Source: an uncultured Thermococci archaeon
Lineage (GTDB): Archaea > CAYQAE01 > CAYVLA01
Direction of reading: 5' to 3'
DNA length: 64,000 nucleotides
Assembly (NCBI GenBank): GCA_964549615.1
Contig: CAZJVP010000081.1
Location: 22,892 to 86,891 of the forward strand
The number at the start of each line of letters is the position of its first letter. Position 1 is the stretch's first letter. Made by a program: the position numbers and the translations under genes. The notes below the pieces were generated by a model. That model did not search any database, was not told the DNA's origin, and saw only the letters and a list, made by a program, of their open reading frames with translations. Of the stretch, positions 1 to 64,000 are shown piece by piece.

Positions 1-130
1 ATGCAGAGACGCCCGATTCGACGCGCTCGAAGGTCTTGGGCTTGAGGTTGATCCCATAACTAGACAACTCAGAAAGGTCGAAGCGTTCCTAGCCCTCTGA
101 GAACCTGCTTTGTGGCGCGCTTGGATCCCG

Positions 131-1318
131 TTAGCACTCCTGCAATCTCGTCGTCCCGACTGGCCTGTAGATCTTCCTTCGGATCATGAGGCTCCAGACC
201 ACGAGACCGGCGATCATTGCTGTCGACGTCACGACCAACCATTCCAGCACGAAGACCCAGAATAGCGCCTCGTCCTTGACGCGAACAGCCTGGTCAGCGA
301 TGGAGTCAAGCGCCGAGGAGGCATCATCCATCAGGGAGATCGATGCGCCATATTCCTGATCCAAGAAATGATCAAGCGCGACGGCAACGTGGGCGTCGAG
401 ACCAACGAGGGCCTCGGAAAGGGAAAGGGTGTTGGCGCCAAACGAATCCGCCCATTCCAGCATGGAGATGACCGCGAGCTTCTTGGACCTGAAGGATGAG
501 ATCCGACCCCTTGCGTCCCGTCTGACGAGGATATCTTGGACCGGATGCCTTTCCAGCGAGTGAAGGACGAGGTTTGTGACAAGGTCGATTGCGTAGGGAT
601 TGCTGCCCCTTGACTGGGGAGCCACCCCCCACCAGTAGGGATCGAACTCGTCGGCAGTTGCCCAAGACACTCCGGCGTGCGCATCCACCTTCCAGGAGGC
701 CAACCAAGGAGTCCCAGCGGGCTGGATATCCGCCCAGACCACCGCGCCCTGCTTCACCTCCATCCGGGCGTGGGCTCCTCCGACGACGTTCTCCATGCCC
801 AACGCGACAAACGGGAGGAAGACGGGCTCCCGCTCCTTGCGGAACACAACGTGCCATGGTCTGTGGATGTAGCTCTGCAGGGGGATCGTCGATATCGGCA
901 GCACATCGAAGACCGTGGCGGTGTACCAGTTCTCCGACCCGTGCGAAATGGCCCAATAGGATGGCATGCCAGCCTCTCTGCACACATATTCCAGGTCGGC
1001 AAACTGCTTGGTCGTGAAATGATCGAGGCGCGGATCGACGAAGAAGACGATGTCGTACTTCTCGGAGAACACCTCCTTCGAGCGGGGGTAGTAGAGCCGA
1101 TCCATCTTCCTCCTCTCCTCAATCGTGAGGCCCGACGGCTGCAAGTCGGCCACGTAGGTGAAAAGCGGGTCTTCGCTGAAGAAGCTGGACAGGGGACATC
1201 TGCCCGGCGTAACGGAGCCGAGCAAGAAGCAGGAGATCCTCTTCTGGCCACCCAATGCAAGTCCGTTGCAGAGAAGGACCGAGCAAAGCATGCACGTAAC
1301 ACAAATCCGGCTTCTCAT
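131..1318 (-). CDS. Uncharacterised secreted, C-terminally membrane-anchored protein (paralog of 15403-16659)
   Basis: Signal-peptide-like start at ATG 1318 (MRSRICVTCMLCSVLLCNGLALG); C-terminal TM followed by RRKIYRPVGTTR; shares several blocks with the paralog (RLYYPR/RLYFPR, FGAN, KDEAL/KDRAL, EWL). Confidence 0.75.
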   Translation of the reverse strand: MRSRICVTCMLCSVLLCNGLALGGQKRISCFLLGSVTPGRCPLSSFFSEDPLFTYVADLQPSGLTIEERRKMDRLYYPRSKEVFSEKYDIVFFVDPRLDHFTTKQFADLEYVCREAGMPSYWAISHGSENWYTATVFDVLPISTIPLQSYIHRPWHVVFRKEREPVFLPFVALGMENVVGGAHARMEVKQGAVVWADIQPAGTPWLASWKVDAHAGVSWATADEFDPYWWGVAPQSRGSNPYAIDLVTNLVLHSLERHPVQDILVRRDARGRISSFRSKKLAVISMLEWADSFGANTLSLSEALVGLDAHVAVALDHFLDQEYGASISLMDDASSALDSIADQAVRVKDEALFWVFVLEWLVVTSTAMIAGLVVWSLMIRRKIYRPVGTTRLQEC

Positions 1319-1431
1319 ACGGATCTTGATCCGGCCGTTCCACGACCCCATCCGACCTGCAGCCGAATGCTGCCGATCAATTAGCATAGTTTGATCCGCC
1401 CAAAGAGCTTCATCCGACGCATAGCTCCCGC

Positions 1432-2514
1432 CTAGGGCTCCCAAAGGGTCGCGGCTATGTACCTCTCGCCTTCGGGGTGATCGTTGAAGTAGTAGACGGT
1501 GACGATCCTACCATCGGTGCGCTGAACGGTGCGCGGGTATCCCAGATCGTGATTCCCGCCGCCGTTGCGGACGATCACGTCTGGCCCCCAGCTTTCACCG
1601 TCGTCGTTGCTCAGCTTGGCGCGGATCTGAAATGGTGGATCGCGATACCCGTAGGTCAGACAGAGGCGTCCATCCACGAGCCTCGTCAGAGTCGGAGGAT
1701 TTCCGCCCACGCCGGTGTTGGGGACGGGCCTGTTCAGGTATGCCCATGTCCGACCGTCGTCATCGGAGCAGTACAGATCGATCCAGTTCCGCCCGGACTC
1801 CCGGCACCGCACGGCCACGAGGATGCGTCCGCCGGGAAGGCGTACGCTCGCCGGCATTATGGAGAAGCCCCTCGGCTCCGGGCCGATCCATGAGACAAAC
1901 CTGAAGCTCCTCCCGCCGTCCTTCGTCCTCGCACAGAACACGCGGCCCTCATCCCCATTGCTCTTCGCGGCTGTAAGGAACAGCAAGCATTCGGACGGAC
2001 CCAAGACCAGGTAGTCGGTCCGGGCCGCAATGCCTGTCAGCCCAAAGTCTGGAATGGCGAACGGGCCCCTCCAAGTGGCACAACGATCGTACGAGAAGTA
2101 GAACCAGGACCGTGCGCCAGCTGCCAAACCCGACCTAGCACACATCAACGCGAAGCCGGGATGCGAGAAGTCGATCGCATCGGGGTTTGGTTGAATGGCC
2201 TCATGCCGGAGAGCTTCGCCTACCCCAATCTCGGGGCGCATGTGTTCGTCCGCCGAAAGGCCTCTCCCTCCGGGCGTCCTGCACGGCGTTGGTGCCACCT
2301 GCCATGTCAAGCCCCCGTCCAGGCTACGCGCCTGCATGGAAACGAAAGGCTTGCCCTTGTCTCGAGCGTGGAACCCTGCATCCGCCTTGTGGTAGCCCAG
2401 AGCAAAGCCCACCACGATCTCGTCGCCCCAGGACCAGATGCCGTAGTTGGCCGGCCAGCCGGCAAAGCGACCGATCTCGCGGTACACCGTGACGTGCTGC
2501 ATGACGTGCTGCAT
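1432..2514 (-). CDS. BNR/Asp-box beta-propeller, sialidase-like (GH33-like) protein
   Basis: Five Asp-boxes (SLDGGLTW, SYDRCATW, TKDGGRSF, SDDDGRTW, SNDDGESW) and a C-terminal DLGYP motif; start uncertain (2502, 2514 or 2610). Confidence 0.85.
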   Translation of the reverse strand: MQHVMQHVTVYREIGRFAGWPANYGIWSWGDEIVVGFALGYHKADAGFHARDKGKPFVSMQARSLDGGLTWQVAPTPCRTPGGRGLSADEHMRPEIGVGEALRHEAIQPNPDAIDFSHPGFALMCARSGLAAGARSWFYFSYDRCATWRGPFAIPDFGLTGIAARTDYLVLGPSECLLFLTAAKSNGDEGRVFCARTKDGGRSFRFVSWIGPEPRGFSIMPASVRLPGGRILVAVRCRESGRNWIDLYCSDDDGRTWAYLNRPVPNTGVGGNPPTLTRLVDGRLCLTYGYRDPPFQIRAKLSNDDGESWGPDVIVRNGGGNHDLGYPRTVQRTDGRIVTVYYFNDHPEGERYIAATLWEP

Positions 2515-2626
2515 GCTGGCCTGCGTGTTCGCAGGCACTAAAAATGCGTTCGGCGCTCGGTCGATGGGCCAGAGCCGTCGGCAGTCCAAAAAGGTCAGTT
2601 CACCTGCCATGCTGCAGCCGGCTGAA

Positions 2627-3901
2627 CTACGGAGCTTCGGGGAAGAAGGCCAGTTCCTTGACGGGCCGACCCTGCATGTCGGTGAAACGCAGGGAGAAGC
2701 CCCACTGGCCCTCTCTGTTGTATACTTTCACAAGGATTGCGGTTTCCCCTTTCTCCAAAGTCACAGGAACTATGTCGGAATCCAGATGGACGCCGCGGCT
2801 TCCTTCGTGCCTCCAGACCTCACGGCCGTTGAAACGCACCGACGCATCATCGTCGCTGCCGAACCGCAACTCCGCCTTCATCCTCCGCGGACTGTTGACC
2901 CTGCAGAAGGCATAGGCCATGGATTGTTTGACGTATTCCGCGCTGCCGAATATCTCCACCAAGCCGACCGCGCCCGCGTAGGATCTGTAGCGCCTCCACA
3001 CGGCCTCGATGCCCTTTCCGGGATAGCGCGCGCGCAAGTCCACCTCGGTGTCCGGTGGGAACGAGGAGTCCAGAGAACCATTCGCTGCGTCGAAAGGGCC
3101 GATCACGTACCAAGCCGGCACAATCCCCGGGACTGGTCGCGGATCTCTGTAGAAACCCCGGGGCTGTATGCGGGCCCTTGACATGCTTCTCGGTTCACGG
3201 GTCACGCGAAGCGCACCGCTTCGAAGGATCTCTCGGTTGATCTTTCGAAGCTCTCGCACTACCGATTCATCGCTGTTCCAGCCGCGTAGATCGCCAGCTT
3301 CGTCAAGCATCGCAAATGCGATTAGGCCGGACGCGCCCTCCCTGACGAAGTCCTCGATCTGCTCCCGGATGTCTTTCGGCCTCAGCGGGCGCTGCTGGTT
3401 CACCCCTCTCTTGCTGTCCTGCGCTTCCCAGAATGCCTGGTAGATGCCGAGGAAGGGTATGCCGGGAACCCTTCTCCGCGCGTCGGTCAGAATCCACTGC
3501 GTGTCGAAGCTGTTCATGGTCCGTTCGTAGCGGTCCTTGAGGAATGGGTAGAAGTAGAAGGACATGATGTCACAGGCCCCCGGCCCGAAGTTGCGAAGCG
3601 TCGTCGCCCCCGAGTATCCGCCGCAGACCGGATGATGCCTATCATCGATCTTCCTGACGGTGCGACATAGGCCCCTCATGGCAGACAGTGCATAACCGGG
3701 GCTATCGTCCAATGCCCAGTATCCCCAAAGGTTGGGCGAATCCTTCACGCCCGCGATCTCCCGGGCAAGCGGCTCCGGCCAGAACAGGATGGTCGACAGT
3801 TCGTGATCGGCGGGCTTCGTACCTTTGGCCCCGCGGCGACAGCCCAGAAGAGCATCACGGGTCGCTTCATCGTAGCTGATCAGCTCCTCATCTAGTAGCA
3901 C
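2627..3901 (-). CDS. Putative glycoside hydrolase-like TIM barrel with a C-terminal PA14-like beta-sandwich
   Basis: WGYWALDD, DIMSFYFYP and FVREGASG strands; WYVIGPF...GSDDDASVRFNG...ILVKV is typical of PA14-like modules. N-terminus uncertain (frame open to 4009). Confidence 0.6.
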   Translation of the reverse strand: MLLDEELISYDEATRDALLGCRRGAKGTKPADHELSTILFWPEPLAREIAGVKDSPNLWGYWALDDSPGYALSAMRGLCRTVRKIDDRHHPVCGGYSGATTLRNFGPGACDIMSFYFYPFLKDRYERTMNSFDTQWILTDARRRVPGIPFLGIYQAFWEAQDSKRGVNQQRPLRPKDIREQIEDFVREGASGLIAFAMLDEAGDLRGWNSDESVVRELRKINREILRSGALRVTREPRSMSRARIQPRGFYRDPRPVPGIVPAWYVIGPFDAANGSLDSSFPPDTEVDLRARYPGKGIEAVWRRYRSYAGAVGLVEIFGSAEYVKQSMAYAFCRVNSPRRMKAELRFGSDDDASVRFNGREVWRHEGSRGVHLDSDIVPVTLEKGETAILVKVYNREGQWGFSLRFTDMQGRPVKELAFFPEAP

Positions 3902-4043
3902 GGTTGCCGGGCCTGGAGCGAGATCGCCGTCCGCAATCGGGATCTCGGTTTCCTCCGCATCGATCGCGCGTCGCAGCCGTGGCCTTCCATGGATGTGACC
4001 CGCAGCCCCTCAACCGGTTCTGGACTCTGAAGAGGAAGGACCC

Positions 4044-4472
4044 CTAGGTCAGACCCCAGTCGATGACCTTCGTGGGACGAATCACCAAGACATCGCTTTC
4101 GTTCTCCTCGATCGGCCAGGTCTCTTTCCACTTGGGGTACTTGGCGTAGATCAGATCCCTGCCCTTCCTGAACAGGAGGCCCTTCCTCTTGAACTCAGCC
4201 CTGCCCAGTATGATGACTCCGCGGTTCTTCTCCCAGCTCAGGTACTCATCCACGATGAAGGCCACCCTATTGTTCTTGGTGATGTTTCGCCCTTTCTTGC
4301 TTTCCATATCCGTGTTGATGTAGAGAAGATCATGGTCATTCGCATAACACAAGGGCGCGACATGCGGCACTCCCTGGGGGGTAGCCGTAGCAAGCCGTCC
4401 CACCGGCTGCCCCGCGAGATATCTTTCCACAATCGCAGAGAAACTTGGCACGATCATCCCCGTCCCTGACAT
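4044..4472 (-). CDS. Pyridoxamine 5'-phosphate oxidase-like (split-barrel FMN/F420-binding) protein
   Basis: GRLAT..G.PHVAP, S.KGRNI..NNRVAFIVD motifs. Confidence 0.85.
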   Translation of the reverse strand: MSGTGMIVPSFSAIVERYLAGQPVGRLATATPQGVPHVAPLCYANDHDLLYINTDMESKKGRNITKNNRVAFIVDEYLSWEKNRGVIILGRAEFKRKGLLFRKGRDLIYAKYPKWKETWPIEENESDVLVIRPTKVIDWGLT

Positions 4473-4937
4473 CGGGCTATGTTTCCCGACAACGGCTTCT
4501 CCCTCTTAAGTTTACTCGCCGCCTAAAGCCTGAAGCTTACCCTCGTGCGCCTCTGACGGGGTTCACATCCATGGAGAACGGCAGCGGATGCCATCCTTTC
4601 CGGGGACGTGCCTCGGTTGATGCTGCAGATACGACATATTGTAGGCACGAGATATTCAAGGGAGTAGACGTCGGAACCAAAGGAATCGTCCAGATTGCTG
4701 AGCTGAGGAGAGAAAGGATGCACGATCTATTGCAACACGTGCCATGCCCAGCGGCCTTGAGGGCCATTCCGCGGAGGGCATCTGCTCCCGATGCAGGATC
4801 CACAGCGTGTCCCAAGCACGCAGCAAGCCCGAGAGAGTGGAACCATTCGGGAAGTCCCGGCAGCTACAAGCCCAAGGTGTAGCACGGAAGCGGATCTGCT
4901 TCAGGGCGTCTTCGAAACCGAGAAGGCGATCTTCGCA

Positions 4938-5549
4938 CTATGCTCTCTCGACGGGCTGGCGAATAATGGTCTTGAGCTTGGAGGGTGCACTGGTGCGGGG
5001 ATCGCCAAGGTAGATCTCATGGTGGCGTCCCCTCACCTTGTACCCGCTACCGCGGATGAAATCGTGGAGCACCTTCACCGTCGGACCCTCCTCGCTGTAC
5101 GGGCCGATGTGCATGACTTGTGCGCTCAGCCCTTCGTGGAAGGTTTCGAGGATGACCTCGTCAACGATGGATCCCTTCTTGTCCCTGACCCCGGGCCTGA
5201 CGTCGTCCACCATCTTCTGCGTCACGAAGTCCGGCTGCCTTATCATGGATTTGAAGTTCCACTCGCTTCTTGGCGGGGCTTGTTGAAGGTCGAACGCGGT
5301 CAAATCATCCCACCACCAAAGCCCCTCTAGGGTCATGACCGTGAAGTCCTTCCCTTGCTTCTTGCAGCTGAACTTGAGTGCGTAGCTCATCGAGTAGAGG
5401 GCTTCAAGGCCAGAGCAGTAGATGTCCCCTGCGGGTTCGCCTCGGCCGAAGATGGACAAAAACTTGCCGGGCGGGACGTCTATGACCTCAGGCTTCTTGC
5501 CGGCGGTGTAGTATCTCTTCAACTCCTTCCGTAAATCGATCTTCTCCAC
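4938..5549 (-). CDS. GyrI-like small-molecule-binding domain protein
   Basis: KIDLRKELK, LEGLWW, HIGPYSEE, HHEIYLGDPR, KLKTIIRQP; GTG 5549 lies ~25 nt downstream of a TATA-like TATTTATG on the minus strand. Confidence 0.85.
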   Translation of the reverse strand: MEKIDLRKELKRYYTAGKKPEVIDVPPGKFLSIFGRGEPAGDIYCSGLEALYSMSYALKFSCKKQGKDFTVMTLEGLWWWDDLTAFDLQQAPPRSEWNFKSMIRQPDFVTQKMVDDVRPGVRDKKGSIVDEVILETFHEGLSAQVMHIGPYSEEGPTVKVLHDFIRGSGYKVRGRHHEIYLGDPRTSAPSKLKTIIRQPVERA

Positions 5550-5723
5550 GCCTTCGCCCCGGCTTGGAGTTCTCATAAATACTTCGACCGATCATTCTTC
5601 GAACCCGGAACCACGTCGGTGCCCGGCCTGGACCGAGACGATCGCAGGCTGAACGAGCCGAGCCGACTCAACCCGATTCGGTTGCTTGAGCCATATTTAT
5701 ACTACGGATTGCCCCTGTCCACC

Positions 5724-6749
5724 ATGCAGCCGCGCTGGTTTCTGATCGGAGCCGCCCTGGTGGCGCTCTCGCTTCCCGGTGTGCAGTGCAGGATTGAGTG
5801 GCTCAAGTTCGACCAGAACCCTGTGCTGGCCGAGGGGCCAGAAGGAAGCTGGGACGGCGGGGAGGTCATCTCGGTCTCACCGCTCAGAGAGGGCGAGATC
5901 TACAGAATGTGGTACAGCGCGGACAACGGTTCCGAGCTGTCGGGCATCGGGCTGGCCACATCCGTCGATCGCATCCATTGGACCAAGAGCCCCTTCAACC
6001 CGGTGCTCTCCAATGGCCCCGACGCCTATGACTCAGGCTACGTCTTCGCCCCATGCGTGCTCCGCGATTCTGAGGGCTACAAGATGTGGTACGTGGGATC
6101 AGACCCTGAGGGCGTTTGGACGGTATGCCTAGCCACTTCCGTCGATGGCACGAGTTGGACCAAACACCCGCAGAATCCGGTTCTGACCCCTGGGCCGGGC
6201 TGGTGCGATGCCAGGAACGCTGGAGATCCGTGGGTCATCTTCGACGATGGTCTGTACAAGATGTGGTACACCGCCCTCAACAGGACCTACCTCATCGCAT
6301 ATGCCACATCCAGAGATGGCGTACACTGGACCAAGGTCGGGCCCGTGCTGGAGCCGTCCATGGAAGGTCCGGATTCCAGTAGCGTGAGGGGGCCGTGCGT
6401 CCTGAGAACCGCTGAAGGGTACGAGATGTGGTACAGGGGGATAGGCATCACATCACGATCCTGGACCGTGTGTTATGCGATCTCGCCCGATGGCGTCAAC
6501 TGGGAAAGGTATGCGCAGAATCCGGTCTTGGAGGGACAGAGCGGCGGCTGGGATGCGAAGCTATGGTTCCCCAGGGTCATCCGTGAGGAGGACAGATACT
6601 CGATGTGGTATACGTCCACAGACAGCGGCGTGGGACAAGTTGGGTACGCATACCTCAAGATACCTGAGCAGCTGTGCGCGGCCACCGTCGCCGGTCTTGT
6701 CTTGTGCTCATGCGCTCAAGGGAGCACGCAGCACCGCAGGAATGGCTAG
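5724..6749 (+). CDS. Secreted five-bladed beta-propeller glycosidase-like protein (GH32/43/130-like)
   Basis: Five blades with Y.MWY...AxSxDGxxWxK...NPVL-type repeats; signal peptide MQPRWFLIGAALVALS; TATA-like TATTTATA ~23 nt upstream; IPE plus hydrophobic tail. Confidence 0.8.
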   Translation: MQPRWFLIGAALVALSLPGVQCRIEWLKFDQNPVLAEGPEGSWDGGEVISVSPLREGEIYRMWYSADNGSELSGIGLATSVDRIHWTKSPFNPVLSNGPDAYDSGYVFAPCVLRDSEGYKMWYVGSDPEGVWTVCLATSVDGTSWTKHPQNPVLTPGPGWCDARNAGDPWVIFDDGLYKMWYTALNRTYLIAYATSRDGVHWTKVGPVLEPSMEGPDSSSVRGPCVLRTAEGYEMWYRGIGITSRSWTVCYAISPDGVNWERYAQNPVLEGQSGGWDAKLWFPRVIREEDRYSMWYTSTDSGVGQVGYAYLKIPEQLCAATVAGLVLCSCAQGSTQHRRNG

Positions 6750-8608
6750 CCCTCGAAGTGCACGGTGACGTGGTAGACGTCGCCCTCCACCGTGTACTCG
6801 AGCCTGTGCCCCAGCTTCTTGAAGACGCGCATCATCGGCGCGTTCTCCGTCAGGACCCACGCAGTGAAACCCTTCAGGCCTTTGGCAATTGCCACCTCGA
6901 TCAAACGTTCCAGGAGCTTGGTCCCCAGGCCCCTGTTCTGCCAGTCATCCCTGACGACGATGGCCACCTCCGCCATCTCGGTATTGGGTATCCGTACGTA
7001 GCTGCCCATTGCCACGATGTTCTCCATTCCGTCCTGGACCACGGTCGCGACTATGTTCATCTCGTTCTCGTAGTCGATTGCCACATAGGGCCAAACGCGC
7101 CTCAGCGGCATGGCCTTCAGATTGCCGAGGTAGCGCCTCGTCACAGCTTCCTTGGAGAGGGCATAGAAGAGATGTTGCTTCATGGTGGCATCCGAGGGGC
7201 GAATGGGGCGCAAAAGAACCTTGCTCCCGTCGCCCAGGACGACCCACTTCTCAAGTTCCGCGGGGTACTCGATCGGCGGAAAAGGAAGGACCTCTTCAGG
7301 GAGATACTTGTGATCCTTGGCCCACTGTAGCAGCTCGTTTCTGAATTTGGGGTGGGCAATGTTGATCAGCGCCAGCGCCCTCTCCCGTATCGTCTTTCCT
7401 CTCAAGCATGTCGAGCCGTACTCCGTCACGACATAGTCCGAGTCCCCCCTTGTGAGCACGACGCCAGCCCCCTCGCTGAGAAGCGCGCGTATCCTCGAGA
7501 TCGTGCCCTCCTTCGCCGTGGAGGGCATAACGGTCAATGCCTTCCCCCCCTTCGCCAAACGTGCGCCCCGCATGAAGTCAGCCTGCCCGCCCAACCCGCT
7601 GTAGAAACGATATCCCAGCGAGTCCGAACATACCTGGCCCGTAAGGTCGACCTCGAGTGCCTGGTTTATCGCGACCATCTTCTCGTGCTGCGATATCACG
7701 AATGGGTCATTAACGTAGCTTGATTCATAGAACTCCACCATCGGGTTGTTGTCGATGAAATCGTAAAGCCGCCTAGTACCCATGGCGAAGGAGGCGATGA
7801 TCTTACCCTTGTTCAGGGTCTTCTTGGCGCAGGTCACCGCCCCACACTCCACAAGATCCACAACGCCCTCCGTCAGAAGCTCCGTGTGAATGCCAAGGTC
7901 CTTCTTCTCCTTCAATGAATCCAGAACTGCATCCGGGACGCTACCGATCCCGATCTGCAGCGTGGACTCATCATCGACGAGTTCCGAGACATACCTCGCT
8001 ATCCTCTCAGACACGATGTCCTGTTCGGGCCTCGGCGACTCGAGGATCGGCTCATCGTACTCGACGACGACATCTATGTCGTTGACGTGGATGAAACTAT
8101 CGCCCAGCACCCGGGGCATGTACTTGTTCACCTGCGCAATCACCAGCTTCGCCCGCTCGGAGGCCGTCTTGGTCATTTCCACGGACACGCCGAGGCTGCA
8201 GAAACCGTGTTCGTCCGGAGGCGTCACCTGTATCAGGGCCACATCGACCGGCACCAAACCCCTTTCAACTAACCCCGGAAGATCGGACAGGAAAACCGGA
8301 GTGTAGTCGGCTCTGCCCTCCGAGACCGCTTCGCGTGTGTTCACCCCCACGAAGAAGGCGTTGAGCCTGAACCTGCCCGCGTACCTGGGATTCGCATAAG
8401 GTGCCACGCCCAGCGTGTGCACGTGCAGTATCTCGTTGTCGGATAGGTGGCTACCCAGCTCGACCAACCCATTGACGAGATATTGCGGCTCCCCGCACGC
8501 CGAGCCGATGAAGATGTGATTGCCGGTCTTGATCAGGGAGAGCGCTTCCTGGAGGCTTGACTTCTTGTCCTCATAGGACCTGCTACGAAGGTTTCTCTCA
8601 GGGGTCAA
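6746..8608 (-). CDS. Acetyl-CoA hydrolase / 4-hydroxybutyrate-type CoA-transferase fused to a C-terminal GNAT acetyltransferase
   Basis: TLQIGIG, GIHTE (catalytic Glu position), SGLGGQADFMRGA, YVVTEYG, LINIAHPKFR; GNAT AEVAIVVRDDWQNRGLG and N..MMRVF. Confidence 0.9.
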   Translation of the reverse strand: MTPERNLRSRSYEDKKSSLQEALSLIKTGNHIFIGSACGEPQYLVNGLVELGSHLSDNEILHVHTLGVAPYANPRYAGRFRLNAFFVGVNTREAVSEGRADYTPVFLSDLPGLVERGLVPVDVALIQVTPPDEHGFCSLGVSVEMTKTASERAKLVIAQVNKYMPRVLGDSFIHVNDIDVVVEYDEPILESPRPEQDIVSERIARYVSELVDDESTLQIGIGSVPDAVLDSLKEKKDLGIHTELLTEGVVDLVECGAVTCAKKTLNKGKIIASFAMGTRRLYDFIDNNPMVEFYESSYVNDPFVISQHEKMVAINQALEVDLTGQVCSDSLGYRFYSGLGGQADFMRGARLAKGGKALTVMPSTAKEGTISRIRALLSEGAGVVLTRGDSDYVVTEYGSTCLRGKTIRERALALINIAHPKFRNELLQWAKDHKYLPEEVLPFPPIEYPAELEKWVVLGDGSKVLLRPIRPSDATMKQHLFYALSKEAVTRRYLGNLKAMPLRRVWPYVAIDYENEMNIVATVVQDGMENIVAMGSYVRIPNTEMAEVAIVVRDDWQNRGLGTKLLERLIEVAIAKGLKGFTAWVLTENAPMMRVFKKLGHRLEYTVEGDVYHVTVHFEG

Positions 8609-8812
8609 CTTCGCACCCGCCCGTCACTGAGTCGAGCTTGCAGCATATTACTTTGTTTCCTTTTTTCTTTTCCAAAACGGCCGCGCGCTCTTCACGCTCT
8701 GCCTTCTCAGGGCAGGATCTGCGCCGGAAAGAATTTTATCCGTTAGGCTTGTCACCGAGTGGGATGTTCAACCCGGGGCGACTCGGATGGGTGTCCCGCG
8801 AGAGGGGACAGG

Positions 8813-10939
8813 ATGAAACTTGAGAGCCTGTTCGCGCCGAAATCCGTCGCCCTGATCGGCGCGAGCCGGGATCCAAACAAGGTTGGCCACAGGATCCTAA
8901 AGAACATCATTGACGGCGGGTTCGAGGGTGAGATCTACCCCATCAACCCTGAGGCGCAGGAGCTACTTGGTCGAAAGTGCTACGCGAACATAGGTGATGT
9001 TCCTGGTACTGTGGACCTAGCGATCATTTGCGTCCCAGCCCGGGTCGTTCCCTCGGTGGTTGAGGGATGCGGCAGGAAAGGCGTGAAATCGCTCATCGTC
9101 ATATCCGCCGGCTTCAGCGAGACGGGCAGGGATGGCACAACCCTCGAGAGGCAACTCGTCCAACTCTGCCGTAATTACGGCATGCGAATGCAAGGGCCCA
9201 ACTGCCTAGGTTTGGTTAGCGTCCGCGGCAAGCTGAATGCCTCCTTCGCCTCCACGAATCCGCCGGCGGGGAACGTGGCCTTCATATCGCAAAGCGGGGC
9301 GCTGGGAAGCACGATCCTGAACTGGGCCGCGCAGCACGATGCGGGATTCACCGCGTTCGTGAGTCTGGGAAACGAGGCCGACCTCGACGCTGCGGACTTC
9401 ATCGAGGCCATGGCAGAGGACGAGAAGACCAATGTCATCGCCCTCTACATAGAGGGCGTCAAGGACGGCGAGCGCTTCGTGAAGATCGCCAGCGGGATGA
9501 CGCAGAGGAAGCCGGTCGTAGCTCTCAAGGCCGGCACGACCGACGTTGGCATAAGGGCAGTCTCGTCCCATACGGGCTCGCTTGCCGGATCCGATGCAGC
9601 GTTTACCGCAGCATTTAGGAAGGCGGGCATCCTGCGCGTCAATACCCTGGACGAGCTGTTCAACCTGATACTCGCCTTCGAGGCCCAACCGCTGCCTGCG
9701 GGCAGGAACGTCGTGATAGTCACCAACGGGGGAGGACCTGGAATCCTCGCGGCAGATGCGTGCGAGAAGATGGGTCTGGAGCTACCGCTCCTGGAGCGCC
9801 CATTGCTCGAGAATATGGAAGCACAACTACCTCCACAGGCAAGCATACATAACCCCATCGACGTCCTGGGGGACGCCGACGAGAAACGGTACGGGCTTGC
9901 GTTGGAGGCTGCCCTAGCAAGCAAGAACGCGGATGCCATAATCGTGGTCCTGACACCCCAAGCGATGACTCCGCAAGAGAAGATCGCGGAGGCCGTCGTC
10001 CAAGCGTCCAAGAGGTCGCGGGGCAAGCCCATCCTGGCGGTTTTCATGGGGCTGGATGACCGCTCCGCTGCGATCCAGGGCTTGAGGAAGAACAACGTGC
10101 CCAACTACAACTACCCGGAGCAGGCCGCAGCCGTGTTGGGGTCGATGTGCGCATATGCAGAGATGCGCGCAAGGATTCGGGAAGAGCCTCCGCGATTTTT
10201 GGATGTCGATGACAGACTTGCCAGACAACTGATCGCGAGCGTGAGGAAGGAGGGCAGGGTAAACCTCACCACGGAGGAATCCATGAAGCTTGTGAGCATG
10301 TATCGAATTCCAGTCCCCATGGCCGCACTGGCCCGAAGCCGCGAAGAGGCCGCACGAATCGCCGACAGTATAGGATATCCGATCGTGCTGAAGATCGTCT
10401 CGCCCGAGATAGTTCACAAGACCGACCTAGGCGGCGTTGTGCTCGACATAAGGAACCGCGAGGAACTCGAGAGGAACTACGACCTGGTCCTCCAGAGGAT
10501 GAGCGTCGCGATGCCCGAGGCTACCATACGCGGAGTCCTCGTACAGAGGATGTACCCGTCGGCAAGGGAGGTTATAATCGGGGGGATTCGGGATCCCCAG
10601 TTCGGTCCCTTGTTCATGTTCGGCCTGGGGGGGATCTACGTGAATTTCCTTCGTGACGTGTCCTACGGCCTCTCGCCCCTGACCAGGACGGAAGCTATCA
10701 GAATGATTCAGGAGACCAAGGCGTATGCGCTCCTGAGGGGAGTCAGGGGGCAGCCTCCATCCGACATCGAGTCGGTGGTCGACGTCATGCTCAGGCTTTC
10801 GAACCTGATGACAAGCATCGAGGACGTAGTGGAAATGGAGATAAACCCGCTCTTCGCATACGAGAAGGGATGCTTGGCGGTTGATGTCAGGGTGACGATT
10901 TCACGCAAGGACGCGAAGGGAGGAGAGGAAGGAGGATGA
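8813..10939 (+). CDS. acd: ADP-forming acetate/acyl-CoA ligase, fused alpha-beta
   Basis: PKSVALIGAS, GPNCLG, SQSGA, SHTGSLAG (phospho-His), TNGGGPG, NPIDV, HKTDLGGV, DPQFGP, EINPL. Confidence 0.92.
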   Translation: MKLESLFAPKSVALIGASRDPNKVGHRILKNIIDGGFEGEIYPINPEAQELLGRKCYANIGDVPGTVDLAIICVPARVVPSVVEGCGRKGVKSLIVISAGFSETGRDGTTLERQLVQLCRNYGMRMQGPNCLGLVSVRGKLNASFASTNPPAGNVAFISQSGALGSTILNWAAQHDAGFTAFVSLGNEADLDAADFIEAMAEDEKTNVIALYIEGVKDGERFVKIASGMTQRKPVVALKAGTTDVGIRAVSSHTGSLAGSDAAFTAAFRKAGILRVNTLDELFNLILAFEAQPLPAGRNVVIVTNGGGPGILAADACEKMGLELPLLERPLLENMEAQLPPQASIHNPIDVLGDADEKRYGLALEAALASKNADAIIVVLTPQAMTPQEKIAEAVVQASKRSRGKPILAVFMGLDDRSAAIQGLRKNNVPNYNYPEQAAAVLGSMCAYAEMRARIREEPPRFLDVDDRLARQLIASVRKEGRVNLTTEESMKLVSMYRIPVPMAALARSREEAARIADSIGYPIVLKIVSPEIVHKTDLGGVVLDIRNREELERNYDLVLQRMSVAMPEATIRGVLVQRMYPSAREVIIGGIRDPQFGPLFMFGLGGIYVNFLRDVSYGLSPLTRTEAIRMIQETKAYALLRGVRGQPPSDIESVVDVMLRLSNLMTSIEDVVEMEINPLFAYEKGCLAVDVRVTISRKDAKGGEEGG

Positions 10940-11997
10940 AGAGCATCTACGTGATCTCCACTGGAACGCTGGCCGGGAAGAGCCTTACGGTGCTTTTCCT
11001 TGCCTTGAAAGCAAGGTCCAACGGTAAGAAGGTCGGCTACTTCAAACCCATAGGCATAGGGTCATCGCTGGACGCACGAGGCAACCTGGTTGACGAGGAC
11101 GCCGAAACGATGAGGAAGATCCTGGATTTGGAGGAGAGACCCGAACTTATCTGCCCCGTCACGATACCGAGAGGGGAGTTTCTGGAGAAATACCCCGCCA
11201 CGGCTGCCCGCGACTTGGCGGAGAGAATCATGGCCTCTTACAAGGCGCTGTGTGAAGGGAAGGATCTCGTATTCATCGAGGGGCCCGACCGGCTGTGGAC
11301 CGGATCCTTCGCCGGCCTGCCAGCCCCTAGGGTTGCAGCCATGCTTGGTGCCGGCATGCTCTTGGTCTCGCCCTGCCAAGACGACCCCGCCGTGGACGAC
11401 TTGATTCACGCGCACGACTACTGCGAGCAGAACGGAGCCATCGTCACCGGGGCTTTGCTGACGCGCATGTCTCCCGAGAGGATGGAAACGACGAAGAGGG
11501 TCATCGTTCCGTTCCTAGAAGCCCGAGGCGTAAGGGTGCTCGGCACGGTCCCGGAGGAACGAAAGCTTGCCGCGCTGACGGTGAGGGACATCCACGAGGC
11601 CATCGACGGAAAGGTCCTCGCTGGCAAGGACGGAATGGATAAGATGATTCAGAACTACCTCGTGGGCGCGATGACGATGGAAAGTGCGATGAAGTACTTC
11701 AGAAGGGCAGAGGACGAACTGGTGATAACCGGCGGCGACCGGACCGACATAATACTTGCCGCTATGGAGGCCGGGGCAGCCGCGATCGTTCTAACCGGCA
11801 ATCTCCATCCCAGCATCAAGATCCTGCCCCGGGCGGACGACATGGCGATACCGATCATACTCGTTCCGCACGACACCTTCACCACGCTTGCACTGGTTCA
11901 GAAGACCATCGGAAAGATCAAGCCGGGAGATGAGAGGCGGATCGCGTTAGCGACGGACCTTTTCGAGCGCAACGTGAGATGGAACGAGATACTTTGA
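10936..11997 (+). CDS. Phosphotransacetylase N-terminal-like protein (BioD-like P-loop plus DRTGG), without a PTA catalytic domain
   Basis: GKS...GYFKPIG, LVGAM, VITGGDRTDI; ATGA overlap with acd. Confidence 0.85.
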   Translation: MKSIYVISTGTLAGKSLTVLFLALKARSNGKKVGYFKPIGIGSSLDARGNLVDEDAETMRKILDLEERPELICPVTIPRGEFLEKYPATAARDLAERIMASYKALCEGKDLVFIEGPDRLWTGSFAGLPAPRVAAMLGAGMLLVSPCQDDPAVDDLIHAHDYCEQNGAIVTGALLTRMSPERMETTKRVIVPFLEARGVRVLGTVPEERKLAALTVRDIHEAIDGKVLAGKDGMDKMIQNYLVGAMTMESAMKYFRRAEDELVITGGDRTDIILAAMEAGAAAIVLTGNLHPSIKILPRADDMAIPIILVPHDTFTTLALVQKTIGKIKPGDERRIALATDLFERNVRWNEIL

Positions 11998-12137
11998 AGC
12001 AGGTCCCACGCGGGTCCACCGGCTGCTGGCACCCTTGGCCCCATGGTCCGGACAATCGAAGTGAGTCCAAGCAGAAGGGTCGGCGGCCAGTAAGGTGTGG
12101 CAATATTTATCATACGGGGAGGGACGCGACGAGACCC

Positions 12138-13103
12138 ATGGAGATCAAGGAGATCACCCTAAAGGAGCTGAGGCCCAAGCAGTTCATCTCCGAGAAAGTC
12201 GAGGAAATCAGATCGATCGTCGGCAACGCCTCGGCGATCAACGCGCTGTCCGGCGGCGTCGATTCGTCTGTCGTGACCATGCTTGGGCACAAGGCACTGG
12301 GAGACAGGCTCCACACATACTTCATCGACTCCGGCCTCATGCGTCAGGATGAACCTGAAAGGGTCGTGCGACTCTTCTCCCGTCTTGGCGTGAAGGTCCA
12401 GCTGGTGGATGCGAGCAGTGACTTCTTCGAAGCGCTCAAAGGGCTGACCGACCCGGAGCAGAAGAGGGAAGCCATAACGCAGACGTTCTACAGAAAAGTC
12501 TTCGGGCGGATCGTCAGGGAGAGCGGATCGCGCTTTCTGCTTCAGGGAACGAACTACACGGATGTGGAGGAAACCGTTGCCGGCATCAAACGCCAGCACA
12601 ACATTCTCGCTCAACTCGGGATCGACACGGAGAGGGAATACGGATACACCGTCGTCGAACCGCTGATCCAGCTCAGGAAGACCGCGGTCAGAAGGATTGC
12701 TAGATCGCTTGGACTGCCAGCGGAGATCTACAAGAGGCCGCCTTTTCCCGGGCCAGCGTTGGCTGCGCGAGTGATAGGCGAGGTCACGCCCGAAAGGATC
12801 GCGATCGTCAGGAAAGCCACGAGCATCGTCGAACGCGAGCTCGCACGGACCAAAGCATTCCAGTACCTTGCCATCTTGCACGAAGACAAGGTCACGGGCG
12901 TGCGCGGGGGAAAGAGAGACTTCGGGCTGCAGATCGAGGTGAGATGCTGGAACAGCAGGGATGCCAAGGTCGCATCCCCGACGAATCTGCCCTTCAGGGT
13001 TCTTGAGAGGCTTGCTCACAGGATAACCTCGGAGGTTCCAGGCGTCGTCAGCGTCACGTACAACGTAACCAGGAAGCCGCCCTCGACCATAGAAGCGGTG
13101 TAA
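12138..13103 (+). CDS. guaAB: GMP synthase subunit B (ATP pyrophosphatase)
   Basis: LSGGVDS, DPEQKR, IKRQHN, PFPGPALA, KPPSTIE; TATA-like ATATTTAT at ~12103. Confidence 0.9.
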   Translation: MEIKEITLKELRPKQFISEKVEEIRSIVGNASAINALSGGVDSSVVTMLGHKALGDRLHTYFIDSGLMRQDEPERVVRLFSRLGVKVQLVDASSDFFEALKGLTDPEQKREAITQTFYRKVFGRIVRESGSRFLLQGTNYTDVEETVAGIKRQHNILAQLGIDTEREYGYTVVEPLIQLRKTAVRRIARSLGLPAEIYKRPPFPGPALAARVIGEVTPERIAIVRKATSIVERELARTKAFQYLAILHEDKVTGVRGGKRDFGLQIEVRCWNSRDAKVASPTNLPFRVLERLAHRITSEVPGVVSVTYNVTRKPPSTIEAV

Positions 13104-13311
13104 CGGCGGTCCTGGTTCTTGACACGGTCGATGCTCCAGGCCGGCGGATGGGAATGGATGACGCGAAGAACGACGCTCCCTTTTGCTCAGGTCCCGGACG
13201 GTGGAGTGCGATGTGCGCCGCCCACGGATGATCCGGCGTAAAGCCGAGTTGCAGGCAACCCGACAAGTCAGTGGTAAGAACATCTTTCAGCCACATCGGG
13301 ACGCCGCGTCC

Positions 13312-15261
13312 GTGCCACGCAAGAAGCCGCTACCGAGGAAGTACGCGTTCTTCGGACTGCACTTCGACCTTCACCCCAGGAAGGACGATACGCAGCTCGG
13401 GGAGCACCTGACCGAGGACATGGTCACCAACCTGCTAGAGAAAGTAAAGCCGGACTATGTTCAGTACGACTGCAAGGGCCACGCCGGGTACGCAGGGTAT
13501 CCGACCAAGGTCGGTTTCCCGTCCCCCGGAATAGTCAAGGACTCGTTGGCGATATGGCGGAAAGCGACCAGAAAGTTTGGCGTCGGTCTTTATGTCCACT
13601 ACTCCGGGGTCTGGGATTCGGCAGCGATCGAAAACCATCCAGACTGGGCACGGATCGATGCGGATGGGAACCCAGATAAGGACTCGACCAGCACCTTTGG
13701 GCCCTACTGCGAAAGGTTGCTCATACCGCAGCTGAAGGAAGCCATCGACGCCTACGATCTCGACGGCGTATGGGTCGATGGAGATTGCTGGGCTGTCAAG
13801 CCAGACTTCAGTCCGACCGCGGTGGAGGCTTTCACCCAAGCGACCGGCATCGAGGCGATCCCGCGAAAGGCTGGGGACCCGCACTGGAAGGAGTTCCTAG
13901 AGTTCCAGAGAGAGGCCTTTAGGCAGTACGTGAGAAGGTACGTCCAAGCCCTTCACCAACACAAGCCGGGTTTCCAAGTCGCAAGCAACTGGATGTTCTC
14001 CAGCTTTGCCCCCGAGCCGATCACCATCCCAGTGGACTACATCTCCGGTGATTACTCGGCCGGGGACTCTGTGAATACCGCGCGCCTCGAGGCACGGTAC
14101 ATGGCCTCGACGGGAATGCCGTGGGACCTAATGGCATGGGGATTCAACAGGGGCAGGGATTCCGGCTGGTCGCTGAAGACGGCGATCCAGCTCAAACAGG
14201 AGGCCTCCGTTGTCCTATCCCAGGGCGGAGGCTTCCAGATCTATTACAACCCCACCCGGGCCGGCTGGATCGATGGCTGGATGATCAAGATCATGGCCGA
14301 GGTCGCACGATTCTGCAGAGAGCGCCAAGCGTTTTCGCACAGGACGCGGACGGTGCCTCAGGTCGCGTTGCTCCTTTCCGAGACGAGCATCCACGACAAG
14401 ACGGATCGGCTCTTCGGTGGCTGGGGCGATCTTACGAGGCCGGTTGAGGGAATGCTGCACGCTCTCCTCGAGCTGCACTATTCCGTCGACATACAGGCGG
14501 AACACCAGCTTGCAGCTGCCCTTGGGAGGTATCCGCTCATCGTGATCCCGGAGTGCCACCTCATTCCTGACGATCTTCGTGAGGCCCTGATCCGGCGCGC
14601 GCAGCGTGGCGGGTCGCTCTTGCTCGTCGGAGCCGAGGCGGCACGCGCATTCGGGGACGTTCTGGGCGTGAAGATGGCCGGAGAGCCCGCGAATGCACAG
14701 GCGATGTATCTGCAAGGCGGAGACGATCTCGCCTGGCTGGGCGGGACGTGGCAGGAGGTCGAGCCGACGACAGCCCAATGGGTCGGGAGGGCCTACAGGT
14801 CCTCCGATACGAGACAGGACCCGTCGTGTGCTGCAACCGTCGGGCGACTTGGAAAGGGAATGGTGGGAGCGATATATGGGCCGTTCGGGACCGTCTTCCG
14901 TGGCTTCCATAATCCCGTGGCCAGACGATTCCTCGGAGACATAATGAAACGGCTCTTTCCCAGACCTGCGTTGACTGTGGAGGCACCGCCATGCGTGGAT
15001 GTGGCCTTGAGGAAGAAACGCGGCGATTTGCTCGTCCAGATGGTCAATGCCTCGGGAATGCAGGTCGCCTCGGACTACCCGATAATAGACTACATACCGC
15101 CCGTGTCGAACCTAGTCATTGAGCTTGCGATTGGCAAAAGGCCTTCACGCGTGTGTCTTGAGCCAGGGCATGAAAGCGTCCGGGCGAACTGGTCGCGCGG
15201 GCGACTTCGCGTCAGAGTCCGGTCGCTGGATATACACTCGATCCTAGTTGTCTCTACGTAG
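13312..15261 (+). CDS. Alpha-L-fucosidase-like glycoside hydrolase (GH151/GH29-like) with GH42-like trimerisation domain
   Basis: GLHFDLH, CKGHAG..YPT, YDLDGVWVDG, VALL and RGGSLLLVG; no signal peptide; start uncertain (13183-13312). Confidence 0.7.
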   Translation: MPRKKPLPRKYAFFGLHFDLHPRKDDTQLGEHLTEDMVTNLLEKVKPDYVQYDCKGHAGYAGYPTKVGFPSPGIVKDSLAIWRKATRKFGVGLYVHYSGVWDSAAIENHPDWARIDADGNPDKDSTSTFGPYCERLLIPQLKEAIDAYDLDGVWVDGDCWAVKPDFSPTAVEAFTQATGIEAIPRKAGDPHWKEFLEFQREAFRQYVRRYVQALHQHKPGFQVASNWMFSSFAPEPITIPVDYISGDYSAGDSVNTARLEARYMASTGMPWDLMAWGFNRGRDSGWSLKTAIQLKQEASVVLSQGGGFQIYYNPTRAGWIDGWMIKIMAEVARFCRERQAFSHRTRTVPQVALLLSETSIHDKTDRLFGGWGDLTRPVEGMLHALLELHYSVDIQAEHQLAAALGRYPLIVIPECHLIPDDLREALIRRAQRGGSLLLVGAEAARAFGDVLGVKMAGEPANAQAMYLQGGDDLAWLGGTWQEVEPTTAQWVGRAYRSSDTRQDPSCAATVGRLGKGMVGAIYGPFGTVFRGFHNPVARRFLGDIMKRLFPRPALTVEAPPCVDVALRKKRGDLLVQMVNASGMQVASDYPIIDYIPPVSNLVIELAIGKRPSRVCLEPGHESVRANWSRGRLRVRVRSLDIHSILVVST

Positions 15262-15402
15262 GCATCAAGAGCCGTCCATGCGCCGGGATTCGCGAACGAA
15301 GAAGACTCCGGCGCGACTACGACAAGGATGCCTCCCAGCCAAGGCCGCCGCCATGGGGAAAAACGGTTAAGATGTCACCGGTTCCGAAGGGCGGCGGTGC
15401 AG

Positions 15403-16659
15403 ATGAGGTCGTGGCTCGTTCGACTAGCTGTGGCAGTGGTCCTGTCGATGAGCGCCGAAGCCAGCGTGGGTGCCGATCCAGTGAGGATCCTGGGCATGGG
15501 CACCCTACTTCCGGCGGACACCCCCGTCTACCACTGGTGCAGCGATGATCCGCTCATGGCCCTGACCATCATTCCCACCAGGCTAGGGGCGATAAGCTAC
15601 GAGCCCGAGGATGCGAAGAGGCTGATAAGGCTGTACTTCCCCAGGAAGCTAGACAGATCGACGGTCGATCTCCTCCTCTTCTCAGCTGGAGACGTCGTGC
15701 ATTTCACGAGTTCCCAGATCGCCGCCATGACCTCGAGCGTCAAACAAGGTGTTGCCGCGATGGCAGACTGCGGGGGCACGAGCGCGATCCTTCAGTACAT
15801 AGAGTCGTGGGTTGCCTCTGGGATCGACGAGATCTTCCCCAACGACGTTTCTGCGGTGCTTTCCGCGCGCTACGGGTTCTTCACGGGCACCTACCCCGGG
15901 TATTTCCTCAGGGGCATCCCGTACACCCTGAGAATACGAGAGGACGTTCCAAACAATCCTTTTTCCCCGTTCCTCGCAGTCGGGATCGAGCGCGTCCACG
16001 GGTTCGCACCCAGGAACGTTATCCCCAAGCCCGGCTCCGCGATCCTGGCCGACATGATTGGAGAGCAGGGCTTCCTGAAGGACGGGCCGCCATTTTCAGT
16101 TGCGTGGATGTACGAAGATGGTCGAACCCTCGTCGTCTCTGAGTGGTTGGGTCACCCCTTCTGGGGAGACTACGCCTCCGACATACACCAGTCGGAGAAC
16201 CGCTACGGCCATGAGATGTTCCTCAACCTCGTACTCTACCTCGTCGGAAGGCCCATCTCGCAGGACATCGTCGAGATGCATCGCGCAAACCGGGATAGGG
16301 AGGAGATGCGGTTCTTGAGGGACAACGTCCTCTCCGCAATCGATTTCGCGGCCAACTTCGGGGCCAACGTCCGGATGGCCGAGAACGAACTCGCCGACGT
16401 GGACGGGCTGATGAAGGAGGCAGATGCTTTGTATCTGGAGGGCGAGTTCGGCCGAAGCTCGGAGACCGTCAGTTCGTGCATCGACAGACTGCGAGGTCTT
16501 TTCGAAAAGTCGCTTTCGCTGAAGGATAGGGCCCTCGCATCTCTCTACATGTCCGAATGGCTCGCGATCACGGGCACGCTTGTGATCTGCGGTCTGGTGT
16601 TGTACGAGATGATGGTGAGAAGAAGGATCTACAAAGTGGTCCAGACGACGAGGACCTAG
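15403..16659 (+). CDS. Uncharacterised secreted, C-terminally membrane-anchored protein (paralog of 131-1318)
   Basis: Signal peptide MRSWLVRLAVAVVLSMSAEA; C-terminal TM followed by RRRIYKVVQTTR. Confidence 0.75.
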   Translation: MRSWLVRLAVAVVLSMSAEASVGADPVRILGMGTLLPADTPVYHWCSDDPLMALTIIPTRLGAISYEPEDAKRLIRLYFPRKLDRSTVDLLLFSAGDVVHFTSSQIAAMTSSVKQGVAAMADCGGTSAILQYIESWVASGIDEIFPNDVSAVLSARYGFFTGTYPGYFLRGIPYTLRIREDVPNNPFSPFLAVGIERVHGFAPRNVIPKPGSAILADMIGEQGFLKDGPPFSVAWMYEDGRTLVVSEWLGHPFWGDYASDIHQSENRYGHEMFLNLVLYLVGRPISQDIVEMHRANRDREEMRFLRDNVLSAIDFAANFGANVRMAENELADVDGLMKEADALYLEGEFGRSSETVSSCIDRLRGLFEKSLSLKDRALASLYMSEWLAITGTLVICGLVLYEMMVRRRIYKVVQTTRT

Positions 16660-16840
16660 CTCGTGTAGGCTGGGCCCAACGCCCCGGTGGGCCTTGGACC
16701 GTCCAGCAGGGAGCTCCCATGGCCCGGCCCAAAAAAGCAACCGCGGGGACCCAAGGCTTGATCGGCAGCGTGGCAATAGCGCGCAATGAAGGACCGGTAC
16801 TGGACACACTTTTCTTCTCGCTTGGCGAGACTGGGCCGGT

Positions 16841-17200
16841 GTGAATTTGGACAAGAAGGATGTCCTCAAAGCGCTCCAGAAGGTCTATGATCCGGAACAC
16901 CCGATCTCCGTGCTCGATCTGAAGATCGTCAGCGAAGATGATATCAGGATGCTGCCGGGCCGAATAGAGCTTGAGTTCTCGCCCACCACGCCCTTCTGCC
17001 CGATGGGCGGCGCGATCGGGGTCGTGATCAAGTACGCTCTTGAGAAGCAGCTTGGGGTCCCCGTGGACGTCAAGGTCAAGCCCGGCACGCACGTCCAAGA
17101 GAAAACCCTCAACGAGACGCTGAGCGATCCTGCCAAGTACGAGGCAGCACGAAAGAGGTTCGAAGAGCTGGGCATCATGGACCAGTGTATCCAGAGCTAG
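16841..17200 (+). CDS. DUF59/MIP18 (SufT-like) Fe-S cluster assembly protein
   Basis: L.KVYDPE.PISVLDL.IV and PTTPFCPM motifs. Confidence 0.85.
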   Translation: MNLDKKDVLKALQKVYDPEHPISVLDLKIVSEDDIRMLPGRIELEFSPTTPFCPMGGAIGVVIKYALEKQLGVPVDVKVKPGTHVQEKTLNETLSDPAKYEAARKRFEELGIMDQCIQS

Positions 17201-17282
17201 GATCGGCTGGGTGCGCAACCTGCGAGTACGAAACCTAGGCGCTCGACATGTTTCCACCTGCTGCCGCGCAGTTGGTGTAAGA

Positions 17283-18542
17283 TCAATTGACGGATATTGC
17301 ACGCGTGATGCGGTAGTTGCTGGGCTTGAAGCCCACCCCGTATGTTGTGGAGGTCGTCTCGCAAACGTAGTACTTCGTCCCGTTAACTTCGTAGAAGTCG
17401 CCTGACGCACCTGCTACCGAGACTCCAACCATCATGTGGTCCTCCTCTCCATCGCCGTTTGTGTCGACCAGTAGGAGCACGACGGGATATCCTTCGCTTC
17501 CAGCAGAACGCATTAGTCGTGCGGCAAGAACCGACGTGTCCTCGCAGTCGCCTCCTCCCTCCACCAGCGTCTCAAGCGGGTGCCTGACGTAGCCCTGGTC
17601 GGGTGCGTCGTAGATGTAGGGCAGGTACTGAACGAACTTGAGGATGTTGTTGACCCTTTGCAGATCGGTCGCAGCCTGACCATATAGATAATCCGCAAGC
17701 AGTTCGACATCATTGCACGGCGTCTGCAGGACCTTGATGAAGGATTCTTCCTCGGCGTCACTGTAATGCGGTCCGACCGCTAGTGCGATATACTCGCTTC
17801 TGTTGAACCCGGTTCCGCGCAACCCGCTCGCGCCTTTCGACCAGTGCCTCTGACCCAAGTAGAACCAATCATAGTCTCGGTATATCTCACCCGCGAGGGA
17901 AATGGCATCTTCAAACTGGCGGAGCCGCGCACTGGAATCGTTGTAGAGCCCAAGCAGCCGCTCGTTTGAGGCCGTCAGGCTTTCGAGCTCTTGCATGATC
18001 GAGCTGATGTTCCGGTTCAGACCCTCAATGTCCGCATATGCCCCGGCAAGCATCTCCTCCAACACGGCACACGTTGCCCGCGACTCAGCGAGCTGGGCAG
18101 CCGATTCCTCGAGGAGTATCTTAAGATCATCTGCTTGGCGCTGCAACAGCGCAAGCGACTCGCTTGAGTTGCAGTATTGGTACGTGAGCTCCGATAGCGT
18201 CTGATTGAGTTGGGAATTGCGGGCCAGAAGGCTCTCTTTCTCCGCGGAAAGAGAGCTCAGGTAATCCTTCAACCCATCCATCTCAACCTGCATATCGCGC
18301 AGGTTCTCCTTCTCGGTCCTCAGCTCGACGAGCGTTCTCGCCAGCTCCATTGAAATGGCGTCCCTCTCGGCCGCTACGTCTCGATACATCCCTTTCCACA
18401 AACGATGCCTTCCCGTAGCAAGGTTCTGGTACCCAGCCTGCACGGCAAAGATCAGGCATAGCCCCGAGATAACGATCAACAAGGTGCAGATCGCTCTGGA
18501 TGGTGGCGACAAGGAAGACGACCTCCCGCGCTCCAGCGGCAC
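17283..18542 (-). CDS. Membrane-anchored coiled-coil protein with a C-terminal transglutaminase-like Cys protease domain
   Basis: N-terminal TM, ~150-aa heptad stalk, P.ETL.EGGGDCED, HMMVG and YYVCETT (Cys-His-Glu triad). Confidence 0.8.
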   Translation of the reverse strand: MPLERGRSSSLSPPSRAICTLLIVISGLCLIFAVQAGYQNLATGRHRLWKGMYRDVAAERDAISMELARTLVELRTEKENLRDMQVEMDGLKDYLSSLSAEKESLLARNSQLNQTLSELTYQYCNSSESLALLQRQADDLKILLEESAAQLAESRATCAVLEEMLAGAYADIEGLNRNISSIMQELESLTASNERLLGLYNDSSARLRQFEDAISLAGEIYRDYDWFYLGQRHWSKGASGLRGTGFNRSEYIALAVGPHYSDAEEESFIKVLQTPCNDVELLADYLYGQAATDLQRVNNILKFVQYLPYIYDAPDQGYVRHPLETLVEGGGDCEDTSVLAARLMRSAGSEGYPVVLLLVDTNGDGEEDHMMVGVSVAGASGDFYEVNGTKYYVCETTSTTYGVGFKPSNYRITRAISVN

Positions 18543-18765
18543 CAGCCTCGCATCTATTAATCTCTCTCGGCTGGCCTTTTCACGCGAATGCTGGGTCCGA
18601 TTCCTCGTCTCAACGCTTCCTCCAGACGTTCCTCAACTCCTCGGCGTGCCGGCGACACACCCACACTCCCCATCCACTTGCTGCATGACTCAGAAGCATC
18701 AGGTCATGCAAACGGACCATGGCGCCTGAACCCATCTTTGGAGTCGCATGGTTCACTGCAGCGCC

Positions 18766-18781
18766 GCGATACATGTATCGC
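18766..18781. repeat. Perfect 16-bp palindrome GCGATACATGTATCGC (GATAC-N2-GTATC site A)
   Basis: Read directly from the sequence. Confidence 0.85.
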
Positions 18782-18949
18782 AAGAGGATACCCCGAAACC
18801 GAAGGCTGCAAGACGACCCACCTCTACGGCCATCCATGGCCGGATCTCTCGTCGAACATTTGCGATTCAAGTAAATACCATTCCCCTGAGTTGCAAAGTC
18901 TTTTTATTGGCCGAAAGGGATCCTGATCGTCCAACGAGGAGGAGAACGA

Positions 18950-19345
18950 ATGAGGACGGCGCTGCTCAAGGGAAAAACGCTCTACACGCCCTATGGCAGG
19001 CTTAGATGTCCTACCGGCCTGGCCGGCTCGGATGGGGACGGGCAGGCGCCGCTGTTCTCTGGCTCCACTCCTCGCGGATGCATAAGGCGACAGGGGGGCC
19101 AGATCCTCGCCGACATCTGGGACAACAAGGGCACCTGGCTCCTTGAGACCTTCATAGTCGAGATGCCGCAGACGACCGTGAAGCTCCAGGAAAAAGCCCA
19201 TCCCCTTCCGAAACGCGGCACCACGACGCAGTATACTCTGACGATCCCGAAGAACATCGTGGAGTCGCTGTCGTGGAAAAAGGGGGATCGGATTAGGGTC
19301 GCCATGGTATCCGACGACACCGTCGAGATGTTCAAGAAGGCATAG
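18950..19345 (+). CDS. AbrB/MazE-type DNA-binding protein with an N-terminal extension
   Basis: QYTLTIPKNIVESLSWKKGDRI; TATA-like CTTTTTAT at ~18900; GAGGAGGAG ribosome-binding site. Confidence 0.75.
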   Translation: MRTALLKGKTLYTPYGRLRCPTGLAGSDGDGQAPLFSGSTPRGCIRRQGGQILADIWDNKGTWLLETFIVEMPQTTVKLQEKAHPLPKRGTTTQYTLTIPKNIVESLSWKKGDRIRVAMVSDDTVEMFKKA

Positions 19346-19863
19346 CGCGGTCGAACCACCGACGCGAGGCCTTCTTTACCTATCCCCGCGGCGCTCCGAA
19401 CAATCCTGCGCGAAGCTTTCGCCATCCTTCGTCCCGAACAGACCATTCCGTCTCGCTAGCCGGCCATTCCAGCCGACGGCGAGAACCGATGCAAAACGTC
19501 CCGGAAGACCACTCGTTCCCTTCGGTTCCCCGCGACTCCCTCCGATCATCCCAGGACTGGAGGCGAACGGAATCCAAAAGGTGAGCGGCCCTATGCCCAT
19601 CTCACTGGGCCCAGTCAGCACACGATGGTCGCCACGTATCCACACCGACCTAAGTCTCCGTCCGAATGCTGCGGCACGAATGTCGTGAGCTCGCCGGCCG
19701 CGGCCAGGCAATGCCCGTGAAGGATCGGGGTTGGCGATGATACAGGATTGAGCGGCGGTGGCCAACGCATCAACGGGGCAATAGGTCCCTCCTACTTGGG
19801 GATCGACGGACCTGCGATCAATACGAAACAAGTGGTCAGCGACAAAGTTCACGGCAAAGCTCA

Positions 19864-19920
19864 TTGCAGCGGCGCGGAATACCCGACTGACACATGTGTC
19901 AACCTACCGCGCCGCCGCAA
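19864..19920. repeat. 57-bp imperfect inverted repeat centred on TGACACATGTGTCA (site B)
   Basis: Outer arms TTGCAGCGGCGCGG / CCGCGCCGCCGCAA (one mismatch) around a perfect 14-bp palindrome. Confidence 0.8.
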
Positions 19921-20141
19921 CAGGCGCTTCTTGCTTGAACTGGAAGACCCTGATGGTCCTCATTGATCGACACTCGAATCAGTCGAGTCCGTCGAATGCG
20001 CTGATGCATCGTGAAGCCACATCGACGGGACCGTCCTCCTTCGTAGCTTCCCAGCAGACTTGCCCACAGACCAGCCTGCAGGGGAGAGGTTTTCTGAGGT
20101 AGCCAAAGGTGCGCAGATCGATTCCGTCGCTTTGTGGTCAA

Positions 20142-20185
20142 CGCCGTCGTGAATGCCACATGTATCAACGTCACGAAACTCGGCG
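20142..20185. repeat. Imperfect inverted repeat centred on ACATGTATC (degenerate site C)
   Basis: CGCCG-TCGTGA...ACATGT...TCACGA-CGGCG. Confidence 0.6.
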
Positions 20186-20992
20186 AGCTAGGAAGCAAGC
20201 CGCCCAGAGCCACGGGGGCGTTTCTCCCGACGCAATTCGGAAGGTGAGCGGATTCCCGAACCTCCTTGCAAGGGATCCATTCGATGCAGCGCCGAACGCC
20301 ACGCAGCCTGCGCGTGCCGGGTTGTTCCCTTGAAAGAGCAACCGACAACCTGGGCGGAACTGCAGGAAGGCGAGCAGACGCTTAAAGGAAGACCCGAATG
20401 TTCGGGTGACGTTGCCTCCCGAAAAGAAGGAAATGGCGGAAAGCTCGACTGGGCTTCGTCGGCGAGGAAATATTCTCCGCAACCTTGAACCCTCGATGCG
20501 CTTGCTATCTAGCCCTCCAAGAAGGTTGCACACGTAGGTTCATGGGCGGGGAATGATCCCGACCGGCCGAACACTGCTACCGCCCGATCCTAGGAATGCT
20601 ACTCTTTCACGAGGAGAAGGGAACATTCCCTACAGGGAATGATATTTCGCGGCCTCGGCACGGCCAACCTCAGAGACTGAAGTGCTGACGCGCCCGTGCG
20701 CCGAAGGTCGCGGAAGGGCTCTTGACAGGGATGACCCGCCTCGGTGCAGTGCCACCTTCCTATCAAGGACAGGCCGCGGCGCGGAAAGCACCGACATCCG
20801 TGCCGGGAAGCCAGATGAACAATTCCCTTGATCGGCCGCAAGTTCACCGTTGAGAATCCTCTTGGGCCTTCAGCCGACCTTGAGCATGAGTGCAATACGA
20901 GACAGACGTGCACCTGGAACCGGCACCGCCAGCGCCCTGACCAGGAGGGGCGGGATTCGCGAAACGGGCAACGCACCGGATGAGACGCCGCC

Positions 20993-21004
20993 AAAGATAT
21001 TTAA
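20993..21004 (+). promoter_or_regulatory. Putative BRE/TATA promoter of the RHH gene
   Basis: AAGATATTTAA immediately upstream of site D. Confidence 0.55.
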
Positions 21005-21036
21005 TGCGCGCATTGATACTTGTATCAGGAGGCAGC
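21004..21036. repeat. Site D: ATGCGCGCATT-GATAC-TT-GTATC-AGGAGGCAGC
   Basis: Shares the 13-mer TGATACTTGTATC with site E; flanks are inverted relative to site E. Confidence 0.85.
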
Positions 21037-21078
21037 TGGTTGCCGGTCACCCTCACGGGAGAGGAATACGTCGATATC

Positions 21079-21705
21079 ATGGGCGTCCTCTTCGCCTCGC
21101 AGTACCTTTCAGGTCGAGAGTCGTACCTGCGTCTTACGCAATGGAAGGACGAGATAACGAACGTGCTGGGCCAGAACGGCTTCTCCCAAGACAAGATCGA
21201 GCAACTTTCCAAGAGATTCACGCAGAAGGTCGAGCAGATCCGCGAGCAGACGGCGGACTGGCGCGAGAAACTGTTTGAAACTACGGGGATTACCCCCGCG
21301 CCGGGCACCGAAACCACGTCCGTGAGGATGCTGGCCCAAGATAACCAGATCATCGACATGCTGGTTGACCTAGGCTTCCAGAACTCACGAAGCGATGCGA
21401 TCGCGTACTTTGCCCACAAGGGGATAGAGTACCATAGGTACTGGCTCTGGCTCCATAAGGATGACATTGCAAAGGCGATAATCTCGCACAGGAAGATCGC
21501 CGATGAAATCAGGGGCAGGAGCGAGATTCCCGTCCACTGCCCAAGGTGCAAGCAGGTCCTCGCCATGCACAGCGACTATGTGATCTGGCGGTCGGGAGGC
21601 GTAAGTCCGACCACCGTCACCTGTCCGACCTGCAAGACGAGATGGACCTACGAGATCGATGTGCGGGGCAAGGTTGCCACGAGGCCCGCAACGGGTACTC
21701 GGTAG
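21079..21705 (+). CDS. Putative ribbon-helix-helix (CopG-like) regulator with a C-terminal Zn ribbon
   Basis: TTSVRM...IIDMLVDLGFQNSRSDAIAYF..KGI matches the RHH pattern; CPRC...CPTC; GGGAGAGGA upstream of ATG 21079. Confidence 0.65.
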   Translation: MGVLFASQYLSGRESYLRLTQWKDEITNVLGQNGFSQDKIEQLSKRFTQKVEQIREQTADWREKLFETTGITPAPGTETTSVRMLAQDNQIIDMLVDLGFQNSRSDAIAYFAHKGIEYHRYWLWLHKDDIAKAIISHRKIADEIRGRSEIPVHCPRCKQVLAMHSDYVIWRSGGVSPTTVTCPTCKTRWTYEIDVRGKVATRPATGTR

Positions 21706-21736
21706 CAGCCCTGATACTTGTATCGAACGCGCGCAT
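21705..21736. repeat. Site E: GCAGCCCT-GATAC-TT-GTATC-GAACGCGCGCAT
   Basis: Begins at the stop codon of the RHH gene; mirror of site D. Confidence 0.85.
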
Positions 21737-21877
21737 CGAAGGTCCCCGTTCCCCAGTTCCTCTAACCAAGCCGAGCCTCTTGCCCGGGGCTCCCATTCCT
21801 GCACAAGCACATCGGCCTAAAGAGGCGTTGCGCAAGATTAATGGGCCAAGCCGGAGACCCTAGATCAGTGTAGCGCC

Positions 21878-23605
21878 TTGCTGAACGCAGACGTTGCCGA
21901 GGCGTTGGACGAGATCGCGGACATCCTGGAGATCCAAGGGGATAGGTTTAGGCCGAGGGCGTACAGGAGGGCCGCACGCTCGATCGAGAGCTCATCGGCC
22001 GACCTGGTCCAGCTGATGGCCTCCAACCAGCTCACCCGTATCCCCGGGGTAGGCGAGAGCATTGCCTCAAAGATTAGCGAGTTCGTACAGACCGGCCGGA
22101 TCACCTATCTGGAAGAACTGCGCAAGAAGGTCCCGAGCGGGGTGGCCCAACTTCTCAAGATCCCGGACGTTGGGCCGAAGACGGTCAAGCTCTTCTATGA
22201 GAAGCTGGGCATAGCCTCGATCGACGATCTAGAGCGGGCGATAGAGAGCAAGAAGCTTAGGACACTCAAGGGCATCGGGCCGAAGACCGAGGAGAACCTG
22301 ATCCGGGGAATCAACCTCGTGCGGAGGGGAGGCAGCAGGATGTTGTTGGGACGTGCCCTTCCCGTCGGCCTTGAGATCCAAAGACACCTCTCATCCACGC
22401 CGGGCGTGCAGAGGATCAGCCTAGCCGGATCGCTCAGAAGGATGAAGGAAACGGTGGGAGATCTTGACGTTCTTGTAACGTCGTCCTCACCGCCCGTGGT
22501 CACGGAAGCGTTCACGTCGATGCCGATGGTCAAGCACATCCTGGCCAAAGGTGAAACGAAGTCGAGCGTTCTGCTCACCAACGGCCTTCAGGTTGACCTG
22601 AGGATCGTTCCCGACGACTGCTTCGGCAGCGCGCTCCAGTACTTCACCGGCTCGAAGGAACATAACATCAAGCTCAGGGAGATCGCCCAACGGCGCAGCA
22701 TGAAGCTCAGCGAATACGGGTTGTTCGACGCGAGCGGCAGGAGGATCGCGGGCAGGAACGAGGAAGAGATATACCGTTCGCTGGGGATGAGTTACATCGA
22801 GCCAGAGCTCCGCGAAAACACAGGGGAGATCGAGGCCGCCGCCGAGGGCAAGCTTCCCAAGATCATCACGACCGGCGACATAAGGGGCGACTTCCACGTG
22901 CACAGCTCATGGAGCGATGGCAACCAAGACATACTGAGCATCGCGCTCAAAGCGCGCGCCCTGGGCTACGAGTACATATGCATCACGGACCACTCCCATA
23001 CCCTCAGGATCGCCAGGGGTTTGCACGAAGACCAGGTCCTGAAGCAGGTCGACGAGATACGAGAAGTGAACGCGCAGCTTGGCGATCGGCCGAAGGTGCT
23101 GGCCGGACTGGAAGTGGACATCAAGGCCGACGGTTCCCTCGACACCAAGGATGAGGTTTTGGAGCAGCTCGACCTGGTGATCGCGAGTGTTCACTCCCGC
23201 CTCAAGTCGACCCGCGCGTCGATGACGGAGAGGATGGTCCAAGCGCTCTCGACGGGACTGGTCTCCATACTTGGGCATCCAACCGGCCGGATTCTGGGGC
23301 AGAGGGAAGCATGCGCGCTTGATGAAGACGTGTTATTCGATGCGGCGTTGCAGCACCGGACATGGATGGAGATCAACGCCTTTCCGGATCGCCTCGACCT
23401 AGACGAAGGAATGGCGAGGAGAGCCGCAGGCATGGGCATCAAGCTTGCGATCGGCACCGACAGCCACGACGTTGAACAGCTTAACTACATGATGTTCGGC
23501 GTGGCAGTGGCACGAAGATCCTGGCTCGAGCGAAAGGATGTGGCCAACTGCATGGGCAAGGCCGAAGTCGTCCGGGCGCTTGCGGAGATGAGAGCTAGAC
23601 GGTAG
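21878..23605 (+). CDS. polX: DNA polymerase X with a C-terminal PHP exonuclease domain
   Basis: AYRRAA, HhH motifs, GSLRR, GDLD, VDLR, YFTGSKEHN; PHP HVH, TDH, HPTGR, TDSH. Confidence 0.93.
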   Translation: MLNADVAEALDEIADILEIQGDRFRPRAYRRAARSIESSSADLVQLMASNQLTRIPGVGESIASKISEFVQTGRITYLEELRKKVPSGVAQLLKIPDVGPKTVKLFYEKLGIASIDDLERAIESKKLRTLKGIGPKTEENLIRGINLVRRGGSRMLLGRALPVGLEIQRHLSSTPGVQRISLAGSLRRMKETVGDLDVLVTSSSPPVVTEAFTSMPMVKHILAKGETKSSVLLTNGLQVDLRIVPDDCFGSALQYFTGSKEHNIKLREIAQRRSMKLSEYGLFDASGRRIAGRNEEEIYRSLGMSYIEPELRENTGEIEAAAEGKLPKIITTGDIRGDFHVHSSWSDGNQDILSIALKARALGYEYICITDHSHTLRIARGLHEDQVLKQVDEIREVNAQLGDRPKVLAGLEVDIKADGSLDTKDEVLEQLDLVIASVHSRLKSTRASMTERMVQALSTGLVSILGHPTGRILGQREACALDEDVLFDAALQHRTWMEINAFPDRLDLDEGMARRAAGMGIKLAIGTDSHDVEQLNYMMFGVAVARRSWLERKDVANCMGKAEVVRALAEMRARR

Positions 23606-23700
23606 TTCCGTCCCATGAGTGCTCGAGAAGTGTGTTTTGCATGGGCTAGCGACCTAGCATCGACTCCATGCATCGATCGAACCGCTCCGGAGGGCTCTAC

Positions 23701-23716
23701 AAAGACATTTTTATGG
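23701..23716 (+). promoter_or_regulatory. Putative BRE/TATA promoter of the McrB-FN3-McrC operon
   Basis: AAAGACATTTTTATGG in the polX-mcrB intergenic region. Confidence 0.45.
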
Positions 23717-23792
23717 ATTTGGGAGGGCCGGACGGGAAGCCTGTGCGAAAGTGTTTTAGGCGGCCGTACTATCCCATTTTGAGGGGCGCTCC

Positions 23793-26276
23793 TTGGATAA
23801 GCTAGAATCCACAATTGTGCTGGCCGGCATGAGGCTTTCCCCTTTGGAGATCGCCGCACTTGTATCCTCGTCGCTAGCCTTGGCAGTCCTCGTGGCGAGG
23901 ATGGCACCGGTTGGAGCATACAAGCTCCCGGCCGCGATCGTTGTGTTTCTACTTGCCGCGATGGCCCAGCTCGCCCAGATCCAAAGATCCGGACCGCGGG
24001 ACGCCGTGAGGATCATCGGGCCCCTGAGCCTAATCTGGATCGGGGCAGTTTCCCCCGTCATCTCGATCCAACTCATCGCGATACTTGCGGCACTGGTGAT
24101 GTCCGCCGTCCTGGCGCTGCGCGCAAGGATCTATTCGATGAAGATGACTGACGTCGCGTTGATCGTCGTATCATCGCTGGCGGTCGGGGCTTTCGTATCC
24201 GCCCCCAAGGTCATGGGATACCTGACCATAATGGGACCGGGCACGGCCTTTGCGCTGTCCGCACTGATCTGCTTCATGGGCGAAACGTGGGCGCTCTCCA
24301 AGCCTGGGACTGAAAACCTGCCAAGGACGGCATTCGCTCCGCTCGCCGTCCTAGGGGTCTACCGTCTCGGCCTCTCCAGCATCGACAACGCAGGGGCGAT
24401 CATCCTCGCCGGGCTCTTCTACTACCTTGCGTTCCTGCGGTTGCTGAGGAGCAGGGCGAAGATAATGCATATCCTCGTCCTGGTGGTCGGATCCCTCGCG
24501 CTGTCCGGATTCCTCTGGGGCGAGATCCCCCCGTTGCTGGGAACCGTGGGCTCGGACGCGGAGTGGTTCCTTTTGACGAACTCAGCATTCATGCTTGTGG
24601 TTTCCCTTTGCTACTATCTGTTCACCCCGGGGATAGTGGTCGTGATGACCATTCCGATCTGGTTCCTTGGTCTCTACTGGGTGTTGGACAGGTTCCTAGG
24701 CGATTATAGGCTGGCGGGCGTGTTCAGGGGCGCCGAGCTTGTGGTGGCGGTCGTCGCGTTGGCCGCGGCGTTGGGAGCCATGCAGTACGCGTCCAGAAGG
24801 GCTGCGGCCACGGCTTACGGTGCCCCGGGAAGGTTTCAGATGAAACACATAGTCGTCTTGCTGATCGCGGCCATCGCCACGGGATCGTTCCTGACTGAGC
24901 CCACGCAGATGGGATACTCTCCGATTCAGGATCAATCGACGTGGTTCTTCGTCTCATCCGGGACGTTTCTTCTCTTAATGATCGCGCTGTCGGCAGCATT
25001 CAGCTCAAGGGCAGTGGCTGCGGTCTTCGGCCCATTCATAATCCTGTTCGGGTCAAGGGTGGTAGGAGGACAGCTTCAGTACGGACCCCAGATCTTCCTT
25101 GGTGTGGCGGTGCTTCTCTCGATCCTCTCGTGGCTTGTTCTACTTGGAACGGATTTCGTGTCCCGGACCGTCGACTCGTTCATCGGGAGGTACACGGAAC
25201 GCATGGCCGCCGTGTGGCGCTCCGAGGGCAAGGAAGAGGAGGCTGCAAAGGAGGAGTCAGCGGCTCTGAAGGGAAGGGAGGGACAGGCCCTCCAGATGCC
25301 CCCCGACCTGGACGAGCGGATACGCCGCATAAAGGCGCGCCTTGCCATCGACGAGGGCATCATCCGAGAGGTGGTGACTAACCTCTTGATGGGAAAGGAT
25401 GTAATCCTGATCGGTTCGCCGGGGACGGGCAAGACGGAGCTTGCAAAGATGATCCCCTCGATCATATTCGACAAGCCCTACAGGGTGGAGACGGCCACCT
25501 CGGACTGGACGACGTACGACGTCATCGGCGGCCTGATGTACGATGGAAAGAAGATGACCATCAAGCATGGCTGCGTCACCCAGACCGCGCTCCAAGGCGA
25601 ATGGCTGATCATAGACGAGTTCAACAGGGCTGACATAGACAAGGCCTTCGGTGGAATGTTCACCGCGATCGAGTCGCACCGCCTGAACGTCCCGACCCTA
25701 GACAATACTACGAGGACCATCCGAATACCCGACGACTATAGGATCATCGGCACCCTGAACACGTACGACAGGCACTTTTTGTTCAACATATCATACGCCC
25801 TGATGCGCCGGTTCGCCTTCATCGGGATGCCCATACCTCCGCGAGACGAGGAGCGAGCGATCCTCACCGGAGAGAGGGGAGTGGCGTTCGAGGACCTCAA
25901 GCAGGCACTGGGGCGCGGGAGGGTCGAGAGGGTGCTTTCCAGCACGCCCTACCGGAGCATAGTCGACAAGCTTCTCGACGCCATGAACCCCACCACTGGC
26001 ATCAGGAAGATAAGGGGGATCGGGACGGCCCAGATGATCGACACCATGAGGTTCGTGCTGATGGGAATGCTCACCCAAGGGGACGCTCAGCACTTGGACC
26101 TTCTGGACCGAGCGATCGAGTCCAATGTCCTTCCGCAGTTGGACGGCATGAACAGGGAAATAGACGAGGAGCTTGTGCAGACCATCGAGAGGGTCCTCGG
26201 CAAGGACTCCAGGGTTGCCTCGGAACTCAGGGCAATGACCATGGGACTTGACATACTTGACCAGCTCGCAGCATGA
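23793..26276 (+). CDS. McrB-family AAA+ GTPase fused to an N-terminal polytopic membrane domain (~14-16 TM)
   Basis: Walker A GSPGTGKT, Walker B IIDEFNRAD, KAFG, McrB NxxD signature GTLNTYDR, YALMRRFAF; first ~455 aa almost entirely hydrophobic helices. Start is 23793 (TTG) or 23829 (ATG). Confidence 0.85.
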   Translation: MDKLESTIVLAGMRLSPLEIAALVSSSLALAVLVARMAPVGAYKLPAAIVVFLLAAMAQLAQIQRSGPRDAVRIIGPLSLIWIGAVSPVISIQLIAILAALVMSAVLALRARIYSMKMTDVALIVVSSLAVGAFVSAPKVMGYLTIMGPGTAFALSALICFMGETWALSKPGTENLPRTAFAPLAVLGVYRLGLSSIDNAGAIILAGLFYYLAFLRLLRSRAKIMHILVLVVGSLALSGFLWGEIPPLLGTVGSDAEWFLLTNSAFMLVVSLCYYLFTPGIVVVMTIPIWFLGLYWVLDRFLGDYRLAGVFRGAELVVAVVALAAALGAMQYASRRAAATAYGAPGRFQMKHIVVLLIAAIATGSFLTEPTQMGYSPIQDQSTWFFVSSGTFLLLMIALSAAFSSRAVAAVFGPFIILFGSRVVGGQLQYGPQIFLGVAVLLSILSWLVLLGTDFVSRTVDSFIGRYTERMAAVWRSEGKEEEAAKEESAALKGREGQALQMPPDLDERIRRIKARLAIDEGIIREVVTNLLMGKDVILIGSPGTGKTELAKMIPSIIFDKPYRVETATSDWTTYDVIGGLMYDGKKMTIKHGCVTQTALQGEWLIIDEFNRADIDKAFGGMFTAIESHRLNVPTLDNTTRTIRIPDDYRIIGTLNTYDRHFLFNISYALMRRFAFIGMPIPPRDEERAILTGERGVAFEDLKQALGRGRVERVLSSTPYRSIVDKLLDAMNPTTGIRKIRGIGTAQMIDTMRFVLMGMLTQGDAQHLDLLDRAIESNVLPQLDGMNREIDEELVQTIERVLGKDSRVASELRAMTMGLDILDQLAA

Positions 26277-26277
26277 G

Positions 26278-29200
26278 GTGCGGCCGTTGAGGACGGAATG
26301 GATCCTTGCGCTGGCGTTCGGTCTCTTCGCGTCAACGGTGATGGCGGGAACGGACAGGCAGCTCATGGCTTTCGAGGACAGCTCCTATAGCTTGGAGAAC
26401 CGCTTCTTCAGGACCGGCTCGACCATATACTTCCAGGCGCTCGGGACCGCCCAAGCGTCAAGCCCCGTTCTTTACGTCAGATTGATGGGCGTCGAGATCC
26501 AGGTAGCCCTGACGGAGGTCGCACCCAGGTCAGGCATTTATCGGGGCGTCTTCCGGACCGGTAGCGTCACCGACGATTCCCGGGACATGATAGCGACCTA
26601 CAACGGCGCTGTGCTCCAACTTCGGTCGGATATCGATCGGGACGGGATCACGGGAACCACGGACGTCCTCAACATCACCATCGACGACCAACCCCCCATT
26701 CCCCCGAGGTGGTGCGACGCCAACGCAACGCCCTATGGATCAGTCAGAGTGAACTGGACCGAGTACGGTGAAGCCGACTTCAGACGCTACACCGTTGTTC
26801 GCGCCCTGCGGCAGGATTTTGCCGATGCGGTCGACGTCGCGAACATAACGAACCCCAAGATCTTGCAGTGGACGGATCCTGAGTACAACCTGATCAGCGG
26901 TACCTCCTATTGGTACGGCGTCTACGTCGTTGACCTCGCGGGCAACCCTTCCGTGATCAGGGCGGCCGAGAGGCCCGTCGTGCCCTTCAACGACACCAAG
27001 CCCCCGGGGAAGGTCACCGGGCTGAAGGCCACGGCGCCCGAAGGCGGCAACTCGATTAACCTGACATGGAAGGCAAGCCCTGAGAAGGACGTCGTGGGCT
27101 ATAGCATCTACCATTCCGTCGTCCCGCCGGTGGAGATCGCGAACAGAAACCTGATAGGCTTCGTCACCACCACCAGCTTCCTGCACGAGGGCATCTCGGC
27201 CAACTATCTTCACTTCTACGTCGTCGTCGCGTTCGACGAGGAGGAGAACCCGAGCCCTGCCTCAGCGCCCGTGAATGCAACGCCCGACGATACCCTCCCG
27301 CCGGGACCGCCGACCAACCTCGCCATCTCTACGGACGCGACCGGCTATCTGAATCTGACATGGTCTGCCCCGGTGGGCGAGGAGGTCTACAGATACCGGA
27401 TCTATCGATCCGAGGAGAGCGGCGCCCAGCAGTTCTGGAACCCCCTCGCCTCCACGAGCCAGACCAGTTACCTCGATCAGGCCGTCGTTCACGGGAAGAC
27501 CTACTACTACGTCGTCCGGGCATGCGACAGAGCGGGAAACGAGGAGAAGAACACCATACAGGTCGCCGCAACCTCCGTGGACACAACCCCGCCGAGACCC
27601 CCCAGGGGGCTTAGGGCCGAGGAGACGAACATAGGGGGTAGAATAAAGCTCGTGTGGCTTGCTCCCGGCGGCGAGGTCCCGGCGGAATACTGGATCTTCA
27701 GATCAACCACCCCTGGCGGCCAGAACTTCTCCAACCCCTTGGCCGTCGTTTCAAAGACGCAGTTCACCGATCGGACCGTCCAAGACGGGGTCATCTACTA
27801 CTACGTCGTGAGGGCCGTCGACATCGCCGGCAACGTCGAGACGAACACCAACGAGATAGCCGTTATGTCCCGGGACCTCACCCCACCGCCGCCCGTCCTT
27901 GACGTGATCGCACTCCCGCAGCAAGGCGGCGTGATAGGCGTAGGCTGGATGCCGCCCGGGTCCAATGTCGAGGATCCTGACCTTGCCAAGCAGATACGCG
28001 ACGACGTCCACCACTACAACGTCTACTGGAACACCTACCAAGGATTCAAGCCGGATCCCTCCAAGATGTTTTCGACAACCGAGACCAGCATACGCCACAC
28101 CAACCTGATCGATGGTCAGACCTACTACTACATAGTTCGCAGCGTGGACGCGGCGGGCAATGAGAACAAGGACGATGACAAGACCTCGGCGAGCGCGGTG
28201 GCTGATACCTCGCCGCCGGGCGCACCGACGAACCTCAAGACTTTTCGCCTCGAGGACGGCCGAATCAAGCTCGACTGGGACGCCCCCTCGGGCGAGCAAC
28301 CCTACAGGTACAACATCTACAGGTCGACGGCGCCGGGGACGCAGAGCTACAGATTCCCGTTCGCCATGGCGTTCGCGGAGACCGAGTGGATAGACGACAA
28401 CGTGACGAACGGACAACGCTATTACTACGTCGTCCGCTCGGCCGACTTCCTCCTCAACGAGGACGCGAACACGAATGAGGTCTGGAATTTCTCCGAGGAC
28501 CTCATGCCGCCGCCGGCGCCCAGAGGACTGAAGGTCACTCAGCTGGCGAAGGGCGACCTAATGTTGAACTGGACCGAGCCGGAGTACCAGGTAGCCTCCC
28601 CAAGGGGGACCGTTAGGGACGCTGACAGGGTCGCCTTCTACAGGGTCTACGTCTCGGAATTGCCCGGGCAACAGGACTTCAGCAGGCCCGTTGCAGAGAC
28701 CAAAGAGACCTACTTCATCGACAGGGGATTGAGGGATATGGTCAACTACTATTACGTCGTCAGGTCGGTTGACTCCGCCGGCAACGAGGATGAGAATCGG
28801 AACGAGGTGCGGGGGACCGCCGATGCCAGCCCGCCAAGCCCACCGGTGGATGCGTTCGCGCAGAGAAGCCCGAGGGGCGAGGTCGTGCTCTCGTGGTCGG
28901 ACCCGGACGGGGAACCAGTCTTCGAGTACAGGATATACAAGTTTACTGGAAACGAGACGCAGACCTTCACATCCCCTCTGGCGGTGACAAGGAAGAACCT
29001 CTTCGTTGACAACGACGTTTCACAGGCCGTTCAGTACCGATACGTTATCAGGTCCGTAGACAAGGCCGGGAACGAAGGCCGCAACACCAACGAGATATTG
29101 GCGCCCGTGCTGCTGGGCCCGCCGCTGAAGGTTGAGGCTCGAGCTTCCAAGGGCGGCGCGATCGACCTCACCTGGGAACCGCCGGCCGGAGCAAAGGACT

Positions 29201-31269
29201 CGGTCAGGGAATACAACATCTACAGGAGCGTTGTCCCCGGCGTGGAGCAGATCGGCGACCCGTGGGCCACCACCGTTCTGACGATGTACAAGGACACAAG
29301 CAGGGTGGTCGGCGGGACCATCCACTATATGGTCGATGGCACGCGCTACTACTACACGATCAGGGCGGTGGATATGTACGGCAACGAGGGCATGAGATCC
29401 GCAGAGGTCAGCGCGGTCTCCGACAGCCAACCGCCGGGCAAACCTCGCGACCTAACGGCGAGGGCCGAGCCGAACGGCGAGATCACGCTCATGTGGCTCG
29501 CTCCCGTCGGGGAAAGGGCGGCAAGCTACAGGATCTACCGATCCACAAAGTCCGGAACCTTCAACTTCTTGGTACCCCTCGACGAGACAACGAGGATCAT
29601 CTACTATGACAAGAGCGTCAAGAGCATGACGACCTATTACTACGTGGTCAGGGCGGTCGATGAAGCGGGCAACGAGGAACAGAACACCGATGAGGTGTCC
29701 GTCATGGCCTTCGATGCTCCGCCGCAAGCGCCCAGAAACCTCAGGGCCCAGGTGAGGCCCAACGGCTCAATAACCCTCATCTGGGACCAGCCGCTTGGCG
29801 AGATGGTTGCCCACTACAACATCTACCGTTCCCTTGAGTCCGGAAAGTACAACTACGCGGAACCATATGCAAGGACGACCCTGACGACTTTCACCGATGG
29901 CTTCGTGGAGCACGGCATCACCTACTACTACGTCGTCCGGGCAGTGGACAGCACCGGAAACGAGGAAGACAACAAGAACGAGATCTCAAGAATGTCCCAG
30001 GATACGGAGCCCCCGGCGCCTCCCGCCGGACTTGAAGCCATCCCTGCCGGGACAGGAAGCATTTTGTTGCAATGGCGGGACCCCGAGGGGGAGAGACCAG
30101 CAGGCTACATCGTGTATCGGTCGCAATCTCCCTTCTTCAAGCCGGGAATCCAGAACCTCTTGGCCCGGACGCAAGGGAACTCCTACCTCGACGCTGGGCT
30201 GGGGGATGCCCAGACCTACTACTACGTGGTCCACTCCGTAGATTCGATAGGCAATGAGGATGAGAACGAGAACCGGGTGCAGGCAACGACCCCGCCGCCA
30301 CCGCCTTCCAACCTTTCGGCATCGAACAACGAGAGAGGCGAGATCGTCCTCGTCTGGAAGATCCCCAGTACCCCCGCCGCGAAGTTCAGGATCTACAGAT
30401 CCACGAGAAGCAGGAACTACGACCTCTCGAGCCCCTTGGCCGAAGTCCCCTATCCCACGAGCACCTACATCGATTCTGGACTTAACCAGAGCCAGACCTA
30501 CTACTACGTCGTAAGGTCCGTGGATGCCCGCGGCGCCGAGGAGTCCAACCTGAACGAGGTGCACGCCGTCTCGATTGAGACGATCCCGCCGGCTTCTCCA
30601 ACCGCCCTTCGGGCGACCCAGGAAATCAGCGGAGCGATCGGCCTGTCGTGGAACCACCCTGATCCGCGGGACGTATCGCTGTACAATATCTATCGCTGCG
30701 ATGGGGCGCCCAACATCGCCAAGGCCACCCTGCTGGCATCGACGAACCAGACATCGTTTGTGGACGTCAACGTCACGAGCGGCAAGACATATTCCTATCT
30801 GGTGAGGGCGGTCGACATCCACGGCAATCAGGAGGGAAACGTCAACTGGACATCCATCATGTCGCTTGACACGCTTCCGCCGGCGCCCCCAAGCAACCTC
30901 ACGGCGCGGGCTCGGTCTGGAGGATCGATCGAGCTGAGCTGGCAGCCGTCGGGCGAGAGAGGCGTCACCTACAGCATCTACAGGGCCATGTCTAAGGATC
31001 CAGCCAATGCCTCCCTCATAGCGTCCACCAACCTCACGACGTATGTGGATAGCAAGTTGATCAACGGCAGGGAGTACTTCTACCTGGTGCGAGCAAGGGA
31101 TTCTGCAGGCAACGAGGAACGCAATGAGGTGATGGTGAGCGCGGTCGCCAGCAAGGCCGGGCCCAGGGTTCTGCTAGCATTGCTGCTGATCGCCGTCTTT
31201 GTCTCGGGAGCCTATGCTGTGGACAGACGCATACGGACCTCGCAGACGCGCACGAGCGCTCGTGGGTGA
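26278..31269 (+). CDS. Large cell-surface protein with 15 fibronectin type III repeats
   Basis: Signal peptide from GTG 26278; 15 copies of L.W...Y.IYRS...YYYVVRAVD.AGN; C-terminal TM VLLALLLIAVFVSGAYAV plus basic tail. Confidence 0.9.
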   Translation: MRPLRTEWILALAFGLFASTVMAGTDRQLMAFEDSSYSLENRFFRTGSTIYFQALGTAQASSPVLYVRLMGVEIQVALTEVAPRSGIYRGVFRTGSVTDDSRDMIATYNGAVLQLRSDIDRDGITGTTDVLNITIDDQPPIPPRWCDANATPYGSVRVNWTEYGEADFRRYTVVRALRQDFADAVDVANITNPKILQWTDPEYNLISGTSYWYGVYVVDLAGNPSVIRAAERPVVPFNDTKPPGKVTGLKATAPEGGNSINLTWKASPEKDVVGYSIYHSVVPPVEIANRNLIGFVTTTSFLHEGISANYLHFYVVVAFDEEENPSPASAPVNATPDDTLPPGPPTNLAISTDATGYLNLTWSAPVGEEVYRYRIYRSEESGAQQFWNPLASTSQTSYLDQAVVHGKTYYYVVRACDRAGNEEKNTIQVAATSVDTTPPRPPRGLRAEETNIGGRIKLVWLAPGGEVPAEYWIFRSTTPGGQNFSNPLAVVSKTQFTDRTVQDGVIYYYVVRAVDIAGNVETNTNEIAVMSRDLTPPPPVLDVIALPQQGGVIGVGWMPPGSNVEDPDLAKQIRDDVHHYNVYWNTYQGFKPDPSKMFSTTETSIRHTNLIDGQTYYYIVRSVDAAGNENKDDDKTSASAVADTSPPGAPTNLKTFRLEDGRIKLDWDAPSGEQPYRYNIYRSTAPGTQSYRFPFAMAFAETEWIDDNVTNGQRYYYVVRSADFLLNEDANTNEVWNFSEDLMPPPAPRGLKVTQLAKGDLMLNWTEPEYQVASPRGTVRDADRVAFYRVYVSELPGQQDFSRPVAETKETYFIDRGLRDMVNYYYVVRSVDSAGNEDENRNEVRGTADASPPSPPVDAFAQRSPRGEVVLSWSDPDGEPVFEYRIYKFTGNETQTFTSPLAVTRKNLFVDNDVSQAVQYRYVIRSVDKAGNEGRNTNEILAPVLLGPPLKVEARASKGGAIDLTWEPPAGAKDSVREYNIYRSVVPGVEQIGDPWATTVLTMYKDTSRVVGGTIHYMVDGTRYYYTIRAVDMYGNEGMRSAEVSAVSDSQPPGKPRDLTARAEPNGEITLMWLAPVGERAASYRIYRSTKSGTFNFLVPLDETTRIIYYDKSVKSMTTYYYVVRAVDEAGNEEQNTDEVSVMAFDAPPQAPRNLRAQVRPNGSITLIWDQPLGEMVAHYNIYRSLESGKYNYAEPYARTTLTTFTDGFVEHGITYYYVVRAVDSTGNEEDNKNEISRMSQDTEPPAPPAGLEAIPAGTGSILLQWRDPEGERPAGYIVYRSQSPFFKPGIQNLLARTQGNSYLDAGLGDAQTYYYVVHSVDSIGNEDENENRVQATTPPPPPSNLSASNNERGEIVLVWKIPSTPAAKFRIYRSTRSRNYDLSSPLAEVPYPTSTYIDSGLNQSQTYYYVVRSVDARGAEESNLNEVHAVSIETIPPASPTALRATQEISGAIGLSWNHPDPRDVSLYNIYRCDGAPNIAKATLLASTNQTSFVDVNVTSGKTYSYLVRAVDIHGNQEGNVNWTSIMSLDTLPPAPPSNLTARARSGGSIELSWQPSGERGVTYSIYRAMSKDPANASLIASTNLTTYVDSKLINGREYFYLVRARDSAGNEERNEVMVSAVASKAGPRVLLALLLIAVFVSGAYAVDRRIRTSQTRTSARG

Positions 31270-31276
31270 GACGCGA

Positions 31277-32647
31277 ATGGAGGAAGCGCTCGAAGAATCG
31301 ATGAAGTCCTTCATGAGGAAGAGGGTCTTCGCGCTCCTGCTCACCAACTTCCTTGGGAACCTGGAGCTAAAGAGGATAGAAGTCCAGATCGGCCGTGAGA
31401 CCAAACTCGACCTATCGCGGAAGAAGTTCGAGGACGCCTTCAAGCTGAACTCGCTGGAATCGATCTCCCACATCCTGCTCAACGAGATAATGCCCATGAT
31501 AGAGAAGAAGCCCAGCTTCTTCTCGACCAGGCAGAGGAGCATCTGCGAGAAGGAGATAAGGGGCGTGATCGACTGGCCCCGAACCTTCAAGCGCAACCTC
31601 TGCCAGGGACAGCTGATCGGCAAGGAGTTCGTCGTGGTGAACCCTCGACAGGAGTGGGACACCCCCGAGAACCTGCTCTCCATGCTTTGCCTCCTTGACA
31701 TAGTGAAGAACACGTCGTACTTCAAGAGAACGTTCAGGGAATCGGTGGAGAGCTCAAAGTGGTCCGAGAGGATCGTGGAGTCGCGGGTCCTCGACGCGAT
31801 TGCCCAAGAAGGGCTGAGAAGAACCAAGATGCCCTACTTCAGGGACATGGAGGAAGAAGTCGAGGAACTCTTGGACGACTCGTCAAAGATCGAGGAGCTG
31901 GAACGGGAGTTCGAAAGGCGGGTTCAGCTCAATCTTATTCGGAACCCCGGATACGAGCGAGTCTATCAGTGGCGAAGGGAGTTCTTGGGGCAGGCCGACG
32001 TGCAGAGGGAGTCGACCAGGATCCTCAGGGACATACCGGGCGAGGGCATCGAGTACATGTCCAAGCTCTACGAGATCTGGACGCTCTTCGAGGTCGCCGA
32101 CGTCATGGAGGAGCAGGTCCAGCTTTTCAAGTACTACTCCGAGGTCGGCGAGGGCCCCCTCTTCACCGGGACCCTGCCCAACCCCAGCCGCGAGGGAATC
32201 TCATCCGAGAACATCGAGATCGAGCTCTACTACCTTCCGGCACAACGCGTGGCGGAGGGCGTATGGCGGAGGAGCGCTCAAGCAAAAAGCTTTCTCCGAG
32301 CCTTCTACCCAGACGGGACGAAGGAGGACAGAGCCATCTACCTGCGAGGCTCCTGCCCCATGGAGTTCTCACCCGGCCAGAAGAGGAGGGTCGAGGTGTC
32401 GGTTGGGATCTTCCCAAGGTTCAGGGAAATCCAGACCCAGATCGAGCCCGAGGTTGACCTGATCGCTCTCCCGCTTCACCCGTCCGACGACAGGGAAGCT
32501 CTGAACCGCAAGCTCCTGTACAATCTCACCAAGTACATCCGCGGCATTCCGTTCTCGTCCGAATCCAAAGGAATCGTGCTTCATCCCGCGACCTGGTCAC
32601 CCCTGACAGGCAGCCCCGGCCAAGCCCTGGGCAGCGTTGAGGCCTGA
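31277..32647 (+). CDS. McrC-like (DUF2357-type) protein, nuclease motif apparently degenerate
   Basis: EIRGVIDWPRT, WDTPENLL, SKLYEIWTLF and terminal LIALPLHP; no PD...(D/E)xK motif visible after LYE.W. Confidence 0.7.
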   Translation: MEEALEESMKSFMRKRVFALLLTNFLGNLELKRIEVQIGRETKLDLSRKKFEDAFKLNSLESISHILLNEIMPMIEKKPSFFSTRQRSICEKEIRGVIDWPRTFKRNLCQGQLIGKEFVVVNPRQEWDTPENLLSMLCLLDIVKNTSYFKRTFRESVESSKWSERIVESRVLDAIAQEGLRRTKMPYFRDMEEEVEELLDDSSKIEELEREFERRVQLNLIRNPGYERVYQWRREFLGQADVQRESTRILRDIPGEGIEYMSKLYEIWTLFEVADVMEEQVQLFKYYSEVGEGPLFTGTLPNPSREGISSENIEIELYYLPAQRVAEGVWRRSAQAKSFLRAFYPDGTKEDRAIYLRGSCPMEFSPGQKRRVEVSVGIFPRFREIQTQIEPEVDLIALPLHPSDDREALNRKLLYNLTKYIRGIPFSSESKGIVLHPATWSPLTGSPGQALGSVEA

Positions 32648-32684
32648 GCGGGGAGCCGAGACGAAAGGCGTGCGGGGTGATGAG

Positions 32685-32804
32685 CGCCGGGGAAGGGAGT
32701 TGAACCCTTGAGCCCCACGAGGGGGCACCAGCTTCCGGTGGCAACTCCGCTCCAGGCTGGCGCATCTGGACGGCCTCAGCCCTAGTCCACTCTGCCACCC
32801 CGGC
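32685..32804 (-). tRNA. tRNA-Ser(GGA) with two introns (D-loop 32766-32782; anticodon loop 32734-32749)
   Basis: Acceptor stem GCCGGGG/CCCCGGC, discriminator G, anticodon stem CCAGC/GCTGG, long variable arm, T-arm AAGGG-TTCAACT-CCCTT; 87 nt after removing both introns; CCA not encoded. Confidence 0.9.
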
Positions 32805-33402
32805 GCCGGCTGAGAAGAACCCTGTAGCCTGACCTCCTCCCTGTCTCCTCCAGATTCCCGAAGGTCTCCTGCATCAGGGATGAGAGGGGCCTGGCACCCA
32901 TCCTTGTCCTTGCGACGATCTGCAGGCTCCCCCCTTCTCTTAAATATTTGCGGGCCAGGCGCACGATATTCGCCAAGAGGCTTCTTCCAGCCCTTATCGG
33001 AGGATTGCACAACACCACATCGAATTTGGCAGCGAAGGGTGAGTACAAGTCCCCGACCACGACGAGCCATGGCCCGGCCGCATGCTTCCGGAGGTTGGCC
33101 GCGGCCAACCAGGCCGCTCGCTCATTGATCTCAACGCCAATCACGCTAGCTCCCATCTGCGATGCGCAGACCGCCAGCGCTCCGTATCCGCATCCAAGGT
33201 CCAGGACAAGGCTGCCGACGGGCACTTGCATCTTATCGATCAAAAGAAGGGTTCCTTTGTCGACGGCCCGATAGGAGAATACGCCGGGAGATGTCAGGAG
33301 GTCGAACTTGCGACCCCGGAAGTAGAGGGTGACCGTTCCAGGCTTGTACCGTCCGCGCGGCTTTCGGGAGAAGTAGTGCTCAAACGGAGACGCCATCGGC
33401 AT
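32782..33402 (-). CDS. Class I SAM-dependent methyltransferase (RsmC/MTS-like small domain)
   Basis: EHYFS, GVFS...D.GT.LL, LDLGCGYG, NPPIRAG, GYRV. Confidence 0.88.
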   Translation of the reverse strand: MPMASPFEHYFSRKPRGRYKPGTVTLYFRGRKFDLLTSPGVFSYRAVDKGTLLLIDKMQVPVGSLVLDLGCGYGALAVCASQMGASVIGVEINERAAWLAAANLRKHAAGPWLVVVGDLYSPFAAKFDVVLCNPPIRAGRSLLANIVRLARKYLREGGSLQIVARTRMGARPLSSLMQETFGNLEETGRRSGYRVLLSRRRGGRVD

Positions 33403-33522
33403 CCTCTTGAAGGTCCATTCCCAAGACAAAAAGGAGCAGGCCGATATTAAAAGCCATCATGGGAAAAAGGCCGAATTCAATCTCAATAGCCGGGCTATCT
33501 GGACCAAATTTGGCAGAAATGC

Positions 33523-34485
33523 CTACCTCCAGTACCTAGGGTAGACGCCTCTCGGCATCACTACCCTGGCAAGATCGACCGCCATTCCCGAGTCCCGCTC
33601 GAATATCTCCTTTGCCGACAAGCGGCTTTGCCCCACGCCGATAAGTTCCCCCTTCAACGTCAGCACCGCAACGGTGCCCATGGCTGTAACGGTGCTCTCG
33701 CACTTGACGATCCCAGGCAGGGCAAGGCCTGCCCCGTTGCAAAGCGCTTCCACGGCCGTGTCTCGGACCCAGATCTTGGGCATGTCTTTGATGAACTCCT
33801 CGACCGGCAGCACTAGTCTCCTGAGCTCGGTCTCGTCACCGTGTTCTCTGAGATAGTGCATCGCGTCGACCAGATCTTGGAGCGTGCAGCAGTCGCTCTC
33901 CGAGAAACGGCCCGAGCGAATCCTTCTCAACTCGGACATGTTCGCCCCGACGAGCAGCGCTTCGCCCATATCCCGACACAGCTTCCTGATGTAGGTTCCT
34001 GCCTCGCACGAGACCTCGAATAGGATGTCGCGCCCCTTGCGCTCGATGAGGTTTAGGGAGTAGATCATCCTTTCCCTGGACTCCCTTTTGACAGCCGCCT
34101 TGACGGGCGGTGTCTGGAGAATCTTGCCGGTGAAGGCCGAGAAGACCTCCCGGACCTTTCCGTCATCGACTTCGCCGTGAAGCGTCATCACACAGACGTA
34201 GGCCTTGTCCGACTTGAGCAGGTACCTTACGAGACGGGTTGACCGCCCCAGAGCTATCGGCAAAACTCCCGACACCTTAGGATCCAGGGTGCCGCCGTGT
34301 CCGGCCCTCTCCACCTTGAGAACGTCCCTGACCCAAGCAACTACTTGGTGGGACGTGGGGCCGCGGGGCTTGTCCAAGTTGACTATGCCAAAGTCCAACA
34401 GCTGACTGACGGGACGCTTGTAGGGATCCACGCCAAACTGAGGGTCGGTGGTGTCCTTGGATCTCAGGTATATCTCAACATCCAC
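33523..34485 (-). CDS. cbf5: H/ACA RNA-guided pseudouridine synthase Cbf5
   Basis: LDKPRGPTSHQV, GHGGTLDPKVSG, GTYIRKLC, PUA domain. Confidence 0.95.
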   Translation of the reverse strand: MDVEIYLRSKDTTDPQFGVDPYKRPVSQLLDFGIVNLDKPRGPTSHQVVAWVRDVLKVERAGHGGTLDPKVSGVLPIALGRSTRLVRYLLKSDKAYVCVMTLHGEVDDGKVREVFSAFTGKILQTPPVKAAVKRESRERMIYSLNLIERKGRDILFEVSCEAGTYIRKLCRDMGEALLVGANMSELRRIRSGRFSESDCCTLQDLVDAMHYLREHGDETELRRLVLPVEEFIKDMPKIWVRDTAVEALCNGAGLALPGIVKCESTVTAMGTVAVLTLKGELIGVGQSRLSAKEIFERDSGMAVDLARVVMPRGVYPRYWR

Positions 34486-34514
34486 CGCCGACCACCAAGA
34501 ACGCGGGGATCTTC

Positions 34515-34772
34515 TCAGGAGATGAATGCTTCGAGGAGGCCCGACTTCTCGAGAACCTTTATGATCTCCTCGTCCTCCGCCCTCCTGCGAATCTCGATCT
34601 TCTTGTCCAACGGCTCCAGGTGGGCCACGTTGCATCGTCGCCTCTTCACGCCCGATATCTTCTCGGGCCCCGTGACGAGGACGAAGTTCTTGTCGATGTG
34701 GTCGACAACGATGCACTTCCTTCCGCTCTCATTTCCCTGAATCTTTATGCATACCCTTCCTATTTCGATCAT
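34515..34772 (-). CDS. rpl14e: 50S ribosomal protein L14e
   Basis: IEIGRVCIK..G.E.G.KC.VVD, GVKRRRCN..HLEP. Confidence 0.95.
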   Translation of the reverse strand: MIEIGRVCIKIQGNESGRKCIVVDHIDKNFVLVTGPEKISGVKRRRCNVAHLEPLDKKIEIRRRAEDEEIIKVLEKSGLLEAFIS

Positions 34773-35320
34773 GTCTGTCTCCTCCTTATCCCTCTCGCCC
34801 CGAGCACATCCAGGGCCTTGCGGACGATTTCGACGATCTCACCCGGCAGATACGTTCCGCTGTTGACCACGATGTCGTAAACCTCCATATCGCGCACGTC
34901 GATGTTGTATATCTGCTTGTACCTGCGCCTCTCGCTCTCCTCCCTCTCCTTGACGCGCCTAATAGCTTCTTCCGTGGAGAGTCCGTCCCTCTCGGCGATC
35001 CTCCTTGCCCTCTCCTCAAATCGTGCGACGAGGCACACCTTGAGGTCCGGATCCTCGATCATCCATGCGCTCAGCCTCGAATCCACCACCACGTCCTTTC
35101 CTCGGGAAAGCCGCACCTGCATCTCGTCGACCGCGCGGTCTACTCCGTGATCCTCCTCCGCGAGCTTCGAGTATGCCTCAAGATCCATCCCCCTTTCGGC
35201 TGCCATTTGCCTGAAAACTTGGCCAGCGCTTAGGTATTCCAGCCCTAGCTCGCATGCCAGCAACTTGGCAAACGTCGTCTTGCCGCTCCCGGGCAACCCG
35301 CCCACCGTGATCGTGGCCAA
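34769..35320 (-). CDS. cmk: Cytidylate kinase
   Basis: GLPGSGKTT, SAGQVFR, RE.SE..RY..IY.ID; conserved gene position. Confidence 0.92.
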   Translation of the reverse strand: MATITVGGLPGSGKTTFAKLLACELGLEYLSAGQVFRQMAAERGMDLEAYSKLAEEDHGVDRAVDEMQVRLSRGKDVVVDSRLSAWMIEDPDLKVCLVARFEERARRIAERDGLSTEEAIRRVKEREESERRRYKQIYNIDVRDMEVYDIVVNSGTYLPGEIVEIVRKALDVLGARGIRRRQT

Positions 35321-35328
35321 CTAAAGCC

Positions 35329-35589
35329 TCAGCCCCCCATTTCTTTCCTGGCGAGTTCGACCATCTTTCGCCTTGCGCACACGGGGCAAAGCGATCCGCC
35401 GAATGGCCGATTTGGCTTCCGGCTTGACTTGGATCGCCCGGCCTTCCGGTGAGGGACCGAGCTCAGGATCCTGCCACATTCGCATCTTGCCTTCCCGTGT
35501 TTCTTTCTCTTCAAACGGACCTGAACCCCTGTAAGGGTCCTCCTCACCCTCATTCTCATCGAACGCGACCTTAGGCTCCTGCGCGGCAT
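35329..35589 (-). CDS. rpl34e: 50S ribosomal protein L34e
   Basis: LRSRS.R, C.CG..L, PNRPFGG.LC..C. Confidence 0.9.
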   Translation of the reverse strand: MPRRSLRSRSMRMRVRRTLTGVQVRLKRKKHGKARCECGRILSSVPHRKAGRSKSSRKPNRPFGGSLCPVCARRKMVELARKEMGG

Positions 35590-36432
35590 CTAGACCACTC
35601 CGAACATCTTCCTGAATATTGAGCTGAACCAGGTGGCGGATGCAAAGTACCATGCTATGAAGCCGAACTGGTCAGCACTGATAGCATTGTTCTGGTGGAA
35701 GAACTGCATGAAGCTCAACCTGAATGGCAGCTCGACCACGGGCACTAGGTTGTAATGGGCCTGGAGGAAGTAGAATACAGCGAACAGCGGAATCATGTAA
35801 ATTATCATGGGCTTGAACTGGCTTCTCATCAGTTCCGACTGAAGGCTTAACATCTCCGCCTGCTTCTTCTTCATCTTGGCAATCTTCTTCTGGTCGCCGC
35901 TGCGCTGTGCGGCCATCAATTCCTTCTGGAACTCGCTCACCTTCTCCCGTACGACCTTGAGCCTCTTCTGATCAACCATGTAGTAGCTCAGCAACGTGGT
36001 GAAAAGTGAGGTGAGCGCGGAGAGGACGAAGATGACGAACTTGGCATTGCCCTGGCTCATCATCTTGGTGACCTCGAACTCGGCGACAAGCATCTCGCTC
36101 ACGATCCTTTGCTGCTCGAAATCCACCCCGCTTACGTTGAGGTCAAGTCTCCACCTGCCCTCTCGGTTGAAAGGCGTCCTCCAGCTGAAGTTGCTCCCCG
36201 CCCCCACGTCGGCAAGCTTTTCAAGCCGGATCACGGTTCCGTCCGGACCGACGAAGTTGCCTTCCATGCTTATGCCCGTCAAAGAGGGATTGCCGATGGT
36301 GAGCCTGAAGAACACAGTGCTTCCTTCCATCACGCTTGCGTTCAGAACCTGGAGGGTGGAGCCTTGGCAGGACGCTTCCTGCAGAACCGCAATGAACAGC
36401 AGCGCGGCCCATGCTTTGACCCGTATTCGCAC
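35590..36432 (-). CDS. DUF106 / EMC3-TMCO1 (Oxa1 superfamily) membrane insertase with an extra N-terminal domain
   Basis: TM1, cytosolic coiled coil, QFKPMIIYMIP, GFIAWYF...FRKMFG; located between secY and rpl34e. Confidence 0.85.
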   Translation of the reverse strand: MRIRVKAWAALLFIAVLQEASCQGSTLQVLNASVMEGSTVFFRLTIGNPSLTGISMEGNFVGPDGTVIRLEKLADVGAGSNFSWRTPFNREGRWRLDLNVSGVDFEQQRIVSEMLVAEFEVTKMMSQGNAKFVIFVLSALTSLFTTLLSYYMVDQKRLKVVREKVSEFQKELMAAQRSGDQKKIAKMKKKQAEMLSLQSELMRSQFKPMIIYMIPLFAVFYFLQAHYNLVPVVELPFRLSFMQFFHQNNAISADQFGFIAWYFASATWFSSIFRKMFGVV

Positions 36433-36433
36433 C

Positions 36434-37798
36434 TCATCTCCTCCCCAGGAACTCACGGACGATCGGGAACATCTCCGCGGCCTGCTCCCTCTGGATCTCC
36501 TGGTACAACTGGTATACTATGCCCACGGTCAGCAACACGCCCGTTCCGGAACCTAGCGCATTGGTGAGGTCCGCGAAGCTGGCAAGAAGGCCCACGAATA
36601 TCCCTCCAAGGACCGTCACCGCAGGGATGTAACGATCCAGGATCTTCTCGATGATCCTCCTGTCCTTGCGAAAGCCCGGGATGTGCATGCCGGACTCGTG
36701 TATCTGCCTTGCAACCTCCCGTGGCCCGACGTTCGTCAGCTCGGACCAGAGCAAAGCGAAGACCACGCAGCAGGCGATGACGACGAGAACGTAAACCAAG
36801 GCATGGACAGCATACCCGGGGGTTGACCCGAAAGTGAAAAGATCGCCCGGGTGTCGCATGTAGTAGACGAGGCCGGATCTTGGCACGTTGTCGACCACCT
36901 TGCCGAGGATGTATATGCCCCTCGAGCTCAGAACGCTAGCCCAAAGCTGGATGTTGGCGAAGAGCGCCATCGTGAGTATGACTGGGATGTTCGAGGTGTA
37001 GACGAACCTGATCGGGTACTTTCCCTTCATGCCTACCCTGCTGTATGAGAGGGGAATCTCCACCCTCATGCCCTCCGCGTACACGACAATTAGAAAGACG
37101 ACGATCGTGAAGAAAACGGAGACCATGCTCGGCATCGGATATGGCCTCCAGATCTGTGGGGTTCCCTTCAGAAGCGAGCCGAGGAAGGCCGGGATCGCTC
37201 CAACGACCTGTCCGTAGCTTGGGTCACGAAGGGGATTGATCGACCCTGAGACGATCTCCTGCGATACGCCTGCGGCTATGAATAGGCTCACGCCGCTCCC
37301 GATCCCCCACTTCGAAACCACCTCGTCGAGGAACATGACGAGGATGCCCCCGATCGCGAGCTGCACCATGATGATCCAGAGCGGGACCACGGGCCTGTAC
37401 GAATAGCTGTAGACGAATCCCTCGAAGAAGCAGAGGATGATCGTTAGGAGTTTCTGGGTTCCTTGAAAAAGTGCCCTGTGATCGGGTTGGCTCAGATCAA
37501 GGTCAATGATCTTCCCGCCGACCAAGAGCTGCAGCACTATGCTGGCCGTGACGATCGGGCCGATCCCGAGCGCCAGAATGGATCCTCGGCTTCCGGCCAA
37601 GACGGCCCGAAGGGGCCCGAAGAGATCAGCTAGGGATTCCTCCGCGATCCCATACACGGGTATCTGGAGAAGGGCGTAGTAGAGGACCAGGACCCCGCCC
37701 GTCCAGATGAACTTCTCCTTGAACGAAACGTGGCGCTTGGGCTTGTCCACTTCCGGCAGAAACCTGAGAACCGGATCCAGTATCTCCAACCTAGACAA
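36434..37798 (-). CDS. secY: Protein translocase subunit SecY
   Basis: LGIGPIVTASI, KWGIGSGVSLFIAAG, YTSNIP, IPGFR, GSGTGVLLTV. Confidence 0.97.
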   Translation of the reverse strand: MSRLEILDPVLRFLPEVDKPKRHVSFKEKFIWTGGVLVLYYALLQIPVYGIAEESLADLFGPLRAVLAGSRGSILALGIGPIVTASIVLQLLVGGKIIDLDLSQPDHRALFQGTQKLLTIILCFFEGFVYSYSYRPVVPLWIIMVQLAIGGILVMFLDEVVSKWGIGSGVSLFIAAGVSQEIVSGSINPLRDPSYGQVVGAIPAFLGSLLKGTPQIWRPYPMPSMVSVFFTIVVFLIVVYAEGMRVEIPLSYSRVGMKGKYPIRFVYTSNIPVILTMALFANIQLWASVLSSRGIYILGKVVDNVPRSGLVYYMRHPGDLFTFGSTPGYAVHALVYVLVVIACCVVFALLWSELTNVGPREVARQIHESGMHIPGFRKDRRIIEKILDRYIPAVTVLGGIFVGLLASFADLTNALGSGTGVLLTVGIVYQLYQEIQREQAAEMFPIVREFLGRR

Positions 37799-37820
37799 GC
37801 CAACAACCGTCCTATGAACC

Positions 37821-38276
37821 TCAATCGCCCGGACGAGCCGCCTCGATGCGAAGTTCCCCTCCCGCCTCCGAGATCTTCCTCGACGCAATCGAGGTTGAGC
37901 TCTTGGCGGTGATGACCCATGCGTTCTTAGCCAGGCCGCCGCCGAGGAGTTTGTCAAAGCCGATCTTGGAAAGGTCCATATAGACCTTGCCGTCCTTCAT
38001 CTCCGCGAGACCGGACGAGAGGTATGAATCCAGTCTTTCTTCGAGGGAGCCAATGTTGATTGCGCGGGGAGCTCCACGCAGCACGGGCGGCCTGCCCGGT
38101 CCCTTGTGGACGAAGTACGAGGGGTCGTACCTCAGATACCAGCTCTTGCGGTGTTTGAACGCGCCAGCGTTGCCCCTGCCTCCGCGGTGTCCGGCGCCCC
38201 TGCGCATCTTGGCGTTTCCGCCTCCGCAGGTCCTGCTGCCGCGATACTTCCTCGTCTTCCTGTTCTTCAGAGCCAT
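37821..38276 (-). CDS. rpl15: 50S ribosomal protein uL15
   Basis: RGSRT.GGG...RGAG.RGGRG.AG, KLLG.G. Confidence 0.95.
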   Translation of the reverse strand: MALKNRKTRKYRGSRTCGGGNAKMRRGAGHRGGRGNAGAFKHRKSWYLRYDPSYFVHKGPGRPPVLRGAPRAINIGSLEERLDSYLSSGLAEMKDGKVYMDLSKIGFDKLLGGGLAKNAWVITAKSSTSIASRKISEAGGELRIEAARPGD

Positions 38277-38285
38277 ACGATCATC

Positions 38286-38750
38286 CTATATCATCTGCTT
38301 CAGCAATGAGTCTATTGCGTCCCCCCTGTTGCCGAAGGCCCCACCTTCCTCCACGGATTTCTTCACGCTCCTGTATCCCTTGGACGGCGGGCTGCATCTG
38401 AATGTTCGTTTGAGACCCGGAACATCGTCCAGGCTGGCCTTTCCCTTGTGGAGGGCCTCCGCGAAAGCCGCAATCGAGGCGAATGCTGTCCTGCCTGACA
38501 GGTACTCATCCGTCAACCTGCCAAATCCGCGAACCTCGCCACGCTTTCGTAGCAACATCTCTAGGACGGCTTGTGAAGGCGGGCCGTACGTTACCAAGTG
38601 CCTCACGCTCTGAAGCATCCCCAGGTATGTCTCGTTGTCATCGACCAACACCACGTTGTTCGGCCTCTTCAGTCCCAGCTGATCAAGGACTCTTCTGGTC
38701 TCTCTGGGGACGTTCACCGAGCCTCTGATCCTGACAACAGCGAGCTTCAT
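38286..38750 (-). CDS. rpl30: 50S ribosomal protein uL30
   Basis: AVVRIRG, GML, FR.SPP.KG, G.RG..I..LL..MI. Confidence 0.93.
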   Translation of the reverse strand: MKLAVVRIRGSVNVPRETRRVLDQLGLKRPNNVVLVDDNETYLGMLQSVRHLVTYGPPSQAVLEMLLRKRGEVRGFGRLTDEYLSGRTAFASIAAFAEALHKGKASLDDVPGLKRTFRCSPPSKGYRSVKKSVEEGGAFGNRGDAIDSLLKQMI

Positions 38751-38784
38751 CACAAACACCAAGTCTGGTCCTCGAATGGACGCT

Positions 38785-39633
38785 CTACTCTTCTTCCCCA
38801 GCGTCCTCCTCGCCCTCAGGCTCTTCCTCCCCTTCGACCTCCTCCAAACCCTCCTCGCCCTCGACCTCTTCTTCTGCCTCCAGGAGTGGCACCTCAACCT
38901 CGGCCTCCAGGCCCTCTTTCTTGAGCTCCTTCACCACCTCTTCGACTTCGAGCTTTGGCCCTACTGGTGCCGCGGCGATCTGGATCGGCTTGGTCTCCGC
39001 CAAAACGATTCCCAACTTCTCGATGTGCTCGGGCCGCACCTGAACCGCGGTGGTCATCCTGAGGGCATTGAACGTCGCTGTCGCAAAGTTCAAGGTCGTC
39101 CTGCTATCGCCCTCAACTTTCGACCAGACATCCTCCACCCCAGCTAGCTCAAGCACGGTTTTCGCTACGTCACCTGCTGCCAGGCGAACGCCTCGCGGCG
39201 CCGGCATCAAGGTGACCTCAACGCTTCCCGACTTGCCCACGACCCTGAATGGGATCGAGTGAGGCTTCCCGCAGCCGCACTCCCAGCTTCCACATCCCCG
39301 TCGCACGCAGATGAGGTTCTTCTTGCCTTCCTCGATTGCCTTCTGTATCGAGTTGTATACCTCTTTCGCCTTGCCCTGTCCGATGCCGACGTACCCGTCT
39401 CTATTTCCGACTGCGACGGTCACGCGGTATCTCAGCTTGCGTCCTGAGCGATCCCTCCGTTGAACCCTGCTGATCTCCAGTATCTCGCTGTCCAAGTTAG
39501 GGACGAGGCGATCGATTATCTCGGTTTCGAGCACGGGTAGGCCCTTCTCCATGATCTCCCTTAGGGAGGTTATGGAGCCCTCGAGGACCTTTTTCCCAAG
39601 CTCAGTTCGTGGAGTCCAAACCTTCTCCTCCAT
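38785..39633 (-). CDS. rps5: 30S ribosomal protein uS5 with an acidic C-terminal tail
   Basis: WTPRTELG, RRGCGSWEC.C..PHS, PAPRG. Confidence 0.96.
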   Translation of the reverse strand: MEEKVWTPRTELGKKVLEGSITSLREIMEKGLPVLETEIIDRLVPNLDSEILEISRVQRRDRSGRKLRYRVTVAVGNRDGYVGIGQGKAKEVYNSIQKAIEEGKKNLICVRRGCGSWECGCGKPHSIPFRVVGKSGSVEVTLMPAPRGVRLAAGDVAKTVLELAGVEDVWSKVEGDSRTTLNFATATFNALRMTTAVQVRPEHIEKLGIVLAETKPIQIAAAPVGPKLEVEEVVKELKKEGLEAEVEVPLLEAEEEVEGEEGLEEVEGEEEPEGEEDAGEEE

Positions 39634-39634
39634 G

Positions 39635-40207
39635 CTAGGCCTCCGTAAAGCTGCTGTTGATCCTGGCTAGGACCTCGTCCACGAGCCGGGGAAAAGATGC
39701 AAGATCCAGAGCCTTCTTCCTGTACTTGGCTATGGACGGGTCCTCGGCGAATGCCTTCGCCACTTCCTCCCCTCTGATCCTTTCCATCTTGGGATAGCAC
39801 CCCTCGTCGCAGGGCACCTTCAACCCGGCGTCAACCGCCCCCTTCACCACGGCGAAGATGTTGGAACGCGCACCGGGGATCAGCAGCCCGGCATCGAGTA
39901 TCGCCCTTTCCACTCCGGCCCTGACGGCACGCTTCCCGATCAAGAAGCCCGTGAGGTACCCTGTGGAGCCGCAGGCACCGTGGCCGTGCCAGTTGAAGTC
40001 CCTTGCCAACTCCTTGGAGTGAGCCGAAACGACGGTGATATCTCCCTTATCCGAGGGGACCACGACGTGGGCGAAGTAGTGCGCGTTGGACCTCCTCACG
40101 ACCAACCGAGGAATCCCGGATGCCAGATACCGTGCTCTCCTCCTGTAGTCGGTCTTGCCCTCGCGCCTCCTCTTCAAAGCGAGCCTGTAGGTAGGTCCCT
40201 TCGCCAT
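39635..40207 (-). CDS. rpl18: 50S ribosomal protein uL18
   Basis: GP.Y....RRREGKTDY, RLVVR.SN, KGAVDAGL. Confidence 0.96.
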   Translation of the reverse strand: MAKGPTYRLALKRRREGKTDYRRRARYLASGIPRLVVRRSNAHYFAHVVVPSDKGDITVVSAHSKELARDFNWHGHGACGSTGYLTGFLIGKRAVRAGVERAILDAGLLIPGARSNIFAVVKGAVDAGLKVPCDEGCYPKMERIRGEEVAKAFAEDPSIAKYRKKALDLASFPRLVDEVLARINSSFTEA

Positions 40208-40209
40208 GG

Positions 40210-40659
40210 CTAGCCCCTCAGCATACCTTTCTCAGCAACATAGGTCTCCAGATGGGATATGCTTCTGAAGTATCCGGACTTCGCCATCCTGTAGAGGGTC
40301 CGGTAATCCGCACGCTCTATCTTGCGCTGATCCCGCATCTCGCAGAGCTTTGCTCTGATGGCCCTTATCGACCGAATCCACGTCGCCTTTTTCGGCGCTC
40401 TCGCCCGATGGGCACCCTTTCTCGTCCCGTGGCCTCTCCTCCTGCCCCGCGAGATCTGGATTCGCCTGGCCCGAAGCCTGCCCTTGGATATCGTTTTCGG
40501 GGGTCGCGCTGCGATCTTGCCCTCCCGTATCAGCCTTCGCACGTCATCTCTCGTGATCGCAGCAGAGATCTCGCCCGACTTGTCCGGATCGAACCACACG
40601 CTACGCTGCCCGACGCCCAAGATCTCTGCTGCCACTCTTCTAACCAATCTTGTGGTCAA
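40210..40659 (-). CDS. rpl19e: 50S ribosomal protein L19e
   Basis: VWFDP, AITR.D.R.LI, GRRRG.G.RKG. Confidence 0.95.
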   Translation of the reverse strand: MTTRLVRRVAAEILGVGQRSVWFDPDKSGEISAAITRDDVRRLIREGKIAARPPKTISKGRLRARRIQISRGRRRGHGTRKGAHRARAPKKATWIRSIRAIRAKLCEMRDQRKIERADYRTLYRMAKSGYFRSISHLETYVAEKGMLRG

Positions 40660-40668
40660 CTCAGACCC

Positions 40669-41025
40669 CTACCTATTCAGCACTTTGATCTTAAGCTCGT
40701 CTGCCCTGGCTAGGATCTTCTCTCGCTTCATGAGGCCGACCTTGCCTGATATCCGCACGGCATGGATGGAAGGATCGAGGGACTCAAGTTCACCGGTATT
40801 GGAAACGAGAACCTCTCTGTACCCTGACGGGTGAATCGACCTCACGCGCCTGTCGCCCGCGTAGCCGGCCTTGGGCCTTCTCGGCTTGCCGCCAATCAAC
40901 AGCCTCATCTTGCTTCCTATTCCTCTGGGCCTCCGCCAGGTGACTCCGAGTCTACGCATGTGGATGCCCCTGTTGCGGACGAACCGAGGCTTTCTCGTGG
41001 ATCTTGGGCGCGTCGCCGTCTTCAT
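40669..41025 (-). CDS. rpl32e: 50S ribosomal protein L32e
   Basis: P.F.R, WRRPRG..SKMR, HPSGY.EVLV.N. Confidence 0.94.
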   Translation of the reverse strand: MKTATRPRSTRKPRFVRNRGIHMRRLGVTWRRPRGIGSKMRLLIGGKPRRPKAGYAGDRRVRSIHPSGYREVLVSNTGELESLDPSIHAVRISGKVGLMKREKILARADELKIKVLNR

Positions 41026-41030
41026 GACCG

Positions 41031-41579
41031 TCAATCCTCCGCTGGCGCAGCCTTCGCGACCAGGTAGACCCCGTCTTGGAATATCCGTCGGTCCTTGTGT
41101 CTTACGACCGTCGCCTGCTCGATGTTCGCAGCCGTCTGGGCCACGCTTTCCCTGTCTATGCCACTGACGGTGATGTAGTCGCCCTCGACCGTGACGCTCA
41201 CGCCGGGGCAGATCTTGGCTTTCCTCGGATACCTCTCGCCGAGGAAGTTGTTGATTAGCACCTCGCCTTCCTTGATCTCGGCATTCATAGGAAAGTGCGA
41301 GCCCACCATCCTAAGCCTCGCCTTGAACCCCTTGCTCACTCCGTCGATCATATTCCTTATCGTAGCCTCGTACATCCCGAATATGGCAAGCCTTCGCCTG
41401 GACGGGAACTGGGTCGTAAGGAAGATGCGGCCGTGATCCACCAAGACCTGGATGGCTGTGTCGGCCAGATCCCGGGTGAGAGTCCCCTTGGGCCCGCTCA
41501 CCGTCAGAACCCGGCCAGTCAGCTGGGCCTGGACGCCGTTTGGAACTCTGATTTCGCTTCTTGCCATCGGTACGACCAT
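41031..41579 (-). CDS. rpl6: 50S ribosomal protein uL6
   Basis: GPKG.L, SHFP, NFLGE, QTAANIEQ, D.R.FQDG.Y. Confidence 0.95.
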   Translation of the reverse strand: MVVPMARSEIRVPNGVQAQLTGRVLTVSGPKGTLTRDLADTAIQVLVDHGRIFLTTQFPSRRRLAIFGMYEATIRNMIDGVSKGFKARLRMVGSHFPMNAEIKEGEVLINNFLGERYPRKAKICPGVSVTVEGDYITVSGIDRESVAQTAANIEQATVVRHKDRRIFQDGVYLVAKAAPAED

Positions 41580-41589
41580 AGCGATTGCC

Positions 41590-41988
41590 TCAGTAGAAGT
41601 AGGCCAACAGGATTCCGCCGAGTCCCTTCTCCCTCGCTTCCCTGTGTGAGAGCACGCCACGGTTAGTGCTCACGACCAGCAGTCCGAAATCGTGGGCCGG
41701 AAGGTACATCCTCTCCCATTTTTCGTATTCCCCTTTTCTAACGGAATACCTGGGCTTGATGACCCCGCAGTCATTGATGCTCCCGCACAGTTCGACCTTG
41801 AAGACTCCTGCCTTGTTGTCGTCGTAGAGCTCGAACTCCCCGACGAACCCCTCTCTCTGTGCTACGCGGAGAACAGCCGCTATCAGCTTGGATGCAGGAT
41901 GTATGATGCACGTCCTCTTACCAACCGCCTGTCCGTTCTTTATGGCAGAAAGGGCGTCTCCCAGTGTGTCGTTCAGTGCCACATGCAT
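41590..41988 (-). CDS. rps8: 30S ribosomal protein uS8
   Basis: IN.CGVIKPR, YLPA.DFG, GG.LLAY.Y; start may be 41982. Confidence 0.95.
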   Translation of the reverse strand: MHVALNDTLGDALSAIKNGQAVGKRTCIIHPASKLIAAVLRVAQREGFVGEFELYDDNKAGVFKVELCGSINDCGVIKPRYSVRKGEYEKWERMYLPAHDFGLLVVSTNRGVLSHREAREKGLGGILLAYFY

Positions 41989-41991
41989 CAC

Positions 41992-42153
41992 CTAGTAGTA
42001 CTTCGTGAAACCGACGTCTTGGCATATCTCCCTGAAGCAGCGCCGGCAGACCTGCAGTCCATACCTCCTTATGATCGCAAGGCTGGAACCACACCTTCGG
42101 CAGTGGTATGAATCCTTGCCGAACTTCCTTTTGCCAGTCTTTTTCAGCCGCAT
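41992..42153 (-). CDS. rps14: 30S ribosomal protein uS14, Zn-binding type (below ORF-track cutoff)
   Basis: Manual translation MRLKKTGKRKFGKDSYHCRRCGSSLAIIRRYGLQVCRRCFREICQDVGFTKYY. Confidence 0.95.
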   Translation of the reverse strand: MRLKKTGKRKFGKDSYHCRRCGSSLAIIRRYGLQVCRRCFREICQDVGFTKYY

Positions 42154-42891
42154 CTAGACAACCCTCACGTTGAAACAGTCTCGAATAAACCTCATCGCCT
42201 CAAGCTTCCCGACCCTGTGGCGATTAGGCAAAACCCTGAACTTGAGCCTCCTGTGCTTCACCCTGTACCCCTTTCTCGCGACGGTAACGCACACGTTCAT
42301 CCCGAAGATCCCGATGGAGGGATCATACTGAACACCTGGAATGTTGATGTGCTCGTCGATGCCAAAGGAGAAGTTGCCCTGCTCGTCAAACCACGCCCTC
42401 CTGATGCTCCCTTCGACCGCATCGAGGGCTCTTTTCAGGAAGGCCTTGGCGGCGTCCTTCCTGAGCGTGACCTTGCATCCGATGAGGTCGCCCTTCCGAA
42501 CGCCAAAATCACGGTTGGTCTTTCTTGCCGCAGTCTTAACGGGCTTCTGGCCGGTCAGTTTCTCAAGCAGCGTTGCAGCCCTGACGACCTTCTCGCCAGG
42601 CTCGCCTACGCCGATGTTGACGACGACCTTCTCGAGATGAAGTTCCTTCATGGGGTTGCTGTACTTCTCCTGGGGGCCCAGATCAACGAGGGCTTCCTCT
42701 TCCTCTTCGACGGTCCTTTTCTTCCTCTTGATCCGGACCCGCTTGACCACGCCCTCGGTGGACGGCCTTGCCTCCGCGACGGGGGCCTCTTCTCTCTTGG
42801 ATTCGACCCTGCCCTTCTTGGTCTCTCCAGATGCTTTCTCTTCCGTCGGCGCTTCCTCCTCTGATTTCCTTCCCTTTGAGTCGGCCGGCAT
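42154..42891 (-). CDS. rpl5: 50S ribosomal protein uL5 with a long charged N-terminal extension
   Basis: NPM....EKVVVNIGVGE, GNFSFGI.EH, YDP.IGIFG. Confidence 0.95.
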   Translation of the reverse strand: MPADSKGRKSEEEAPTEEKASGETKKGRVESKREEAPVAEARPSTEGVVKRVRIKRKKRTVEEEEEALVDLGPQEKYSNPMKELHLEKVVVNIGVGEPGEKVVRAATLLEKLTGQKPVKTAARKTNRDFGVRKGDLIGCKVTLRKDAAKAFLKRALDAVEGSIRRAWFDEQGNFSFGIDEHINIPGVQYDPSIGIFGMNVCVTVARKGYRVKHRRLKFRVLPNRHRVGKLEAMRFIRDCFNVRVV

Positions 42892-42893
42892 CT

Positions 42894-43604
42894 CTAATCC
42901 ACCTTGATCTTTGGCTTTCCGACACCGATCACGAAGACGAAGTCCTCCGGCGTCTGAAACTCCCCACCTTCAACGGAGAGCGCAACCATGGTGGGTTGCA
43001 TGGGCTGGCCCTTCATCACGCCCTTTATGATGCCCACCCGCCCCGCGTTCTTGCCTCCGCACACGAACGCCACGTTGCCCGGCTCGATCTTCATGTGATC
43101 TTTGATCTTCCTGTCAGGCAGGGACACCACTAGCACATCCCCCACGGAGTACTTGGCAGACTCCGTTGCCGGAAGCATCATGTTGGAACCATCATGCAGG
43201 TTCAGTTGGAGACCACCTCCGCTGGGCCAGGACTTGCGCACGATCCTAACAAGCTTCATGTTCGCCTCCGATCCCGGGATCGGTTGCATTCTCAGCCCCT
43301 TGGGGTCGGGCACGAGTCTGAAGTGCTCGCCCGTCTTCTTGATCGATATGACGTCCATAAGACCAGCAGGGTACTTGTGTTCCTTTCTTACGACCTGATC
43401 GACGAGGATCTGGCCCTCCTGCAGTATCTTCTTCGCTTCCCTTCGATCCCGCGCGTAGGCCAGAAAATCCCTGACTATTCCGACGAGGGGAATACAGAGT
43501 TCGCCGGAATGAGGCCCTGGTGAGGGTTTCGAGGCGAATGCCGCGCCCTTGGTCTGCAAGCGCCAATACTTGGGCGCCGAGAATCTCTTCAGATGCTTGC
43601 TCAA
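42894..43604 (-). CDS. rps4e: 30S ribosomal protein S4e
   Basis: HLKR..AP..W, PSPGPH, GLMDVI, LHDG.N. Confidence 0.95.
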   Translation of the reverse strand: MSKHLKRFSAPKYWRLQTKGAAFASKPSPGPHSGELCIPLVGIVRDFLAYARDRREAKKILQEGQILVDQVVRKEHKYPAGLMDVISIKKTGEHFRLVPDPKGLRMQPIPGSEANMKLVRIVRKSWPSGGGLQLNLHDGSNMMLPATESAKYSVGDVLVVSLPDRKIKDHMKIEPGNVAFVCGGKNAGRVGIIKGVMKGQPMQPTMVALSVEGGEFQTPEDFVFVIGVGKPKIKVD

Positions 43605-43972
43605 GGCATGCCCCTCCTCTGCAGTATCTTCTGCCTCTTCTCATCATCCAACGTCAACTTCACTATCTGGAGGTTCGACGCCCTCACGGGCACGAAGGAC
43701 TTCGTGCCATCCGCCTTCTCCTGCGTCACGTCCTTTATGTAGACGAATCCCCTCTCGGGGTCCACCTCGGTCACATCGTCCTCGTGGCCAGCGAAATCCC
43801 CGCGCAGGATCCTGACTCGGTCACCTTTCCTCACGCACAGGCTCCTAGTCCCATACTGGGCTGAAAGCTCTCTGGAAAGGTGGGCGCCCAGAAGCTTGGC
43901 TCTGAGATGCTTGCTGCACGCCATCTGACGCTTCCTCACTTTTCCTGGTTTGGACGAAACGCGACGTTGCAT
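43601..43972 (-). CDS. rpl24: 50S ribosomal protein uL24
   Basis: S.KP.K.RK, LS.EL...YG.RS, KGD.V.I.RG.F. Confidence 0.94.
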   Translation of the reverse strand: MQRRVSSKPGKVRKRQMACSKHLRAKLLGAHLSRELSAQYGTRSLCVRKGDRVRILRGDFAGHEDDVTEVDPERGFVYIKDVTQEKADGTKSFVPVRASNLQIVKLTLDDEKRQKILQRRGMP

Positions 43973-43982
43973 GTAGACCCTC

Positions 43983-44408
43983 CTAGGCAATGGCACTCGC
44001 TATCGTTCCGAGCCTGGGCCAACGCTGAACCGCTTCCCTAGCAATGACCCCTCTAATCTCGGAGCCCCTGGGAACGCCCTCCTCAGTGACGAGAACCGCG
44101 GCATTGTCCTCGAACTTGACGCGCATGCCACTTGGCCTCCTGTATTCCTTCTTCTGCCTGACCACCACGGCTCTGAGTATCTGGCGCCGCATGTCTGGCG
44201 TCCCCTTCTTGACCGAGACGATGACTAAGTCGCCGACGCCTGCCGACGGATACCGGTTGAGCGACGTCTTGTAGCCGATGACGGCGACGAGTTCGACCTC
44301 TTTTGCCCCAGTGTTGTCGATGCACTTGAGCCGGGCGCCCAGTGGGAGGCACCTCGTCGGAACATAGTGAAGCGTTCCTCTGGTTCCACCCATGCCTTTC
44401 TTCGCCAT
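43983..44408 (-). CDS. rpl14: 50S ribosomal protein uL14
   Basis: DNTGAK, SVKKG.P, FEDNAAV. Confidence 0.96.
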
Positions 44409-44735
44409 CTACTTAGCCTCCAATTTCTCGATCACTACGAATGAGACCGTCTTGCTCAGGGGCCTGCACTCCGCGATTCTCACCCGGTCGCCGATCTTGG
44501 CCACTATGCAACCCGGCACGTGGGCGTGATATCTGCCAGTCCGCTTCTCAAGGCGCATGTACTTCTTCTGAGGCAGAACGTATTCCGTCGTGACTACCAC
44601 CGTCTTCTGCATCTTGTCGCTGGCCACGACGCCCTCGATGATCTTGCCCCTGACTTTGAGGTGCCCGTGGAAGGGACACTTGACATCCCCGCACTTAGAC
44701 TCGGGGACCTTCGAAACGATGCTCGTTGCACTCAC
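44409..44735 (-). CDS. rps17: 30S ribosomal protein uS17
   Basis: C.D.KCPFHG.L.VRG, ECRPLSKT. Confidence 0.96.
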   Translation of the reverse strand: MSATSIVSKVPESKCGDVKCPFHGHLKVRGKIIEGVVASDKMQKTVVVTTEYVLPQKKYMRLEKRTGRYHAHVPGCIVAKIGDRVRIAECRPLSKTVSFVVIEKLEAK

Positions 44736-45007
44736 ACCTTCAGCCTCCCAATCCTTTTCTTGATCCTATCCTCAGGGCTTCCCAAGATCCACTCCCCCTG
44801 GATCGTAACGTCACCATCGCTGGTTCTCAGATGTATCACCGATCCCTTCTTCGGCACCCACCATTGTTTTCCTCTTCTCTCCAACTTGATCATGTTCCTC
44901 GTCTCGTCCACTATTCTGCCAGCGACGGGCCCGCGGAGACCGCGCGAGACCACCCTGGCATCCATGCCTATGAACTCATGTCTCAGCAGGTCCCTTGAGG
45001 GCCTCAT
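44732..45007 (-). CDS. rnp1: RNase P protein subunit Rpp29/POP4
   Basis: RHEFIG, G.IVDETRN, VPK, G..I...PEDRI. Confidence 0.9.
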   Translation of the reverse strand: MRPSRDLLRHEFIGMDARVVSRGLRGPVAGRIVDETRNMIKLERRGKQWWVPKKGSVIHLRTSDGDVTIQGEWILGSPEDRIKKRIGRLKV

Positions 45008-45024
45008 CCCCTTCCGCCTGTCCG

Positions 45025-45333
45025 TCACCGGACGTCTATGGTCTCCTCGGGGAATCCGGTCTGGATCAGGAAGTTCTTCACCCTCTCCCTGTGGTCGCCC
45101 TGAAACTCTATCCTCCCATCCTTTACCGTACCTCCGCAAGCGAGTTTCGCCTTCAGTTTCTTCGTAAGGTCCTTCGTGTCCACATCCTTCTCGTCGATGC
45201 CCTCTACGACGGTCATCAACTTCCCGAATCTCCTCCTTGCAGAGTAGATTCGGATCCTCTGCTTCTCCCGCGCAATCTCCTCGCAGACACAAAGGTCCTT
45301 CGGCAGGCCACACACCTGACACACTTCACTCAT
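45025..45333 (-). CDS. Translation initiation factor aIF1/SUI1
   Basis: C..CGLP.DLC.C, LACGGT, QGDH. Confidence 0.94.
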
Positions 45334-45548
45334 TCGTTTGCACCCTTCTCCTCGGAGATCTCACCGAGTATGGTGAGAATCCTCGCAATTGTCCTCCGTA
45401 TCTCCCTTATTCTGCCGGGGTTCTGAGGCGGCGAGCCAAGCGACATCGTTGCTCTCTCGCTGGCAAGCTCCTCCCGTAGCCGAGACAATCTCTCCCTTAT
45501 CTCGGTCTCCGGCATGTTTCTGATTTCGTCCGGTCTCAGTATGGCCAT
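45330..45548 (-). CDS. rpl29: 50S ribosomal protein uL29
   Basis: [21 protein letters not shown]. Confidence 0.94.
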
Positions 45549-45568
45549 CGCAGCTCCTCCGTGCTCAT

Positions 45569-46432
45569 TCACTGGCGTCTTCGTCCTTCCTGCTCCTCTT
45601 CGTCTTCCTGCTCCTGTTCGGTCTCTTTCCCGGCAGAATCATGAAGCCCGGAATCGCTGCGCTCCGTCGCCTCGGTCTCCGTCTGCGCGCCGTCCTCCAG
45701 AGGCTCAGCCTCCGACGGCGCCTCCGCGGCACCTTCCGCCGCGGGCTCCGCGGGCGCAAGCTCTGACTTAGCACCCGCCGCAGCAGCTTCCGGTTCAACC
45801 TCGCCACTCACGCCCCGGGCCTTCTCCTCGAGGGCGTCTAGCTCAACCTGATCCGGCATGGGGGTGTTCGGAGGCATTATCTTGACCTTTATCCCCATCA
45901 TGCCCTGCTTGAGGTCCGCTACGGCAAGACCCTCAAGCACCTGCTTGGAGGGCTCGCCGCATTTCGTGATCGTCCCCTTGGCGAACCTGACGGACTTGGC
46001 GCGTTCCCCACGGATCTTCCCCGATATGACGATCTCGACGCCCTGGGCCCCCGCCTCCATGATCTTCTCCAAGTTCATGTAGGCCGACCTCCGGAACGGC
46101 CTCCCTGCCTTCAGCATTGCGGCAATCCGGCCCGCCATGATGTGCGGGTTCAGCTCGGGGATGGGTATCTCCTCGACCTCTATCTGAAGATTCTCGAAGC
46201 CGTACCTCTCCTGCAATGCATCGGTGAGATCCTTGATGTTTCTCCCGCGCCGACCGATGATCAGCCCCGGCCTCTCCGCATATATGACCATTCTGGTCCT
46301 AAGCGCCGTCCTTCGGATGTCCACGCCCCCGAACTTGGCCTTCTGAAGGCTATCTCTGAGGAACTCCTTGATGTCCGCCTTCCTTATGCCTTCCTCAACG
46401 AACTCCCTTTCGCGTGCCAACTCACTTCTCAC
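45569..46432 (-). CDS. rps3: 30S ribosomal protein uS3 with an acidic C-terminal tail
   Basis: RPG.IIGR.G (KH domain), AGA.G.EI.ISGK, G..GIKV.I. Confidence 0.95.
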   Translation of the reverse strand: MRSELAREREFVEEGIRKADIKEFLRDSLQKAKFGGVDIRRTALRTRMVIYAERPGLIIGRRGRNIKDLTDALQERYGFENLQIEVEEIPIPELNPHIMAGRIAAMLKAGRPFRRSAYMNLEKIMEAGAQGVEIVISGKIRGERAKSVRFAKGTITKCGEPSKQVLEGLAVADLKQGMMGIKVKIMPPNTPMPDQVELDALEEKARGVSGEVEPEAAAAGAKSELAPAEPAAEGAAEAPSEAEPLEDGAQTETEATERSDSGLHDSAGKETEQEQEDEEEQEGRRRQ

Positions 46433-46886
46433 CGAGCCATATCTCGACGTTCGTGGTGGGACTGTCGAAAGAGTCGACGCGTCCCCTTGCCCTGTGCCTG
46501 AATCCCCTTATGATGAAGCCCTTCCTCGCGCTCGCATGCCTGATGAACAGCGAATCCTCATCAAGGCCCTTGTACTTGGCGTTGCTCCTAGCGTTCTCCA
46601 AGAGTTCCATAATGGCCTTGGTGGCAGCGACGGGGCTCCGGCCCGAGTGCCACTTGTTCAGAGACTTCTTATGCGAGAGCTTCTTGCAGTGCGTCTTGTA
46701 AGGAACCGCCTGGATGCCCGCAACGACCTTGTCCAGATACTCCAGGGCCTCATCTAGGTTCATTCCCCGGATCTCCCTACAGATCTCCATGGCGTCCTTG
46801 TGCGATATCCTCATCTCCCTGCCCATCGCCTTGGCGACCCTCGCAGGATCGTGTTTCTTGTTGTAGGAGTATCCGAACCTGACCAT
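46422..46886 (-). CDS. rpl22: 50S ribosomal protein uL22
   Basis: IS.K...EIC..IRG, NA..NA..KGL, RA.GR. Confidence 0.94.
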   Translation of the reverse strand: MVRFGYSYNKKHDPARVAKAMGREMRISHKDAMEICREIRGMNLDEALEYLDKVVAGIQAVPYKTHCKKLSHKKSLNKWHSGRSPVAATKAIMELLENARSNAKYKGLDEDSLFIRHASARKGFIIRGFRHRARGRVDSFDSPTTNVEIWLGEK

Positions 46887-46894
46887 ATGACCGC

Positions 46895-47296
46895 CTATTT
46901 CAGTGGAACATACTTCGAGCTCTTGGTTGCGCCGACCCCGGGGGCGCTGTGAACGACCTTCTCCCTCGTCTGGACGAACTCGCCGATATAGTGCCCGATC
47001 ATCTCAGGCTGGACTGCGAACCTCTGGAACCCTTTGCCGCCGTAGACCTCCATCTCAAGGCCGACCATCTCGGGGAGCACGATGAAATCCCTGCAATGAG
47101 TCCTGATGACCTGCCCTTTCTTGCCCGACCGGACAGCATCCCTTATGTTCTCGATGAGGTTCTTGTGTCTCTTGGAGAAACCGCGGCTGATCGATCTTCT
47201 CTGCCGAGCTGGCAACAGCTTCAGGAATTCCTCGAATGACATCGACGAGAGCTCCTCCAGCGATTTGCCCCTGTATGTGAACTTCTTTCTTGCCAG
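46895..47296 (-). CDS. rps19: 30S ribosomal protein uS19 (probable CTG start)
   Basis: IRTHCRD, PEMIGHY.GEF, PGVGAT.SS...P.K; conserved N-terminus ARKKFTYRG follows CTG at 47296. Confidence 0.93.
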   Translation of the reverse strand: MARKKFTYRGKSLEELSSMSFEEFLKLLPARQRRSISRGFSKRHKNLIENIRDAVRSGKKGQVIRTHCRDFIVLPEMVGLEMEVYGGKGFQRFAVQPEMIGHYIGEFVQTREKVVHSAPGVGATKSSKYVPLK

Positions 47297-47307
47297 ACGA
47301 TCATCCC

Positions 47308-48042
47308 CTACTCGGCAACTTTCTTTGACACCCTCTTGCCCACCCCAGTTCTTCTAGCGGCGATGTGGCCGACCTTCCTTCCTGGGGGAGCGTCCCGCCC
47401 GACGCACGACGGCCTCCCCAGGTGCTGATGCCCACCGCCGCCATGGGGGTGATCGCAAACATTCATCGCCACGCCCCTGACCCGCGGGTACAGCTTGTTC
47501 GAAGCCTTCCTATCCATGAACCGCTTTCCCGCCTTCAGGAACGGCTTTTCCTTTCGACCGCCCGCGGAGACCATGCCGATCGTTGCCCTGCACCTTGGAT
47601 CCAGGACCTTCACGCTCCCTGACGGAAGCTGGACCGTCGCGCTCCCAATGTCGTGCGAGATTACGGACGCATAGCAGCCGCCCGCACGCACGAGCTTTGG
47701 TCCAGAGCCAGGACGAGTTTCGATGCCGAAGATCAGAGTTCCCTCCGGTATCTCCGCCAGGGACAAGGTGTTGCCCGGCTCAACCGGTGCAGATGCCCCG
47801 CACCTGATGACCTCGCCCACACGGATTCCCTGTGGAGCCAAGACCAACCTCTCGTCGCCATTCCTGTACCTTACCCTCGCGACGATACCCGTCCTTGTGG
47901 GGTCGTGCAGCAAATCGATCACTTGGGCATCGGTATCAGACCGTAGGGCGGGATAGCTAATGCTGCCGGGCGATTTGAACGTTGGCGCCCGGTAAGTCGG
48001 CGAGCCCCTGCCCCTTCTCTGGCTGATTATGTTCCTTCCCAT
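47308..48042 (-). CDS. rpl2: 50S ribosomal protein uL2
   Basis: QRRGRG, HDP.R, VRGVAMN..DHPHGGG, PPGRKVG.IAARRTG. Confidence 0.97.
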   Translation of the reverse strand: MGRNIISQRRGRGSPTYRAPTFKSPGSISYPALRSDTDAQVIDLLHDPTRTGIVARVRYRNGDERLVLAPQGIRVGEVIRCGASAPVEPGNTLSLAEIPEGTLIFGIETRPGSGPKLVRAGGCYASVISHDIGSATVQLPSGSVKVLDPRCRATIGMVSAGGRKEKPFLKAGKRFMDRKASNKLYPRVRGVAMNVCDHPHGGGGHQHLGRPSCVGRDAPPGRKVGHIAARRTGVGKRVSKKVAE

Positions 48043-48311
48043 CAGAGAACACCAAGCCTAGTCGCGATTTCCTCGGCGCTATACTCGGGCGTAAGCTGGA
48101 CGTAGGCCTTCTTGACCCCCTTTGCCGCGTTGACGACGTTGAGCTTGGCCACCTTCACGTCGTAGAGCTCCTCCACGGCCCTGGAGATCGTTCGCTTGTC
48201 GGCCGCCTTTGCCACTACGAAAACGAGCTTATTCTCCATCTCCATGAGCCTGAGAACTTTCTCGCTTGCAACGGGATATAGAACGATGCTCCTTGAATCC
48301 ATCTCAGCCAT
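48042..48311 (-). CDS. rpl23: 50S ribosomal protein uL23
   Basis: P..SEK....E.ENKL.F.V, KKAY..L. Confidence 0.94.
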   Translation of the reverse strand: MAEMDSRSIVLYPVASEKVLRLMEMENKLVFVVAKAADKRTISRAVEELYDVKVAKLNVVNAAKGVKKAYVQLTPEYSAEEIATRLGVL

Positions 48312-49068
48312 GGATCTCACCTACCTTCTGGAGAGCCGAAAGAGTCCACACCGAGAGCCTTCCGGCAACCCCGCCCGGCGCAAGGAGCTCGGCGTTCAGG
48401 TTCTCCGATCTCGCCACATCGACGCCCGGGAGGTTGGACAAGGCCTTTTCCGCCGGACACGCATCATGAACGACGAAGAGCGGTCCCTTCGGGACCCTCC
48501 GCCTCCTTCCCCGCATCTTGCCCTTCCCTGGCCTCTGCTTCCTGCCCCTGCGAAGCCTCTCCATCTCCTCGCCCAGGCCAATCTTCAGGAGAGTCTCCTT
48601 GAGGTCCTTCGCCTTTGAAATCTCCCGAAAGTCGTCGGAAACGACGATCGGCAACGGCCGGTCATCTATCCGGTGACCCCTCCTCCTCACAAGATCTGGC
48701 TGGCAAGTGGCAGCAATCGCTGATTTGATGGCCAGAAGCCTTTCCTTATCGTTGATCTTCTTGTGGATCTTCTTCTGAACCTTGGGAGGATGAGCCCGGC
48801 GTCCCCCCACGGCCTGGGGAACGAAAGCTGCTTCATGTCGGCCGCTCTTCGTCCTCCGGACCCTAGCCATCCCGCGCCCCTTTCCTATCGACTCGGCACT
48901 GGTCTGCTTGCCGGCGACCTCGGACGGGGCGTGTGGCTGGAACCTGGCGGACTGGGCCGAAATCACCGCCCGTCTGATCAAGTCCTCCCTGAGGGTAGTC
49001 GAGAAGACCTTCGGCAGCTCCACCTCATCGGTCGAGGATCCATCCAGGGAATACACTTTGACCTTCAT
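48304..49068 (-). CDS. rpl4: 50S ribosomal protein uL4
   Basis: SAES.G.GRG.AR, GGRRAHPP, LLAPGG..GRL. Confidence 0.96.
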   Translation of the reverse strand: MKVKVYSLDGSSTDEVELPKVFSTTLREDLIRRAVISAQSARFQPHAPSEVAGKQTSAESIGKGRGMARVRRTKSGRHEAAFVPQAVGGRRAHPPKVQKKIHKKINDKERLLAIKSAIAATCQPDLVRRRGHRIDDRPLPIVVSDDFREISKAKDLKETLLKIGLGEEMERLRRGRKQRPGKGKMRGRRRRVPKGPLFVVHDACPAEKALSNLPGVDVARSENLNAELLAPGGVAGRLSVWTLSALQKVGEIHG

Positions 49069-49072
49069 GCGA

Positions 49073-50074
49073 TCACTTTCCCTGGCAGGATGCAACCGAA
49101 ACCGCCGTCAGGTCTGGGATTCCGTCCGGAAGGTGTTTCCACGGGCGCACCGGCTTCCTCAAGTTTATGAGCCTCTTCGTAGGCCCCGGCGTCGAACCTG
49201 CGAGCAGGGCGTACTCATTGTCCACCTGACCGTACCTTAGAAAGCCGCCCTTTGGATTGATGGGGGATTCCGAATTGCCGATCCGGAGCAACCTCTTGTT
49301 GAACTCGGTTCTTTGGTGATAGCCCGTCTGGCCGGCAAGCGGAACGCTCCACATGATCTGATGGGGATGCCATGGCCCAAGGCTGCCGGGATTGCGCCTT
49401 GCGTCATTGGTCTTACGGTTCCTTATCCTGATGCCAAACCTCTTGACCGGGCCCTGGAAGCCCTTTCCCTTCGTAACGGCAGTCACGTCGACGAGTTCCC
49501 CCGACCTAAAGACGTCAGAGACCCTGATCTCCTTGCCGAGAAGGCCCTTCGCGTATGCGAACTTCTCCTTCGCCGATGGCCCTCCCAGCCCAATCTCGAT
49601 GATGTCGGGCTTCTTCTTCAGGCCGGTAAGCCGGGGCAGGGTGTGTACGAGCACCGTTACGTCGGATGCGGAGTCGAGCAGCGCCTCCATTTCAGCGATG
49701 CGCTTTTCAAAGTCCATCTGCTTTGGGAGGCGTTTGACCCGTCTGGCCAGATCCTTGTCAATCTGATCGTGCCAAACCTCCGAGATGACGAATTTTCCAA
49801 ACTTGTTGGTCGAGTAGGCCCGAACCCCGAACACCTTGACCGGCGGGCAGTCAACCACGGTCGCCGCCCTCAGAACCTCTTTGCCCTTCTCCGGGGAGTT
49901 CGGCCGATCCTCGATCATGTGAACATGCGTCATGCCGGCCTTGTACGCCGGGAACCCCAGCAGGCCGAGCTTCTCGCTCGCGGGCCAACATCTAACCCTT
50001 CCGGCGTGACGGCTAGCTCTTGCGCGCGGATGAAACGCCAAGGACCCTCTCTTTGGTCTTCGTATGTTGCCCAC
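49073..50074 (-). CDS. rpl3: 50S ribosomal protein uL3
   Basis: P.RGSL.F.PR, YKAGMTH, TKGKGFQGPVKR, GYHQRTE.NKR. Confidence 0.97.
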   Translation of the reverse strand: MGNIRRPKRGSLAFHPRARASRHAGRVRCWPASEKLGLLGFPAYKAGMTHVHMIEDRPNSPEKGKEVLRAATVVDCPPVKVFGVRAYSTNKFGKFVISEVWHDQIDKDLARRVKRLPKQMDFEKRIAEMEALLDSASDVTVLVHTLPRLTGLKKKPDIIEIGLGGPSAKEKFAYAKGLLGKEIRVSDVFRSGELVDVTAVTKGKGFQGPVKRFGIRIRNRKTNDARRNPGSLGPWHPHQIMWSVPLAGQTGYHQRTEFNKRLLRIGNSESPINPKGGFLRYGQVDNEYALLAGSTPGPTKRLINLRKPVRPWKHLPDGIPDLTAVSVASCQGK

Positions 50075-50177
50075 GAGATATCCTCCGACGTGGGTCTTGA
50101 ATCCTCTCGAGGAGAAAGGCCACGCACCGCAGTTTGGTCGGCGGCGCGAACCCAGCAGGGAAAGGTGTCGGCCGGCT

Positions 50178-50193
50178 CTTTATAAACGTTTTC
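50178..50193 (-). promoter_or_regulatory. Putative BRE/TATA promoter of the ribosomal superoperon
   Basis: Minus-strand GAAAACGTTTATAAAG about 100 nt upstream of rpl3. Confidence 0.65.
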
Positions 50194-50286
50194 TCGGAGA
50201 TCTATATAGTACTTTGTTAGAGAACCGTTCGGTCCAACGAAAAAGCATTCTTAAGATCCCCGCAGGCCCGCCCTCACGTGAGTGGG

Positions 50287-50877
50287 ATGGTCCTTGGGAG
50301 GAACGAGATCACCCGCAGGATCCGAGAAGGCCAACTCGTGTCCAATCTGACGGACAAGACGCAGATTCAGCAGGCCGGGATCGATCTGACCGTGGGCAAG
50401 GTCTATGAATTGGTGGGCGAGGGTGCGCTGGACTTCGACAACTCCAAGAGGGTCATATGCAGATACTCCGAGATCGAGCCACAGGGCTCTTTCTGGGACC
50501 TCGAGCCCGGAGTCTACCACTGCGCCATGAACGAGTGGATAAGCATACCGCCTGACCTATGCGGCTTGCTTCTGCCAAGGAGCTCGGCCTTGGCATGCGG
50601 GATCCACATACACTCAGCTCTCTGGGACCCAGGTTACAACGGACGGTCATTCATACACACACACGCGACGAGGAAGGTCAGGATCTACAGGAATGCGAGG
50701 ATCGCGCAGATGGTGTTTCTTCGCGTATTCGGCGAGACCACCAGCTACACGGGTGCGTATCTGGGCGAGGATGTGTTCACCCTGGGAAGGAGGGGAACCC
50801 AGAAGAGACTTGACCAATCGCACCCGAAATCGAGGGGCAAAGACTTTTCAGAACGTGGGGCATCGCAGGGGACATGA
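50287..50877 (+). CDS. Trimeric dUTPase (dCTP deaminase/dUTPase family)
   Basis: Q.AGIDLT, PRSS, WDPGY.G, ARIAQMVF; the deaminase Glu is not evident. Confidence 0.85.
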   Translation: MVLGRNEITRRIREGQLVSNLTDKTQIQQAGIDLTVGKVYELVGEGALDFDNSKRVICRYSEIEPQGSFWDLEPGVYHCAMNEWISIPPDLCGLLLPRSSALACGIHIHSALWDPGYNGRSFIHTHATRKVRIYRNARIAQMVFLRVFGETTSYTGAYLGEDVFTLGRRGTQKRLDQSHPKSRGKDFSERGASQGT

Positions 50878-51782
50878 AGAGCAGAACGCTCTTCTACACG
50901 CCCGGGGCGGAGGACCTAGCAGAACCATTGGGCAGGGCCCTGGGAGTTCAGCTTCACCCCATCTACCTCAATCAGTTCCCAGACTCCGAGTGGTACGTCA
51001 GGATCCCGGAGCAGACATCCGATCCGAATCCCATTCTTGTGCACAGGCTCTTTCCGAGCCAGAATGACTCCCTGATCCAGCTGATGCTCATACTCTCCGA
51101 GCTGAACGAGAGAGGCCAGAAGCCAATACTCGTGGCTCCCTACCTGCCGTACGCCAAAATGCACAAGAAGGTCAAGCCGGGCGAAGTTGTGAGTGCGAGG
51201 ACGATCACCGGTTGGCTTTCCGGGCTGACAAACGAGATCGTGACCCTGGATTGCCACTTCGTCAAGATGGAGGGGAAGGCCAGCATCTGGGGCGCCAATT
51301 TGGCCAACCTGAGTGCTGGTGGAATGCTCGTTCAGTACGCCAGGGAGCGGGATAAGGATCCCGTGATAGTGTCGCCGGACGAGGGGGCGCAGTACCTTGC
51401 CCGAGGCCCGGGGGAGAAGTTCACCCTCAGGAAGGTGCGGGGAGAGTACGAGCAGGGCGCGTCCGGCTTCCAGAGGTACTCGAAGACCGAGGGACAGTTG
51501 GAGGTGGCGGGAAGGGCAGTCTACCTGATTGACGATATGATCTCGACCGGGGGAACGATGATCAAGGCCATCTCCATGGCCAGGGAAGCTGGAGCATCCA
51601 AGATCGTTGCTTTGGCTACGCACGGCCTGTTCGTACATCAAGCCGACGTCCGGATGGCCGAGGCGGGCGCAGATCGCATCGTCGTGACGAACAGCATAAG
51701 AAGCCCTTACTCAGAGCTTGACGTAGTGCCCTTGATGGCAGCATATCTTTCGTCAAGCGTGTTTGGGACCAAGCCCGCCTGA
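50874..51782 (+). CDS. prs: Ribose-phosphate pyrophosphokinase
   Basis: FPD.E.YVR, PYLPYA, SPDEGA, DDMISTGGT, ATHGLF, TNSI. Confidence 0.9.
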   Translation: MKSRTLFYTPGAEDLAEPLGRALGVQLHPIYLNQFPDSEWYVRIPEQTSDPNPILVHRLFPSQNDSLIQLMLILSELNERGQKPILVAPYLPYAKMHKKVKPGEVVSARTITGWLSGLTNEIVTLDCHFVKMEGKASIWGANLANLSAGGMLVQYARERDKDPVIVSPDEGAQYLARGPGEKFTLRKVRGEYEQGASGFQRYSKTEGQLEVAGRAVYLIDDMISTGGTMIKAISMAREAGASKIVALATHGLFVHQADVRMAEAGADRIVVTNSIRSPYSELDVVPLMAAYLSSSVFGTKPA

Positions 51783-51812
51783 ACGTTGACCCCGACGCAT
51801 TCCCGCTTCCAG

Positions 51813-52199
51813 CTAGGCCTTCTCTATCCTGATCTTGGACCCAGACGAAAACTTGCCGAGGCTGGAGAGGTCTCCTACGACCTTCCCAAAAACGTTCACG
51901 GGGCTAGCCGGCCTGATCTCATCCCCCCTCGATGCGGGGGTCTTCCCAAAGAAAATGCAGAAGGCATTGCCCGGTGGCCAGTAGGCAAGGTCGCCCTTCT
52001 CTACGACTTCCTGCGGGTTCTCCGGGCCCACGCGAACTGGGATCCGGAAGTAGATCTCCTCACCCCAAGTCTGACCTCGTGCCTCTATGGGCAAGGCTTC
52101 GATGATCTTCTCAGCCGTCTTTGGGCTCTTGTCCCCCGTTATCTCCCCCTTAAGCACGCCTATCTCATCCGACCTAATGAGTATGGCGACTCTTGCCAT
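51813..52199 (-). CDS. Cyclophilin-like fold protein (DUF369 type)
   Basis: WGEEIYF, GDLAYWPPG.AFCIFFG.TP, VNVFG. Confidence 0.85.
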   Translation of the reverse strand: MARVAILIRSDEIGVLKGEITGDKSPKTAEKIIEALPIEARGQTWGEEIYFRIPVRVGPENPQEVVEKGDLAYWPPGNAFCIFFGKTPASRGDEIRPASPVNVFGKVVGDLSSLGKFSSGSKIRIEKA

Positions 52200-52343
52200 G
52201 TTTTCCCCTCCGTCCGCGGGGGTGTTGACACAAGCGTGCAAGCCTAATAACTTGTATGCCACCTAGCGGAAACGCTTGGGCTTGGGGATTTCGGGCGGCG
52301 CTAATAACACATAATAGCCTCGTAGCCCGAGCCACCGAACGGT

Positions 52344-53639
52344 ATGCTCGATATCAAACTGATTCGAGAAAATCCGGAAGTAATTAGAAGAAATCTTCGA
52401 GTTCGGTTTCAGGAAGATAGACTCCCGATCCTAGAGGAGATCATCCGCCTCGACAGCGATTGGAGGCGGGGACAGGACAGGCTCAATCAACTGAGGCATG
52501 ATAAGAACCTCCTCGATAGGAAGATCAACGAAATCAGGGCGGCCGGCAAGGACCCAAGCAAGGAAATCGATGCGAGCAGGGAGCTTGATAGGACCATCCG
52601 GGAACTCGAATCCGATGTGAGATCGCACAGATCAGCGCTTGATCAACACATGCTTCGGCTCCCCAACATCGCCCACGAATCGGCCCCGGTGGGAAAAAGC
52701 GAGCTCGACAATGTTGAGGTTAGGAGCTGGGGTGGAAAGCCCAAGTTCCCGACGCCCCCGAAGGACCACATAGAGCTATGTCTTGAGCTGGATCTCGTAG
52801 ACCTTGAGAGAGCCGCCTCGGTGTCCGGGGCGCGTTGGTACTATCTGAAGAACGAGGCGGTCCTTTTGCAAATGGCACTCATGAGGTTCGCCATGGATAG
52901 GCTTTGCGAGAAAGGCTTCATTCCCATATACCCGCCGGCGATGATCAGGGAACGCATCATGCAGGGGGCAGGCTACCTTCCCGAGGGGCGAGATGACATC
53001 TACAAGATCGAGGGCGAAGATCTCTTCGTGGTAGGAACCTCGGAACAAGCCCTCGCGGGCCTCCACGAGAACGAGATACTGGATGAAAGCGAGCTGCCAA
53101 AAAGGTATGCCGGCATCTCCCCCTGTTTCCGAACCGAGGCGGGAAGCCACGGCAGGGACACCAAGGGCATCTTCAGGGTACATCAGTTCGAGAAGGTAGA
53201 GATGTTCGTGTTCTGTCTACCGGAGCAGTCGTGGGAGGAACACGAGAGGATGATCGCGATCGCCGAGGAGCTCGTCCGAGACCTAAACCTGCCCTACAGG
53301 GTTGTCAATGCGTGCACGAGCGAGCTCGGGGTGACAGCGGCAAAGAAGTATGACCTCGAACTCTGGCTACCCGGACAGGGCAGGTACCGTGAGGCAGTAT
53401 CCTGCAGCAACTGCACCGACTACCAAGCCAGAAGACTGGGGATCCGTTGCAGGGAGGGACCAGGAAAACCAACCAGATTCGTCCACACTCTGAACAGCAC
53501 CGCGATGGCAAGCTCAAGGACCCTGATAGCGATAATCGAGAACTATCAGACGGCCGACGGCAAGGTCGTAGTCCCGCAGGCCCTGAGGCCTTACCTCCCC
53601 AAGATCGAAGCCATCCAAAGGGGTGATCGCCGATCTTGA
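52344..53639 (+). CDS. serS: Serine--tRNA ligase (bacterial/eukaryotic type)
   Basis: MLDIKLIR, GTSE, CFR.EAG, RVHQFEKVE, SCSNCTDYQARRL, HTLNST. Confidence 0.97.
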   Translation: MLDIKLIRENPEVIRRNLRVRFQEDRLPILEEIIRLDSDWRRGQDRLNQLRHDKNLLDRKINEIRAAGKDPSKEIDASRELDRTIRELESDVRSHRSALDQHMLRLPNIAHESAPVGKSELDNVEVRSWGGKPKFPTPPKDHIELCLELDLVDLERAASVSGARWYYLKNEAVLLQMALMRFAMDRLCEKGFIPIYPPAMIRERIMQGAGYLPEGRDDIYKIEGEDLFVVGTSEQALAGLHENEILDESELPKRYAGISPCFRTEAGSHGRDTKGIFRVHQFEKVEMFVFCLPEQSWEEHERMIAIAEELVRDLNLPYRVVNACTSELGVTAAKKYDLELWLPGQGRYREAVSCSNCTDYQARRLGIRCREGPGKPTRFVHTLNSTAMASSRTLIAIIENYQTADGKVVVPQALRPYLPKIEAIQRGDRRS

Positions 53640-54109
53640 CCATCGATGCGAGGCTTGCGTACGTGGCCTTGTTCGGCACAGGAGTCGCCCTAGGCTACAT
53701 CATCGCCCTGCGCATCGCATCGAACAGGCTCCGAAGCCTAGACTTGCTGTGGCAGGAGAGAGTTGAGCAGCGCGTGAGAAGCGAGCTCGCGGAGCGCGAA
53801 GAAGAACTCCGCAGGGACGCAGCGAATAGAAGCGGCAGGGCCCTGTCCGGGCGGGTTCTTGAGAGATTCTGTCCTCTACTAAAACAGTTCCCGTTCGACC
53901 CGCATGATGCGGTGTGGATAGGCAGCCCGGTGGATTTCATCGTTTTCGATGGCCTGTCTGAGGATCGAGAGGAAGGCTCCTCCCTAAGGCAGGTAGTTTT
54001 CCTCGAGGTCAAGTCCGGCGCTGGGGAGCTGTCGAAAGCACAGAGAAGACTGAGGGAGACCGTCCGTCGGGGCAGGGTCTCGTGGGAGGAAGTTAGGATC
54101 GAACACTAG
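53636..54109 (+). CDS. Membrane-anchored Holliday-junction-resolvase-like PD-(D/E)xK endonuclease
   Basis: N-terminal TM, coiled coil, E...P, G.PVDFIVFDG, EVKSG...LS..Q. Confidence 0.85.
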   Translation: MTIDARLAYVALFGTGVALGYIIALRIASNRLRSLDLLWQERVEQRVRSELAEREEELRRDAANRSGRALSGRVLERFCPLLKQFPFDPHDAVWIGSPVDFIVFDGLSEDREEGSSLRQVVFLEVKSGAGELSKAQRRLRETVRRGRVSWEEVRIEH

Positions 54110-54189
54110 GCGCCATCGCCGCGTGCCCCGCGCTTCACGGGCCGCACGGAACAGCTATAAGCGAAACGAATGGGACATCAGGGGATTGC

Positions 54190-54936
54190 TTGGTCGAAGG
54201 AAATCCAGAAGCGGGTGAAGCGGAGGGGCTGATTTCCAATGCGATCATCGTGGCCTGCATCATAGGAATAGTCATCGTCGCAGCCCTGATCGTCCTGACC
54301 CCAAGGAGCAAGGAGGAGTTCACCCAGCTCTGGCTCAAACCATGGAAGCTTAACCTCGCTAACCTTTCCGCCCAGGACCCGATATTCGATGTGCTCGCGC
54401 CGGAGGCCGAAAGCTCGCCGATAACGGCTTCGTCGGTCTTCGGAAGGAAGTTCTATGTGGAATGCTCCTCCCTCCGGCTGGGGTTGTCGACCGACCTCCG
54501 CACTACCGGGACCTATTCGGACTTCGCTTCGTGTTTCTCGAGGTCCTACTCGCCGGGCGACACCATCTGGCTGGGAAACAACGCCTTGTATCTTGACGCG
54601 ATAGATGCGGAAAGTTACCAGATTCTCTTCTTCGAGTACCCGAGGTTCCTGTACTCCCGCAGGGTCAGGTTCGCGTTTGTCGTGGAGAACGACCTCGGCC
54701 GAGATCACGAGTATCAATTCAGGGTGAACCTCACGATCGGAAACCTGTCGGCGACGAAGGTCCTGCAGAAGATCGCGGTTGACGACGGCCAGCAGAAGAC
54801 ATGCGTCGTTGAGTTCTTCCTCACAAGCGAGGAGGTTGCCCTCATACTTGGCCCGGCCGCCCAGAACGCGAAGGTCAGCGTTCAGCTCGATACCGGGGAA
54901 GAGGTATTCTTCTGGATTGGCAGCACCCGAGAGTAG
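54190..54936 (+). CDS. DUF1616-like single-pass membrane protein
   Basis: TM followed by P...E.FTQL, VEN..G....Y and terminal EVFFWI. Confidence 0.55.
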   Translation: MVEGNPEAGEAEGLISNAIIVACIIGIVIVAALIVLTPRSKEEFTQLWLKPWKLNLANLSAQDPIFDVLAPEAESSPITASSVFGRKFYVECSSLRLGLSTDLRTTGTYSDFASCFSRSYSPGDTIWLGNNALYLDAIDAESYQILFFEYPRFLYSRRVRFAFVVENDLGRDHEYQFRVNLTIGNLSATKVLQKIAVDDGQQKTCVVEFFLTSEEVALILGPAAQNAKVSVQLDTGEEVFFWIGSTRE

Positions 54937-54941
54937 GTCCC

Positions 54942-57350
54942 ATGAAGCAAGGACTTTTGGCAGCTTGCACGACGATCATCTCCGTCCTCGCTCTCATACC
55001 CCCCACGACCTTCGCGGTGGATGGCTGGAAGGATTTGGAACTGGAGGGCGACCAGCTTTTTGCTGCGGGCCAGTTCGCCCAGGCTGCGGAGAAGTACAAC
55101 CTGTCAAGCGAACTCGCTCTGCAGGCTGGCGAGGACCTCGCTGCATCGGCCATCTTGGCAAAGTTGGGACGCTGCTTTGCGCAAGAGAGGCTGAACAACG
55201 CAGACCTCTTTGTGAGATACATCATGCAAGCCTCCGACCTCACATTTGCATTGGGCCAGAGAAAGGATAACCTGACGGAGCGAGCCAAGCTATACCTAGA
55301 CTCCGCCTCGTATGCCGCGGAGGCCGGGCTGGGCTCGCGGGCACGTGCCCTAATCAACCTATCCGCGTTCGCGTACCTTGAGGCTGCCGAGGGTCTGGAC
55401 TTCGCTCGGGGCTCGGGTTACATCCGTAGGGCAGCTTACCTGTTTCACTTCAACAACCTTTCCGAGCACGATGCGCGCGCGCTCGACCCCTATCGAAACC
55501 TTTTGCTTGAGGAGATCGCCCGGTCCACATCGGAGGCCCGGCAGATGTATCTGATGGGGCTTTGGGAGGAGGCTGGAAGGAGATTCTACGAAGCGGCACT
55601 TAGATCATATGAGATCCAGGGACCGGCAACCTCAGACCTCTTTGGCATGGCAGCCGAAGCCCTATCCAAAGCCGCATGGTCAATGGAGATGGACGAGAGA
55701 ACAGGCCCCGCCAATCTTTCTCGAAGGGCACACCTCTATCGCCTCGCAGCCATCTCGGCGGAATTCAACTCGACGGAGAGCGCTGAGCTCTTCCAAAGAG
55801 CTGGCGAGGACTTTTTCCAAGCGGCGACGAAGCTCCTTGAGTCCAAGAACCTGTCCGATGCGATCAGCAATTTCACCCAGGCAGCGATCATGTACGAGAA
55901 GTCCGGCATAGCGGAGTTATCCAAGGGGATGTATGTCCAAGCCGCAAGAACGGCCCAGGAACTCGCCTCATCCGGCCCGCTGAGGAGTTACAACCTGCAA
56001 CTCGAGGCAGGGATGGCGTACGACTCCGCCGGCCTCTACAGGGAGGCGGCCCAGGCGTACTACAATAGCCTTCAGGATTTCGGCAAGTCGATAGGCCTCA
56101 CCTCGTACATGTGGCCTTGGCAGCAGTTCGAACTCCTCCAGATCCTTGGCAGGGGCCGAAGGTTCGCAGACGCCAGGACCTTCTCAGCATACACGCTCAA
56201 GCCCATCGCATTTTTTGCCGCACCCACCCTTGGTGCGTACGATATCGTTGGGCAGCTCGGGCCGGCGATCGCCTATGACGCCAGAACGAGGTTTGCCTAC
56301 GATCCCTTCATCACCGAGACGCTGCTCGTAGCGGCCTCCGCCTTGCTGAACGGTCAGCCTTTCATTGCAAGGTCCTTGACGGAGGAATGCTCCGGCATGC
56401 TCGCTTTGAATCCCCCTCTCAAGGCACTCTACGACTTCATCTTGGCCGTGATCGATGCGCAGCAGGAAGGCCGAGCGGCTTGGGACCGAAGGGTTGCCCT
56501 GACCTACGACGCGCTGCGGCTTGTATACCTGGACGATCTCGCCTATGCGTTTGCCACTTCCCTTGCCGATTCTCTGTCAGGCGTGCTCGCGGGCGAGCTC
56601 ACATCGCAGCTCTTCATCCAGCACTGTCGGCGAGTTGTCTCCGTTGCACTAGAGGACCTGCGCCAGGCGGCTGAGTACAACCGCAGCATCGATGACTGCC
56701 TCAGCGAGGCGCAGAGGCTGAGCACCGAGATGGCGGGATCCAAGGTCCGGGATCCCGGGGAACATCTCAGGGCCCTTGCCCTCTGGCAGACCGTTGCCAG
56801 GCGCTGGTCATTCCAGGGCAAGCTTAACGAGTCCGGATTCTACTACGAGCAGGCTTGTTACCATGCCTGTGCGGGCGAGGACTTCCAGAAAAGCATCCTC
56901 TGCCACGACCTTTCGTGGGGATGCCTCGGTTTCCGCACCCCGATGACCGCTGCGGCCTACGCGATCGCCAGTGCCATGCTGGATGCAAACCAGACGCTGA
57001 AAGCGCAGGCGAAGTCATTCATATTGGGCAATCTGTCGGGCTATATCCCGAGCCATCAGGTTTCGGTCCTATTGTCGGTGTTGGAGGAACGAACCCAGCT
57101 TCAGGCGGGCGCGGCCTTGCTGAAGGCGGTGGCCATGGGGCTCATCGGTGGATTCGTGCTTCTGACCTCCTACGTGCTGCTGATCTGGGAGCAGAAGCGC
57201 CCCAGAAAACCATCTGCTCCAAGCCAAGAACCGCCCCATGAGGATGAGGAGACCGGACGGCAGGTCGGGGAAGAGGCGTCTTGCGACGCTGACCCGCTTT
57301 CCGGCGCAGGCGAAAGTTCTGGAGAGCCAAAAAACGGAGAAAGTAGTTAG
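54942..57350 (+). CDS. Secreted TPR/SNAP-like alpha-solenoid protein with a C-terminal TM anchor
   Basis: Signal peptide; repeated A...(Y/F)..AA helices; TM near residues 730-750; acidic tail. Confidence 0.65.
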   Translation: MKQGLLAACTTIISVLALIPPTTFAVDGWKDLELEGDQLFAAGQFAQAAEKYNLSSELALQAGEDLAASAILAKLGRCFAQERLNNADLFVRYIMQASDLTFALGQRKDNLTERAKLYLDSASYAAEAGLGSRARALINLSAFAYLEAAEGLDFARGSGYIRRAAYLFHFNNLSEHDARALDPYRNLLLEEIARSTSEARQMYLMGLWEEAGRRFYEAALRSYEIQGPATSDLFGMAAEALSKAAWSMEMDERTGPANLSRRAHLYRLAAISAEFNSTESAELFQRAGEDFFQAATKLLESKNLSDAISNFTQAAIMYEKSGIAELSKGMYVQAARTAQELASSGPLRSYNLQLEAGMAYDSAGLYREAAQAYYNSLQDFGKSIGLTSYMWPWQQFELLQILGRGRRFADARTFSAYTLKPIAFFAAPTLGAYDIVGQLGPAIAYDARTRFAYDPFITETLLVAASALLNGQPFIARSLTEECSGMLALNPPLKALYDFILAVIDAQQEGRAAWDRRVALTYDALRLVYLDDLAYAFATSLADSLSGVLAGELTSQLFIQHCRRVVSVALEDLRQAAEYNRSIDDCLSEAQRLSTEMAGSKVRDPGEHLRALALWQTVARRWSFQGKLNESGFYYEQACYHACAGEDFQKSILCHDLSWGCLGFRTPMTAAAYAIASAMLDANQTLKAQAKSFILGNLSGYIPSHQVSVLLSVLEERTQLQAGAALLKAVAMGLIGGFVLLTSYVLLIWEQKRPRKPSAPSQEPPHEDEETGRQVGEEASCDADPLSGAGESSGEPKNGESS

Positions 57351-57658
57351 GGGTACTTCCCGGCCGCGATCTTCTTGCTGTCTTCCTCGTTGAACGTTAT
57401 CAGCACGGGCCTGTCAATGATCTTGGTCTTGAAGTGCCACTCGTAGCCCTGGCTGATGCAGAGTTTCCTAGGTTGCTCGATGATCTTGCCCTTTAGCTTC
57501 TCGGGCAGCTTGTACACGATCTCGTTGTTCTTCTTCCTGTAACCGACCAACTTGATCCTTCGAATGAAATCCTTCCACTCGAGTCCGTCTTCGTCCCTGT
57601 GAACCTCGGCCCTCGGGGCTTCCTTGATCGAAACTAGCTCGCCGACGTACCGCGTCAT
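57347..57658 (-). CDS. Hypothetical protein
   Basis: GAGGGAGG ribosome-binding site, TATA-like TATTTATT upstream, coding-like composition. Confidence 0.65.
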   Translation of the reverse strand: MTRYVGELVSIKEAPRAEVHRDEDGLEWKDFIRRIKLVGYRKKNNEIVYKLPEKLKGKIIEQPRKLCISQGYEWHFKTKIIDRPVLITFNEEDSKKIAAGKYP

Positions 57659-57996
57659 GCTCCTCCCTCGGATCAAGCGCCCGGAATGCTTCTAATAAAT
57701 ATTTTTGGATCTAATTCTGCACATTTGAGTGGGTAGCCATGATGAAGGTACCCTTTCGACCCTGGTGACTCCCTCTTCCTTGCCTACCTTTTTCTCCCCC
57801 AAGGGAGAAAGGGGGACAGAATCAACCCTAATACGAATAGCCCAACCATGATGGTCCAACGATCAAGCGAATCTAGGCACAAAAAAGCGACCGATGGCGA
57901 GCCCAGATGCCCTCCCGCTCACCATGCAACGAGCTGACATAGTAAACAGTTTTATCGGCTGCTCTTGGTCCCAAGCCAGGGAAGGAGTCGTCCCCC

Positions 57997-58773
57997 TTGG
58001 AGAAGGGAAGCATCGTAAAGATCAACTACGTGGAAAGGATCAAGACAACCGGCAAGGTCACCGATACCAATATCGAGTCAATGGCCAAAGAGGCGGGAAT
58101 CCTCGACTCGGAAAATCCGTCCCGATACAGGCCGACGCCGACGGTCGTAGGTTCAGGGAAACCCATCAAGGGGGTGGATGAGGCCCTGCTCGGAATGCAG
58201 GTTGGGGAGAGGAAGAGGTTCGAAGTCCCCCCGGAGAAAGCCTATGGCCCGAGGAACCCCAAGCTGATGGACCACGTCCCGATGTCCTCCTTCCTCAAGG
58301 AGGGCATCAGGCCGGTGCGTGGGCTGCCCGTGAGAACCCGCAGGGGGCTCGCGATCGTTCGCAGCACGACGGGCGGGAGGGTCTTGCTTGATTTCAACCA
58401 TCCCTTGGCGGGCCAGACCCTTGACTACGAGGTCGAGGTGGCAGGGGTTGCCAAGGACCTTGAAACCAAGGTGAGGTGGCTCATCGAAACGAGGCTTCCG
58501 GGCATAGACTCCGAGTCCCACCTGATAGAGATCTCCGGCAACAAGGCCGTCGTGGAGCTGAACAGCCAGGGGCTGTCCAAGCCGGTCCTGGAGCGGCTCC
58601 AATCCGTCATCAGGAACGAGATTCTGGCGAACATCCCCGAGATATCCGAGGTTGCCTTCGGACCCGTGGAGGTTCCCGCCACAGCCACCGCAGCCGAGGA
58701 GTCGGGGGCAGAGGCCGGCAGCACGCCCGGGCCTGCTGAAGCGCATCCCGAGGCCAAACAAGCCGGCGGCTAG
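57997..58773 (+). CDS. Long-type FKBP peptidyl-prolyl isomerase (SlyD-like)
   Basis: G.DEAL.GM.VGE, PEKAYG.R, DFNHPLAG. Confidence 0.92.
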   Translation: MEKGSIVKINYVERIKTTGKVTDTNIESMAKEAGILDSENPSRYRPTPTVVGSGKPIKGVDEALLGMQVGERKRFEVPPEKAYGPRNPKLMDHVPMSSFLKEGIRPVRGLPVRTRRGLAIVRSTTGGRVLLDFNHPLAGQTLDYEVEVAGVAKDLETKVRWLIETRLPGIDSESHLIEISGNKAVVELNSQGLSKPVLERLQSVIRNEILANIPEISEVAFGPVEVPATATAAEESGAEAGSTPGPAEAHPEAKQAGG

Positions 58774-59222
58774 CTCGACCCTCTTCCCTTGAGGCGCACC
58801 GAGACGAGGGTTAGCTTCGTGCCAAGTTCGCAGTTCACATTGGCGTTCAGGACCTTCAAGACCTCGCACCTATCGCCGTCCCTCAGCCCGTCGGGAAAAC
58901 AGAGGTCGCTCCTCTCGCAGAGCGTCCTCGTGCAATCGGGTCGCATGAAGGCTATGGTCGCACCCTCGATGGCCTGCTGGCTTGGCAGAAGGAGCTGGAT
59001 CTCGGCTGGCTCGACCTCCACGAGCATAACGCCTTCGTCGTGAATCCGGCATTTCTCGTGGGGCTTGTTCATGGAGCTCTTCACGACGTACCTCCTGCCA
59101 ACCTCGAGGTTATCGCACACCTTCCTTAGCTTGCAGCCCATGCATTCCCTAGAGTTGCTCACACCGTAGTGGATGAACTCCTGGCCGGGTTTGGCAAGCC
59201 TCTTCCCTATCAGAGTAATCAT
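58770..59222 (-). CDS. UPF0179 family protein
   Basis: ITLIG..LA..G.EF, C..C.L...C..LE.GR.Y, C..H. Confidence 0.85.
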   Translation of the reverse strand: MITLIGKRLAKPGQEFIHYGVSNSRECMGCKLRKVCDNLEVGRRYVVKSSMNKPHEKCRIHDEGVMLVEVEPAEIQLLLPSQQAIEGATIAFMRPDCTRTLCERSDLCFPDGLRDGDRCEVLKVLNANVNCELGTKLTLVSVRLKGRGSS

Positions 59223-60250
59223 ATCACACCAGTCCTCTCCGCGATCCTGCGCGCCGCCGGTTCGCTCAGGCCGGTCTCCCCGAGGATCGTATACCTATGC
59301 GGCCTCACGAGATGGGCGCGGGTCATGGCCTGGATTATCGCGGCCTTCTCGATGCCCAGCTCCGTGGCCGTCACAGGGGCACCTATCCGGATCAGGAAAT
59401 TCCTGATGTCCTGCCAATTTCCCCCGTGAAGATACATCATCATTATCGTCCCCACTCCCACCTGCTCGCCGTGCAGCGCCACGCCCGGACATATGGCGTC
59501 CAGGGCATGGCTGAATAGGTGTTCAGAACCCGAGGCCGGCCTGCTTGAGCCGGCGATGCTCATCGCAACTCCGCTTCCAATCAGGGCTTTCGCGACCAAA
59601 CGGACGCCCTCCTCGCCAGCCGCCCTTATCAGGTCTGCCGAGTCCATCACCATGGTCGCGCTCATCAGGGACAGCGCGCAGGCATATTCGCTCTTGTCCT
59701 CCTTGCCAAGGCGGTAAGCGAGATCCCAATCCATGACCGCGGTGCGCTTGGCGACGGTGTCCCCACACCCCGAGGCTAGGAATCTATATGGAGCGCTCGA
59801 GAGCACCCTCGTGTCCATGATTATGGCAATGGGAGCCACGGCGTCTACGGACGCGACCCCTCCGGAGTTGGCGACCGAGACCCTTGAAGAAGCAATTCCG
59901 TCGTGGGACAGGATCGTGGGAACGCTGATGAACTCGCAGTTCGACTTGTAGGCCACGAGCTTCGCGGCGTCGATAACCTTGCCTCCGCCCACCGCTACAA
60001 GGTAGTTGAACGGCGCGCGCTCCATACCAGCCATCAACTCTTTGGTTGCCTCACTCTTCCCCCCTGCGATCGAGATGAGGTCCGCGTCGTTGCTTGACGA
60101 GAGGGCGTTGAAGACCTGCCTGCCGTATCTTAGGGTTTCCTTCGGCCCCGTAACGACCAGGAATCTGCCCCGAATGCGCATCGAGTCGAGTATTGCGGAG
60201 ATCCTTCGCAAGGTACCCGAGCCTATGTCAACGTATCGGGGCAGCTGCAT
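59219..60250 (-). CDS. egsA: sn-glycerol-1-phosphate dehydrogenase
   Basis: GGGKVID.AK, SHDGIAS, SSRPASGSEH.FSHALD, HGEQ.G.GT, RYTIL. Confidence 0.95.
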   Translation of the reverse strand: MQLPRYVDIGSGTLRRISAILDSMRIRGRFLVVTGPKETLRYGRQVFNALSSSNDADLISIAGGKSEATKELMAGMERAPFNYLVAVGGGKVIDAAKLVAYKSNCEFISVPTILSHDGIASSRVSVANSGGVASVDAVAPIAIIMDTRVLSSAPYRFLASGCGDTVAKRTAVMDWDLAYRLGKEDKSEYACALSLMSATMVMDSADLIRAAGEEGVRLVAKALIGSGVAMSIAGSSRPASGSEHLFSHALDAICPGVALHGEQVGVGTIMMMYLHGGNWQDIRNFLIRIGAPVTATELGIEKAAIIQAMTRAHLVRPHRYTILGETGLSEPAARRIAERTGVI

Positions 60251-60384
60251 CCGCTTTGGGCGCTTCAACACATCACATCTTGGAGCAGCATTGACTGCGG
60301 CGGTCGTACGAAGATCGACCGTTTTCGCCGAGCCGCAGGTCACCGAAGCATTTATGGCACGTATCACCCTCCCCTTATAAATAT

Positions 60385-61203
60385 ATGAACTCCTTGGCCG
60401 ATCTGATACGCAAGTACTTCATCTCCCCAATCTGGAAACGCACCGGCTACAACTGGGTCAATACGATCGTCTACGGGGTCATACTGGGCATCGCGGCCGT
60501 AGTCGTGTACAGGTCGGTCAGGAAAACCGGTTACCGTTTTGGCCTCGATCTATTCGTGACATTCGCCCCATACTTGGTTTTCGCAACGGCAGTCAGGGCT
60601 CTGGTGGACGCGGGCAAGTATCCCTACACTTACCTTCTGGTTTCTCCCGGGATATACTTCATGACCATGGGGATCTTCGCCGCCGCCATCCTGAGCGGCT
60701 TGCTGATCAGACGACTTTCGGGCACGAAGGTCAGCCTGACCGTCTTCGTCATAGGGATCATACTGGGCGGCTGGCAGCTTGCCCTCGTGCTGGGAATGGT
60801 TAGGAGACCCCTAGCTGGCCTGTTGATCGCCGTCCTCGGCGGTGCAGCATGCGCCGCGGTTCTCCTAGTGCGCAGGCTATGGCCAGACCGCTTGGCGATT
60901 CTGCAAACCAGGGAAAACGTGCTCGTAATCTGTTGCCATCTCGTGGATGCGACAGTGACCTTCATTGGGATCGATCTGTACGGGTACGCGGAGCAGCACA
61001 TCCTTCCACGTACACTCATCGACGTGACTGGCACCGCCTCGGTGATGTACCTTCTGAAGCTCATCGCCTTGCCGATCGTTCTCTATCTGCTCGATCGGTA
61101 CGTGGAGGACGCTGAGATGAACATCTTCATCAAGATGATCGTCATGGTTCTCGGCCTCGCCCCGGCCACGCGGAACTATCTCAGGATAATCATCGCATCC
61201 TAG
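60385..61203 (+). CDS. DUF63 family polytopic membrane protein
   Basis: GYN.VNT..Y, R.L.DAG, PGIY, H..DA..T..G, Y.EQH, LGLAP..R. Confidence 0.85.
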   Translation: MNSLADLIRKYFISPIWKRTGYNWVNTIVYGVILGIAAVVVYRSVRKTGYRFGLDLFVTFAPYLVFATAVRALVDAGKYPYTYLLVSPGIYFMTMGIFAAAILSGLLIRRLSGTKVSLTVFVIGIILGGWQLALVLGMVRRPLAGLLIAVLGGAACAAVLLVRRLWPDRLAILQTRENVLVICCHLVDATVTFIGIDLYGYAEQHILPRTLIDVTGTASVMYLLKLIALPIVLYLLDRYVEDAEMNIFIKMIVMVLGLAPATRNYLRIIIAS

Positions 61204-61284
61204 TCAGAATGCGAGCGGAAACGAAGGCCCATGATCGCTGCGGGGCCGACTTTGCTACGCCCCCATGCCTCGCGAAGTCGTCGA

Positions 61285-61322
61285 GAAAACCTTTATTAAG
61301 ATGCGAGCACGGGTACTCGTGC
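61285..61322 (+). promoter_or_regulatory. BRE/TATA (GAAAACCTTTATTAAG) followed by palindrome GCACGGGTACTCGTGC
   Basis: Consensus-like archaeal promoter about 230 nt upstream of aCPSF1. Confidence 0.6.
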
Positions 61323-61527
61323 CTAATGCCTATCGTGGGTGCGCCGAGGCTCGGCGGACCCGGGTGAACGGGATTCTCCGCTGTTCATGTCTGTAAGCGA
61401 GGGCATCTTTGCTTGGTTTCAGCTTGCTTTTGGAAGAAGGGGTCATCTTCCTCCGTAGCAGGGCAGGGGCCTTAGAGAACATTGGAGCACACGGTACCAG
61501 ATTCCCAAAGGGGGTCGACGTGAACTC

Positions 61528-63435
61528 ATGGCAAACGACGAACTAAAGCAAGTGAGGAAGGAGATAGCAGATTTTCTCCCGGACAGTTCGTGGGTCTCCG
61601 AGGTCGAGTTCGAAGGGCCGGTCCTCGTCATCTACTCAACCAAACCCGAGATGCTGGTTGACAACGGGGATCTCGTCCGGGAGCTCGCGAAACGCGTCAG
61701 AAAGAGGATCGTCATAAGGGCGGATCAGTCGGTTCTCACCGATGAGAAGGAAGCGGAGGAGGCCATAAGGCGCATAGTGCCTCAAAGCGCCGGAATAACC
61801 AGGGTGATCTTTGACCGAGATGCGGGCGAGGTCATGATCGATGCCGAGAAACTGGGGCTGGTCATCGGGAAGGCCGGGTCCACGCTCCGGGAGATTACCG
61901 CCGTCACCCACTGGACCCCGACCGTGACGAGGACGCCGCCGATAAAAAGCGAGATCATGGAGGACATCCGCAACACCCTGCACAGCGAGAGCAAAGAGAG
62001 AAAGAAGATGCTGCGCAAGATCGGGCGGCGGATCTACCGGGGCCCTGCAAGCAAGACGGACTGGGTCAGACTGACCGTTCTCGGAGCTGGTCGTGAGGTC
62101 GGACGGTCGTGTCTATTGTTAAGCACCCCCGAGAGCCGCGTGCTCCTGGACTGCGGGATAAATGTTGCCTACCAGGAAAACCACAGGGCCTACCCGTATC
62201 TCAACATGCCTGAGTTTCAGATAGACAAACTTGACGCCGTGATAGTATCGCATGCACACCTGGACCACAGCGGTTTCGTGCCCTACCTCTACAAGTACGG
62301 CTACGAGGGGCCGACCTATTGCACGCCGCCAACCCGGGACCTGATGACCCTGCTTCAACTCGACTACCTTGACATAGCCGAGAAGGACAATAAGGCCGCA
62401 CCGTACACGAAGAACGACATAAAGCAGACGATCAAGCACACGATACCCCTTGCATACGGGGATGTGCGTGACATATCGCCCGACATGCGTCTCACCCTCC
62501 ACAACGCCGGGCACATCCTCGGGTCGGCTAGCGCTCACCTCCACATAGGAGACGGCCTCTACAACATAGCATACACCTCGGACTTCAAGTTTGACAGAAC
62601 CCGGCTTCTGCCGTCGGCTGGTTCCAAGTTCCCGAGGTTGGAGGGCCTAATAATCGAGTCGACCTACGGCGGCTCGGACGACATACAGCAGTCAAGGATC
62701 GATGCCGAGAGGAAGCTCATAAGCGTCGTCAACGAGACCACGAGGCAAGGGGGCAAGGTACTGGTCCCCGTGCTGAGCGTGGGAAGAGCCCAGGAGCTGA
62801 TGGTGCTCATCGAGGAGAAGATGCGCCAGAGGATAATGGACCAGGTCCCCGTTTTCCTCCATGGCATGATCTGGGCGGCAACGGCCATACACACGGCATA
62901 CCCCGAATACATGTGCAAGGAGCTGAGAAACAGGATACTCCACAATGACGAGAACCCGTTCCTGTCGGACATCTTCCGCAATGTGTCCCACGGGGAGCTC
63001 GATAGCGTTGCCCAGGGGGACCCATCCGTCATACTCGCGACCTCCGGGATGATGGTTGGCGGCCCCGTGACGGAGTACTTCAAACAGCTGGCCCCGGACC
63101 CGAGAAACGCCCTCGTGTTCGTGAGCTACCAGGCCGAGGGCTCGCTCGGGCGCAGAATCCAGATGGGCCTGAGGGAGGTCGCTCTGACGGACGAGAACGA
63201 CAAGCTCAACGTCGTGAAGGTGAACATGAAGGTGATCAGCATAGAGGGCTTTAGCGGTCACTCCGACAGGGGCCAACTGCTCCGCTACATAAGGAAGGCA
63301 TCGCCGAGGCCCCAGAGAATAGTCGTCCAACACGGGGACTACGACAAGTGCGAGAACTTCTCCAACTCCGTCTCGCGAATGCTGAGGATAGACGCGGTGG
63401 CGCCGAGGAACCTCGAGACGGTCAGGTTCATGTAG
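61528..63435 (+). CDS. fttA: Beta-CASP ribonuclease aCPSF1 / transcription termination factor FttA
   Basis: Two KH domains (EFEGP, GLVIGK.G), EVGRS, SHAHLDHSG, AGHILGS, ESTYG, GFSGHSD. Confidence 0.96.
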   Translation: MANDELKQVRKEIADFLPDSSWVSEVEFEGPVLVIYSTKPEMLVDNGDLVRELAKRVRKRIVIRADQSVLTDEKEAEEAIRRIVPQSAGITRVIFDRDAGEVMIDAEKLGLVIGKAGSTLREITAVTHWTPTVTRTPPIKSEIMEDIRNTLHSESKERKKMLRKIGRRIYRGPASKTDWVRLTVLGAGREVGRSCLLLSTPESRVLLDCGINVAYQENHRAYPYLNMPEFQIDKLDAVIVSHAHLDHSGFVPYLYKYGYEGPTYCTPPTRDLMTLLQLDYLDIAEKDNKAAPYTKNDIKQTIKHTIPLAYGDVRDISPDMRLTLHNAGHILGSASAHLHIGDGLYNIAYTSDFKFDRTRLLPSAGSKFPRLEGLIIESTYGGSDDIQQSRIDAERKLISVVNETTRQGGKVLVPVLSVGRAQELMVLIEEKMRQRIMDQVPVFLHGMIWAATAIHTAYPEYMCKELRNRILHNDENPFLSDIFRNVSHGELDSVAQGDPSVILATSGMMVGGPVTEYFKQLAPDPRNALVFVSYQAEGSLGRRIQMGLREVALTDENDKLNVVKVNMKVISIEGFSGHSDRGQLLRYIRKASPRPQRIVVQHGDYDKCENFSNSVSRMLRIDAVAPRNLETVRFM

Positions 63436-63772
63436 AGGAAGAGGCGCCTTCGCCCGCGGACTTCACGATCTTGACGAAGTTCGGGACCACCAAGACGATA
63501 TCCTCAGAGACTGCCGCCATATCGCCCTTCAGGCCGGTACAAATGCCCTTCAGCTGATCGACGAGCCCTCTAGCGACCTCCGGATCCTCCGATTGCAGCG
63601 CCGAGATGTTGACGAGCAGTATGTTCCCCTCCTTGAGCTTCTCGGAGATCTGATTGAGGTCGTCTCCCGATGAGAGCTTCACCGGCTGCACGAGGATCTG
63701 CTGGTAGCGTGCGAATGACTCCTCGGTTAGCAGATCCTCATTGAACTCGACAATCTCCACGTCATCACGCAT
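63428..63772 (-). CDS. sepF: Cell division protein SepF
   Basis: LKEGNILLVNI...LK......GD......VLVVP..VKI. Confidence 0.8.
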   Translation of the reverse strand: MRDDVEIVEFNEDLLTEESFARYQQILVQPVKLSSGDDLNQISEKLKEGNILLVNISALQSEDPEVARGLVDQLKGICTGLKGDMAAVSEDIVLVVPNFVKIVKSAGEGASSST

Positions 63773-63916
63773 TTGGATCCTCTCCGCCTAATTTTCAATC
63801 GACCTAATCTGGACTCGGGTCGGCCGAGCCACAAAACCGGGAATAAGCTTAAATATGTGACGGTGGGAAGTGGGGGCCCGCGCTCGTTGTCGGTCTCCAA
63901 CCGGACCAGGCGACGC

Positions 63917-64000
63917 CTAGTAGGCCCCGATATCCGCTTTCATGAATTCCCTCATGACGGCGGTGGCATAGCTTCCCTTCGGCAACCAAAAGGACAAGCA
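63917..64000 (-). CDS. truD: tRNA pseudouridine synthase TruD, C-terminal fragment (cut by window edge)
   Basis: Manual translation CLSFWLPKGSYATAVMREFMKADIGAY*. Confidence 0.8.
   Translation of the reverse strand, partial: CLSFWLPKGSYATAVMREFMKADIGAY

What the first reader, a model, noticed from the sequence alone, without database searches (positions are those of the whole stretch)
23793..32647. Membrane-embedded McrB, giant FN3 surface protein and nuclease-less McrC in one operon: a candidate repurposed McrBC system
Seen: three co-directional genes with 1-nt and 7-nt gaps. Gene 1 has all McrB GTPase motifs (GSPGTGKT, DEFNRAD, NTYD, ALMRRF) behind ~455 aa of TM helices. Gene 2 is a signal-peptide and TM-anchored 15xFN3 protein. 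Gene 3 has McrC-type motifs (RG.IDW..T, DTPEN, LYE.W). Established: in type IV McrBC restriction, the McrB N-terminus carries a nucleic-acid-reading domain, McrC stimulates the McrB hexamer and cuts DNA, and the two genes are normally adjacent. Inference: the reader has been replaced by a membrane domain and an extracellular protein has been placed between B and C, so the motor may respond to cell-surface events (virus or symbiont contact, DNA entry) or drive a membrane or surface-assembly process. I know of no described system with this architecture.
Basis: partly seen in the sequence, partly recalled or inferred. Interest (0 to 1): 0.92.

Follow-up and report, generated by a model that had tools for sequence, protein, structure and literature searches.

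The report
Membrane-bound McrBC relative with surface stalk
An uncultured archaeal family has turned a DNA-cutting defence motor (McrBC) into a conserved three-gene membrane machine: the motor is welded to a 16-helix membrane domain, its partner has lost its DNA-cutting site, and a giant 15-domain cell-surface stalk protein is encoded between them.

Summary
Gene 1 (23793-26276) is about 16 transmembrane helices fused to a true McrB-clade AAA+ domain. It is 33% identical to E. coli McrB, has the NxxD motif, and sits on the McrB side of the tree rather than with MoxR. Gene 2 (26278-31269) encodes a signal peptide, a cap domain, 15 FN3 repeats, a TM anchor and a short tail. Gene 3 (31277-32647) hits no Pfam model. 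Its profile reaches nuclease-bearing proteins that sit directly downstream of McrB-like genes in 5 of 5 assessable Nitrosopumilaceae loci, and its AlphaFold model hits E. coli and T. gammatolerans McrC first and second with two aligners. The finger motifs are invariant. The PD...DxK catalytic residues are essentially gone (0 of 14 for P, the DxK D and K; 1 of 14 for the PD aspartate). The order g1-g2-g3 holds in 7 of 7 assessable related loci. All three genes are under purifying selection (omega 0.05-0.16). The block lies in core-genome synteny, not in a defence island. I read it as an exapted, non-restriction McrBC motor working at the membrane with the FN3 stalk; what it outputs is inferred, not shown. 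I found no description of this architecture.

The parts
23793..26276 (+). Gene 1: polytopic membrane domain fused to a McrB-type AAA+ NTPase (827 aa; TTG start, alternative ATG at 23829)
   Evidence: ORF, translation. A single open frame of 818-836 aa in the 12 protein clusters. Pairwise 62-84% identity to the window protein among the 13 sequences aligned.
23835..25163 (+). Gene 1 membrane domain, residues 15-457: about 16 TM helices arranged as four ~110-aa units of about 4 helices each, of which three are demonstrably related
   Evidence: Hydropathy. Internal repeats: unit B vs D z = 7.6 and C vs D z = 7.8, with 0 of 200 shuffles reaching the score; unit A is weak at z = 1.6. No Pfam hit in the membrane part of any of 13 orthologs. 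No PDB sequence hit, no paralog in the own genome, no stand-alone homolog of 258-823 aa, and the Atlas was blank.
25164..25307 (+). Charged linker of about 48 aa (residues 458-505) between the last TM helix and the AAA+ module
   Evidence: Sequence. Mean pairwise identity 65% among 13 orthologs.
25308..26273 (+). Gene 1 McrB-type AAA+ module (residues 506-827): Walker A GSPGTGKT, Walker B DEFNRAD, signature NTYD (NxxD), RR helix ALMRRF
   Evidence: PF07728 AAA_5 3.1e-18. PDB McrB hits. 33% identity to E. coli McrB, E = 4e-17. 35-40% identity to EVE-, SRA- and Mrr_N-fused McrB-like proteins. Tree. Motifs invariant in 13 of 13. Mean pairwise identity 90% over residues 506-700.
26278..31269 (+). 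Gene 2: type I membrane surface protein, 1663 aa from GTG 26278 (alternative TTG 26287)
   Evidence: Orthologs of 1655-1684 aa are colinear over their full length at 60-82% identity.
26278..26685 (+). Gene 2 signal peptide (residues 1-23) and N-terminal cap domain (residues 24-136)
   Evidence: Sequence. The cap has no Pfam hit (protein 5) and no significant PDB hit (best E = 1.4). Mean pairwise identity 63%.
26686..31149 (+). Gene 2 array of 15 tandem FN3 repeats (residues 137-1624)
   Evidence: PF00041 2e-52. 15 domains found with a self-built HMM. Every repeat is conserved at 54-73%, with no hypervariable repeat. 22 N-x-S/T sequons.
31159..31266 (+). Gene 2 C-terminal TM anchor (residues 1628-1650) and basic cytoplasmic tail (residues 1651-1663)
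   Evidence: Sequence. TM 62% and tail 39% mean pairwise identity. No paralog of the last 60 aa in the own genome. Weak co-fold support with the gene 1 membrane domain.
31277..32647 (+). Gene 3: McrC-like partner, 456 aa, with an intact finger domain and a catalytically dead PD-(D/E)xK-like domain
31520..31654 (+). Gene 3 beta-stalk with loop-helix-loop tip (residues 82-126), carrying IRGVIDWPRT
   Evidence: AF2 model: strands 82-90 and 118-126 flank helix 100-109. G96 and T103 are invariant in 62 of 62, and W100 in 61 of 62. hhalign pairs the motif with IKGRIEFAKTI of E. coli McrC. Niu et al. describe this element in the TgMcrC finger (PMC7680126, passages seen).
32045..32584 (+). Gene 3 C-terminal alpha/beta domain (residues 257-436): the PD-(D/E)xK fold region without the catalytic P-D...D-x-K and without the following KML.YL helix
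   Evidence: Residue counts, lineage (n = 14) against outgroup (n = 48). P of PD: 0/14 vs 47/48. D of PD: 1/14 vs 46/48. D of DxK: 0/14 vs 47/48. K of DxK: 0/14 vs 46/48. The KML.YL helix is gapped in 14/14. Model pLDDT is about 60-92 across this region.

Best explanation
This is an exapted McrBC module that no longer restricts DNA.

Shown:
- Gene 1 is a McrB-clade NTPase with all catalytic motifs, permanently tethered to the membrane by its own 16-helix domain.
- Gene 3 is a McrC homolog. It keeps the finger that plugs and stimulates the McrB ring, but has lost the nuclease active site.
- Gene 2, a 15-FN3 stalk about 50 nm long (my estimate), anchored by one TM helix, is an obligate third component.
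- The unit is inherited vertically in the core genome of one archaeal family and is under purifying selection.

Inferred:
- Six gene 1 subunits form a cytoplasmic ring hanging on ~48-residue linkers under a 96-helix membrane assembly.
- The side of the ring that carries the N-terminal domains, which is also the McrC side in solved complexes, faces the membrane. The dead-nuclease head of gene 3 would therefore sit between ring and membrane.
- NTP hydrolysis steps around the ring, driven by the gene 3 finger.
- With no enzyme effector in the operon, the output is mechanical. It passes through the membrane domain to the TM anchor of the FN3 stalk, for assembling, holding, tensioning, moving or turning over this surface structure.

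I rate a housekeeping envelope role of this kind as more likely than immunity. The confidence given is for this whole mechanism. That the unit is a repurposed, non-restriction McrBC derivative which includes gene 2 I hold at about 0.85.
For: McrB identity of gene 1.

McrC identity of gene 3:
- The profile search finds 59 proteins, and the distant ones carry IRGxIDWxxT, TPEN, YELW, PDF and DAKNY.
- The profile's best PDB sequence hit is T. gammatolerans McrC, E = 0.002.
- A profile built only from 11 distant nuclease-bearing homologs hits gene 3 at 2.5e-30.
- With the 62-sequence model (pLDDT 77.7), Foldseek ranks 1-2 are E. coli McrC (6hz4_M: E = 7.5e-4, prob 0.98).

B and C are co-inherited. 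In 5 of 5 assessable Nitrosopumilaceae loci the gene 3 homolog lies directly downstream of a protein 34-36% identical to the gene 1 AAA module.

Nuclease loss with the finger retained.

Gene 2 belongs to the unit.
- The order g1-g2-g3 holds in G001 and G002 and in 5 of 5 metagenome loci that reach far enough. g2-g3 adjacency holds in 6 of 6.
- The block stays together where the downstream flank differs (L029/L030).
- By my reading of the ORF coordinates, gaps are about 13 nt or less.
- Gene 2 has no paralog in the genome.
- Co-fold of the gene 1 membrane domain with the gene 2 C-terminus: ipSAE 0.55, best of 3 controls 0.00, verdict 'weak support'. At this mark 58 of 80 solved complexes and 2 of 110 mismatched pairs pass. 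At 0.60 or under, only 7 of those 80 solved complexes pass and so do both mismatches. Runs agree in at least 84% of contacts and the partner pLDDT is at least 74.

Housekeeping rather than defence:
- Gene 1 and gene 3 are present in 4 of 4 genomes of the family.
- The block is syntenic with PolX on one side and a methyltransferase, Cbf5, EMC3-like and SecY on the other.
- omega is 0.105 for g1, 0.119-0.155 for g2 and 0.053-0.135 for g3, at dS 0.34-0.89.
- All 15 FN3 repeats and the cap are evenly conserved (54-73%), with no variable tip.
- By contrast the nuclease-bearing relatives are patchy (3 of 151 Nitrosopumilaceae genomes), and one sits beside an MmeI-type RM gene.

Geometry and the stepping model come from Niu et al. 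2020 (PMC7680126; passages seen).
Against: - No experiment or expression data exist, and no RNA run was listed.
- The function of the membrane domain is unknown.
- The co-fold pass is in the weak band. Its controls were unrelated natural proteins, so generic packing of a TM helix against a polytopic domain was not controlled for.
- Hexamer formation, NTP specificity and stimulation by gene 3 were not tested. Non-canonical McrB homologs can be nucleotide-promiscuous (bioRxiv 10.64898/2026.08.31.748284; passages seen).
- Vertical inheritance and synteny do not exclude an immune role that became fixed in this lineage.
- The lineage is narrow: 14 protein clusters for gene 3 among 5.8 billion. All comparisons are therefore between fairly close kin.
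- Which basic residue of gene 3 replaces TgMcrC Arg263 / EcMcrC Lys157 is not resolved. R215 is a candidate (14/14 in the lineage, 34/48 in the outgroup).
Confidence: 0.45

Rival explanations
1. It is an envelope-sensing immune or abortive-infection system. The FN3 stalk, or the outer loops of the membrane domain, detect virus attachment or envelope breach. The signal gates the McrB-McrC NTPase cycle. The 16-TM domain is the effector, for example a pore that collapses membrane potential, and so replaces the lost nuclease.
For: - Both the B and C components descend from defence-type McrBC pairs.
- Loss of the nuclease leaves the membrane domain as the only candidate effector in the operon.
- From recall, not checked here: membrane-anchored defence systems such as Zorya and Kiwa provide a logic of this kind.
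Against: - The unit is present in 4 of 4 family genomes at a conserved core-genome position next to SecY and Cbf5, not in a variable island.
- It has no PADLOC match beyond noise.
- Gene 2 shows no hypervariable region and keeps exactly 15 orthologous repeats.
- omega is low and uniform.
- None of these points excludes a fixed immune function.
Confidence: 0.22
2. It is a DNA conduit. The membrane-embedded McrB ring, together with a DNA-binding but non-cutting McrC, moves DNA across or along the membrane for uptake or export. The FN3 stalk would capture DNA or partner cells.
For: - McrB powers translocation along DNA in canonical systems (abstract of PMC7680126, seen in the listing).
- Inactivated PD-(D/E)xK domains are proposed to keep nucleic-acid binding in CoCoNuTs (PMC11090510; passage seen).
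- A PolX gene lies directly upstream in the window.
Against: - In solved McrBC complexes McrC occludes the ring pore, which argues against threading DNA through it (PMC7680126; passage seen).
- PolX adjacency is not conserved. H+-PPase and BKACE or FmdE genes intervene in G001, G002 and L030.
- No DNA-binding domain was detected in any of the three proteins.
Confidence: 0.08
3. Gene 2 is a co-transcribed passenger. The membrane McrB / dead McrC pair works on its own, for example as a membrane-protein remodelling or quality-control NTPase, and the FN3 protein is functionally independent.
For: - The physical link between gene 1 and gene 2 rests on gene order plus one weak co-fold pass.
- This genome is rich in membrane-anchored surface proteins in general (earlier notes).
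Against: - Gene 2 sits between B and C in 7 of 7 assessable loci, across divergence down to about 60% amino-acid identity and across a change of flank.
- Gene 2 is unique in the genome.
- Canonical relatives have B and C directly adjacent or overlapping. An insertion kept between them is therefore more likely to be selected than tolerated.
Confidence: 0.1
4. It is a decaying remnant of a McrBC system with a chance insertion.
For: The nuclease motif is lost.
Against: - All three frames are intact in the assessable relatives.
- The NTPase and finger motifs are invariant.
- omega is 0.05-0.16.
Confidence: 0.02

Closest known systems
Canonical McrBC type IV restriction (E. coli EcoKMcrBC; Thermococcus gammatolerans McrBC; PDB 6hz4, 6ut6, 6ut5)
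   Same: - The AAA+ module has Walker A, Walker B, NxxD and the RR helix.
- The partner has a helical-bundle finger, a beta-stalk and a loop-helix-loop tip, followed by a PD-(D/E)xK-like fold.
- B is upstream of C in one operon.
   Different: - The N-terminal DNA reader is replaced by about 16 TM helices.
- The catalytic PD...DxK of McrC is lost.
- A 1663-aa extracellular FN3 protein is encoded between B and C.
- The unit sits in a core-genome context and is inherited vertically, not patchily in defence islands.
Two-gene McrBC-like pairs of Nitrosopumilaceae and other, mostly unnamed, sources: the nearest relatives found here (L008, L009, L035-L037; P0031-P0138; P0139-P0196)
   Same: - The B modules are 34-40% identical to gene 1.
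- The C proteins share IRGxIDWxxT, TPEN, the R215 column and YELW with gene 3.
   Different: - Among the 108 listed relatives outside the lineage, none shows more than one hydrophobic stretch by my hydropathy threshold. Some carry EVE (PF01878) or other soluble-domain Pfam families at the N-terminus.
- Their nuclease motif is intact (46-47 of 48).
- B and C are adjacent with no intervening gene.
- They are patchy (3 of 151 genomes), and one lies beside an MmeI-type RM gene.
[quoted passage not shown] 2024, PMC11090510; passages seen)
   Same: A McrB homolog is fused to a membrane-spanning segment and linked by gene context to a cell-surface or secretion-related function, not to DNA restriction.
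   Different: - CoCoPALM belongs to the NxD clade. It has an FtsB-like TM plus coiled-coil segment and signal-peptidase / pilus-assembly neighbours. The paper says the related CoCoNuTs are nearly absent in archaea.
- Here the motif is NxxD, the membrane domain is an orphan 16-TM domain, the neighbour is an FN3 stalk, and the host is an archaeon.
- The paper defers CoCoPALM to a later publication, and I could not see its supplements.
LlaI / BsuMI three-gene McrBC systems (bioRxiv 10.64898/2026.08.31.748284; abstract and passages seen)
   Same: They have a three-gene organisation, in which the specificity function is a separate polypeptide that binds the AAA+ motor.
   Different: R1 is a cytoplasmic site-specific DNA-binding protein, and the systems are active nucleases. 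Here the third protein is extracellular and the nuclease is dead.
Type II (and III-B/III-C) CoCoNuT CnuC homologs with an inactivated PD-(D/E)xK domain (PMC11090510; passages seen)
   Same: A McrC homolog keeps the nuclease fold but not the active site.
   Different: In CoCoNuTs other nucleases (HEPN and others) are proposed to take over. No nuclease or other enzyme is encoded in this operon.
Functional analogies only, from recall and not checked here: the Mycoplasma mobile gliding machinery (an F1-ATPase-derived internal motor driving giant TM-anchored surface 'leg' proteins), and Zorya (a membrane stator-like complex in defence)
   Same: In both, a motor has been repurposed and coupled through the membrane to a large surface structure or to envelope sensing.
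   Different: There is no homology, and no evidence here for motility.

Membership tests
McrB-type AAA+ GTPase | [quoted passage not shown] | tested here: met
   GSPGTGKT and IIDEFNRAD align with GPPGVGKT and IIDEINRAN of E. coli McrB. They are invariant in 13 of 13 orthologs.
McrB-type AAA+ GTPase | [quoted passage not shown] | tested here: met
   NTYD 656-659 aligns with NTAD of E. coli McrB. N656 and D659 are invariant. The definition comes from passages seen.
McrB-type AAA+ GTPase | Closer to McrB than to MoxR / CbbQ / NorQ / RavA | tested here: met
   PDB: McrB 1.5e-12 and 7e-9, against CbbQ 9e-4 and NorQ 6.5e-3. Tree: a branch with SH-aLRT 97 separates 3 MoxR-like rows from the 53 rows holding g1 and E. 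coli McrB. One badly extracted MoxR-like row (L019, branch length 10) fell inside the 53 and should be disregarded.
McrB-type AAA+ GTPase | N-terminal nucleic-acid or modified-base reader domain | tested here: not met
   Residues 1-457 are about 16 TM helices with no Pfam, NCBIfam or PDB match.
McrB-type AAA+ GTPase | Nucleotide-dependent hexamer; GTP hydrolysis stimulated by McrC | not testable with these tools
   This needs purified protein. Nucleotide preference cannot be assumed (passages seen).
McrC (DUF2357 finger + PD-(D/E)xK nuclease) | Match to the curated sequence models (Pfam; NCBIfam) | tested here: not met
   At E up to 0.1 the only Pfam row was a sub-threshold MiaE_2 hit and NCBIfam gave no row. 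None of 10 distant homologs matched a McrC-type family either; the one row among them was a sub-threshold PI3K_p85B hit.
McrC (DUF2357 finger + PD-(D/E)xK nuclease) | Finger-domain fold: helical bundle, beta-stalk and loop-helix-loop tip | tested here: met
McrC (DUF2357 finger + PD-(D/E)xK nuclease) | Conserved basic residue that stimulates McrB (TgMcrC Arg263 / EcMcrC Lys157) | tested here: inconclusive
   R215 is conserved in 14/14 of the lineage and 34/48 of the outgroup. It lies in the stretch that VIA aligns to TgMcrC residues 140-279. No residue-level superposition was available.
McrC (DUF2357 finger + PD-(D/E)xK nuclease) | Catalytic PD...(D/E)xK residues | tested here: not met
   Lineage counts: P 0/14, D of PD 1/14, D of DxK 0/14, K 0/14. 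Outgroup: 46-47 of 48.
McrC (DUF2357 finger + PD-(D/E)xK nuclease) | Encoded with a McrB gene in one operon | tested here: met
   It is in the same operon, but separated from B by gene 2. The nearest relatives are directly downstream of B in 5 of 5 assessable loci.
Type IV (McrBC) restriction system | Modification-dependent DNA recognition and cleavage | tested here: not met
   There is no reader domain and no nuclease active site (see the rows above). I therefore do not file this as a restriction system.
CoCoNuT / CoCoPALM branch | NxD variant of the signature motif | tested here: not met
   The motif is NTYD, that is NxxD. The definition comes from passages seen.
MoxR-VWA chaperone pairs | VWA-domain partner; MoxR-clade AAA+ | tested here: not met
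   No VWA domain is found in the operon, and the AAA module is on the McrB side of the tree.
FN3-repeat surface protein | Tandem fn3 domains, a signal peptide and a membrane anchor | tested here: met
   PF00041 2e-52. 15 repeats, a signal peptide and a C-terminal TM helix.

The most novel reading that the evidence does not exclude
The McrB ring and its McrC plug work as a stepping or rotary motor, as proposed for canonical McrBC by analogy with F/V-ATPases. Here the motor is fixed under the membrane, and its motion is passed through the 96-helix membrane assembly to a 15-FN3 'leg' about 50 nm long. That would be a previously unknown kind of NTP-driven archaeal surface machine for adhesion, retraction or gliding, derived from a restriction enzyme. 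It would parallel the F1-ATPase-derived gliding motor of Mycoplasma mobile (an analogy from recall).
Probability: 0.1. Interest if true: 0.95.

Novelty: new variant of a known kind. Interest (0 to 1): 0.76.

Why it matters
McrBC is the textbook GTP-driven restriction motor. How its ring-and-plug mechanics produce work is still debated. It has kept the motor and plug under strong selection and bolted them to a large membrane domain and an extracellular stalk.

If the three proteins form one complex, this would be a clear case of a defence motor exapted into a cell-envelope machine. It would show that the McrB-McrC core can deliver mechanical output to something other than DNA. It would also give a first handle on a lineage-specific surface structure of an uncultured sediment archaeon.

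Its reach is limited by the narrow distribution: one archaeal family, with 14 gene 3 clusters among 5.8 billion proteins.

Tried and rejected
**Searches that found nothing**
- PADLOC gave only noise-level hits for all three proteins.
- Pfam and NCBIfam gave nothing for gene 3, and Pfam gave nothing for the gene 1 membrane part in any of 13 orthologs.
- phmmer against the PDB: gene 3, 0 hits at E up to 10. Membrane domain, 0 hits. Gene 2 cap, only E = 1.4 to a protein deposited as a G-D-S-L lipolytic enzyme, which is not significant.
- ESM Atlas gave no usable hit for the membrane domain or the gene 2 cap.
- The scan of viral contigs with the gene 3 family found no relative.
- RNA evidence: no RNA holder was listed, so read laying was not used and co-transcription is inferred from spacing only.

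**Steps that failed or were uninformative**
- The first AF2 model of gene 3, from 14 close orthologs, was poor (pLDDT 49.5) and its Foldseek search was empty. A 62-sequence alignment fixed this.
- The search for related loci with the 40-sequence alignment A3 failed because it had no conserved stretch. I repeated it with the 11 closer sequences of A4.
- The bacterial promoter and terminator scan was uninformative for an archaeon: 4 promoter-like sites against 2.6 expected, and 4 terminator-like sites against 5.4 expected.

**Ideas rejected**
- Gene 2's anchor does not belong to the expanded surface-protein anchor family that earlier notes describe in this genome: BLAST of its last 60 aa found only itself.
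- H+-PPase and BKACE or FmdE, which lie upstream of gene 1 in relatives, are not part of the unit. They are absent at this position in the window and in L027, and their functions are unrelated.

**Limits**
- No stand-alone relative of the membrane domain was found among proteins of 258-823 aa. That search depends on shared words, and longer or shorter proteins were not searched.
- Only the best 120 of 1572 McrB-domain hits were inspected for TM helices, so TM-fused McrB proteins further away are not excluded.

Full report
**1. What is there**

The window is archaeal core chromosome. The flanking genes include Cbf5 (TruB_N, DKCLD and PUA domains), an EMC3/TMCO1-like insertase, SecY and a PolX polymerase. 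G+C is even at 57-62%, with no compositional island.

Three + strand ORFs fill 23793-32647. The junctions are tight. The gene 1 stop at 26274-26276 is followed by one base and then GTG at 26278. The gene 2 stop at 31267-31269 is followed by seven bases and then ATG at 31277. A TTG at 26287 is an alternative gene 2 start.

**2. Gene 1**

*Membrane domain.* Residues 15-457 hold about 16 hydrophobic helices. By my count on that output, K/R cluster in alternate loops, about 17 against 5. This fits an N-in/C-in topology with the AAA+ module in the cytoplasm.

The domain is built of ~110-aa units of about four helices each. Units B, C and D are significantly related (z = 7.6 and 7.8; 0 of 200 shuffles reach the score). 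Unit A is not clearly related (z = 1.6).

The domain matches nothing:
- no Pfam hit in the membrane part of any of 13 orthologs;
- no PDB sequence hit;
- no paralog in the own genome;
- no stand-alone relative of 258-823 aa;
- a blank in the Atlas.

*AAA+ module.* A charged ~48-aa linker leads to an AAA_5 module (E = 3.1e-18). Its best single-stretch PDB hits are E. coli McrB (1.5e-12) and T. gammatolerans McrB (7e-9), against CbbQ (9e-4) and NorQ (6.5e-3). The higher summed score to midasin comes from eight weak repeats.

BLASTP against E. coli K-12 McrB gives 33% identity over 178 residues, E = 4e-17. It aligns Walker A, Walker B, NTYD with NTAD, and ALMRRF with ALRRRF. NxxD is the signature of McrB GTPases (PMC11090510; passages seen). 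These motifs are invariant in 13 of 13 orthologs.

The module is 35-40% identical over more than 80% of its length to many proteins that carry EVE (PF01878) or other Pfam families on the same chain. I know several of those other accessions as modified-DNA reader domains only from recall.

In a quick maximum-likelihood tree of 56 rows, the lineage is one clade (SH-aLRT 99). It lies on the McrB side of a 97-supported branch that separates 3 MoxR-like proteins. A fourth MoxR-like row was a bad extraction (branch length 10) and is disregarded.

Among the 120 best McrB-domain relatives, only the 12 clusters of this lineage have multiple TM helices (8-12 at a strict threshold). The other 108 have none or one.

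**3. Gene 3**

Pfam, NCBIfam, PADLOC and the PDB sequence search gave nothing. Only 14 clusters at 61% identity or more exist among 5.8 billion proteins.

*Profile evidence.* A full HMMER profile search found 59 proteins. The distant ones (16-23% identity) share IRGxIDWxxT, TPEN, a conserved arginine and YELW with gene 3. They also carry PDF...DAKNY, a PD-(D/E)xK nuclease motif. The joint profile's best PDB sequence hit is T. gammatolerans McrC, E = 0.002, over the nuclease motif.

*Context evidence.* In Nitrosopumilaceae, these distant homologs lie directly downstream of proteins 34-36% identical to the gene 1 AAA module. This holds in 5 of 5 loci with upstream sequence; L010 is cut at the contig end and cannot be judged. 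One such locus neighbours an MmeI-type RM gene. The system is patchy there, in 3 of 151 genomes searched.

*Reciprocal test.* A profile of 11 of these distant proteins alone hits gene 3 in G000-G003 at 1e-28 to 1e-33, and nothing in the sister family's genome G004.

*Fold evidence.* With the 62-sequence alignment AlphaFold2 gave pLDDT 77.7.
- Foldseek ranks 1 and 2 are E. coli McrC (6hz4_M: E = 7.5e-4, prob 0.98; then 6ut6_G). T. gammatolerans McrC is at ranks 9-10.

The model shows two long strands (82-90 and 118-126) around a loop-helix-loop that carries IRGVIDWPRT. This is the 'stalk' and 'tip' that Niu et al. describe as plugging the McrB pore (PMC7680126; passages seen). hhalign pairs this motif with IKGRIEFAKTI of E. 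coli McrC (E = 7e-4, probability 26%).

*Nuclease loss.* The table gives how many sequences carry the residue.

| Position | Lineage (n = 14) | Outgroup (n = 48) |
|---|---|---|
| P of PD | 0 | 47 |
| D of PD | 1 | 46 |
| D of DxK | 0 | 47 |
| K of DxK | 0 | 46 |
| Following KML.YL helix | gapped in all 14 | consensus helix (K 31, M 33, L 30, Y 35, L 37) |

By contrast G96, W100, T103, T129-P-E-N132, R215, E266, W268 and E272 are 14 of 14. Gene 3 is therefore a McrC homolog that keeps the motor-binding finger and has lost the nuclease.

**4. Gene 2**

From N- to C-terminus the protein has (fn3 2e-52):
- a signal peptide;
- a 113-aa cap with no detectable relatives;
- 15 contiguous FN3 repeats;
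- a TM helix;
- a 13-aa basic tail.

It has no paralog in the own genome for the cap, the repeats or the anchor. It is thus not a member of the expanded anchored surface-protein family that earlier notes report in this genome.

Orthologs (1655-1684 aa) are colinear over their full length. Every repeat and the cap are conserved at 54-73% mean pairwise identity, and there is no hypervariable tip.

**5. Is the trio a unit?**

- The order g1-g2-g3 holds in G001 (same genus) and G002 (another genus).
- It holds in 5 of 5 metagenome loci that extend far enough upstream. g2-g3 adjacency holds in 6 of 6.
- G003 has gene 1 and gene 3 on fragmented contigs.
- By my reading of the ORF coordinates, intergenic gaps are about 13 nt or less throughout.
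- The block usually lies between PolX and the run of methyltransferase, Cbf5, EMC3-like and SecY genes.
- The upstream neighbours vary: H+-PPase and BKACE or FmdE are inserted in some relatives.
- In L029/L030 the downstream flank is different, with a BNR protein and an integrase, yet the block stays intact.
- At unsaturated dS (0.34-0.89), NG86 omega is 0.105 for gene 1, 0.119-0.155 for gene 2 and 0.053-0.135 for gene 3.
- G004, the only genome of the sister family searched, and 56 other archaeal genomes lack gene 3 with this query. G004 has only 25%-identical MoxR-like hits to gene 1.
- The viral contigs hold no relative.

*Co-fold.* I folded the gene 1 membrane domain (residues 1-470) with the last FN3 repeat, TM helix and tail of gene 2. 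The result was ipSAE 0.55 (runs 0.50, 0.55, 0.55) against 0.00 for the best of 3 controls, with the verdict 'weak support'. The mark is reached by 58 of 80 solved complexes and 2 of 110 mismatched pairs. At 0.60 or under, only 7 of those 80 solved complexes reach it, and so do both mismatches. The runs agree in at least 84% of contacts and the partner pLDDT is at least 74. The controls were unrelated natural proteins, so generic TM-TM packing is not excluded.

**6. Mechanism**

*Shown.* The unit is a McrBC-derived pair without reader and without nuclease, tied to the membrane and to an extracellular stalk. It is selected as a unit and inherited vertically.

*From published structures* (PMC7680126; passages seen):
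- McrC's finger spans the McrB pore, and its tip contacts all six subunits.
- One basic residue re-sets the NxxD loop of one active site at a time.
- Hydrolysis is proposed to step around the ring, 'reminiscent of F/V-type ATPases'.

*Inferred here.*
- The gene 1 ring hangs beneath its own membrane domains with its top side towards the membrane.
- The dead-nuclease head of gene 3 therefore lies between ring and membrane.
- With no other enzyme in the operon, the output is mechanical or conformational. It passes through the 16-TM domains to or from the anchor of the FN3 stalk.

I favour a constitutive envelope role: assembly, holding, tensioning, movement or turnover of the stalk. The reasons are core synteny, presence in 4 of 4 family genomes, uniform purifying selection and the absence of a variable tip. 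An immune sensor with the membrane domain as effector is the main rival. DNA transport and a passenger gene 2 are less likely, and decay is excluded.

**7. Comparison with what is known**

- I do not file this as a type IV restriction system, because two defining features (reader and nuclease) were tested and not met.
- It works like, and descends from, McrBC of the NxxD clade.
- Bell et al. 2024 (PMC11090510; passages seen) describe CoCoPALM, in which NxD-clade McrB is fused to an FtsB-like TM/coiled-coil segment with pilus-assembly neighbours. They also describe inactivated PD-(D/E)xK domains in some CnuC homologs. Membrane linkage and nuclease loss each therefore have a precedent.
- LlaI and BsuMI are three-gene McrBC systems with a separate cytoplasmic DNA-binding subunit (bioRxiv 10.64898/2026.08.31.748284; passages seen).
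- I found no description of a polytopic membrane McrB, a nuclease-dead McrC and an FN3 stalk together. No paper holds 'McrB', 'transmembrane helices' and 'fibronectin type III' (0 papers). The broader searches returned nothing of the kind among the papers listed. 'CoCoPALM' relevantly occurs only in Bell et al. and its preprint. The EVE census has no occurrence of 'transmembrane' (PMC7641849).

**8. Verdict**

The reading of a repurposed McrBC system is supported, while its function remains open. I class it as a new variant of a known kind. Interest is high for AAA+ and defence-evolution specialists, tempered by the narrow phyletic range and the absence of functional data.

Noticed in passing
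window 21878-23605 (+): A full-length PolX-family polymerase (HHH_8, HhH, Pol beta palm and thumb, and a C-terminal PHP domain) lies directly upstream of gene 1. In G001, G002 and L030, H+-PPase plus BKACE or FmdE genes sit between PolX and gene 1, so the adjacency is not conserved. The own genome's only H+-PPase match is 50% identical and lies on another contig (C30).
   Followed up: partly
window 35590-36456 (-) and 36434-37957 (-): An EMC3/TMCO1-like (Oxa1-superfamily) membrane insertase ORF overlaps the start of the SecY ORF by 23 nt. The pair is conserved in L007, L027 and L031.
   Followed up: no
L009 1044-3743 (-), 3994-8359 (+), 8662-11748 (+): In one Nitrosopumilus MAG the canonical relative of this system (McrB-like 966 aa plus nuclease-bearing McrC-like 504 aa) is flanked by a DEAD/Helicase_C protein with an MrfA Zn-binding (MZB) domain and by an MmeI/Eco57I-type RM fusion. 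This looks like a defence island.
   Followed up: partly
P0128, P0132: Two McrB-like AAA_5 proteins of about 938 aa carry a PF00127 (copper-binding, plastocyanin-like) domain. P0128 is named by its source as Nitrosopumilus. This is an odd partner for a McrB motor.
   Followed up: no
G003:C22:8794-9054 and 9173-11068: In the third genus, gene 1 matches in two pieces (query residues 6-92 and 196-826), with about 100 residues of the membrane domain missing between them. This could be an assembly problem or a real deletion of one 4-TM unit.
   Followed up: no
L029 / L030 11984-16812: In one sub-lineage the genes downstream of gene 3 are small unknown ORFs, a BNR/sialidase-like protein and a tyrosine recombinase, instead of the methyltransferase, Cbf5 and SecY block. 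This is a local rearrangement next to the operon.
   Followed up: partly
window 33523-34716 (-): The Cbf5 ORF as listed (397 aa, GTG start) has about 80 residues before the DKCLD domain. tblastn to L007 aligns only from residue 70, so the true start is probably further downstream.
   Followed up: no
P0146, P0159, P0171, P0174, P0178, P0181, P0182: A subgroup of the distant gene 3 relatives is 750-820 aa long, with about 300 extra C-terminal residues after the nuclease domain. I did not examine the extension or their neighbours.
   Followed up: no
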